Source: Tricharina praecox
Taxonomy: Eukaryota
Direction: 5' to 3'
NCBI RefSeq assembly: GCF_024521635.1
Contig: NW_026250425.1
Coordinates: 620,001 to 658,227, forward strand
DNA length: 38,227 nt
This document shows positions 1-38,227 of this stretch, piece after piece. Under the pieces are notes generated by a model, which saw only the letters and a list, made by a program, of their open reading frames with translations, was not told the DNA's origin and ran no database searches. The position numbers and the translations under genes were made by a program. How positions within the stretch are numbered: position 1 is the stretch's first letter; every line of letters begins with the position of its first letter.

Positions 1-2
1 AG

Positions 3-2243
3 GCGGCGGCAGCGGAGCGGAACCAGCGGCGGCGACCGCTGGAGGGAAGCAGAACTCCAGTAAAAATCAAAACTGTACTATCCCCATCTCCCAATAAAGG
101 CAAAGTTCGTCGGAAAGGACGGCAGACAACAACGGCGGCAGTGTCTTCAAGCCCAACAATGACTTTCCATACAAAAGCGGCGACAGACGAAATCTACGGC
201 ATATTCAACCAACCACTGAAACTGCAACCAAAGGATCCCGATAGTCAGGAGAGCGATGGGACAGACTTCGGTGAGGAGAGCGAGGGCGATTATACCACCA
301 CGAGCATGGTTGATACAAACAGGACGGTACACCAGGAGGATGACGACGACGACGATGCCGCAAGTGTCCGCAGTGACTGGTCCGACTTCAACCTCGCGCA
401 GAACATGGCCAAGCCCTCCGACGAGGACGCGGACGAGGGCGAAGACGAAGACGAAGACATGGGCGAGGGTGACACATTTGCGGTTCCGGAGCCGCGGGCA
501 CCGGTAGTCAAAATGCAGAAGCTGTCCATCTTCTCCGACGAGCCTGGCCTGGCCAAAGCGCAGCAAGCGCGGCGGCTGCAGATTCCGGAGCCGCCGGATG
601 ATTTCAATCCTCCCACGCTGCCGTACCATATTGCAAAAGACCAGTCCCACATGCAGAGCCGCCTGCCGTACATGACCCCAATCGTTGAGAGAACAGAGTC
701 ACTTCCTGGCACGCTGGGCCGTAGCAGGGCGCTGCAGCCGAAAACTCCCAGTCGGGGCGCCATGCCTGTCATCGACGACGATGACGACGACGAGGACGAT
801 GACATGATGGGTGGTAGTCCATTTGACGAGGCGCCGCGCGAAAACCGGAGGACGCCTCTGGCGGCGATCCAGAAACAATTACCACTTCAACCCAAGTCGC
901 AGCTGCAGCCTGTGGCGGTGGTGCGGCGGAGGGAGAAAGTGCTCGAGCAAGGCCCCGTCGTCGACGACAAGGTTTGCAATCCCATGGATGAAGGCATGCG
1001 AGCCCTGATATGGCAAAAACTGGATCCGCCCCTCAAGACTTACGACGGGTATTACGAGTTTCCGACGACGAACTCGGGCCGTGCTGCGGAGATCAAGCGG
1101 TTCACTAAGACTATGGCGAAGCGGGATGGCGGTGGAGCTACCGGCGGCGTCCCGGAGAACCCGGCGCTCGAGTTCTTCGTCAATGAAGGTGGGAGGCAAT
1201 ACATAGTCAAGAGGGAGTTGGGCAAGGGCGCATTCGCCCCCGTCTACCTGGTCGAGAATATCAGCGTGGCCGACTTGGAAGAAGAGGCTGAGGAAGACGG
1301 GCTCGGCAAGGAAGAGCTCGAGCGACAGCTTGCGGAACTAAAGCTTGCCGGGCGAAAGAAATACGAGGCGCTCAAGATGGAGCATCCTCCTAATCCTTGG
1401 GAGTTCTACATCATCAAGCAGGCGGAGCGACGACTGCGGAATACCAGGGCCGTTGAGTCCATCGTGAAGGCGCACGAGATGCATTTATTTAAGGACGAGG
1501 GCTTTCTCCTCCTCGAGTACCGCGACCAGGGCACCATCTTGGACCTAGTGAACCACGCGCGATCCGAGGCTGGCGGAACCGGCGTGATGGACGAGCTCCT
1601 AGTGATGTTCCTGACCGTCGAGCTTCTGCGGGTGACCGAGAGCCTACACGCGCAATTACTCATCCACGGCGACATCAAAGCGGACAACTGTCTAGTGCGC
1701 TTCGACGCGATCGCGGACAACCTGTGGTCATCGCGGTACGAGCCCTCGGGCTCCGGCGGGTGGTCGGCGAAGGGCGTCACGTTCATCGACTTCGGCCGCG
1801 GCATCGACATGAAACTGTTCCACCCCAGTGTCCAGTTCATCGCCGACTGGAAGACGGACCAGCAGGACTGCGCGGAAATGCGGGAGCTAAGGCCGTGGAC
1901 CTTCCAGGTCGACTATCACGGCATCGCCGCGGTCATACACTCTATGCTCTTTGGGAAATACATCCAGACCGCCGCTGAACGCTCCGGCCTCCCCGGCGGC
2001 GGGCATAAGAACTACAAAATCACCACGCCGCTGAAAAGATACTGGGAGAAGCCCCTGTGGGCGGAGGTGTTTGAGGTCCTCTTGAACCCGCTGCAGGAGG
2101 AGGGCGGCGCGCTGCCTATCACCGATAGCCTCAAGAGGTGCAGGCTGAAGATGGAGGCTCACCTGGTGGCGCATTGCGATAAGGGCGTGGGGCTCAAGAG
2201 CATGGTCAGAAAGATGGAGGTTGCGATGAGTAAACGTAGATAG
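3..2243 (+). CDS. BUB1: Spindle checkpoint kinase Bub1, 3' part (5' end lies outside the window)
   Basis: Frame is open from position 3. It contains the Bub1 motif PTMTFHTKAATDEIYGIFNQ and a C-terminal kinase domain (LGKGAFAPVY, ALKME..PWEFYI, IHGDIKADNCL, IDFGRGIDM, WTFQVDYHG). Stop TAG at 2241-2243. Confidence 0.93.
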   Translation, partial: AAAAERNQRRRPLEGSRTPVKIKTVLSPSPNKGKVRRKGRQTTTAAVSSSPTMTFHTKAATDEIYGIFNQPLKLQPKDPDSQESDGTDFGEESEGDYTTTSMVDTNRTVHQEDDDDDDAASVRSDWSDFNLAQNMAKPSDEDADEGEDEDEDMGEGDTFAVPEPRAPVVKMQKLSIFSDEPGLAKAQQARRLQIPEPPDDFNPPTLPYHIAKDQSHMQSRLPYMTPIVERTESLPGTLGRSRALQPKTPSRGAMPVIDDDDDDEDDDMMGGSPFDEAPRENRRTPLAAIQKQLPLQPKSQLQPVAVVRRREKVLEQGPVVDDKVCNPMDEGMRALIWQKLDPPLKTYDGYYEFPTTNSGRAAEIKRFTKTMAKRDGGGATGGVPENPALEFFVNEGGRQYIVKRELGKGAFAPVYLVENISVADLEEEAEEDGLGKEELERQLAELKLAGRKKYEALKMEHPPNPWEFYIIKQAERRLRNTRAVESIVKAHEMHLFKDEGFLLLEYRDQGTILDLVNHARSEAGGTGVMDELLVMFLTVELLRVTESLHAQLLIHGDIKADNCLVRFDAIADNLWSSRYEPSGSGGWSAKGVTFIDFGRGIDMKLFHPSVQFIADWKTDQQDCAEMRELRPWTFQVDYHGIAAVIHSMLFGKYIQTAAERSGLPGGGHKNYKITTPLKRYWEKPLWAEVFEVLLNPLQEEGGALPITDSLKRCRLKMEAHLVAHCDKGVGLKSMVRKMEVAMSKRR

Positions 2244-2278
<35 letters not shown>
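2243..2278. repeat. (GTT)12 microsatellite directly after the Bub1 stop codon
   Basis: Perfect trinucleotide run read directly from the sequence. Confidence 0.95.
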
Positions 2279-4183
2279 ACCATGTTCTTTTTTGCGATGG
2301 CTACGGTACTTGTAGCTGGAGTTTTGTTTTTTCCTCTCTGGTATATAGGAGCTGGAGCAGGGCTTTCGTTTCTGTTTTATCTTTTTACTTTTGGTTTTTG
2401 GGATCCTGCCATCCGCCAAGTACCTAGACCTACGTATGAAGGGAGGAGTTCTTGTATGATACCTATTCCGTAGCTGGCTATCGGCCTCCCCAGTGTCCTC
2501 ACAAATCGATGTACAATGGATGTACAAATTACAATGAATGTACATGTGTATATCTGTCCATAGGGTAATTACATAGCGGCGCCACGCCGGATGAACCTCA
2601 AGGCCCAATGTTTCAACCCTTCAACCCTTCAATTGAACCCCGGATGTTCGGCAACAAATCTCCTAGCGAGCCGGAGCCCACGGAGATTGTCCCGCCTCCG
2701 TACTCTACATACTCCACTCGATCCGACTGCACCTTCGAAGCCGCCGGGCGCCGGGGTAGTCACGGCGGCGCACTCGTGGGAATGCGGCCACGGTAATGCG
2801 GACGAACTACCTACCTTCCTGGGTAGGGAAGACAAGCGCGGGCGGGGTATATGTACAGTACCATATAGTAGTGCATAGGAGTAGTCTACTCCAAACAGCC
2901 AGAAAGGCCGTATGCGATAGTAAATTGGTATTCTCCCTCCGTCTCTCTCTGTATGTCTCTCTCGCGCAGCCAAGCACAGACAAGCGCAGGGCAAATTGTT
3001 CCGTGTTTCCCGCAAGCGGCATTCCAGGTTGAGTACTTCCTTACCTGTACTGCACACTACCAAAGTACCTACTAGTAGTAGTTGCGGGATCACCTGGATG
3101 CAGAAAGTGGCAGTGGATATGCATATGTCTACTCCATGTAAAGGCAGCGCATACGTAACGAATGTAACGGCTGCACTGTTCCCGCCGATATTGACAGAGT
3201 ATCCTCAGTGATCTGCGGCCGACTAATCGATAGTGCTGTATGTACCGTAAGTACGAACGGTGGGGTATGCATACCGAAACGCCGAGTGATATGGAGTCAC
3301 ACGAGGGCGCGGGCGAGGGGTCGTGGTTATGCGGGCGTTGGTACGCAAGTCTATGTAGATATGCAGGTACAGACGACGTAGGGACGGAACACCGGACGAA
3401 CTTCGAAGGCGTTTTGGTTTTGGGGCTAAGAGAGCTAAGAGGGGGCTCGACTGAGGGCTTTCGAGGCTCAAGTGCTGCGAATGTGCATACCAGTAGTCGA
3501 GTGGAATGGGGCGTTTCTGTTCGACTAAGTACCGGTATGTATGTGCAGCACGTACCTATCCTAACTTCCTAAGGCCTTTCTCGAATCCAGCATCCGACGG
3601 AGCGCACGCACGCAAGGGAGTTGATTTCACGTTCACCGGCCAAACGTCAACCAGGACTCTGGAGAACCCGGCGGACGCCGAAAAGAGATCTGGCCAGTTC
3701 TTCCGTGGAATGACTCGGGTGATTCGCAGCGAGCACAGCACTCTACTGTAGAGTAATGTAAATACCTGGGTAGTACATACGGGACCGTGTAGCGAAGTCC
3801 AGCGATATATCCGGTTTCCAGCAGCTGCTGTTGATGGATGCCGGGCGTGAAGCCTTGGCGGTATGTTGATTTCGCAGCAGCATGGGCGGTGCTGCATTAC
3901 TAATCGCGATCACGGCCGATTGCCACAGCTGCTGATCTGAGCTGAGCCCAAGCTGAGCTGGATAAACACGAAGGGCAAACACGACGCAAACACGACGGTT
4001 TCGTGAGAGGACAGATATCGTGTTTCCACCAACGCTTGTGGACCAAGGGTGTATGGATGTAAGGGCTGCACTCCGCCCTGCACAATATCGAAATAAATTA
4101 TACGGGAGTACCTGTACCTGAGCTCTGGAGAAACAGGCGAACGAGCGAGAGTGCAAAGAGAAAAGAACAGGCCGACGGGGCTT

Positions 4184-4229
4184 CTGGACAAAGTGTTAAC
4201 ATCTGTTTAGTGCGACCGCGTCGGCCAAT
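4184..4229 (+). promoter_or_regulatory. Candidate UPRE-like element plus CCAAT box upstream of PDI
   Basis: CTGGACAAAGTGT (4184-4196) resembles the yeast KAR2 UPRE core CTGGACAGCGTGT. CCAAT lies at 4225-4229, about 400 bp upstream of a canonical UPR target gene. Confidence 0.3.
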
Positions 4230-4613
4230 CAGCGGCCACAATTCCCACGGCCAACCCTAACCTCCGTTCCACAACGCGCTCCCCCAGCTATGAAGGAGCT
4301 TGTATGCTTTGAATGCCACACACACCCCCCCGGAGACATCTGAGTGCTTGCTTCAAAAAGAACACATTGTCCCTGCGAAGAAGCTCTACCTTTCGACTAA
4401 TCAACCCCCCCTACACCACTACCCTCCTCCACTCCACCACCGCCCCTCAGTCTTCAATAACGTCTCCTCCTCTTCCTCCTCCTCCTCATCCTCCTCATCC
4501 TCCTCATCCTCTTTCTCCACGAGCAATACGAACCTACTTGACGAAAACTCAGAACTCCGTCAACCTTTACACTCCACGTCTTAACGCACAAACCTCCACC
4601 ACCACACATCACA

Positions 4614-6456
4614 ATGAAGGGTTTCAAGGAGCTCTCTGCCGTCGCGCTCTCGCTGCTTGCCTACACTGTCTCCGCTGAGGAGGCTGCTGCCGCTGCCGTC
4701 GATGAGGTGCCCTCGAATGTCCATGTTCTGAAGACTGATACCTTCGAGCCTTTCGTAAAAGAGAACCCGTTGGTGCTGGCTGAGTGTGCGTTGTCCCGTC
4801 TTCTCTGAGCTTCACATCTCGCCGTGTAGCGTAACTGACAGAAGTCAAATAGTCTACGCTCCCTGGTGCGGACACTGCAAAGCTTTAGCCCCCGAGTACG
4901 AGGATGCCGCCACAAAACTGAAGGAGAAGGGCATTCCTTTGGCCAAGATTGAGTGAGTGGTCTAGCTTTTCCGAAGCACTGGAACAAGGCGCTAACCATA
5001 CTTCCCCCCCCTAGCTGCACTGTCGAGACTGAGCTCTGTGAGAAGCAAGGTGTCCAGGGTTACCCCACCGTCAAGGTGTTCCGTGGCCCTGACAACGTCG
5101 CCCCCTACGGCGGCCAGCGCAAGTCGGATGCCATCGTCTCGTACATGATCAAGCAGTCCCTGCCTGCCGTCTCCATCCTTGACAAGGAGAGCCACGAGAC
5201 CTTCATCGCCGCCGATAATGTTGTCCTGGTTGCCTACTTCGGTGCCGACGATAAGGACACCAACGCCACCTACTCCCAGGTGGCTGAGTCCTTGAGGGAC
5301 AGCTACCTGTTCGGTGCCACTTCCGACGCCGCGTTGGCTAAGGCCGCCGGTGTCAAGACCCCCGCTCTCGTCCTGTACAAGAGCTTCGACGAGGGCAAGA
5401 CTGTGTACGATGGCAAGTTCGAGCTCGAGAAGGTTATGGAGTTCGCCAAGGTTGCCAGCACCCCGCTGGTCGGTGAGGTCGGTCCGGAGACGTACGCTGG
5501 GTACATGGACGCTGGCATCCCTCTCGCGTACATCTTCGTCGACAACGATGCCGACAAGGAGAAGTTCACCAAGGCAGCCAAGCCCCTCGCCGAGAAGTAC
5601 CGTGGCAAGATCAATTTCGCCACCATTGATGCTGCTGCTTTCGGCGCTCACGCCCAGAACCTGAACCTCGAGCAGAAGTGGCCCGCGTTCGCCATCCAGG
5701 AGACCGCCAAGAACCAGAAGTACCCCTTCGACCAGGACACCGAGATGACCGAGGCCGCCCTTGCCAAGTTCGTCGAGGACTTCTCCGCCGGCAACATCAA
5801 CCCCAGCATCAAGTCCGAGCCTGTGCCTGAGAAGCAGGAGGGCCCCGTCCACGTCATCGTTGCCAACAACTACGAGGACATCGTCATGGATGCCGAGAAG
5901 GACGTTCTCGTCGAGTTCTACGCTCCCTGGTGTGGACACTGCAAGAACCTCGCTCCTAAGTACGAGGAGCTCGGCAAGCTGTACTTTGACGACAAGGAGT
6001 TTGGCGCCAAGGTCATCATCGCCAAGGTTGATGCTACTGTGAGTTCACCGCACCTTGACCTGTCGTGGTGAAAGTTTACTGATTCGTGTCCAGGCCAACG
6101 ACGTTCCCATCGAGATCCAGGGCTTCCCCACCATCAAGCTCTTCCCTGCTGGCTCCAAGACTGCGATTGACTACACTGGAAGCCGCACCGTCGAGGACCT
6201 TGCCAACTTCGTCAAGGAGCACGGTACCCACAAGGTTGACGCCTACGTCGCTCCCCCCGCCGAGGTTGCCGCCGATGAGGCCGAGGAGGTTCTTGGCTCT
6301 GCCGCCGCTGCCGCCAGTAAGGTCTCAGAAAAGGCTGAGGAGAAGTCGGAGACCGCCACTGAAAAGGTGAAGGAGGCCACCGAGAAGGTGAAGGAGGCTG
6401 CCGCAGCGGCAAGCTCGGCTGTGGTCGGAGACGAGAGGATCCACAACGAGTTGTAA
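4614..6456 (+). CDS. PDI1: Protein disulfide isomerase (a-b-b'-a'), ~552 aa; exons 4614-4785, 4853-4952, 5015-6038, 6094-6456
   Basis: Signal peptide, two [10 protein letters not shown] active sites, GYPT/GFPT loops and C-terminal HNEL. Three GT..AG introns with CTRAC-like branch sites restore a single frame (1659 nt). Confidence 0.96.
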
Positions 6457-7014
6457 AAGCTGCGGGATAAGAGCTAACAAAATGACGTTATTCAGTACGC
6501 TTGGATTTACTTGTACTACATTACTGGGTTTGGATGGGGCTACTTATGCGTTGAACTGTTCTATTCTGTGTTGTCTCTTTTTCTTTAACGGCGTTTCTTC
6601 TTCTGTTCACGATATTACTTTATGCTGTTTTACATCACATGTAGCTTGACGAATTGTAGTTTTGATTGGTGTCACATCAATCGATGTTTGCTTTTGCAAC
6701 TGTTGGCCAGACTTGCGGTCCGAGCGTGTCGTGTTGGTTTTCCCGATTCGCGTGATGCAACGCATGGACCGTCCAACACGAGTAATGAAGAGCCCAAAGA
6801 CGTCAGTCAGCCCGACTGAAATGCGTGCCGTCCCCACCCCCAGATTTATTCGTCCCGTCTTTTGATACGCTAAGTACCCCAACCGTACATCACACCTGTC
6901 AACATTCGCCTGCTCAACACCAGTAACTTCCTCCTACTCAGGTAGTTAAACCTCGCCGTCCTCTTCATCTCTCCCCACCATACAACGAAAAACCTACCAA
7001 CAATCACCACCACC

Positions 7015-8729
7015 ATGTCCGGCAACCTCAAGCGCAAAGCACCCCCGACCCCCTCAAGTACAGCCAAAAAGACGCGTTCAATAGCCTCCTTCTTCAGGCC
7101 GGCAGCTTCACCCAGCAGCTCCAACTCCGGCTCCAGCACCTCGTCGACTAATGGCAGCGGCGACATCGCGACCTCCACGCTCCCAAAATTCAACAAAGCC
7201 ACCTGGCTCTCCACCCTCACGCCTGAGCAGCGTACCCTTCTCTCCCTCGAGCTCTCGAGCATCGGGCCGAGCTACCTCGGCCTGTTGGCCCCTCTCCTCA
7301 CAACCCCACAATTTCTCTCCCTCAAGGCGTTCCTCGCCTCGGAGCGCGGTCCCGTCTACCCACCCGCCCCACAGATCTACACGTGGACGCGCCTGTGCCC
7401 GCTCCCGTCCGTGCGCGTCGTCGTGCTGGGCCAGGACCCGTACCACGGTCCCGGACAGGCCATGGGGCTGAGCTTTTCCGTGTCCCCGCCGACCCCCGCG
7501 CCCCCGTCGCTGGGCAATATATACAAAGCGCTGGCGAGGGATTATCCCGATTTCCGGCCGCCGCCTGGGAGGGGCGGGGATTTGAGCCCCTGGGCGAGGA
7601 GGGGGGTGTTGCTGCTTAATGCAGCGCTCACGGTTAGGAGAGGCGAGGCGGCGTCGCATGCGGGGAAGGGGTGGGAGAAGATTACGGGCGCCGTACTAAG
7701 CCATCTCGCCAAGGGGAGAGGGTGTGTTTTTATGGTGTGGGGCGCGGACGCGCAGAAGAGGGTGAAGGAGGTGGGCATTGATGAGAATAAGCATTTGGTG
7801 CTGAGGAGTGTGCATCCGAGCCCGCTGAGTGCGCATAGGGGTTGGGTGAGTTACCTACCTACCGACGTGGAGCGAGGGGGCGTGGAGAGAGTGAGCGCTA
7901 ATAGTGGGTGTAGTTCGATTGCGGACACTTCAAGAAGGCGAATGAGTGGCTTGAGGCGCGCTACGGTGAGGCGGGACCGATCGATTGGAGTTTGCACGGG
8001 AGTACGCCGGTGGGGGTTAAGAGGGCGCCTGCGAAGGTGGAGGACAAGAAGGTGGAGGACAAGAAGGTGAAGGAGACGGAGAAGAAGGATGATGAGGATG
8101 AGTTCGGCTTTGATGACGAGGAGGAGGCGATGGTCGAGGCGGCTGTGGAGGCGGAGAACGCGGCGAAGGCGGCTGCTGAAGCGGAGAAGGAGGCGGTGGA
8201 GAAGGCGGCGAAGAAGGTGGCCGAGCAGACTAAAGCTGAGGAAGAGGAAGAGGACGAGGCGGTGGAGAAGGCGGCGAAGAAGGTGGCCGAGCAGACTAAA
8301 GCTGAGGAAGAGGAAGAGGACGAGGCGGTGGAGAAGGCGGCGAAGAAGGTGGCCGAGCAGACTAAAGCTGAGGAAGAGGAAGAGGACGAGGCGGTGGAGA
8401 AGGCGGCGAAGAAGGTGGCCGAGCAGACTAAAGCTGAGGAAGAGGAAGAGGACGAGGCGGTGGAGAAGGCGGCGAAGAAGGTGGCCGAGCAGACTAAAGC
8501 TGAGGAAGAGGAAGAGGACGAGGCGGTGGAGAAGGCGGCGAAGAAGGTGCTAGAACAGGTTGAATCTAAGGAAGAAGAGGAGGAGGAGGCTATCGAGGCT
8601 GTCGAGAAGGCAGTGGCGAAGGTGATAGCCCAAGCTAAAGTTGAGGAAGAGGAGGACTCAGAAGACGCTATGGCCATAGACATGGAGGAGGAGACGGCAG
8701 AGTCATCGGATGGCACGGAAAAGGCTTGA
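7015..8729 (+). CDS. UNG1: Uracil-DNA glycosylase (family 1) with a long acidic repeat C-terminal extension, ~548 aa; exons 7015-7845, 7914-8729
   Basis: Motifs GQDPYH, AMGLSFSV, PPSLGNIYK, GVLLLN and HPSPLS. Intron 7846-7913 (GTGAGT..GCTAAT..TAG) joins to FDCGHFKKANEWL...PIDW, which runs in frame into the 7992-8729 ORF. Confidence 0.9.
8190..8549 (+). repeat. Coding minisatellite: 66-bp unit x ~5.5, encoding EAVEKAAKKVAEQTKAEEEEED
   Basis: CCGAGCAGAC recurs at 8221, 8287, 8353, 8419 and 8485. Copies appear identical and are followed by a degenerate copy. Confidence 0.97.
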
Positions 8730-8951
8730 GCTGGATGAACTGTTCGGGCTGTCTGCGTATGCTATCTTTCCATCTTCCTGTATGTGTGTGTGCATGTCAT
8801 TTCATGTATTCTAGACTTTCATCGCCATCGTTTAGTCACTACTTTAATGGATTTTCCTCACAAGATATCACTGATGCCATCAATCCCAGTCTAACGCTAT
8901 GAGAGATATACACCGGTAAGTAAGCGACAGAAACACCCACACACTATCTGC

Positions 8952-10217
8952 TCAATCCAGCTCATCGTTCTCGCCCTCCCGTTTTACCGGCGGCGGCTGC
9001 GGAGGACTGGTAGGAACCGGCGTAGAGCTCTTCCTCGGCGGCGGGGGACCCGCCCTCTTTGGCGGCGGCGGAAGTCCAGGCTTGACAGTCGCAGCGCCCG
9101 CCTTTGCGCCGCCCTCCAGCTCCAAACTCTTCTGCTCTCCCTCCCTGAGGTAATCATCCATGATACTCGGATTAAAGTCCCTCGCATGGTGATGTCTCGG
9201 CTTGTGCCTCGCAGGGGCGACCTGCGGCGGAAACACATGTGCGCCCGCCGGCGCCCCGCCACGGAACCCGGGCGTCTCCATCGGCGTGAACTGATAGGGC
9301 GAGGGCGAGCCGGATACCGCCGCAGGGGTGATGAGGTTCCCCGGCTCCGTAGGCGGGAACAGCTCCTCCTCCTCCGCGTCCTCTGGGTTCATAGCGGCAC
9401 GGGCGACATCGCCAGAGGCGCGGGGGGTATTCGAGAACAGCGTTTCACCGGGGGCCTGGACGGGCTCGTGCAGTGGGGCGGGAACACGGTGCAGCGCGCC
9501 AAAGCCGAGGACGCAACCGAGAGCTCCCTCGCCGCCCCACGACCGCGTCGGCGTTATGTGCAGCTCCCGCGTCACGTCGTATTCGTGGTTGTACACGAAT
9601 AGGCGCAGAGGCCGGTCCATGTGGTCTTCGACTAGCTCGCCGAGGCCGGACTCTCCCCGCACAATGCCCTCCGGCGTGCCGATTATGTAGTCGCTGTAGG
9701 GGAGCAGACCGGCGAAGTCCGCGGGGGAGTTTGGGGCCACGTCGAGAATGTGCCAGATGTCCTCCGTGGTCGAGACGGGACACCATTGTAGCACCAGCCC
9801 GAGGGAGAGCGAGGTCGATGGGACGGACACCATCACGTCGCGCATTCGTTGGCCCTGGGGAGCGAGATGGTCAGCGGGGTGCGGCCGGGGGGTGCAGAAG
9901 GTGTCACGAACCTTTGCGCTCCACACCATGAATGCGACATCCCGTCCAGCGCAGTTTTCCACTTCCTTTGAGAACAGATAGGAATTCCCGTCTTCCTAGG
10001 GTCGGTAAGATGAAGGCCCACGGTATCGTGCAGACTGCAGGGACGGCGGACGGGGGACGAGGGGACGTACGACTAACCGGCCGTTGATGCCACAGATAAA
10101 GTCGAACCACGGCTCAATGACGATGAACTTGTTTGTGTTTTTGAGGACTTGGAAGCCGAAGGCGACGCCTTGCCGCCGCTCTTCGCCGATGGGAAGGAAC
10201 TTTTTGAGCCAGGACAT
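8952..10217 (-). CDS. GRH1: Golgi reassembly stacking protein GRASP55/65 homolog, ~377 aa; exons 10217-10071, 9995-9912, 9854-8952
   Basis: GRASP PDZ-like motifs FGFQVL, IEPWFDFICGING, WHILDVAPNSPADFAGLLPYSDYIIGT and WGGEGALGCVLGFGALHRVP. N-terminus MSWLKKF is amphipathic and lacks Gly2, as in fungal Grh1. Proline-rich tail; GT..AG introns. Confidence 0.92.
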
Positions 10218-12160
10218 TGCGACGACGACGAAGGGGTCTGGTGGGGTGGTGGTGACGGTAGTGTTGCTAAGGTAAGGTAAAGCTCAGAGATGGGGTGTTT
10301 AGCGTCTCTGACACGTGGGATGAGTAGGGGGGCCTTCATGGATGCACGATAAATCACTCGCCCTGTTCGAACGGAGAAGCAGAACGGAGTACAATTGAGT
10401 TCAATTGAGCCCAAACTGACGCACTGGTTTTGATTGCCAGTATTGTACAAATATAGATGCATCCGTTTTCATCCCGACTCCACACCGCAGGCGAGCGCAT
10501 CACGTCACAATTTGGGGCGCCGGCGACTCGGCGAGTTGGCGTCGCGGCGAGGGTCGGACCGGAACTATATATATCCTGCCGTCCGAGGCTTCCGGAATGG
10601 ATCCAGAGCGACGCGCGTGCAGGCGGCTGGAGGGAGTCGTCAAGTAGGCGAGCTTTGGAGACGGCATTCTCGGGTCAGACTTCAGCGTTCAATGATGAAA
10701 ACAGCCGCAACGCTGTAAAATGGCGGCTACCAAAGTATGCCTAATTGAGTGGAGTAGTTACGCCACAACGGCGCGAACGGCATTGCGCCGTTGGAGCCGC
10801 TCGTATGTGCTACCGTGTACATACGGCAAGCCTTTCATTCCGGTTCTTGCGAATGCGCGTATGTTTGTACACAGCCTTCTCCTAGGTATGCATGATAGTA
10901 CAGGTACTCGGTCTAGCCCGAAACACCGACGACGACGACTTTCTCTTCTCCACGCCCAGCGAACCCTCCTCCTCCTCCTCCTCCACAAAACCTTCAGATA
11001 CACACCCGACGATCGGGGTGCGGCAAAGCGGCCGCTACCAAATAGAGTCGCACGCCTCTTGCAAGCCACTCGAGTCTCTCGGTCTCGTTGGGGGGATGGG
11101 AGGTCAGTGCCCATGGCTCAATCGATCCCTATGGCAAAAACACCAAGAAGCTTGGCCAGTTAGCCAGAGCAGCGGTGACGACGCTCATGGCTGCCAATTC
11201 GCTGAGCGCTCGGACGAAGGCTCGGCTCGGCTCGGCTCCCTTTTTTTATCTCTTGCTTTCTTTCGTTTTTCGCTCCCTTTTTAACTCTGGGTGTGGGCCC
11301 TGGCTTTACCGTCCCTGCTGAGTGCCCTGGGTGCTAGTGTGTGGAGTACTCCACTTGTTCTTGGGTTTCCTGGAAGAGATGGAAGGACTCGAAGAAGGGG
11401 AGGAAGGGGAAGGGCTCGAAGCAGGTGGAGACATTCGGTTAAATACTTGTTCTTCGTCCACGGTACCTGGAAGAGCTGAGAGAAGGTGGAGAATTCGGTT
11501 AGATAGGTACCACCTGTTCCTTGATGCCGGAATTCCATCTAGACATCCCCACGGGCTTGAGTTGACGTTTGATATGTAGCATATTTTTCCTTTGCAAACG
11601 GGGGGCAAGAAGCAGCCAGCATTGCAAAGTATCGTGGTGCCGTCACGCCTTATCATTCATGTTACTCTCAAAAGTACTTCAGGACCTATGCGTCGCCGGG
11701 TCGCCGCGTCGGACAACAGTGATTCCGGAGAATTCTTAGCCGACTACTTAGAGACTTAGGGGTGTTGTTAGCACAGGTTACAAGACCTCTGCCCAGTGCC
11801 GCCATGGGGGGTGGTCACTGGTCTGGCCCCGAGTGGAGCTATGATGATAGCATGTACCGTATCTTTCAGGCGAAGCTTCGTTTGTGCTCTTGCTGTCGTG
11901 GAAGACGCCGTCGTTGTTTCTTGCTTCCAGATGAGAGAACTAAAATAGGTGGATAGACTAGATACTCGATGAACGGCCTTCGCGAAACCGATATGTAGAT
12001 AGCTCTGGAGATGAGGGTTGTCCAAAGCTGGGCCGAAAGGGAGCAACTTGGCTGTTAATCTCGGACCGATTAAAATCGCCGGGGTCTTGGTGGCCTTGGC
12101 AGTGTTTCCCCTTTAAACTTTGGCGACGACGCATCACGGCCGCCGAGCCCGAGAAGAAAA

Positions 12161-12257
12161 ACCGGGCACGACTGGGCACGACTCGGCATATCTGGGCATA
12201 TCTGGGGCCTGGGCATAATCTGGGCATATCTGGGGCCTGGGCATAATCTGGGCATAA
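12161..12257. repeat. Intergenic minisatellite of ~10-bp CTGGGCA(T/C)(A/G) units with a 29-bp higher-order duplication
   Basis: accgggcacg actgggcacg actcggcata tctgggcata tctggggcctgggcataa tctgggcata tctggggcctgggcataa tctgggcataa. Confidence 0.85.
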
Positions 12258-12848
12258 GGTTCCGCGCTCGGAACCAGAGGAGCGGACCGTCACCGATCGA
12301 TGATGGATGTTGTTATTGCATGACATACTACCGCTTGACGAGACGCGTCTCGAACCAAGTACCCAGGATTCGTGTCCAACCGTCAACGGGGCTGCAGTGT
12401 GCAGGAATGACCTTTTCTTCTTCTTGCAGTGTACATACGCGCGCGCGGGGAGCGGACAGCAGCGTCGACATGATAGAGCATGTGCTACAGATGACAGTTA
12501 CCTGGAGAATCGTCGCGTCTCGCCTGGTCTCGTCGGATCGTTTCGGATTCCGGGCTTTGATTTTCTACGCGGTTTCTACGGGAACGAGGACGGGACTCGG
12601 ATGGAGACGAGGACGAGGACTATGATACGATAGGTACATCTGCACTATACGGCTCGAGCTGTCTGGCTGATACTTTTCTGACCGACTGCCCGCTAGCCAG
12701 GCCCATGTCGTGTTTGAAGCAGATAAAGATTCAGATGAGTTTGAAGTAGACCAACGATAGAGTACTACCGTATGATGGTATAGAAGTGGTTCTGTTCGCT
12801 ATAGTATAGAAGCGTTCGTCAGGTCCGTTCGGCTCGTGTTGGTGGATA

Positions 12849-12961
12849 TCCAGTCAGCTTCAGCCAACGGGGAGTGGGCGTTCCAGTCAGCTCAGCCAAC
12901 GAGGGAGTGGCCGTACCTGCCCATGTTCTCCCGTTCTCCCGTTCTCCCGTTCTCCCGTTCT
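12849..12961. repeat. Imperfect 33-bp direct duplication followed by (GTTCTCCC)x4.5
   Basis: TCCAGTCAGCT..CAGCCAACG..GGAGTGG occurs at 12849 and 12882; an 8-bp tandem runs 12925-12961. Confidence 0.75.
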
Positions 12962-14728
12962 TCTCCCCTCATTCGGCTTGGGTTCCCCAGAGAGAGGGCA
13001 TCTACTACTAGGGATGTTCTGCAACTCCTCCACGCACCACAACTACAACTATCACCACAGCAACGGACAGGGGTCCTACTTAATGGAGGAAGGTCACCAG
13101 GCTAGCTATCGTGTGGACATGGGTCGGCGACGCTACCAACAACCACTGAAGTTCGTGAGTAGCGCGAGTTAGCTCGATTTAATCTGGATCACAACAAACA
13201 TGCTGATTGGATGAAAGCGTCAAAGACAGGGTACAAACCATGTCACTGTCTCTAACGCTTGTCTCTTGCAGTATCGCTCAATTGTGCACGGCCGCGCCAC
13301 CGCTCCATAGTTTTATTTCGTGTTTTGTAGTTCTAGTTGTAGTTCCAGTTCGCAGTTTGGGTTGCAAAACCTCCCACTTCTCACCAACCAGCTAACCCCA
13401 TCTGACACCCCTGGATAGTTGTAGTTGCGGTGCGTCGAGTCTGCAGAACGTCCCTACTGCTAGTAGATACGTACTCCAGAGGACTCTTCAGCTGCCGTTC
13501 CAACCTCCAAACGCTGAAGGGGGGAAAGTCATGTTGGTCGGATACACAGCTACCACCCGCCATGGTTCCAACCAGTGCTGAGTGCTCTCGTAGCGGTGCC
13601 AACCCCGGCACAGCCGTAATCATGCTGTTACTAGACAACTCCTAATCTAGACTCTCCTCTAGACTCTAGACTCTAGCTGCACCTCCCACCCGGTAAACCC
13701 AGCCATGTCGCAACCCTCTGTCCCTGACGATTCCCTGTTGTTTTCTTCGCCGTGTGGCGTCCGCGCCCCCCCGGCTGGCCGCACGACCAACGCACGTCGC
13801 ACATCGCACGTCGCCCTCTGGCTGGCTGGATGGATGGATTGCTGGCTGGTTGGCTATCTTTACCTTCGATCGTCAACGTGGAAGATCTCCTCCGCCATCA
13901 TCACCACCATCGTTGTCTTCGGCCGTCTTGTTCTCGAAGTCTTCTCTGCATCATCACCCCCCCACCGTGCTTGCTGCCATCTCAGCCCCACTTTGAACCG
14001 CTACTTAAGTCCTGTCGCGATCCGGAAGCGACTGAGCTCTCCGTACCCTTCGCCCGCAGTCCCTCCCATCGAACCAGCTTCCCCCGTGCTTTTTTTGACG
14101 CCGTTCTTCACCGCCGCTCCCGCTCCAGGAAAAACGAAGCCCGCCCGTGCCAAGTTCACGTAGAGAACTCCCGGACATCTTGGTAGAGAATATCCAATCT
14201 CCCCTCCCTTGGCGAGTTCCGAACTAAGCGCAACGGATGGCTTCAAGATTAAATAGGGGAAAGCCCGGTCCAGTGGCGCAGCACGCACGCGCCTAAGGGT
14301 AGAGCGGTCAAAGCTCGCGAAAAGGATAGGGAAGGGCTTGGTCTCAGGAGTCAGGAGCTTTTAAATCTTACCCTCCCCTCTTGAACTGACGGTCCGTTGT
14401 TGTTGTTTTGCCTTGCTGTTGTTCGTTCACTTTCACTTTCACAGCTATCCCGCTACATAACCCAACGACACTCATTGAGCTCTCAGCCTCGGCGGTCCCC
14501 CACAAATACTGTAACCACCCACCACCATCACTACCACCACCACCACCCTACGCTCTCTACCATCATAACAACAACTTATCCCTCATTTCCTCCCACTGTC
14601 GCCAATCAACGTTAGAAAGAAAAATACAACACTCCTTCAGCAGAAACCTGTGCCCACTCGCTACAGATCAACAGGCTCCGCTTCAAAATCAACCACTCGC
14701 TCGTTCAATTCTCATCCCATCCTACAAA

Positions 14729-16068
14729 ATGCGTTCAGCTTTCGTTCAGTTGGCCGTTCTCGTGGCCTCCGCTTCGTTGGCTACCGCCCAGACATGGACT
14801 GCTTGCAACCCCATGGAGAAGAGTAAGCTGCTCCCTCTCTATTCCCCACATATATCGCTGTGCTGTACATACCCACCGCCAAGTCATCTGCTAACTCGCC
14901 CTGAATTTAGCTTGTCCTAACGATCCGGCACTTGCTGGAACTTACGACCATGTTTACGGTGGTGCGGCTCCGGACTTCACCACTACTGCCGGTGAAGACG
15001 TGATTAAGTATGGTGGTGCGGATGGTGCCATCTTCCGTGTCGAGAAGAAGCTGGACGCTCCCACGATCGTCAGCAATTTTTACATTATGTGGGGACATCT
15101 GGATGTCACCATGAAGGCGGCCCCTGGTGGTGGTGTCGTGTCTTCGGTCGTTCTCCAGTCCGACAACCTTGACGAAATTGATTGGGAGTGGGTCGGTTCG
15201 AAGCCCGATGAAGCTCAGTCGAACTACTTCGGAAAGGGAAACACCGACTCCTACGACCGTGGAGCTGTTCACCCCATCACCAGCCAGGACGACTTCCACA
15301 CCTATTCGTTCGACTGGACCCAGGAGAAGCTCGATTGGATCATCAACGGGCAGGTCGTTCGCACCTTGAAGCCTGCCGACGTCAAGGGAGACTACTATCC
15401 CCAGACCCCTATGCAGGTCCGCATGGGCTCTTGGGCTGCTGGCGACCCAGGCAATGAGGAGGGTACTATTCGTAAGTTTGCCATCTTTGCTTCTTGTTTT
15501 TTTCTTCCAGATTTGGAGCTCGATAGGGGGAAGAAGAAAGAAAATAGAGTCTAATTGTAAAACAGAGTGGTCTGGAGGTCCGATTAACTACAAGGAGGGT
15601 CCCTACGACATGCTGGTCAAGGAAATCAAGGTCATCGACTACTCGACTGGAACGGCTTACCGCTTCAGCGACAAAACCGGAAGCTGGGAATCGATCGAGG
15701 CTCTGGGAGGAGGAAAGATCGGTGCTGGACCGCAGAGCGGCTCCGGAAATGCTGGCAAGCTCGCCACATCGTCGGCACCCACGTCCGAGTCCACCTCTCG
15801 CCCTGCTCTCACTAAGACTGGAGTTCTGATTCCCACCACCAACACTGCTACGAAGACAGGCGGTTCTAGTGAGCCTACCCCCGGAAGCACGAAAAACAAG
15901 GGTACTGACTCTACGGAGTCCACCCAATCGCCCACCTCGCCATCATCGCCTTCGGTTACTGGATCCGATGAAGTCCTTTACACTGGAGCGGCCAGCAAGT
16001 CCAGTACTATGGGAGGAGCCTTTGTTAGTTTGGCGGCGGGGTTGGTAATTGGGTGGATCCTCATCTAG
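14729..16068 (+). CDS. CRH1: GH16 Crh-family chitin transglycosylase, GPI-anchored cell wall protein, ~385 aa; exons 14729-14822, 14911-15471, 15566-16068
   Basis: Signal peptide, QTWTACNP..CP, catalytic DEIDWEW, QSNYFGKG, YPQTPMQVRMGSWAAGD, Ser/Thr-rich region and hydrophobic GPI signal. Two GT..AG introns restore the frame (1158 nt). Confidence 0.93.
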
Positions 16069-17206
16069 GTACATAACGCTATTGGGGCGACTGCGGAGGA
16101 AGGATAGGTCCAGAGATGTGAGGATTTGTGTGCTTAGAATGAAGGGGGCAAAAAGGTAAATAGATACTATGGATCTTTTTCTCTCTGCGTTTGTCTTGTT
16201 TCGTGTTTTGTGTGTCGCGCGTGGTCTTCTACTTCTTGTATCTTGCATAGCGTTTGGGGGTCCTTTTTTCTCTTTCTTCTTTCTGTTTTAGACGGGCAAT
16301 ATGTGTTTGTGTTTGTGTGTGTGTGCTTTTCTGTTTCTCTCTCTGTCTTTTACGCTGTTGTATTTATGTTTTTTCTTCTCTGTTTTGGGCGAACTACTGT
16401 ACAGGGCATTTTTATTTTTCCATCTGCTTGGAAAGGGAAGCAAGGAAGGAAAGGAAAGGAAAGGGTATATCATAGAAGTCATGATATGGCTAGGTATGAA
16501 TGATTGTCGGTTTGTCGTTTTTGTAATCAGGGATTTTCCCACACAGCTGCATGGCCAGCAGGAAACGTATGGGGATGGGGTCGGAGGTGGATGGATGTTT
16601 GGAGTGGCGAGGGAATTGTATTGTATATGGATGTACGGTGTCTATCTGGGTACATATAATTCAAATCTGTGTATATCTACACTACTCGACCGTCGACTTT
16701 GCGCGTGCGGCTGTGTATGTGTAGGGGCGGTTGCGGCCACTTGCGATGAAATGCTGTTGCTGTGTTTAACAGCAACAGCATGTAGGTCCTGATGTAGGTA
16801 TGTAGTCAGCGGCAGTGGCCTCTAGCGAGCGTGTGTCGTATGTATGCATATGCCGGTATCTATATGTAGACTCGTAGGGCGCGCATCACTGCCACATGGT
16901 GGGGTAGGTGGGGCGGCAGTGAAACCGAGGGGTCGTGATGATATGCTCACACGTGGGTGCGTGTGTGGGTGGGGGGACGGCGGGGGGAATGCATTCTCCC
17001 GTCTCCCGTGGCCGGTACCGGCCTGCACTCTGGATACTATGGATGAAACGTGGCCTTGCGTTGCCCTGCCGGGGTCCGGTGGATGAACGAATGGACGAAC
17101 AGAGGTTACGCCGTTTCACATGGCGGGGTTGGAAGATGACGGGTGGAAGACAATGGACGTCGAAAATGAAAGGGTACATATAAGGGTATTGAGATGGCCG
17201 TACCCA

Positions 17207-17634
17207 GGTTTTGGGTTTTGGGTTCGGGGCGGGGTGGGTTTCGGGGTGGGGTTGAGTGGAGTGGGGCGGGGTGGATCAACGGTGGGAGCCTGGGAGGGAA
17301 TATTCTCTGTATGCCGTAGGGGGATCGTAGCTGGGCTGGGGGAGACGGGGTGGGGGGGGGACGGAGTGGAGGATCGACGAGTGCGCACACGTGAACGTAG
17401 GGGAGACGAAGGTGGGCGATTAAGCGGGCAGGCAGGAGGGCGGTCATCGGCGTTGAGTTACTCGGCGTTGCGTTACTCGGCGTTGAGTTATGTGCCGGTA
17501 CCGGTATTCGGTCGAAACGGAATGGAATAGGATTTGTGCTTCGCACGACTACCACCACGACCATGACCACGAACACGACCACAACCACAACAATGACGAT
17601 GACGATGGCCGTGAAGATGACGATGACTATGACG
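17207..17634. repeat. Low-complexity zone: G-run cluster (17207-17275), 15-bp tandem TCGGCGTTG(A/C)GTTAC x3 (17447-17490), GAC/CAC/GAT trinucleotide tract (~17545-17634)
   Basis: Read directly from the sequence. Confidence 0.8.
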
Positions 17635-20600
17635 GCTGGAGATCTGGAGGTCTGGCGCCTGATGTCGGATATGACCCGATTTAGTGGGTGGTGTGCGAGA
17701 TCGGTGGGAAAGGTACCCTCGGGTCAGCAATGGGGTGCTGTGCTGCTCTGGGGAATCTGGGGATGAGCGTGGGGATAGCCGTGGAGTTCAGCCTGGGCAC
17801 CGAGAGATCGATCGGCGGTACTGGTAGGTACCTGAAGGTACCCTTTTTGTTTTTGGTACTGTTTAATCGTTCGTTGCCTGCGACTTACTTGGGTAGTTGG
17901 ATTATGGCAATACATTATACACACGCACACACACACTCCCACTCACTCCATTTCCATCCTACGCCGCTGTCTAATCCGGCTTTCAGCAAACGGACCGATA
18001 TGGCTTTGTTTAATCATCCTGGCAGTTGACCTCGGGTACTCTGGATCATGGCAGATACGTTATATCCGTTTCCACGCCGCTGGCACCGGCTCGTCACTCA
18101 CCGACCGCTGGCCGCGAGCTCGACACCGGTACGAATTCCTTCCCTCTTGATCTCCGCCCTGCCCTCGCCACTCAACACTGGCACGAAAGTGAGAAAGAAT
18201 GAAAGAAGGTATCCATTACCCCAGCGGCTCAGCTCTTGTCCCTCTTCCCGCCGAACCTCCTGTGAGCTCAAGAGCTCAACTAGGAAACCCAGATCCTCGT
18301 CCCTGCCGCCTATGGGCTGTGTTTTCCAGGTCACCCTGGCCCGCCTCCCCTCGTTTTGTCCTGCATTTTCTTTGTCGCCCTGGTTCTTAAGTTCTCCCTG
18401 TCTATGATCTTGAAGCTGATGCCTGAGTGACTAGGCGGACGGAGTGGGGAGGATGAGGAGTGGCCCGGTCTCTTTCCCAGCATTCGCTTTTTCCGCCCTC
18501 AACGCTCTCGACGACGCCGTCATTCTTGCCCCTACCATCTCCGGCCCCGATAAGGGATCTTCGTTTTCTGCCGCGCCGAGTGCGGGGACTCGTCGTCCGC
18601 CATTCGTGGTGGCTAGGACGCTTAGGATGTTGGGATCGCCTCGCTGCAACCCCGGTTGACAAAGAGATACGGTATCGTGAACCTGCCCTAACGTCTTCAC
18701 CGTTGCCTTTCCAACTACATCCTACACGCTGAGCAGTTCTTGACCAGGTGTTCTGGGGTTGTTGGTTTTGTACATACTGGGACCGCCAGAATTGAGCGGA
18801 AGGGCGGTTTTTGGCCGATTACAGGTATTGGCCAGTTAGTCAGTGTGCGGACTTGAGGTGGGAGAACCGGGCTGCCAAATTCGTGCTGCTCCCCGCTACT
18901 ATTGAATCCAGTACAAGCTGACTTGTCGATAGCTTGTACTTTCTGCTTTTCGGCTTGACCGCCGCCCCGCAGCTGGAGTCTCGCGGCCCGCCACTTCTTC
19001 CCTGTTGCTTCTCGTGTTAGGTTTGCCAGGGACTTTGGTAGTGAGGGGTTTCGCCACATCTAGGAAAGCGTCGTATTCGCTTCACTTCGCTATGTCTGGG
19101 ATTCACCGCTGCTATTTGGCCTCCTTGTCTGCCTCCTTGTTGCCCGGGAAGCCGCAGTGACACTGGTACCATCTTACGTCTACCATCATTTTACCGCCTC
19201 TAGCACCCACGTCTGGCCTGGCCCTGGCCCTGGTGATTACCACACATTCGCAGGCATACACCTCCTGGTTAAAGCCCATGTGCTTTTTGATGCTGAATGC
19301 TCATTGCTTTTCCCATCACTTCCGGGCTAGACATGGGGCTTCCTGACGGGTACCCGTCGCGGCCCGACGACCGACTAATGACCGGCTCGATTAATCTTTT
19401 TGTCCGACTAGGGAACGCTGCACCGGATCGGCGTGAAGGGTCTACGATTATTGAACTTGTGGAGTCTGTTTTCGCAGCGATTCACAGCAAAACCTTTCCT
19501 GTATTCTCGAGACAGTAGCGATTTCAGTTCTGGAATCTAGAGGACAGGTATGTACATACCACAAGAACGCTCGTTTCCCAAAGACCGCGTCTCGTTCTAC
19601 GCCCGGCCAACGAGAGAGTCGGCTGCTGCCAGTGTACCCTGGATGAGGGATGTCCGTCGGTGCAATTCCTCCATGAATATATCATGACTGTGGTCTGCAG
19701 GAGAATTTCGCCTTGGCTGACGCAGTTCTACCTCGGAAGACGTTACGACTCGCTCCCTGACGGACTTGATTTCACTACTGATGCAATCATGGGGAGTCAC
19801 TCGTACTTCAGGACGGTATGGTCCGATCCCCCCATCAGGATACGCTCGATCCTAACCAAGACCCAGGGAAATCAGATCCAAGCTATTATCCAGATAACGA
19901 GGTGTCGCCGAATAAGTAAGGAGGAGGGGGCTATGGAGGCTGGTGGAAAGAACGGAGCACCATTTTGATAAAGTTTGGACGAGTTTGGTGAATATATACG
20001 CGCGAATCAACTAGGTTCCAGAATTCGTCGTCTCCAAGAACAACGAGAGATACGAGACCAGTGACGAAATCTTGGATAGACGTCAGCAAACCGGAGACAA
20101 GGAACTGGTTATCCAGTGTTAGGCACCCACGACGACCATGAATATTATTCCGCATACACTCACGGAAGCCCAGTCTGCCGGTATCCAGCTTGCGGAAGGA
20201 ATTGCGGGGATGATCAGAACAGCGGAAGAAAAGTGCTTATGGATCGCCTCTGCAATCGGCGAGAGCTGGCTGGCCGAGTTACCAACAGCCCCGGCAGCGG
20301 AGACTCCTGCAACGGAAGCCATTGAGGAAGCCGCCAAGAGTCAAGACTCTCTATCTGCTGCACACAGCTATGAAAGAGGTCCGGAACAACATGGCAAAAC
20401 TGTTAGGTGACCTAAAAACTCCCCGCCACAAGGATGGACGGGCAGAGGCGACGGACGATTAGCAGGAGAGCACCCCAACCTCTATCCCCCCCTCCTCTCT
20501 CCCGGGCTTGTGGCTGAAGGGTGGAAGAAGGCGTCGGGAGCAAGAGAAGAACTGCTTAAGGACCAGGAAAAATTGGAGGAAGAACGAGCAACCGACCAAA

Positions 20601-22287
20601 CCGAGCTGGTGCGGCTGAAAGGGTTCGATCTTGAAGACAAAAGACAGTAGATCAAGTACCATGTTGTCAACCGCATGAGATACGCTGTCAGTCTAGACCA
20701 ACTTGAGAGGACGAGAGCATGGAGCTCAGAAACGGGGCCGACGAGGAGGATTGTCAGGACCCAGGAGGTGGCATGGCTTGAAAAGGGGGGAAACCGCGGT
20801 ACAGCTCTGGAAGGAATAACTTCACCACCCCCAGCGGGTCTTCTAGGGTTCGAGAACATGGCATCCATTAGGAAAAATAGGGAACACCGTCTAGTACCAC
20901 CTGGCCCACTAGGCGCTTTAGACGTACCCGTCTCGTTTGGCACCTTCTATAGAGCATACAGTATACACTAGGATGAATAGGGACCACACATGGTACTGCA
21001 GAGCGCACTCCCTGGACGCATACTACACTGTAGCTCAGGTCCTGGGCTCCACTCGTCGATACGTTTGGCCACGGAGGAAGCACGCGTCGGAGTTGGCACT
21101 TGGGAGCTAGAAGGCGGCACGTTTAGTAGACTACATCTGGCGCCCAGTGCCCAGCACCCGGCACAGGACGCAAGACGTTCCTCATCAAAGGCGCCGGTAT
21201 TATTTAAAACCCAGTCGGCTCCCCATCTCATGCGATCACCCTCCCAGCACCCCGGCTGCTTTACAAATGCACACGGCCGCCACTCGCGTCCCTTCTTCAC
21301 TCCCAGCCTCCGCATCCCCTCCCGATCGCCTCCACAAAAGCCAGTTACCATGGCCACCATCGATTCGGCAGTGTGCTCAGCCGCCGCCCTATGTCCTTCT
21401 GCGACGACATAAAAGCAGGAGGTCGTCAGATGGCGCCCTTCGTACTAGCCATCAAAGTTGGGATTGCCAGAGATAATCAGGCAATGTGGAAGTCTGCTTT
21501 GGGATGCCGGCAAGGACGACTGAGCCTCGAAGGCGGAGATCTCGAGTAGCTGGCGCGATACCGCGAACCATCTAGACTAAGGATGGTGTTAAACCTAGGG
21601 AGCTGGCAACTTCATTTCTCCTCATATACATGGGAATACATATCGGTACGGATACAGTCAACGTTTGACTGTTGGCAGGCATCAGGGAACACTGCGAGCG
21701 GCGATCAAACCACACAGGTAGAGTCAATGAAGGAATGACTCTAGTCACGGAGCAGGAATGGCTGAGTCAATCCTAGAAGAGACATTGCGTGATATGTCGG
21801 ATCGCAACATAAGGAAAATATTCAGCTTTTAACCGAGCTTTCGAGGCTTAAAATGCTTGCTAGAGCTTTGTCTTTCGAAAAAAGTACCGAGACATAACCC
21901 TTGATATGCCTTACGAAGTTGGCAACAACTTTATCATGCCTTATGGGGTTTACAAACGATCCGCTTCCAGTAGGTGAATGACCCACCCAGTTAGGTGGCA
22001 ACACAACTCACATAAAGGAATACATTAGTAAAGGTACAGATACCATCAAGTGTAGCATATTCGAAGTCACCCGGGTAGCATTATAAGTGTCACCGCTGCT
22101 GACTGTGGGAAGATGACATTGTATGAATGTTTTTGGTTTGGTGGAATCGAGTAATTGGTATTGGAAGGATTGAACCCCCAAGGGCAAACCTAAAGAGTTG
22201 TTGAGGAGCAGCTAGATGGTTTTGGGGGTAGCGTTAAGTGGGACCTATATCAGGCGGTTGGATTTCTCAACTCCTACTTTCTCACGC

Positions 22288-22696
22288 TGTAATCAAGTAC
22301 ACTGGGAAAGTACTATACCACTCTACCAAAAGGTATTTTGACGGGTGAACATGATCATCCCAATAGCTACTTAAGGCAAGGATTTCTGAACTGTGACAGT
22401 TTCCCCTCTCTAGGGGCTCACTCCAGAAAGCCTTCAAGTAGTTAACCCCCAATGAGTGATATTTCATGAAAACAATCGAAAACCATCATCCACTGTAAGC
22501 CATGCGATTCCTGAACAACCCAATAGCAGAGGAAAGTAACTGCTCGCAGTGGGAATTGAACTCATTTACTTGGCAGCCATCAAACTGTGATAAAGTACAC
22601 TGGAAAAGTACTATATCACTCGACCAAAAGGTATTTTGATAGCTGAAGGCCATGATCCCAGTAGCTATCTAAGGCCAGGATTTCTGTACTGTGACA
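22288..22696 (-). mobile_element. TRIM copy 1 (409 bp, diverged); LTRs 22586-22696 and 22288-22398
   Basis: Colinear with copies 2-5 but carries many substitutions. Flanks CACGC/AATTT do not match. Confidence 0.88.
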
Positions 22697-22698
22697 AA

Positions 22699-22760
22699 TT
22701 TGATGGCTGAAAGCCATCATCCCAGTATTTGATTAAGGCAAGGATTTCTGAACCGTGACA
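22699..22760 (-). mobile_element. Partial additional TRIM LTR (5' half)
   Basis: tttgatggctgaaagccatcatcccag...gatttctgaaccgtgaca matches the LTR 5' half. Confidence 0.75.
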
Positions 22761-22830
22761 AAATGACTTCATGTCAACACTGGGAACTGGCCCGGTTCTA
22801 CACGCTTCCTTTGGTGGATACATTGGTAAT

Positions 22831-22887
22831 TGTCACGGCACGGTCGGACTGGGCTCCAGGTAGACAAGATGGTTGGATGGGTGGACT
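22831..22887 (-). mobile_element. 3' end fragment of a family-B-like LTR
   Basis: Reverse complement ends CTACCTGGAGCCCAGTCCGACCGTGCCGTGACA, like the family B terminus CTACCTGGAGCCTTGCCCGACCGTGCCGTTACA. Confidence 0.7.
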
Positions 22888-22892
22888 GGTGG

Positions 22893-23451
22893 TGTCACGG
22901 CCCGCGACGGAATGACGAAGGGAGGGTCGGCACAAGGATCGGGAGAGTTGGGGGGCAGTGCAAAGGCAGTGCACCGGCAGTGCAAGGATGAGCCGCAGAG
23001 GATTGGGGTCTCTGTGCAGGGAGCAGGGATAGCGCAGTAATGAGACGCAGGAGATTGGGGCTGTGTGCAGGAAGCAGGGGTAGTGCGGCTGCGCAGGGTA
23101 TGAGTCACGGAAGTGGGGTACTGGCAAGGTGGATTTCTCTGGGTCTGGCACACACCCACGGTCATTGTCAGGTTGCTGGAAGAAGTGGAGGATTTCCTAT
23201 ATAAACGGGCCGTTGCCCCTCTGTATTTAGTTCTTCACGCAACAACTTGTTAATTCAAACACTGTTACCTCTGTCCTTACCTCGGCTGCCGTCTGCGCCG
23301 TAGTGCTTGTCCCTGCCTCTGTTCTCAGTTGCCGTCTGCACTGAGCCCTGCCTCACCTTGTCCCCTGAACCCATCTTGCCTCTGCCGAACCCAGAAACCG
23401 ATCCCCAGCCCGACTTCGCTACCTGGAGCCTTGCCCGACCGTGCCGTTACA
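22893..23451 (+). mobile_element. Family B gypsy 5' LTR (559 bp)
   Basis: TGTCAC...GTTACA termini and TATATAAA at 23198. Homologous to the LTRs at 27067, 27582 and 37531. Followed by a PBS-like site and the gag ATG. Confidence 0.88.
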
Positions 23452-23490
23452 CTTTGTTGCGCCCCCTATCTCGCCACCTAGCGAACTACT

Positions 23491-24474
23491 ATGGCCACCA
23501 ACACTCAGGTACCCAAGGTCCCCCAGCAGGACGAAGTACCAGTGGCGCCTCCCTTCTACCGAGAAATTCCCGCCGCCATCTATTGTCACAGTTCAGAAAT
23601 CCTGGCCTTAAGTGGCTACTGGGATGATGGCCATCAGCCATCAAAATACCTTTTGGTCGAGTGGTATAGTACTTTCCCAGTGTACTTTATTACAGTTTGA
23701 TGGCTGCAAAGGTCATGAGTTCAATTCCCACTGTGAGCAGTTACATTCCTCTGCTGCAGCGTTGTTCAGGAATTGCATGGCTTACAGTGAGTGACGGTTC
23801 ATGATTCTTATCATGAATTATCACTCATTGGGGGTTAACTACTTGAAGGCTTCCTGGAGTAAGCCCCTAAAGAGGGGATACTGTCACAGTTCAGAAATCC
23901 TGGCCTTAAGTAGCTACTGGGATGATGGCCATCAGCCATCAAAATACCTTTTGGTCGAGTGGTATAGTACTTTCCCAGTGTACTTTATTACATCTATGAA
24001 CAACTCGAAATCATCGTCAATCATGATGCACCCGCCGATGATGCAACCTTGATGGGGTTGTACAACGAATTCAGAATCCTCGCCCGCGCAATCACCCTAT
24101 CCCCAATAGCCGTACCGGCCTGGCGATTCGACGACCTTGAAGAACAACTTGCTGACGCCCGCCGCATCGCCAACCGCCTCGCCACCGTCGAAATCCTACC
24201 TCAAAGCCGCGCTGAGCGTGTCCTAGAACCAGCCATGTTTGACGGAACGCGAGAAGCTGGAAGAGTTCGTTGCGCAACTTCGACTCAAGCTGTACAGCTA
24301 CCCAGCCCGTTTCCCAACTCCAGCACTCCGAATGGCCTATGCCTTCAACTGCTTGGAAGGCTGCGCCCAAGCCCAGATCCTGCCTTACATCGAGAATCAC
24401 AACAACACCCTCACCGGCGCTGATGCAATCATCACACTCCTGAACAACGCATTTGGTGACCCTGACCCAGCGGC
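23491..24474 (+). pseudogene. Family B gag relic, interrupted by TRIM copy 2, frameshifted and truncated by an LTR
   Basis: Removing the TRIM plus one TSD gives MATNT...PAAIY|EQLEII...EPAMFDGTRE. After a frameshift it continues KLEEFVAQLRLKL...AYAFNCLEGCAQ...LNNAFGDPD, which is retrotransposon gag-like. Confidence 0.82.
23584..23992 (+). mobile_element. TRIM copy 2 (409 bp); LTRs 23584-23694 and 23882-23992; TSD TCTAT
   Basis: 111-bp TG..CA direct repeats with 1 difference, PPT AAAGAGGGGATAC before the 3' LTR, and a perfect 5-bp TSD (23579-23583/23993-23997). No protein-like ORF. Confidence 0.95.
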
Positions 24475-25211
24475 TGTGACCCCCTGGTCGCAATCGACCT
24501 GGCTTCAGGGTCTGACTTCTTACCAACGGAAGTTCGGGCAGAATAGTTAGATAGATCGGGGAGCAGGAGGAAACCTTTGGATTAGCCGTAGCTAGTCAGA
24601 GACGAGATAGAAAGGAAGGAAGCAAACGGGACCAGGGTCTAGGTGGGATCAGAGGCGCCGCGATACGCACGAAAAGCCCGATACAGTCATGCTTGACTTG
24701 AGGCAGACGAATCCCGAAACAAGTGCCGAGAAAACTCTGATCGGAGACAAACCACTATGACGAGTGTTGCCGCTCTTCTCGCGTCTTAAGCAAATAAGAG
24801 ACGTGCCGAAAGGCGCAGCCGTTGCCCAGCGGAGAGATAGCTGAAACCGGACTATGCTGGGGTAAGGATTGGTGCGCCATACCTGCCTAGTTTGTATAAA
24901 CTATCCTGAAGGCTTACGACGACTGATGACACGGCAGAGAAAGTCTCCGCACCAAGTGCAGAGATTTCACGCCAGGGTTTCCATCCGTCAACAAGCTACG
25001 GCAACGGCCGGCACGTGACTCGACCAAATCACCCAACTCTATAGACTTCCGACGACACGGCGAAAGATTCATCATGAGAATCAGCAACCAGAAAACCATC
25101 GACACTACCCCTTAAGATTATTCCGTTTGTGAAAGAAAGAATACTATCTATTTTCATTCCTATCCTATTCTATCAATTGACTCCGACGACCGAAATCGTT
25201 CCAGTCTCACA
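24475..25211 (+). mobile_element. LTR of a diverged sister of family A (~737 bp)
   Basis: TGTGAC...GTTCCAGTCTCACA termini. Shares CCCTTAAGATTATTCCGTT and patchy similarity with the family A LTR. Flanks GCGGC/TTATG do not match. Confidence 0.72.
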
Positions 25212-26643
25212 TTATGGGCAGCTTAAAGAAAGGTCGGCGAGTGCTCTACCTTGTGAAATGGCTCAACTACCCCAAACGGCGGGACTGGACGCACCAGCCA
25301 TCCGGCAACTTCTCAGTCGGCCGTCGGGAAAAGCTACGCGAGTCCAATTGCAAAAGTCCCGATGCGCCAAGGGACTACCGGCTCACCGATGAGTAAGTGT
25401 TTTTTTCCCATGTGGTTTTCTTGAACTCGGGCAGGTAGTAGGATGAAGGGGATGAAGGACTTCATCCACAGTTATCAGGTTGGGATAAAGGCGAGGACTT
25501 GGGTGCTTCGGGCTGAAGCCTCGTGGAAGGGGAGATGGTGTGACACCCCGATAGGTATCGGAGGCCACGACGGTCGCAAGACATGTGATTAGATAGTTCG
25601 GGTGATTACATTAGAGTTGTGAGCCGAACGGATAGTTAGAAGCGATCCGTCACAGTTCAGAAATCCTGGCCTTAAGTAGCTACTGGGATAATGGCTTTTA
25701 GCCATCAAAATACTTGTTGGTCAAGTGGTACAGTATTTTCCCAGTGTACTTCATTACAGTCTGATGACTGCCAAGGTCATGAGTTTGATTCCCACTGCGT
25801 GCAGTTACTTTCTTATGCTGCAGTGTTGTTCAGGAATTGCATGGCTTACAGTGAGTGATGGTTTATAATTCTTATCATGCAATATCACTAATTGGGGGTG
25901 AACTACTTGAAGACTTCCTGGAGTAAGCCCCTAAAGAGGGGATGCTGTCACAGTTCAGAAATCCTTGCCCTAAGTAGCTACTGGGATGATGGCCTTCAGC
26001 CATTAAAATACCTTTTGGTCAAGTGGTATAGCGCTTTCCCAGTGTACTTTATTACAATGGAGGACAAGTTAGGAAAGAGAAGAGCAAACAGATTCCAGAG
26101 TCTAGACAGTGATCAGAGATGCGGGTGAGCGGGGTAACAATCCAGAGGGCTTTGGGATCACCGATCATAGGACCCCGCAGTAGAAACTCCGGTCAAGGGA
26201 AAAACTGTTATGACAAGAGAATCAAACATCGACCTATGGGGGCAGAGAACCCCGAGCGATGAACTCTGCCGGCGCATAAGGAAAATAGTTGCCTGGGAAC
26301 TCCGATATATCTTGGGCGCGTGGTGTTAACCACCTGCCTAGTCGAGAAGACTATCCGAAGAGAGCTGACGACGGCTCAAGGCTAGGCCGTGGGGAACTCC
26401 GAAGCAAAGGAAGCAACGGGGCCGTATCAGGCCGCACTCTAGAGGAATCACATGCTGAGGATCGGAACGGCTATAAGTGTCAAACCGAGCGGGCAACCGA
26501 ACTGAACGCAATCATAGCACCGAACAACCATTGAAGAAACACCCTTAAGATTATTCCGTTGTGAATTATCGAAATCCCTGACTTTTATTCTATACTCGAT
26601 AATACCATTAATTCCGACGTCCTGAACTCGTTCCAGTCTCACA
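25212..26643 (+). mobile_element. Family A 3' remnant: chromodomain tail, PPT and 3' LTR (25539-26643, split by TRIM copy 3)
   Basis: MGSLKKGRRVLYLVKWLNYP...DYRLTDE matches the pol end of the intact element. PPT GGAAGGGGAGATGG. LTR is homologous to 28383-29071. Confidence 0.88.
25648..26056 (+). mobile_element. TRIM copy 3 (409 bp, diverged), inserted in a family A LTR
   Basis: Colinear with copy 2. Host LTR resumes after it (AGCGATC|..AGGACAAG). TSD is not preserved. Confidence 0.88.
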
Positions 26644-26840
26644 TTTGCTCACTCCTGCCCAACTTGTCTCTATGCTATGACTATTTATTCTTGTGTTTCA
26701 ATCACTTCTGAATAAACCACTCTTGCTGTGATTTCGCGAGCGTCGATCGGGGTGTCACACAAAGTTGATTTGTCAGGTTCTAGCACACGCCCATAGTCAT
26801 AGTCAGGTTGCTCGAAGATGTGGAGAATTTTCTATATACT

Positions 26841-27581
26841 TGGACAACCAAGAAGAATGGGAGGTTGAAGAGGTCCTCGACAGCCGGAACCTCAGGGGCA
26901 AACTCCAGTACCTGGTGAAATGGAGAGGCTACGCGGCACCAACATGGGAACCAGAGGAGAACCTTACCGAGGTACAAGCTGTGAACGATTTCCATCGACG
27001 ATACCCCATGCAGCCTGGACCAGTCAAACTTGCTCTGGTGGGAACTCGAGCCTTAGGAGGGACTACTGTCACGGCTCGCGACGGAACGACGAAGGGAGGG
27101 TCGGCACAAGGATCGGGAGAGTTGGGGGGCAGTGCAAAGGCAGTGCACCGGCAGTGCAAGGATGAGTCGCAGAGGATTGGAGGCTGTGTGCAGGGAGCAG
27201 GGATAGTGCAGTAATGAGCCGCAGGGGATTGGGGCTGTGTGCAGGAAGCAGGGGTAGTGTGGCTACACAGGGTATGAGTCACGGAAGCAGGGTACTGGCA
27301 AGGTGGATTTCTCAGGGTCTGGCACACGCCCACGGTGATTGCCAGGTTGCGGGAAGAAGTGGAGGATTTCCTATATAAACGGGCCGTTGCCCCTCTCTAT
27401 TTAGTTCTTCACGCAACAACTTGTTGATTCCACAACTGTTACCTATGTCCTTGCCTGGGCTGCCATCTACGCCGTAGTTCCTGTCTCCTCCCTTGTTTCT
27501 CAGTTACCGTCTACAGTGTGTTCCGTCTTGTTCTGTCTTCCCGACTCCTCTTGCCCAAGGCCAACCCAGTTCGTGTCCACC
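26841..27581 (+). mobile_element. Family B 3' remnant: chromodomain, PPT and LTR (from 27067), cut at 27581
   Basis: [38 protein letters not shown] chromodomain; AGGAGGGACTAC|TGTCAC junction. Confidence 0.85.
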
Positions 27582-28382
27582 TGTAACGGCACGGTCGGGC
27601 AAGGCTTCAGGTAGCGAAGCCGGGCTGGGGATCGGGTTCAGGGTTCCGCAGAGGCAAGACGGGTTCAGGGGACAAGGTGCGGCAGGGCTCAGTGCAGACG
27701 CCAACTGAGAACAGAGGCAGGGAGAAGCACTACGGCGCAGACGGCAGCCGAGGCAAGGACAGAGGTAACAGTGGTTGAATTAACAAGTTGTTGCGTGAAG
27801 AACTAAATACAGAGGGGCAACGGCCCGTTTATATAGGAAATCCTCCACTTCATCCCGCAACCTGGCAATGACCGTGGGCGTGTGCCAGACCCTGAGAAAT
27901 CCACCTTGCCAGTACCCCACTTCCGTGACTCATACCCTGCGCAGCCGCACTACCCTTGCTTCCTGCACACAGCCCCAATCTCCTGCGACTCATTACTGCG
28001 CTATTTCTGCTCCCTGCACACAGCCCCCAATGGAAATCGTTCACAGCTTGTACCTCGGTAAGGTTCTCCTCTGGTTCCCATGTTGGTGCCGCGTAGCCTC
28101 TCCATTTCACCAGGTACTGGAGTTTGCCCGTGAGGTCCCGGCAGTAGAGAACCTCTTCGACCTCCCATTCTTCTTGGTCGTACACGATTACCGGAAGTGG
28201 TGGCGGTGTAATTTGTCCAGGAAAGGGATCGTCAGCCCAGGCATGAAGGAGGAATACAGGAAATGTTCGGTGCTTCAGAACGGCGTCTGGGATGTCCAAC
28301 TTGTAGGCGTGGCTTCCGATTGTCCGTATCACGCGGTACGGACCATGGTGTTTGTTTTCCAGCTTGCGACTGGGTCTCTCGG
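27582..28382 (-). mobile_element. Family B integrase C-terminus (GPY/F module plus chromodomain) and 3' LTR (27582-28030; LTR start and PPT deleted)
   Basis: RPSRKLENKHHGPYRVIRTIGSHAYKL...[17 protein letters not shown]. The LTR is roughly 95% similar by eye to 22893-23451. Confidence 0.87.
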
Positions 28383-29071
28383 TGTGAGACTGGGACGGGT
28401 TCGTGTCGTCGGAGTCTATGGTAATATCGAGGATAGAATAAAAGTCAGGGATTTCGATAATTCACAACGGAATAATCTTAAGGGTGTTTGTTCGATGGTT
28501 TGTTCGGTGCGATGATTGTAGTTTGTTCGGTTGCACGCTCGGTTCGACTTATAGTCGTCCCGATCCTCAGCACGTGATTCCTCTAGAGTGCGGCCTAACG
28601 TAGCTCCGTTGCTTCCTTTGCATCGGAGTTCCGCGGCCTAGCCTTGAGTCGTCGTCAGCTCTCTTCGGATAGTCTTCTCGACTAGGCAGGTGGTAAACAC
28701 CACGCGCCCAAGATAGATCGGAGTTCCCGAGCAATTATCTCCCTCATGCGCCGGCAGAGTTCTTCGCTCGAAGTTGTCTGCCCCCATCGGTCGATGTTCG
28801 ATTCTCTCGTCATAACAGTTTTTTCCTGGATCGGAGTTCCTACTGCGGGGCCCTATGATCGGAGATCTCAAAGTCCTCTGGACTGTTATCCCGATCTCCC
28901 GCATCTCCGATCACTGTCTAGACTCTGGAATCCGTTTGCTCCCTCCTTCCTATCTTGTCCTTGATCGCTTCCAACTATCCTTTCGGCTCGCAACTCTATT
29001 CTAATCACCCGAACTATCTGATCACATCTCTTGCGACCGTCGTGACCTCCGATACCTATCGGGGTGTCACA
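28383..29071 (-). repeat. Family A 3' LTR
   Basis: TG..CA termini; 3 differences from 35061-35749 found by eye. Confidence 0.95.
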
Positions 29072-29212
29072 CCATCTCCCCTCCCACGAGGCTTCGGCCC
29101 GAAGCACCCAAGTCCTCGCCTTTATCCTAACTTGATAACTGTGGATGAAGTCCTCCATCCCCTTCATCCTACTACCTGCCCGAGTTCGAGAAAACCACAT
29201 GGGAAAAAACTC

Positions 29213-32200
29213 TTACTCATCTGTGAGCCGGTAGTCCCTCGGCGCATCGGGATTTTTGCGATGAAACTCGCGTAGCTTTTCCCGACCGCCTACTGAGAAG
29301 TTGTCGAATGGCTCGTTCGTCCAGTCCCGTCGTTCGGGGTAGTTGAGCCATTTGACGAGGTAGAGCACTCGTCGACCTTTCTTAGAGCTGCCCATAACCT
29401 CATCGACGTCGTATTCTTCGTTGCCTTCCACATCATCGGCCTCTCGTAAGATTTGAGAGGGATCCGGTGGTGCTCGGGTGCCGGCTCGGAACGGTTCAAC
29501 GAGCGAGACGTGAAAGACATTATGAATCTTCCACTTCCTTGGCAGAGTGAGCTTGACAGCGAGCGGCGATACGATCTTCTCGATTTGAAAGGGACCATGG
29601 TTCTTGTGGTCCAACTTCCGCGAGGGTCGGCGGGTTTGAATGTTCCGCCCATTGAGCATTACCAAGTCTCCTACTTGATAAGCCGGTGCCTCCTGACGAT
29701 GTTGATCTGCATACTTGCGCATTCGTTCGCGCGTTCGTTCGAGGGTCTTGATGTTTTCCTCGTGGACTGTATGCATCCAGTGAGCGTAGACCTTGCTGGC
29801 GGGGTTGAGAGAATTTGCCGCAGCAGGGTTTGTCGCCGACGGGTGGTATCCGAAATTCGCATAGAAGGGCGACATTCCGGTTGCCGATGTAACCGAGTTG
29901 TTGTAGGCAAACTCAGCCATCGGTAGGAGATTCACCCAATCGTTCTGTTCGTAGTTGACGAAGGAGCGGAGGTATGCTTCGATCGTCTGGTTGAGGCGTT
30001 CGGTTTGTCCATCCGTCTGTGGGTGGAACGCTGTTGACATCCGGGGCTTAATGCCTAGCAGCCGGATGAATTCTTTCCATGTACCCGAGGTAAACCGTGA
30101 GTCTCGGTCCGACACTATGTCTGCTGGTAATCCGTGAAAGCGCCATATCTCGCGGGCAAAGATCTTCGCGAGATCCTCGGCTATCTTTCCATCCTTAGGT
30201 AGGGGGATGAAATGCGCCATCTTGGTGAAGCGGTCGACGACCACCCATAGCTGGTCGCATCCGTTGGATTCCGGTAGGTCGGTAATGAAGTCCATGGCTA
30301 TTGATTGCCATGGGGTGTATGGTAACTCGAGGGGATTGAGTAGTCCATACGGCTGGTGCCTTGTTGCTTTGTCCTTCTGACACTGCGCGCAACTCCGGAC
30401 GAAGTCTATAATCTGCTCGTCCATCTTTGGCCACCAGAAATTGCGTCGGATAAGTTCGATAGTCTTGTCCTGGCCCATATGCCCCGCGACTTTCGTATCG
30501 TGTTCCGACTCGAGGATGTGTCTGACGAGTTCCTTATCGTCTGGTACCCATAGCCTTTCTTTCCTATACAGGCACCCCTCTTCCATCCTCAAAATCCTGG
30601 CCTTTCGGCCCATCCTGCCGGAGTCCCTACTCTCGGCGGCCAGTTCCCAGGCCTTTCGGCCTTCCGACTCAGTGTCCTTCTGAGCCGCGTCCCCGTTCGT
30701 GTCCTTGATGCTGCTCAGAGCCTCCTGATACCCAGCATCTTTCTTTCCTGCCTTCCTGACCCAACCCAGAAATTCTTCATTCCACTTTGGCACGGGGATT
30801 GATTGTAGCCGAGTTGACGAAACCAGGAACACGGTGCTTTCGCCTCCGGTGCTGATTGATGAAACTCTCGAATCGTCGCCTGCAAAGTGTGATTTATGCA
30901 GGATCGTCGTAATCGGCTGATCTTCACCCCCCCCTTTTTCAGGGCGGTACTCCGGGCGCCTGGATAATGCGTCAGGCTTGCCGTTCTGGCTGCCGGGCCG
31001 GTAGTAGATTTTGAAGTCGATGCCAGCGAGTTCTTGTGCCCATCTCGCCTGCCGTCGATTGAGTACTTTCGTGGTTGTGAAGTACTCAAGGTTCTGGTGG
31101 TCGCTGTACACCTGGATCTGGTGTTTTGCTCCCTCAAGGTATTGCCGCCAGCGTTTGAAAGAGTCTACTATCGCGAGTAGTTCCTTATCGTGAATCTCAA
31201 AGTTGATTTCGGCTGGGGTAAACTTTCTTGAGTGGAACGCAACTGGGTGTAACTTCCCATCCTCTGTCCTTTGAGACAGGACCGCGCCCAACGCGAAGTC
31301 CGAAGCGTCGGATTCCACCATGACAGGTAATTCTGGGTTGAAGTGCCCGAGAATCGGTGCCGTGGTGAACCTAGACTTCAGCTCCTCGAAGGCCAGTTCC
31401 ATCTCCGCTGTCCATCTCCAATCCTTCCCTTTTTCTTTTGTGCTCTCGGTCAAGGGTCTCGTGATCTTTGAGAAATCCTTGATGAAGCGCCTGTAAAAAT
31501 TGGCGAACCCAAGAAAGGCTTGTACTTCCTTCAGGGACCGCGGCGCCTCCCATGAGAGCACAGATTCCACCTTGTCCTTAGCCATCTCAATTCCATCTTG
31601 GGATATCACGTATCCTAGGAACTCGACTCTCCCTGTCGACCAGACACACTTCTCTGGTGAGATTGCCAACTTATTTTCTTCCAACCTCTTTAGTACCTCG
31701 ATGACTATCTTGTCATGCTCCTCGTGCGTCTTCGCATAGATGAGGAGGTCATCGATGTACGCGACCAGTCCCAGGTCCAACATATCCCGAAATATGTGGT
31801 TAATCATGTCCTGAAACGTCGCTGGAGCGTTGGTCAGCCCAAACGGCATGACCAAAAACTCAAATAGTCCGTATCGACAGCGGAAAGCCGTCTTCCACTC
31901 GTCACCTTCCTTGATGCGGATAAGGTGATAGCCATTCTTCAGATCAATCTTGGTGAAGACTTTCGCACCCCTGACTCGGTCTTGCAACTCTGCCATGATC
32001 GGGAGTGGGTAGCGATTGGCTACGGTAATCTTGTTGATACCGCGATAGTCGACACACAATCGGAGACCCCTGCCGTGCGCCTTTGGTACAAATAATATCG
32101 GCGCCCCGGCTGGTGATTTAGATCTTCGAATCTTGCCTGTCTGGAGCATCTCCTTGAGCCACTCTCTGAGGGCCTCAAGTTCTTTCTCTGACAGCGCATA

Positions 32201-33022
32201 GATAGGACCCCATGGAGGAGTCTCTCCTTCCTTGAGATCGATTGCGTGGTCGTAGGACTTGTGGTCGGGAAGCTTATCAGCTGCTTCCTTGCTCATGATG
32301 TTGGCATATCGTCTGAACTTCTCCGGAAGCAGATTTATGGGTGGATCTGATTCCGGGCCAGCTGAGACGTATCCGATAATGCAAGCCTCCGAATTGTGAA
32401 CGACAGACGTGTCAAGTTCCATCGGAAAGCTGGTTGCTTGTTGCAAGGTGCATTGTTCCTTGCATCGGGTGCTGGTGAAGCGAATTTTCTGTGCTTCATT
32501 CTCCCACAACCCTGTCGGTTCATGCTTAGCCATCCACCAATACGGGAGGTAGGCATCGCAGTCGTCCAAGGGAGCCACTTCGAAGGTTTCGTTGGTGTAG
32601 TGCCTCCGGTGTTGAAGGAGCATCGGCATTGTATAATATTCCCCGGCTCCTTCCACTATGGTTCCGTGGAAGTCCTTGATTTCCACCGGCTTAGGTCTTT
32701 GAATGAGAGGCAACCCAAGTTCTCGTGCAAGGCTTCGTTTGATGATCGGAATGGCACATCCTGTGTCAAGGAGTACTCGGATCCGTCGTCGCTTGTGCTC
32801 AGACCAGAGGAGCATCATTTCTATGATTGGTCGTGGTCCGCTGACAGGTTTTGGGGGCTCACACCCTGAGGCGCTCGGCGCGGTTGGACTCGTAGGAATA
32901 GGTTGGTCCGTTCGTCTTCGCTTATCTCTGGATTCGCTGTCGATATCCTGAGGCCGTGGTCTCTTCGTTCCGCAAACATATACACTTGGCCGTCCAGTCT
33001 GCGGAGTGCTGGGGCCGCTCAA
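29213..33022 (-). CDS. pol: Pol polyprotein: protease, RT, RNase H, integrase, chromodomain
   Basis: [92 protein letters not shown]. Domain order is gypsy-type. Confidence 0.96.
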   Translation of the reverse strand: MSGPSTPQTGRPSVYVCGTKRPRPQDIDSESRDKRRRTDQPIPTSPTAPSASGCEPPKPVSGPRPIIEMMLLWSEHKRRRIRVLLDTGCAIPIIKRSLARELGLPLIQRPKPVEIKDFHGTIVEGAGEYYTMPMLLQHRRHYTNETFEVAPLDDCDAYLPYWWMAKHEPTGLWENEAQKIRFTSTRCKEQCTLQQATSFPMELDTSVVHNSEACIIGYVSAGPESDPPINLLPEKFRRYANIMSKEAADKLPDHKSYDHAIDLKEGETPPWGPIYALSEKELEALREWLKEMLQTGKIRRSKSPAGAPILFVPKAHGRGLRLCVDYRGINKITVANRYPLPIMAELQDRVRGAKVFTKIDLKNGYHLIRIKEGDEWKTAFRCRYGLFEFLVMPFGLTNAPATFQDMINHIFRDMLDLGLVAYIDDLLIYAKTHEEHDKIVIEVLKRLEENKLAISPEKCVWSTGRVEFLGYVISQDGIEMAKDKVESVLSWEAPRSLKEVQAFLGFANFYRRFIKDFSKITRPLTESTKEKGKDWRWTAEMELAFEELKSRFTTAPILGHFNPELPVMVESDASDFALGAVLSQRTEDGKLHPVAFHSRKFTPAEINFEIHDKELLAIVDSFKRWRQYLEGAKHQIQVYSDHQNLEYFTTTKVLNRRQARWAQELAGIDFKIYYRPGSQNGKPDALSRRPEYRPEKGGGEDQPITTILHKSHFAGDDSRVSSISTGGESTVFLVSSTRLQSIPVPKWNEEFLGWVRKAGKKDAGYQEALSSIKDTNGDAAQKDTESEGRKAWELAAESRDSGRMGRKARILRMEEGCLYRKERLWVPDDKELVRHILESEHDTKVAGHMGQDKTIELIRRNFWWPKMDEQIIDFVRSCAQCQKDKATRHQPYGLLNPLELPYTPWQSIAMDFITDLPESNGCDQLWVVVDRFTKMAHFIPLPKDGKIAEDLAKIFAREIWRFHGLPADIVSDRDSRFTSGTWKEFIRLLGIKPRMSTAFHPQTDGQTERLNQTIEAYLRSFVNYEQNDWVNLLPMAEFAYNNSVTSATGMSPFYANFGYHPSATNPAAANSLNPASKVYAHWMHTVHEENIKTLERTRERMRKYADQHRQEAPAYQVGDLVMLNGRNIQTRRPSRKLDHKNHGPFQIEKIVSPLAVKLTLPRKWKIHNVFHVSLVEPFRAGTRAPPDPSQILREADDVEGNEEYDVDEVMGSSKKGRRVLYLVKWLNYPERRDWTNEPFDNFSVGGREKLREFHRKNPDAPRDYRLTDE

Positions 33023-35022
33023 AAATCCTCCGGCTCACTCTCATTCCTTTCCCAGAATGGAGGGGCCTCCGTCATTGCTTCATCCTCCACCACAACCGCC
33101 GCAGCCTTGTGTTGCTTGGACCTCGGTCGAGTGGGTTCGGCATCCTGGGTGTCCCGCTTTCTCTTTGTCACGGATGACACCTTTGGACTCTCGGGGAGTT
33201 CGGTACCCGCGACTGTTTTTCTGGCGTAGCATTGGAAGGTTCGGTGGCCGTCTCGTCCGCAACGCCAACAGTCGCACTTGGATCCTTTGTGGGCATCGAT
33301 CTCCTTCTGGGGAACCCCTACCAGAGCCTCCTTTGCTCCTGCGTAGATGTCCCCTTCCCTTGTCCTTCCCTTCCTGACTCCTGTTGCTTCCTTGGCCTTT
33401 CGGCCCTCCGGGGACTCCCCGCTTTCCTTGCGGCCCCCGGGGTCTCTTCCCTTTCCTTGGCCCTGCCGGCCGTTGCCAGGTCCCTTCCGGTCGCCGCCGG
33501 AACCCTGGCTACCCGATCCCCCTTTCCTCATTGCCCTTGCCTTTTTCAGCGCGTCCCGTCGTTCCACATGGTTGCCAGCTCTGAGCACCGTTTCCAGGAA
33601 GTCTTCATCGTCTTCGTAGGGTTCGGTGTGCTGGTTGAAGCACATATCCACGATGTCGGTGGTCATGGCCTGGTTGACTATGTCTTGTAGCGGTTCGCCG
33701 GTGGCGCGAGCGATCATGTTGAGCGATCGGAAGGAGGTCATGTAAGCCTGAATGTCTCCTTTGTATTCGAGGGCCCACATCCTTCTTAATGCGTTCGCTC
33801 CTTCCTGCGTGTCGCGGTACGCCTCCTTGAGTGCCTCTTGGTACGCCTGCCAGGTATCTTCCAAGTGTAGCTGTCTCAGGCTTTTTCGACGGGCCTGATG
33901 CCATTCTGCCGCTGTCCCTTCCAGTCGGGATCCCACCCACGCTATCTTCTGCTGCTCGTTTGTCTCTGGGTGGAACTCAAGATATTCTTCAACTGAGTCC
34001 CACCATGGACGGAAGGCTGTTCTTTGCTTGCCATCGAACGGCTTGGGCTCTTTCATTTTAAGCTTGATGGCCCTCGGGTTCGATGCGGAGACGGCAGCAG
34101 CGATGATCCGAGCGAAGCGACTCTCTTCGTCTTCGTCGTCTTCTCTTGGTAGCGGAGCGTGTCGGTGACGGGGCGGCGAACGACGCGGCAAGGGGATGGA
34201 ATCGTCATCATCCGATGGTTCCTCATCCGAGGGATCACCTCCAAGGTTAGTCACCGGACGTCTTGGGGGTGGAGGAGGAGGGGACATTCCTGCACCTGCC
34301 GGAGTTTCCCTGGTTGCTGACCTTTCTGCCCGCGATCCTCCTCTTGGGGTAGTGTTTACCCACTCCGGGGCCTTTTCCTTCGCCTTCCCTGTCCTTACCT
34401 CTACAGCCTTCAATTTTTTCTCTGCTCGAGCGATTTTTTCCTTGATTCGCTGTTGCTCCTTGTAGAGGTATTCTGCCTTCTCTTCCTGTTTCCCTGCCCA
34501 AATTTCCACGTTGCGGTTGTACACCGCTTGCTCCCTGCGTTGTTCGACTTGCGCCGTTTCGAGGAACACGATGGCGTCTTGTAGCCGAGCGTTTGCGACG
34601 CTTTGCAACTCGCGGTTGTCTTCGTCTTTCTGGTTACGTTCTCGAATGACTGCCCATACGTCGCTGCTCAGGGCGTGCGTCGCGTTCGCTACTGTTGACA
34701 GCTCGGTTCGAAGCCATTCTGTATTCATTTCGGCATTGTGAGCGTAGAGGTTGTACACATACTTGACCCCATCGCAGAGTTGTTCGTAGTTCCTTCTGAT
34801 TTCCTGCATTCGGGAGTCCTCTTCGTTGAACTTCTGATCGCATGCTTGGTAAAGCTGGCGCAGGTCTCTTTGTGCCGTTTGGTATTGGTGGTTCATCAGC
34901 CTGAGCCAGGCTGCCGGGTTTCGTACTTCGACGGTTTCGGATGCTTGCGGGATGCTAACGAGCGCATTGCTCAGGGTCTGAGGAAGTTCGAGGCGGAGCA
35001 TGTCGAGGTTTGAGGAGGACAT
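33019..35022 (-). CDS. gag: Gag polyprotein (667 aa)
   Basis: Starts just after the 5' LTR/PBS. Coiled-coil N-terminus, EPKPFDGK..W..LEGTAAEW capsid-like region and CCHC knuckle CWRCGRDGHRTFQC. Confidence 0.92.
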   Translation of the reverse strand: MSSSNLDMLRLELPQTLSNALVSIPQASETVEVRNPAAWLRLMNHQYQTAQRDLRQLYQACDQKFNEEDSRMQEIRRNYEQLCDGVKYVYNLYAHNAEMNTEWLRTELSTVANATHALSSDVWAVIRERNQKDEDNRELQSVANARLQDAIVFLETAQVEQRREQAVYNRNVEIWAGKQEEKAEYLYKEQQRIKEKIARAEKKLKAVEVRTGKAKEKAPEWVNTTPRGGSRAERSATRETPAGAGMSPPPPPPRRPVTNLGGDPSDEEPSDDDDSIPLPRRSPPRHRHAPLPREDDEDEESRFARIIAAAVSASNPRAIKLKMKEPKPFDGKQRTAFRPWWDSVEEYLEFHPETNEQQKIAWVGSRLEGTAAEWHQARRKSLRQLHLEDTWQAYQEALKEAYRDTQEGANALRRMWALEYKGDIQAYMTSFRSLNMIARATGEPLQDIVNQAMTTDIVDMCFNQHTEPYEDDEDFLETVLRAGNHVERRDALKKARAMRKGGSGSQGSGGDRKGPGNGRQGQGKGRDPGGRKESGESPEGRKAKEATGVRKGRTREGDIYAGAKEALVGVPQKEIDAHKGSKCDCWRCGRDGHRTFQCYARKTVAGTELPESPKVSSVTKRKRDTQDAEPTRPRSKQHKAAAVVVEDEAMTEAPPFWERNESEPEDF

Positions 35023-35060
35023 ATCGATAGAAATCGGTGACTGTAACCTTAAGATTATAG

Positions 35061-35749
35061 TGTGAGACTGGGACGGGTTCGTGTCGTCGGAGTCTATGGT
35101 AATATCGAGGATAGAATAAAAGTCAGGGATTTCGATAATTCACAACGGAATAATCTTAAGGGTGTTTGTTCGATGGTTTGTTCGGTGCGATGATTGTAGT
35201 TTGTTCGGTTGCACGCTCGGTTCGACTTATAGTCGTCCCGATCCTCAGCACGTGATTCCTCTAGAGTGCGGCCTAACGTAGCTCCGTTGCTTCCTTTGCA
35301 TCGGAGTTCCGCGGCCTAGCCTTGAGTCGTCGTCAGCTCTCTTCGGATAGTCTTCTCGACTAGGCAGGTGGTAAACACCACGCGCCCAAGATAGATCGGA
35401 GTTCCCGAGCAATTATCTCCCTCATGCGCCGGCAGAGTTCTTCGCTCGAAGTTGTCTGCCCCCATCGGTCGATGTTCGATTCTCTCGTCATAACAGTTTT
35501 TTCCTGGATCGGAGTTCCTACTGCGGGGCCCTATGATCGGAGATCTCAAAGTCCTCTGGACTGTTATCCCGATCTCCCGCATCTCCGATCACTGTCTAGA
35601 CTCTGGAATCCGTTTGCTCCCTCCTTCCTATCTTGTCTTTGATCGCTTCGAACTATCCTTTCGGCTCGCAACTCTATTCTAATCACCCGAACTATCTAAT
35701 CACATCTCTTGCGACCGTCGTGACCTCCGATACCTATCGGGGTGTCACA
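35061..35749 (-). repeat. Family A 5' LTR
   Basis: Near-identical to 28383-29071. Confidence 0.95.
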
Positions 35750-37096
35750 TCTCCTCTCCTCAAAGGCGCGGATGATTGCAAGGAGTTCTTTGTCATAGAT
35801 CTCGTAGTTGCATTCTGCCGGGGAGTGTTTCTTGAAATAGAATGCCACTGGGTGCAGGATTCCCTCGTCGTCGTGCTGAGATAGGACCCCGGCAGAGACG
35901 TAGTCGGAGGCGTCAGTTTCCACTACTATCTGCCGATCGTAGTCGAAGTGCCGGAGGATCGGGGCCGGCGTGAATGCTGTTTTTAGTTCGTCGAATGCTT
36001 TCTGCTGTTCCGGCCCCCACACGAAGGGAACATACTTTCCATCCTCCTTCTTGGTCAATGCTGTCAATGGGGATACCACCTTGGAATAGTCTTGGATGAA
36101 TTGCCGGTAGAAGTTCGCAAATCCCAGAAAGCATTGCACATCGGTGACGGTACTAGGCTCCTCCCATTCCAGTATGCAGGAGACTTTCGCTGGGTCCATC
36201 TTGATCCCGTTTGTTGTAATGATCAGTCCCAAATACTTGACTTCCGTCTGGTGGAAATGACCCTGACATGTTTCCGGTGTTCATCTAAGGATCCGCTGTA
36301 AATGAAGACGTCATCGATGAATGCGGTACAGAAGCCGTCGAGGAACAGGCGTAGTGTAATAAAGTACACTGGGAAAGTACTATACCACTCGACCAAAAGG
36401 TATTTTGATGGCTGATCGCCATCATCTCAGTAGCTACTTAAGGCCAGGATTTCTGAACTGTGACAGTATCCCCTCTTTAGGGGCTTACTCCAGGAAGCCT
36501 TCAAGTAGTTAACCCCCAATGAGTGATAATTCATGATAAGAATCATGAACCGTCACTCACTGTAAGCCATGCAATTCCTGAACAACGCTGCAGCAGAGGA
36601 ATGTAACTGCTCGCAGTGGGAATTGAACTCATGACCTTTGCAGCCATCAAACTGTAATAAAGTACACTGGGAAAGTACTATACCACTCGACCAAAAGGTA
36701 TTTTGATGGCTGATCGCCATCATCTCAGTAGCTACTTAAGGCCAGGATTTCTGAACTGTGACACGTAGCACATCGTTGATCAGAGCTTGGAAGTCGGCAG
36801 GGGCGTTGGTGAGACCGAAGGGCATGACGAGGGATTTGAAGAGCCCATAGCGTGTCCGGAAGGCAGTTTTCTACTCTGCTCCTTCCGCCATCCGCACAAG
36901 GTTGTAGGCACCGCGGATATCCAGGGTGGTGAAGTATTTTGCCCCGGATAGCCGCATCAGAGTTTTTTGGAGAAGTGGGAGTGGGTACCTGTTCTTAATT
37001 GTTCCTTCTTTCAGGCCCCTGTAATCCACACACAGGCGTAGGGAGCCATCTGATTTCTTGACAAACAGAATTGGCAATGCTGCTGGAGAGGAAGAG
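35750..37096 (-). pseudogene. Degenerate gypsy pol (RT-RNase H), probably family B, interrupted by TRIM copy 4
   Basis: [23 protein letters not shown] (W to stop)..[27 protein letters not shown]..(deletion)..[20 protein letters not shown]. Confidence 0.88.
36355..36763 (-). mobile_element. TRIM copy 4 (409 bp); LTRs 36653-36763 and 36355-36465; TSD CGTAG
   Basis: The two LTRs are identical and the TSD is perfect (36350-36354/36764-36768). Removing it restores the RT frame. Confidence 0.96.
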
Positions 37097-37117
37097 TGTG
37101 ACACCCTGATAGGTATC
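37097..37117 (+). mobile_element. 21-bp stub of the family A LTR 5' end
   Basis: TGTGACACCCTGATAGGTATC versus TGTGACACCCCGATAGGTATC. Confidence 0.7.
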
Positions 37118-37526
37118 TGTCACAGTTCAGAAATCCTGGCCATAAGTAGCTACTGGGATGATGGCCATCAGCCATCAAAATACCTTTTGGTCGAGTGGTA
37201 TAGTAATTTCCCAGTGTACTTTATTACAGTTTGATGGCTGCAAAGGTCATGAGTTCAATTCCCACTATGAGCAGTTACATTCCTCTGCTGCAGCGTTGTT
37301 CAGGAATTGCATGGCTTACAGTGAGTGACGGTTCATGATTCTTATCATGAATTATCACTCATTGGGGGTTAACTACTTGAAGGCTTCCTGGAGTAAGCCC
37401 CTAAAGAGGGGATACTGTCACAGTTCAGAAATCCCGGCCTTAAGTAGCTACTGAGATGATGGCGATCAGCCATCAAAATACCTTTTGGTCGAGTGGTATA
37501 GTACTTTCCCAGTGTACTTTATTACA
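37118..37526 (+). mobile_element. TRIM copy 5 (409 bp); LTRs 37118-37228 and 37416-37526
   Basis: Nearly identical to copies 2 and 4. Flanks GTATC/GTAGT do not match. Confidence 0.93.
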
Positions 37527-37530
37527 GTAG

Positions 37531-38227
37531 TGTAACGACACGGTCGGGCAAGGCTCCAGGTAGCGAAGTCGGGCTCGGAATCGGGTTCTAGGTTCGGCAG
37601 AGACAAGACAGGTTGAGAGGACAAGGTGAGGCAGGGCTCAGTGCGGACGGCAACTGAGAACTGAGACAGGGACAAGGACTACGGCGCAGACGGCAGCCGA
37701 GGCAAGGACAGAGGTAACAGTGATTGAATGAACAAGTTGTTGCGTGAAGAACTAAGTACAGAGGGGCAACGGCCCGTTTATATAGGAAACCCTCCACTTC
37801 TTCTCGCAACCTGACAATAACCGTGAGCGTGTGCCAGACCCTGAGAAATCCACCTTGCCAGTACCCCGCTTCCGTGACTCATACCCTGCGCAGCCGCACT
37901 ACCCCTGCTTACTGCACACAGCCCCAATTCCTCCGGCTCATTCCTGCATTGCCGCCCGCGCAGCCCCTTGCACTGCCCCCGCGCTGCCTTCCCACCCCTG
38001 TTCCGACTCTTCCTCGAACGTCCCGTCGCGAGCCGTGACAGTAGCCCCTCCTAAGGCTCGAGTTCCCACGAGAGCAAGTTGAACTGGTCCAGGCTTCGTT
38101 GGGTACCGTTGGTGGAAGTCGTCCACTGCCTGTACGTCCACAAGGTTCTCCTCAGGTTCCCACGTCGGTGCCGTGAAACCCCTCCACTTGACTAGGTACT
38201 GGAGTCTTCCCCTCAGCGTTCTGCTGT
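37531..38227 (-). mobile_element. Family B 3' end: chromodomain, PPT and 3' LTR (37531-38040); continues beyond the window
   Basis: [40 protein letters not shown] is homologous to 22893-23451. Confidence 0.88.

Follow-up and report, generated by a model that had tools for sequence, protein, structure and literature searches.

How can a retrotransposon of 409 bp, with no coding capacity of its own, be copied, and what is the role of the tRNA-like motifs that it carries? The question is raised by a TRIM, a non-coding mini LTR element, located at 23584–23992 on the forward strand of the window, i.e. the whole 38,227-nucleotide stretch of Tricharina praecox DNA analysed here (contig NW_026250425.1, positions 620,001–658,227; assembly GCF_024521635.1). 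Its host is an ascomycete belonging to the Pezizomycetes. Non-autonomous LTR elements must retain all cis signals that their helper requires. The answer that we regard as reasonably probable is that the TRIM is a Tf1-type self-priming element, related to a neighbouring family of LTR elements (family X) and probably mobilised by chromoviruses like X.

The TRIM is genuine, non-coding and recently active. An earlier note had described a 409-bp element in which LTRs of 111 bp enclose a 187-bp interior with a polypurine tract (PPT), present in five copies in the window, and this description holds; LTR and interior lengths are the same in all five copies. The 5′ LTR (TGTCACAG...ATTACA; 23584–23694) and the 3′ LTR (23882–23992) are identical at 110 of 111 positions. 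Between them lies the interior (23695–23881), which ends in the PPT AAAGAGGGGA (23869–23878) and a TAC spacer, a junction like that of element X. The target-site duplication (TSD) TCTAT is found on both sides (23579–23583 and 23993–23997). LTR termini are TG..CA in nine of the ten TRIM LTRs, with one 5′ LTR beginning CG. The interior also contains a long hairpin (23785–23830; inverted repeat I1, 21-nt arms, 81% complementary); the interior fold has a z-score of −4.98, and comparison of the hairpin with Rfam gave weak matches to miRNA models only. A similarity comparison of interior and LTR with the rest of the window (word size 7) returned matches only at E ≥ 0.35. In its size class, TG..CA LTRs, PPT and 5-bp TSD, as well as in the occurrence of solo LTRs and nesting in other repeats, the element resembles the classical TRIMs of plants and animals.

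The five copies differ in age. The youngest (36355–36763, reverse strand) has identical LTRs (111/111) and the TSD CTACG. The copy at 37118–37526 (forward; LTRs 106/111) has no TSD, and its left and right flanks derive from different elements; it is probably an inter-copy recombinant. Two copies are old. One (25648–26056, forward; LTRs 97/111, TSD degenerate) is inserted within an LTR of a chromovirus, chromovirus 1, for which a paralogous site without the interruption exists at about 28961–28963; the other (22288–22696, reverse; LTRs 93/111) lacks a TSD. The 5-bp duplications ascribed to the family are thus perfect in two of the five copies (TCTAT, CTACG) and degenerate or absent in the remaining three. 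Mobility is also visible outside the window, in four public runs that were compared as assembled contigs, in which molecule ends are not visible. One contig from run X2 represents an empty site; it joins 23576 to 23991 and omits 414 bases, i.e. 409 + 5, with the five letters at the join fitting either side. Solo LTRs with unrelated flanks, bearing the TSD GCATC, occur in contigs from runs X2 and X12.

The principal clue to replication lies just inside the 5′ LTR. One base past the LTR, the putative primer-binding site (PBS) TTTGATGGCTG (23696–23706, forward) is the 11-nt complement of CAGCCATCAAA, LTR nt 52–62 (23635–23645, forward; inverted repeat I3), which we regard as a putative self-primer. 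The complement is perfect (11/11) in three of the five copies, those with LTRs identical at 106–111 of 111 positions, and is gone from both old copies (LTRs 93 and 97/111). A complement of at least 11 nt arose in only 6 of 20,000 LTR shuffles. Classical TRIMs have a tRNA-complementary PBS, in contrast to the self-complementary one found here. The alternative that here, too, a cellular tRNA or a piece of one (3′ end, anticodon loop or half-tRNA) serves as primer, as in fungal elements of the Helenus and Copia groups, with the LTR match a coincidence, is very improbable. The rarity of an 11/11 complement in shuffles and its retention in precisely the young copies both argue against coincidence, and both neighbouring chromoviruses share the same design with other sequences. 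Moreover, TGG does not stand at the start of the PBS but 6 nt in, so that the PBS is not the complement of a tRNA 3′ end; reading it from this internal TGG breaks A58 and C61, which are invariant tRNA positions. What speaks for a tRNA primer is precedent, as most fungal families of the TRIM group Helenus use the anticodon loop of a tRNA, according to the available part of PMC10886601.

Folding predictions are compatible with self-priming. In the minimum-energy structure of the putative 111-nt RNA 5′ region, nt 1–11 pair with the PBS, and the sequence between the two forms a U5 hairpin (predicted at 23661–23693, forward); the centroid structure is the same in this respect. The z-score of this fold is −2.73, and a fold as good is reached by 2 of 200 shuffles. 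When the RNA is extended to 247 nt, the pairing of nt 1–11 with the PBS is kept in the prediction (z −5.07). The TRIM copies are too similar to one another for a covariation test.

Priming by the 5′ end of the mRNA itself is established for Tf1 and has been inferred for Tj1 and other Tf1/sushi elements (PMC4600332, PMC6317226, as far as the available parts of these papers go). In the Tf1/sushi chromoviruses Tf1, Tf2 and Tj1, as in the TRIM with its 11 nt, the PBS beside the 5′ LTR can pair with a stretch of the element's own LTR (PMC4600332, available part). The likeness extends to a U5 hairpin predicted between primer and PBS, and to the lack of a tRNA-type PBS. Tf1 uses its first 11 nt, and the TRIM would do likewise. 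On this model, transcription would begin inside the 5′ LTR at about 23635, the presumptive 5′ end of the genomic RNA, and the first 11 nucleotides of the transcript, CAGCCAUCAAA, would fold back on the PBS, as their complementarity and the predicted fold suggest. By analogy with Tf1, the helper RNase H would release a 3′ end by cutting after nt 11, and this end would prime the minus strand. The PPT at 23869–23878 would prime the plus strand, and the helper integrase would insert the cDNA; the 5-bp duplication is observed.

This scheme is not free of difficulties. A start at 23635 leaves a putative U3 of just 51 nt with no recognisable TATA box to set it, which counts against the self-priming reading. 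The TRIM also differs from Tf1/sushi elements in being a non-coding element of 409 bp with 111-bp LTRs, which must borrow reverse transcriptase (RT), RNase H and integrase. Its U3 lacks a TATA box, its start is placed from sequence, and it carries tRNA-like motifs; we know of no such motifs in Tf1-type elements.

Which element might supply the proteins? Two chromoviruses lie close by. Chromovirus 1 (28383–35749, reverse) is full-length, with open gag and pol ORFs, LTRs identical at 686 of 689 positions, and RT, RNase H, integrase, SH3_Tf2-1 and Chromo domains. Starting 2 nt past its LTR, it has a 12-nt LTR/PBS self-complement (35161–35150 versus 35058–35047); a complement of at least 12 nt occurred in 1 of 3000 shuffles, and the fold has a z-score of −3.32. 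Family X is represented by a 5′ LTR (TGTCACGG...GTTACA; 22893–23451, the feature extending to 23461; forward) and by the 3′ end of an element (26732–27512, forward), in which a chromodomain ORF (Chromo, E 1.3e-12) runs into an X LTR from 27067. As this ORF adjoins the X LTR, X is a chromovirus. It also shows self-complementarity, albeit over 8 nt: TTGTTGCG at 23454–23461, 2 nt past the LTR, is complementary to CGCAACAA at 23238–23245 within it. The LTR copy begins 33 nt after the end of TATATAAA (23198–23205, forward) and thus sits just downstream of the TATA box. This 49-nt segment is kept in all four X LTRs with 0–1 mismatch. Matches of at least 8 nt anywhere in the first 25 nt turn up in about 12% of shuffles of the 689-nt chromovirus 1 LTR; the weight of the X complement is in its position, not its length. 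LTR/PBS self-complementarity is common to the TRIM and both chromoviruses of the window, in each case with a different sequence.

Of the two, it is X that resembles the TRIM in its LTR termini and junctions. At the PPT/LTR start, the TRIM reads GAGGGGATAC followed by TGTCACAG, and X reads GAGGGACTAC followed by TGTCACGG; at the LTR end and PBS, TTACA-G-TTTGATGG in the TRIM corresponds to TTACA-C-TTTGTTGC in X. When the two 8-bp duplexes are aligned, three differences in the PBS are each compensated in the LTR primer, a covariation that is not independent of how the primers were found. The TRIM is probably related to family X and probably uses X-like chromoviruses as helper, judging from the sequences. 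More generally, a chromovirus of the Tf1/sushi type is the most likely helper, with family X the best candidate in the window, an assignment that draws on junction similarities of about 20 nt and on co-location.

A second set of signals overlaps with this priming apparatus. According to the earlier note, the LTR holds an A-box-like and the interior a B-box-like motif of the tRNA type. Both are where they were said to be: TGGTCGAGTGG at 23654–23664, matching the A-box pattern in nine of the ten TRIM LTRs, and AGTTCAATTCC at 23718–23728, 24 nt into the interior, both on the forward strand. The distance of 64 nt from start to start is likewise correct and leaves 53 nt between the boxes, which is within the workable range for type-2 Pol III units. 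The B-box-like motif follows the 5′ LTR only, as claimed, and is part of a stretch resembling the 3′ half of a tRNA (variable loop, T-arm and acceptor; 23708–23739, forward). The stretch between the two boxes, which had been overlooked, is the PBS complementary to the TRIM's own LTR. Across the window, the A-box pattern has 12 matches against 1.16 expected, nine of them in the ten TRIM LTRs, and the B-box pattern has six against 2.92 expected, four of them in the five interiors. As all copies belong to one family, these matches amount to one independent co-occurrence. A chance origin of the pair is unlikely, and the motifs are probably the remains of a tRNA-derived module that now forms part of structured U5/leader RNA. 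The pair is, however, less probable by chance than a relic would require, and so may be functional, perhaps as a promoter.

The earlier note went further and proposed a split type-2 (tRNA/SINE-like) Pol III promoter, made up of an LTR-borne A box and an interior B box, so that only intact elements would be transcribed. We consider this reading rather unlikely, though it is compatible with self-priming. It has several points in its favour. The motifs share a strand, follow each other in the correct order and are 53 nt apart, and a pair so ordered would occur by chance in an element of 409 bp with a probability of about 1e-5 to 1e-4 by our estimate. The putative U3, at just 51 nt and without a TATA box, fits an internal promoter as well. 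The self-primer begins 19 nt before the A box, about where Pol III starts on tRNA genes. The T-arm-like stretch and a D-loop motif are, in addition, shared with a Helenus LTR (see below).

Dedicated tRNA searches give a less favourable picture. A tRNA scan, of the kind suggested by the earlier note, gives no tRNA in the TRIM, either with ARAGORN at default or 90% thresholds or with the Rfam tRNA model at E up to 10 over the 801 nt and 111 nt scanned. At 85%, ARAGORN yields three matches in five copies compared with three in 200 shuffles, a marginal resemblance. At 80%, a tRNA-like call from the A box to the acceptor-like end ([67,155] or [71,157]) is obtained in four of five copies, but shuffles also score at this threshold (27 in 200), the relaxed call has a poor cloverleaf, and an acceptor stem is lacking. 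Nor are the boxes conserved better than the rest of the element, an outcome that the earlier note had named as grounds for refuting its proposal: non-consensus cells number 4/110 in the A box versus 48/1110 in the LTR, and 2/60 in the B box versus 45/935 in the interior, although five copies evolving neutrally after insertion are a weak basis for such a comparison and give it almost no power.

Termination poses a further problem. A run of five or more T is indeed absent from the copy at 23584–23992, which has T4 only, at element positions 68 and 366. The single T4 run of the LTR (nt 68–71; 23651–23654, forward) runs one base into the A-box-like motif from upstream and would occupy +17 to +20 of the expected transcript. 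Downstream of the B box, the three young copies have no T run of at least four, T4 being found at LTR nt 68–71 only. The unit would thus have either a premature stop or no terminator. There is also another possible reason for the B-box sequence, as this stretch pairs with downstream interior sequence (23768–23774) in the predicted 247-nt fold.

Contigs from two metatranscriptome libraries cover parts of the TRIM, but neither the polymerase nor the RNA ends can be read from them, and the depth of contigs in flanks versus TRIM gives no basis for ranking expression. Contigs from runs X2 and X12 start near 23659–23661, one of them joined to adapter-like letters. These starts were considered as RNA ends and instead ascribed to branching of the assembly graph about 30 nt before the LTR end. 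A 327-nt contig from run X2 corresponds to one 298-nt period of LTR plus interior with 29 nt added, as a cycle in the graph gives.

The closest known counterparts in terms of the tRNA-like motifs are found in Helenus (TRIMp3; Kojima 2024, PMC10886601, available part), which also comprises short fungal TRIMs with 5-bp TSDs and A- and B-box-like motifs. By eye, the T-arm region of the Helenus-8_PSt LTR is nearly identical to the B-box interior stretch of the TRIM (21 of 23 nt), and the D-loop 9-mer AGTGGTATA is common to both. The earlier note placed the tRNA-like sequence of Helenus inside the LTR, and this is right; the whole tRNA-like unit including both boxes lies there, which is how Helenus is defined (PMC10886601, available part). 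The TRIM is arranged differently. Its LTR has an A-box-like motif only, with the LTR/interior boundary and the PBS separating the boxes, and it is not called by tRNA finders (ARAGORN default, Rfam). Its PBS matches its own LTR, whereas the PBS of fungal Helenus elements is complementary to a tRNA, at the anticodon loop or the 3′ end, and a match to the LTR is not reported for Helenus in section 3.6 of PMC10886601. The helper is of the Copia type for Helenus and likely a Gypsy-type chromovirus for the TRIM, whose host, moreover, is an ascomycete. Table S1 of the same paper, in its available part, has no 409-bp family, and four TRIM motifs are absent from the available supplement text, in which line-wrapped FASTA could hide a split motif.

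The TRIM might also descend from a Helenus-type ancestor with the whole tRNA-like unit in its LTR. Acquisition of a new self-primer and PBS within that unit would have moved the U5/interior boundary upstream and left the B-box half behind as a relic that may or may not retain some promoter activity. In favour of such a shift, the position at which the primer anneals sets the end of U5 in LTR elements, and tRNA-like pieces do flank the PBS on both sides. Directly after the tRNA-like stretch, GTTACA (23740–23745) repeats the hexamer that ends the X LTR, but a match of six letters would arise by chance in about 5% of stretches of 187 nt. A relative with a longer LTR was not found. Metagenomes scanned for an 18-nt pattern of the LTR start, with N at one position, gave 84 loci but no further TRIM copies, these loci being chance matches because BLAST with the TRIM gives no match longer than 21 nt; a scan of viral contigs with an interior pattern gave 0 matches. 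Among fungi, Helenus is reported from Basidiomycota only in Table 1 of PMC10886601 (available part). Overall, this origin is quite improbable.

Both sets of signals could also operate together, with a Pol III promoter split by the LTR boundary (A box in U5, B box past the PBS) and Tf1-type priming in one element, a combination that is so far unreported and that we consider unlikely. It would have an attractive consequence: the Pol III start, expected about 19 nt ahead of the A box, would be the first base of the 11-nt self-primer, and the promoter itself would fix the exact RNA 5′ end that self-priming requires. Replication-competent RNA would then be made from intact elements only, not from solo or 3′ LTRs. 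Such an element could possibly have originated from a Helenus-type ancestor whose priming site shifted into its tRNA-like unit, which shortened the LTR. If the boxes are active at all, the Pol III-driven TRIM class (TRIMp3) would extend to Ascomycota and would gain a new architecture, one that interleaves promoter, LTR boundary and primer site. What the proposal shares with Cassandra and Ajax is the notion of a TRIM that has a Pol III promoter inside it; theirs is derived from 5S rRNA and lies wholly within the LTR; among Rfam matches at E up to 10, no 5S rRNA match is present in the TRIM.

Tf1-type self-priming, the reading favoured here, has consequences of its own. A TRIM with its own primer would not need packaging of a host tRNA and would require only RT/RNase H and integrase from its helper, which would explain how an element of 409 bp can ride on Tf1/sushi-type chromoviruses. 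The literature searched contains no description of a self-priming TRIM; a paper on bivalve TRIMs raises self-priming merely as a possibility (PMC6934838, available part). With the TRIM and two chromoviruses predicted to be self-priming side by side, the window offers a compact system for studying helper specificity.

One further fragment of the family is a truncated TRIM LTR at 22699–22760 (reverse), comprising LTR nt 1 to about 62–64. Helper-independent insertion via primer homology (PMC11042837, available part) was considered as its origin and rejected, as the flanks are unlike the PPT end or the PBS. Nesting in an older LTR was rejected as well, unless a deletion followed, as the other half is absent downstream. 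The fragment stops at the 3′ end of the self-primer and is 2 nt from the old copy at 22288–22696.

The 409-bp element at 23584–23992 (+) is a complete miniature LTR retrotransposon, and by every structural criterion it belongs to the non-coding TRIM class. Its two 111-bp LTRs (23584–23694 and 23882–23992) run from TGTCACAG to ATTACA and are identical at 110 of 111 positions; they enclose a 187-bp interior (23695–23881) with the polypurine tract (PPT) AAAGAGGGGA at 23869–23878, 3 nt upstream of the 3' LTR. All these features lie on the forward strand, and the 5-bp target-site duplication (TSD) TCTAT flanks both ends (23579–23583 and 23993–23997). Repeat finding, self-BLAST and alignment recover five full 409-bp copies in the window; the LTR and interior lengths, the PPT and the copy number proposed in an earlier note are all borne out. 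The 5-bp TSDs claimed there are perfect in two of the five copies (TCTAT, CTACG), degenerate in the copy at 25648 and absent from that at 22288. LTR pairs are identical at 111, 110, 106, 97 and 93 of 111 positions, which indicates a family active over some time and also recently. The copy at 25648 sits inside the LTR of a neighbouring chromovirus, of which an uninterrupted paralogue represents the empty site. The copy at 37118 is probably a recombinant, because its two flanks derive from different elements and its LTRs are of two subtypes.

Independent support for insertion comes from assembled contigs of two public sequencing runs, X2 and X12. An X2 contig joins 23576 to 23991 and skips 414 bases (409 + 5), with five letters that fit either side. 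Contigs of both runs carry a solo TRIM LTR between unrelated flanks, and the duplication GCATC is perfect in X12 and matches at four of five positions in X2. The identical solo-LTR insertion, flanks included, recurs in runs that carry the labels organism A and organism B (contigs over 23584–23695); it either predates their split or the labels stand for close relatives.

The primer-binding site (PBS) matches the element itself. One base past the 5' LTR, TTTGATGGCTG (23696–23706) is perfectly reverse-complementary to LTR nt 52–62, CAGCCATCAAA (23635–23645, +), a putative self-primer of 11 nt; that of Tf1 is reportedly 11 nt long. A complement of at least 11 nt to the first 25 interior bases arises in 6 of 20,000 LTR shuffles. 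It is perfect in the three copies with LTRs identical at 106–111 of 111 positions, and eroded in the two old ones. When the RNA is folded from 23635, its first 11 nt are predicted to pair with the PBS, with a U5 hairpin in between (z −2.73 for 111 nt, −5.07 for 247 nt), and this pairing is kept in both MFE and centroid structures. The PBS does not begin with TGG, and the tRNA 3' end implied by its internal TGG would presumably break the invariant A58 and C61. Judged from sequence, the layout is that of self-primed reverse transcription. In this process the mRNA of an element base-pairs through its 5' end with the PBS, and an RNase H cut yields the primer; sections of PMC4600332 and PMC6317226 treat it as established in Tf1, and as inferred in Tj1 and further members of the Tf1/sushi group. 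The TRIM RNA, with a 5' end from about 23635, would likewise pair with its own PBS and prime. A truncated TRIM LTR at 22699–22760 (−), two nucleotides (TT) away from the full copy 22288–22696, comprises LTR nt 1 to about 62–64 and breaks off where the putative self-primer has its 3' end. Its flanks fit neither nested insertion nor primer-homology insertion, and it may have arisen through aberrant reverse transcription or recombination.

The same LTR/PBS self-complement design can be read in both neighbouring chromoviruses. Chromovirus 1, a full-length element (28383–35749, −), has open gag (33019–35139, −) and pol (29213–33034, −) frames with RT, RNase H, integrase, SH3_Tf2-1 and Chromo domains. 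It looks young, since its LTRs are identical at 686 of 689 positions, and it lacks a TSD, its flanking 5-mers being different (GGAGA vs CCGAG). A 12-nt LTR stretch (35161–35150) is complementary to 35058–35047, 2 nt past the LTR; a complement of at least 12 nt is seen in 1 of 3000 shuffles, and the predicted fold has z −3.32. The second family, X, is known from a reference LTR at 22893–23451 (+) and further self-BLAST copies at 27067–27512, 28031–27582 and 37947–37529 (coordinates in reading direction). It too is a chromovirus: a Chromo-domain ORF (26732–27214, E 1.3e-12) extends into its LTR at 27067. Downstream of its 5' LTR there is a weak gag-like match to DUF4939, which at 21.9 bits falls short of the cut-off of 29. 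Its LTR contains the TATA box TATATAAA (23198–23205, +), and 33 nt after this begins the 8-mer CGCAACAA, the complement of which, TTGTTGCG, lies 2 nt past the LTR. All four X LTRs conserve the 49-nt TATA-to-primer segment, with 0–1 mismatch.

Sequence comparison indicates that TRIM and X have their functional junctions in common. From PPT to LTR start, the TRIM reads GAGGGGATAC then TGTCACAG, and X reads GAGGGACTAC then TGTCACGG; from LTR end to PBS, the respective sequences are TTACA-G-TTTGATGG and TTACA-C-TTTGTTGC. Chromovirus 1 is less like the TRIM than X is at both junctions. Within the aligned 8-bp duplex the PBSs of TRIM and X differ at three positions (A/T, G/C, C/G), and the LTR primers differ complementarily at exactly these three; such compensated differences support LTR/PBS pairing, though not independently of how the primers were found. 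On the strength of the shared junctions, the TRIM is taken to be related to an X-like chromovirus and is probably its passenger. All five copies lie inside or beside other retroelements, a placement that would fit chromodomain-guided integration. On the best-supported account, this is a self-priming TRIM that is kin to Tf1/sushi-type chromoviruses and is probably mobilised by them; the priming step would be alike, but unlike those elements the TRIM is non-coding.

Among other retroelement sequences, an RT/RNase H fragment (35696–36280, −) is 50% identical (88/177) to chromovirus 1 pol and seems to belong to a different Gypsy family, possibly X; its element has been interrupted by chromovirus 1 and by the TRIM copy at 36355, which inserted there. 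Summed contig depth in X2, a run only guessed to be RNA, is ~17,000–158,000 over 23400–23583 and 23994–24200, and ~20–180 over the TRIM. Both flanks come from an X element (its leader and gag region), and X-family sequence is extremely abundant in this run.

The earlier note had proposed a different role for the region around the PBS, namely a Pol III promoter split between an A box in the LTR and a B box in the interior, from which only intact elements would be transcribed by Pol III. The A-box-like TGGTCGAGTGG (23654–23664, +) and B-box-like AGTTCAATTCC (23718–23728, +) are indeed found by pattern scan where claimed, and the PBS falls between them. The A-box pattern has 12 matches in the window (1.16 expected), nine of them within the ten LTRs of the TRIM copies; for the B-box pattern there are six (2.92 expected; 3 of 100 shuffles reach six), four of them in the five TRIM interiors. 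Since the copies belong to one family, this amounts to one independent co-occurrence. An ordered same-strand pair with this spacing in a 409-bp element is expected at ~1e-5 to 1e-4, as estimated from pattern counts, and pure chance is thus unlikely. The pair itself speaks for the promoter reading, and so does the lack of a TATA box in the 51-nt putative U3. A further point in favour is that the self-primer starts 19 nt ahead of the A box, near the usual position of Pol III starts on tRNA genes.

Other evidence speaks against the split promoter. Default ARAGORN finds no tRNA in the window, and the Rfam covariance models (E up to 10) give neither a tRNA nor a 5S match in 801 nt or 111 nt around the boxes. 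ARAGORN is also blank at 90% thresholds; it returns marginal calls of three matches in the five copies at 85% (three in 200 shuffles) and five at 80% (27 in 200 shuffles), and this marginal tRNA-like call counts in favour of the promoter. The relaxed match spans element nt 67–155, from A box to acceptor-like end, and folds into a cloverleaf whose stems are weak and which lacks a true acceptor helix. Conservation is no higher in the boxes than around them, contrary to what the promoter reading had foreseen, with 4/110 non-consensus cells for the A box against 48/1110 for the LTR and 2/60 for the B box against 45/935 for the interior, although five copies give little power. Young copies have no terminator-like sequence 3' of the B box; their only run of at least four T is a T4 at LTR nt 68–71, which runs into the first base of the A box and would be met within ~20 nt by a Pol III transcript begun upstream. 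The B-box stretch is predicted to pair with 23768–23774 in a strongly structured interior (z −4.98), which suggests an alternative, structural role. Two libraries recorded as metatranscriptomic each yield one contig at least 99% identical to the element (23678–23920 and 23779–23929); ends, strand and polymerase are not shown by these, and DNA carry-over is possible.

A tRNA-derived origin of the box-bearing pieces is nevertheless plausible. A comparison by eye of the interior stretch AAGGTCATGAGTTCAATTCCCAC with the T-arm region of the Helenus-8_PSt LTR shows mismatches at 2 of 23 positions, and the D-loop 9-mer AGTGGTATA is common to both LTRs (PMC10886601 supplement). Alongside self-priming, the TRIM would carry tRNA-like relics with possible promoter activity. 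It falls outside Helenus (TRIMp3, published TRIMs with a tRNA-like LTR) because its tRNA-like unit is not inside the LTR, where Helenus has both boxes, and its PBS matches its own LTR instead of a tRNA. PMC10886601 reports no complementarity between LTR tRNA-like sequence and PBS in Helenus, and its Table 1 places fungal Helenus only in Basidiomycota. An exact match to a described family, which the earlier note took as the end of novelty, is likewise missing there: no 409-bp family appears in Table S1, and four TRIM motifs are absent from the searched part of the supplement text, where motifs split by FASTA line wrapping would escape. The TRIM is not Cassandra- or Ajax-like, given the lack of a 5S match. 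The TRIMp3 literature searched gave the Helenus paper as the only relevant match, and the portions searched on self-priming with TRIM or non-autonomous elements report no self-priming TRIM; a bivalve TRIM paper, in the part available, only raises the possibility (PMC6934838).

Two further interior features deserve mention. GTTACA at 23740–23745, directly after the tRNA-like stretch, repeats the terminal hexamer of the X LTR; it may be what remains of an earlier and longer LTR, or a chance match (~5%). A long, near-perfect hairpin at 23785–23830 gives weak miRNA-precursor-model matches (18.8 and 16.3 bits, far below gathering scores) and could serve in packaging or dimerisation, or give rise to small RNA. 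The host fungus belongs to the Pezizomycetes; an ORF for a disulfide isomerase (4953–6071) is 98% identical to a Tricharina praecox protein and 83% to one of Sphaerosporella brunnea. A tandem array at 8046–8683, with a 66-bp period and ~9–10 units, lies within long open frames of both strands.

Follow-up and report, generated by a model that had tools for sequence, protein, structure and literature searches.

How does an LTR element of only 409 bp, which codes for no protein, begin its reverse transcription? The question is raised by a 38,227-nt stretch of the Tricharina praecox genome (contig NW_026250425.1, positions 620,001 to 658,227; hereafter the window), which holds five copies of a TRIM and one truncated LTR:

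22288..22696, reverse strand: copy c1, old, LTRs matching at 93 of 111 positions
22699..22760, reverse strand: truncated LTR consisting of U3 and the 11-nt primer, ending exactly at ..CAGCCATCAAA, followed by TT and then by c1
23584..23992, forward strand: copy c2, 409 bp, organized as LTR, G, PBS, 175-nt non-coding core, PPT, LTR
25648..26056, forward strand: copy c3, old, LTRs 97/111, located in a family A LTR
36355..36763, reverse strand: copy c4, the youngest, LTRs 111/111, TSD CTACG
37118..37526, forward strand: copy c5, LTRs 106/111, no TSD

Copy c2 interrupts the gag leader of a chromovirus of family B, where the 5-bp TSD TCTAT borders it on both sides (23579-83 and 23993-97), and a contig of sequencing run X2 contains an empty-site joint for it (23576>23991). 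The assignment as a TRIM rests on 111-bp LTRs, a 187-nt internal part, a PPT and 5-bp TSDs in two of the five copies (c2 and c4). The window's list of open reading frames has none of at least 150 aa wholly within c2, and the frame at 23968-24423 (forward strand) begins in the last 25 nt of the element and continues into the flank. The TRIM is non-coding and has none of the Ty3/gypsy (Tf1/sushi-like) Gag-Pol by which Tf1-type elements are defined. Since it has a PPT, TSDs and young copies, it must also have a PBS. The parts of c2 that bear on where this PBS lies are as follows:

23584..23694, forward strand: 5' LTR, 111 bp rather than 114, TGTCACAG...TTATTACA
23584..23634, forward strand: putative U3, 51 nt, TATA-less
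23635..23645, forward strand: candidate self-primer CAGCCATCAAA inside the 5' LTR, the presumed first 11 nt of the RNA and start of R
23661..23693, forward strand: predicted U5 stem-loop within the primer:PBS loop, GUGGUA..UAUUAC closing AGUAC..GUACU
23696..23706, forward strand: PBS TTTGATGGCTG, 1 nt past the LTR, exact reverse complement of 23635-23645
23782..23833, forward strand: long internal hairpin
23869..23878, forward strand: PPT AAAGAGGGGA, followed by the spacer TAC and the 3' LTR
23882..23992, forward strand: 3' LTR, with the primer sequence (23933-23943) and an A-box-like motif, and without a downstream B box

A single base, G (23695), separates the LTR end (..TTATTACA, 23694) from the PBS. 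The two LTRs of c2 are identical at 110 of 111 positions (23584-23694 versus 23882-23992), and the U3 holds, besides the palindrome GATGGCCATC, a tandem GCCATCA GCCATCA extending into the primer. The internal hairpin aligns to miRNA-type models with non-significant E values of 0.88 and 2.6; as a guess, it might act in packaging or dimerisation.

Three statements of a first-pass annotation of this DNA stand on inspection: the exact complementarity between 23635-23645 and 23696-23706 one nucleotide after the 5' LTR, its perfection in c2, c4 and c5 (11/11 Watson-Crick pairs in each), and the absence of a TGG-type PBS, none of which occurs at offsets 0-3 from the LTR. The copies with perfect pairing are those whose LTR pairs are most similar (110, 111 and 106 of 111, respectively), and decay is confined to the old copies, with 10 Watson-Crick pairs and one G:U in c1, and eight Watson-Crick pairs, one G:U and two mismatches in c3. 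All of these changes are transitions. Among the five copies there is no compensatory double change, the substitutions in c3 breaking pairs and those in c1 leaving one G:U. Diverged LTR contigs from two sequencing runs, with 6-11 differences per ~110 nt, have no variant listed within primer or PBS.

The complementarity is rare by several measures. When the LTR was shuffled, a complement 11 nt long or longer, with its start 0-3 nt past the LTR, arose in 1 of 5000 trials (p about 2e-4). The primer motif, allowing at most one mismatch, occurs 15 times in the window versus 0.63 expected, a count reached in 0/100 shuffles. Inverted 11-mer pairs separated by a loop of 30-250 nt number 12 in a scan of the whole window; seven lie in TRIM copies, two at the LTR/PBS junction of chromovirus A, two in a hairpin of the A LTR, and one elsewhere. 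In the predicted fold of 23635-23712, the primer:PBS helix closes the U5 stem-loop with an energy of -26.4 kcal/mol (z -3.9), equaled by 1 of 200 shuffles.

The same layout recurs in two Ty3/gypsy chromoviruses of the window:

28383..35749, reverse strand: full-length Ty3/gypsy chromovirus A, LTRs 28383-29071 and 35061-35749, gag 33019-35139, pol 29213-33034
22886..23451, forward strand: 5' LTR of the family B chromovirus, TGTCACGG...GTTACA, with a TATATAAA box

Chromovirus A encodes RT, RNase H, integrase, a Tf2-type SH3 and a chromodomain, and its LTRs are 99.6% identical over 690 nt (the aligned segment, 28382-29071 versus 35060-35749, is one base longer than the annotated LTRs). Its candidate self-primer CCTTAAGATTAT (35150-35161) pairs over 12 nt with a PBS (35047-35058) that begins 2 nt past the LTR; the sequence is unrelated to that of the TRIM, 1/5000 shuffles match it, and the predicted fold has the same shape (z -4.4). 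In family B, the 8-nt candidate primer CGCAACAA (23238-23245) is complementary to TTGTTGCG (23454-23461), an extent of pairing found in 80/5000 shuffles (p about 0.016). A TATA box lies 70 nt before the primer in A and 40 nt before it in B. Covariation across families had been proposed as a check on self-priming, and A and B show it, with the same architecture built from unrelated sequences.

The first-pass annotation had read these signals as self-priming from a Pol III start. Position, rarity, fold and the parallel in A and B uphold the self-priming part, and the Pol III start is only plausible. We consider it probable that reverse transcription of the TRIM is primed in the manner of Tf1, by the 11 bases at the beginning of the TRIM's own RNA. 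Tf1 RNA pairs with its PBS through its 5'-most 11 bases, and is cut by RNase H between bases 11 and 12 (PMC7175516; for Tf1 see also PMC4600332). By analogy, the TRIM RNA would start at 23635, and its 5' end (CAGCCAUCAAA, the start of R) would fold over the 50-nt U5 loop to pair with the PBS one base past the LTR. A helper's reverse transcriptase would supply the RNase H that cleaves after base 11, the liberated 3'-OH would be extended through U5 and R, and strand transfers of the kind usual for LTR elements would follow. For Gag, RT/RNase H and integrase the TRIM would depend on a self-priming chromovirus resident in this genome.

The likeliest helper is family B because it shares with the TRIM the LTR ends TGTCAC(A/G)G...TTACA, the PPT junction GAGGG..TAC|TGTCAC and the PBS pattern TTACA-N-TTTG-N-TG. 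When the TRIM was compared by BLAST with the remainder of the window, TRIM copies being masked, only 11-16-nt matches appeared (E 0.19 or worse). Since the TRIM has no nucleotide similarity to A or B beyond these short junction motifs, the helper's identity is one that we infer.

The RNA on which self-priming would depend may be made by Pol II, from the 51-nt U3 or by read-through, or by Pol III from tRNA-type boxes. The Pol III case turns on four features:

23651..23654, forward strand: TTTT (LTR positions 68-71), the only T-run of at least four in each LTR
23654..23664, forward strand: A-box-like motif TGGTCGAGTGG in U5 (LTR positions 71-81), 10/11 to the A-box consensus TRGCNNAGTGG
23718-23728, forward strand: B-box-like motif AGTTCAATTCC, 9/11 to GGTTCGANNCC, 24 nt downstream of the LTR and past the PBS
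23705..23733, forward strand: tRNA-like 3' half in sense orientation, with anticodon-stem 3' strand, variable loop AGGTC and T arm, containing the B-box-like motif

Pol III would initiate at about 23635 from this split promoter, with box A in U5 and box B past the PBS, a reading that complements self-priming. Only the 5' LTR would then be promoter-competent, and TTTT would end the RNA in the 3' LTR, leaving a 20-nt R; the element would on this reading be TRIMp3-like. The two motifs stand in sense orientation 53 nt apart in four of the five TRIM copies, and the rest of the window has no such pair; simulated sequences give 1.5 of them per window counting both strands, or ~0.008 per 409-nt element; the motif tolerances were set after the sequence was seen. 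The A box begins 19 nt past the primer start, as first reported, and this spacing fits the usual start-to-A-box distance of tRNA genes. It had been counted as the second of two independent signals for the start; their independence is weaker than stated because the 5' end at 23635 comes from the analogy with Tf1 only. The TATA-less, 51-nt U3 of the TRIM contrasts with the TATA boxes of A and B, and Cassandra, Helenus and Ajax provide precedents. Finally, 23705-23733 matches 28 of 29 bases of the variable loop and T arm of a metagenomic tRNA-Thr(TGT) (L080; ARAGORN default call), 17 of the 29 bases being the search seed and 11 of the remaining 12 matching.

Against this, neither ARAGORN at default settings nor Rfam (gathering threshold, and E up to 10 on 106 nt) finds a tRNA, the acceptor and anticodon arms are missing, and the T stem has two mismatches. 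A 'tRNA-Ser' called at 23650-23738 by ARAGORN with relaxed (80%) thresholds is at noise level because it is one of 35 such calls in the window. In the 5' LTR, TTTT would occupy +17..+20 of this RNA, and could under Pol III transcription be either a weak terminator that defines the 20-nt R or an obstacle. No T-run of at least four occurs in the 300 nt after any TRIM copy, and once an 11-nt primer has been taken from a 20-nt R, the initial strand transfer would have only 9 nt to work with. The position of the start, 23635, is likewise inferred. Judged on these motifs, Pol III transcription is a tentative proposal, and its combination with self-priming, in which a promoter split by the LTR/PBS boundary would drive an RNA from 23635 to the TTTT of the 3' LTR that is primed by its own first 11 bases, is rather unlikely to hold in full. 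An origin of the tRNA-like half by read-through copying of a tRNA primer was rejected because copying would leave an antisense remnant, and the half is in sense orientation.

Sequence data from elsewhere touch on the element in several places. The 17-mer around box B was used to scan metagenomes and gave 82 loci, three of them in tRNAs and none a TRIM copy (0/82; longest BLAST match 29 nt). Data from four sequencing runs consist of contigs, which carry no start, end, strand or polymerase information. Metatranscriptome contigs of X13 (23678-23920) and X16 (23779-23929) span the core and the 3' U3, and may be DNA carry-over. X13 and X16 have no cover on the flanking B gag, and LTR cover in X12 is low or absent; neither observation counts as evidence. 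In X12, an adapter is joined at 23661, probably at a single-read tip. The X2 run also yielded a 327-nt contig (23659-23985), equal to one 298-nt LTR-plus-core period plus 29 nt, which fits an assembly-graph cycle (through overlapping R, a tandem array or clipped branches) and favours no reading.

A host RNA might instead use the PBS in trans, for instance half a tRNA or a fragment of one, as happens in copia-type elements and fungal Helenus, with the match in the LTR incidental or secondary; tRNA anticodon loops are complementary to the PBSs of most fungal Helenus TRIMs (PMC10886601). We regard this as very improbable here, since the exact complement of the PBS sits in the TRIM's own LTR (p about 2e-4) and two unrelated co-resident elements are self-complementary as well, with other sequences. 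Moreover, the primer has no CCA end and, to the eye, does not appear to resemble an anticodon loop, lacking a U33-type layout. Most improbable of all is that the long-range helix is a chance match or a structural signal for packaging, dimerisation or circularisation without priming, for although the PBS can also pair with the primer copy of the 3' LTR over a 226-nt loop and the LTR holds further palindromes, no other PBS candidate follows the LTR and chance yields the match once in 5000.

Self-priming by the TRIM's own RNA would align it with the self-priming Ty3/gypsy elements of the Tf1/sushi group, among them Tf1 and Tf2 of Schizosaccharomyces pombe, Tj1, Maggy, Skippy, Cft-1, Boty, Grasshopper and Afut1. 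As in that group, an LTR-internal stretch of 11 nt complements a PBS adjacent to the 5' LTR, primer and PBS are separated by a structured U5 loop (predicted for the TRIM), the host is a fungus, and self-priming chromoviruses share the genome. Unlike Tf1, the TRIM is a 409-bp, non-coding and non-autonomous element with a U5 loop of only 50 nt, and its primer cleavage and RNA start are deduced from the Tf1 model.

Turning to the proposed promoter, the first-pass annotation knew of no described Pol III-driven, self-primed TRIM. Pol III-type TRIMs ('TRIMp3': Cassandra, Helenus and Ajax) are in fact already in print (Kojima 2024, PMC10886601), and our literature search found no paper describing a self-primed one. 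None of the three is self-primed, occurs in Ascomycota or has a promoter across the LTR/PBS boundary. The TRIM resembles Helenus in size (311-1263 bp in Helenus), 5-bp TSD, fungal host and sense tRNA-like A and B boxes without a functional tRNA (PMC10886601). In contrast, the whole tRNA-like unit of Helenus is contained in its LTR, an arrangement that the TRIM does not share, its box A being in the LTR and its box B after the PBS. Fungal Helenus elements have PBSs that match tRNA anticodon loops or 3' ends, use Copia helpers and, according to the author, have no LTR/PBS complementarity (PMC10886601), whereas the TRIM PBS is not of TGG type and matches its own LTR. They are reported from Basidiomycota only (PMC10886601, Table 1; the word 'Ascomycota' appears in neither main text nor supplement), and the host of the TRIM is a Pezizomycete, its PDI matching the one from Tricharina praecox at 98% identity; an Atlas search with this PDI was uninformative on taxonomy.

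Cassandra shares with the TRIM a Pol III promoter, which is a candidate one here. Cassandra RNA is described as running from the 5' LTR into the 3' LTR (PMC10886601), so that 18 bp are duplicated at its ends, a length similar to the 20 nt that separate 23635 from TTTT in the TRIM; transcription of Cassandra has been demonstrated experimentally, according to the same source. Unlike the TRIM, Cassandra is a plant element with 5S-type boxes A and C wholly in the LTR and a tRNA-type PBS, TGGTATCAGAGC (PMC7215508). tRNA-derived SINEs are likewise short, non-coding retroelements with A and B boxes near the 5' end, and differ in having no LTRs, PBS or PPT and in being copied by LINE machinery via target-primed reverse transcription.

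TRIMs reveal how little sequence the mobility of an LTR element requires. A self-primed TRIM, if confirmed, would mean that the Tf1 priming signal fits into ~70 nt and acts in trans with a helper RT/RNase H, and would offer a very small substrate for studies of fold-back cleavage. Such elements scatter tRNA-like motifs and A and B boxes across TE-rich regions, and can mislead tRNA and PBS predictors. If the boxes do function as a Pol III promoter, TRIMp3, a class proposed only recently, would widen to Ascomycota and to Ty3/gypsy helpers, a new way of restricting the promoter to one LTR would be added, and the RNA 5' end required for self-priming would be fixed without a Pol II promoter. Should both readings hold, the element would be without precedent among TRIMp3s, both in being self-primed and in parasitising self-priming chromoviruses rather than tRNA-primed elements.

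The right half of the window is a nest of LTR retroelements in which a non-coding element of 409 bp, a TRIM, is present five times. All five copies share the same layout, in which a 111-bp LTR with the ends TGTCACAG...TTATTACA is followed by a single G, the PBS TTTGATGGCTG, a core of ~175 nt, the PPT AAAGAGGGGA, TAC and the second LTR. The LTR length was set by the TG..CA ends and the TSDs; the 114 bp returned by the repeat finder include 2–3 flanking bases that match by chance.

TRIM copies and a truncated LTR
22288–22696, minus strand: copy c1, LTR pair 93/111 identical, old
23584–23992, plus strand: copy c2, LTR pair 110/111 identical, TSD TCTAT
25648–26056, plus strand: copy c3, LTR pair 97/111 identical, old
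36355–36763, minus strand: copy c4, LTR pair 111/111 identical, TSD CTACG
37118–37526, plus strand: copy c5, LTR pair 106/111 identical
22699–22760, minus strand: truncated TRIM LTR (U3 plus the 11-nt primer)

Copy c2 is an insertion into an element of chromovirus family B, because the public sequencing run X2 contains the empty-site joint 23576>23991. It lies in the family B leader, c3 is within an LTR belonging to another, older element of family A (25212–26643; 88–92% identical to the full-length A), and c5 directly adjoins LTR fragments of families A and B; with c3 counted, at least three of the five copies sit in or against other retroelements.

The primer CAGCCATCAAA (23635–23645 in c2, LTR positions 52–62) is the exact reverse complement of the PBS (23696–23706). 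Pairing is 11/11 in c2, c4 and c5, as the first-pass annotation had read from the sequence; c1 forms 10 Watson-Crick pairs and one G:U, and c3 eight Watson-Crick pairs and one G:U with two mismatches. The complementarity is real and beyond chance. The primer/PBS motif (at most one mismatch) occurs 15 times in the window versus 0.63 expected, a count reached in 0 of 100 shuffles, and in only 1 of 5000 LTR shuffles did a complement of 11 nt or longer start 0–3 nt past the LTR. When the whole window (38,227 bases) was scanned for 11-mers with a reverse complement 30–250 nt downstream, 12 rows came back: seven from TRIM copies, two from the element A LTR/PBS junction, two from a hairpin of the A LTRs and one from elsewhere. 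Within the five-copy TRIM family there is no compensatory primer/PBS change, and old copies show decay only; self-priming can explain this, because the PBS of each new copy is expected to derive from the primer, as work on the S. pombe element Tf1 reportedly indicates. Diverged LTR contigs from runs X2 and X12 (6–11 differences per ~110 nt) carry variants at 23633 and 23650 and none in 23635–23645 or 23696–23706, a weak hint of constraint on both sites.

The TRIM is probably primed in the manner of Tf1, riding on chromoviruses that prime themselves. The Tf1-type mechanism, proposed at first pass, draws support from several sides: the complement sits where a PBS must be, directly after the LTR; that position carries no TGG (tRNA-type) site; and in the predicted fold of RNA 23635–23712 the 11-bp helix closes a small hairpin and the U5 stem-loop (−26.4 kcal/mol, z −3.9; 1 of 200 shuffles folds as well). 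Most telling is the parallel design in co-resident autonomous elements, A and B, with unrelated sequences. This mechanism is established for Tf1, whose RNA has its first 11 bases paired to the PBS and is cleaved by RNase H between bases 11 and 12 (PMC7175516); the TRIM has the same 11-base pairing, and its RNA start at 23635 is placed by this analogy. Tj1 is likewise described as self-priming (PMC4600332), and PMC6934838 lists many gypsy elements of fungi with this property.

Two further observations concern the primer. The truncated LTR ends exactly at the primer sequence, the predicted RNase H cleavage point, followed by TT and then the complete c1; this end could reflect chance (~1 in 100), a deletion, or the footprint of an aberrant reverse-transcription product. 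The plus-strand stretch 23620–23645 contains a palindrome, GATGGCCATC, and a GCCATCA GCCATCA tandem overlapping the primer, so that an RNA beginning further upstream could pair with the primer in a competing hairpin.

Chromoviruses A and B
28383–35749, minus strand: element A, full-length Ty3/gypsy chromovirus, LTRs 99.6% identical over a 690-nt HSP
22886–23451, plus strand: LTR of family B, a second chromovirus family
27067–27512, plus strand: family B LTR
27582–28031, minus strand: family B LTR
37529–37947, minus strand: family B LTR

Element A, apparently young and intact, has open gag (706 aa) and pol (1273 aa) frames that encode a Ty3-type capsid and a Pol with protease, RT, RNase H, integrase, a Tf2-type SH3 and a chromodomain. 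Its 12-nt self-primer CCTTAAGATTAT, with TATAAG 70 nt upstream, lies ~100 nt from the LTR 3' end and has a perfect complement 2 nt past the LTR, equalled in 1 of 5000 shuffles; the predicted primer:PBS fold has the same shape as that of the TRIM (z −4.4). In family B, an 8-nt complement, equalled in 80 of 5000 shuffles, joins the candidate self-primer CGCAACAA (23238–23245), which starts 40 nt past a TATATAAA box, to TTGTTGCG (23454–23461). LTR/PBS complementarity is therefore kept while the sequence differs among the TRIM, A and B. Such covariation between families, which the first-pass annotation had proposed to look for, counts against a shared host tRNA primer.

By BLAST, the TRIM has no match longer than 16 nt in the rest of the window. 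Its LTR starts with TGTCACAG (TGTCACGG in the truncated LTR) and that of family B with TGTCACGG; both end in ..TTACA, the PPT junctions read GAGGGGATAC/TGTCAC and GAGGGACTAC/TGTCAC, and the sequences past the LTR TTACA-G-TTTGATG and TTACA-C-TTTGTTG, respectively. Family A differs from the TRIM at all four sites, so these short motifs point to family B as the best candidate for its helper. Summed contig depth in run X2 is ~17,000–84,000 over the flanking B gag region versus ~80 over the TRIM core; family B would be very highly expressed, provided that X2 is RNA.

Transcription of the TRIM by Pol III from a split tRNA-type promoter is a possibility that we raise tentatively. The A-box-like TGGTCGAGTGG (23654–23664; 10/11 to the A-box consensus) is present where the first pass had placed it, starting 19 nt past the primer start, the usual distance in tRNA genes. 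The B-box-like AGTTCAATTCC (23718–23728; 9/11 to the B-box consensus) lies 53 nt apart from it, also in sense orientation. Both the 19-nt spacing and the inferred U3, which is only 51 nt and, unlike that of A and B, has no TATA, fit Pol III. At tolerances picked after the sequence was seen, the window holds four A/B-box pairs, all within TRIM copies (four of the five), and Markov-simulated windows hold 1.5 on average (at least one in 74 of 100 simulations), which by arithmetic gives ~0.008 expected per 409-nt element on one strand; the occurrence is suggestive. In a metagenome scan with a 17-mer around box B, three of 82 loci fell in tRNA genes (ARAGORN, default setting), and none of the 82 was a TRIM relative. 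Of the 29 positions of TRIM 23705–23733, which span the anticodon-stem 3' strand, the variable loop (AGGTC) and the T arm, a tRNA-Thr(TGT) in the metagenomic locus L080 matches 28, among them 11 of the 12 bases outside the search seed; on this match, the stretch just past the PBS is very likely tRNA-derived.

Other observations weigh against Pol III. Neither ARAGORN (default setting) nor Rfam, the latter also with the E cut-off relaxed to 10 over 106 nt, finds a tRNA in the TRIM, and its tRNA-like region lacks the acceptor and anticodon arms. Relaxed ARAGORN makes 35 tRNA calls across the window; a 'tRNA-Ser' at 23650–23738 is among them and was set aside as noise. The TTTT at +17 to +20 of the proposed RNA cuts both ways. 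The element itself and the 300 nt past each TRIM copy have no other T-run of four or more. A start at 23635 and a stop at TTTT would give a 20-nt terminal duplication, compared with 18 bp in Cassandra, whose RNA starts in the 5' LTR and ends in the 3' LTR (PMC10886601); with the 11-nt primer removed, 9 nt of the 20-nt R would be left for first strand transfer. The first-pass annotation saw two independent signals converging on 23635: the motif spacing holds, but the agreement is weaker than it looks, because the start was itself borrowed from Tf1.

The TRIM or part of it occurs in 20 of 22 listed runs, three of the 20 recorded as RNA, all as contigs; those of four runs were compared over 23500–24070 and carry no start, end, strand or polymerase information. 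Metatranscriptome contigs, in which DNA carry-over is possible, cover the core and 3' U3 (X13, 23678–23920; X16, 23779–23929). In X2, which we guess to be RNA, a 327-nt contig over 23659–23985 has the length of one LTR-plus-core period (298 nt) with 29 nt more. It resembles a closed assembly-graph cycle and fits either RNA with ends joined by the R overlap or tandem LTR-core arrays, which are described for Cassandra (PMC7215508).

Elsewhere, the TRIM core forms a long, nearly perfect hairpin, CAGTGAGTGA..TCACTCATTG (23782–23833, plus strand), with only non-significant miRNA-model matches (E 0.88 and 2.6). At 8046–8683, a 242-nt direct repeat occurs as nine overlapping copies (start-to-start 12, 54 and 66 nt; 61–100% identical to the reference copy) that fall within long open frames of both strands, probably a gene for a repeat-containing protein. 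A protein disulfide isomerase gene (4953–6071), 98% identical to its Tricharina praecox counterpart, places the host in the Pezizomycetes.

The Pol III-driven TRIM proposed at first pass is not new as a kind; already known are Cassandra (5S type, from plants), Helenus (tRNA type, with its fungal reports confined to Pucciniales and a few Agaricomycetes) and Ajax (5S type, from nemerteans), as described in the available text of PMC10886601, where the word 'Ascomycota' is absent from the main text and supplement. The literature searched yielded no self-primed TRIM, and the available text of a bivalve TRIM paper mentions self-priming of other elements only (PMC6934838). According to PMC10886601, both boxes of Helenus belong to a tRNA-like unit within the LTR, whereas in the present TRIM the LTR end and PBS split the pair. 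Fungal Helenus PBSs are complements of the anticodon loop or the 3' end of a tRNA, and the author found no complementarity between the LTR tRNA-like sequence and the PBS; the PBS of the present TRIM, in contrast, is complementary to its own LTR. Fungal Helenus apparently depends on Copia elements, whereas the candidate helper here is a chromovirus. The available text of PMC10886601 does not cover self-priming in a TRIM, a box A/box B pair that the LTR end and PBS separate, an ascomycete host or a chromovirus helper.
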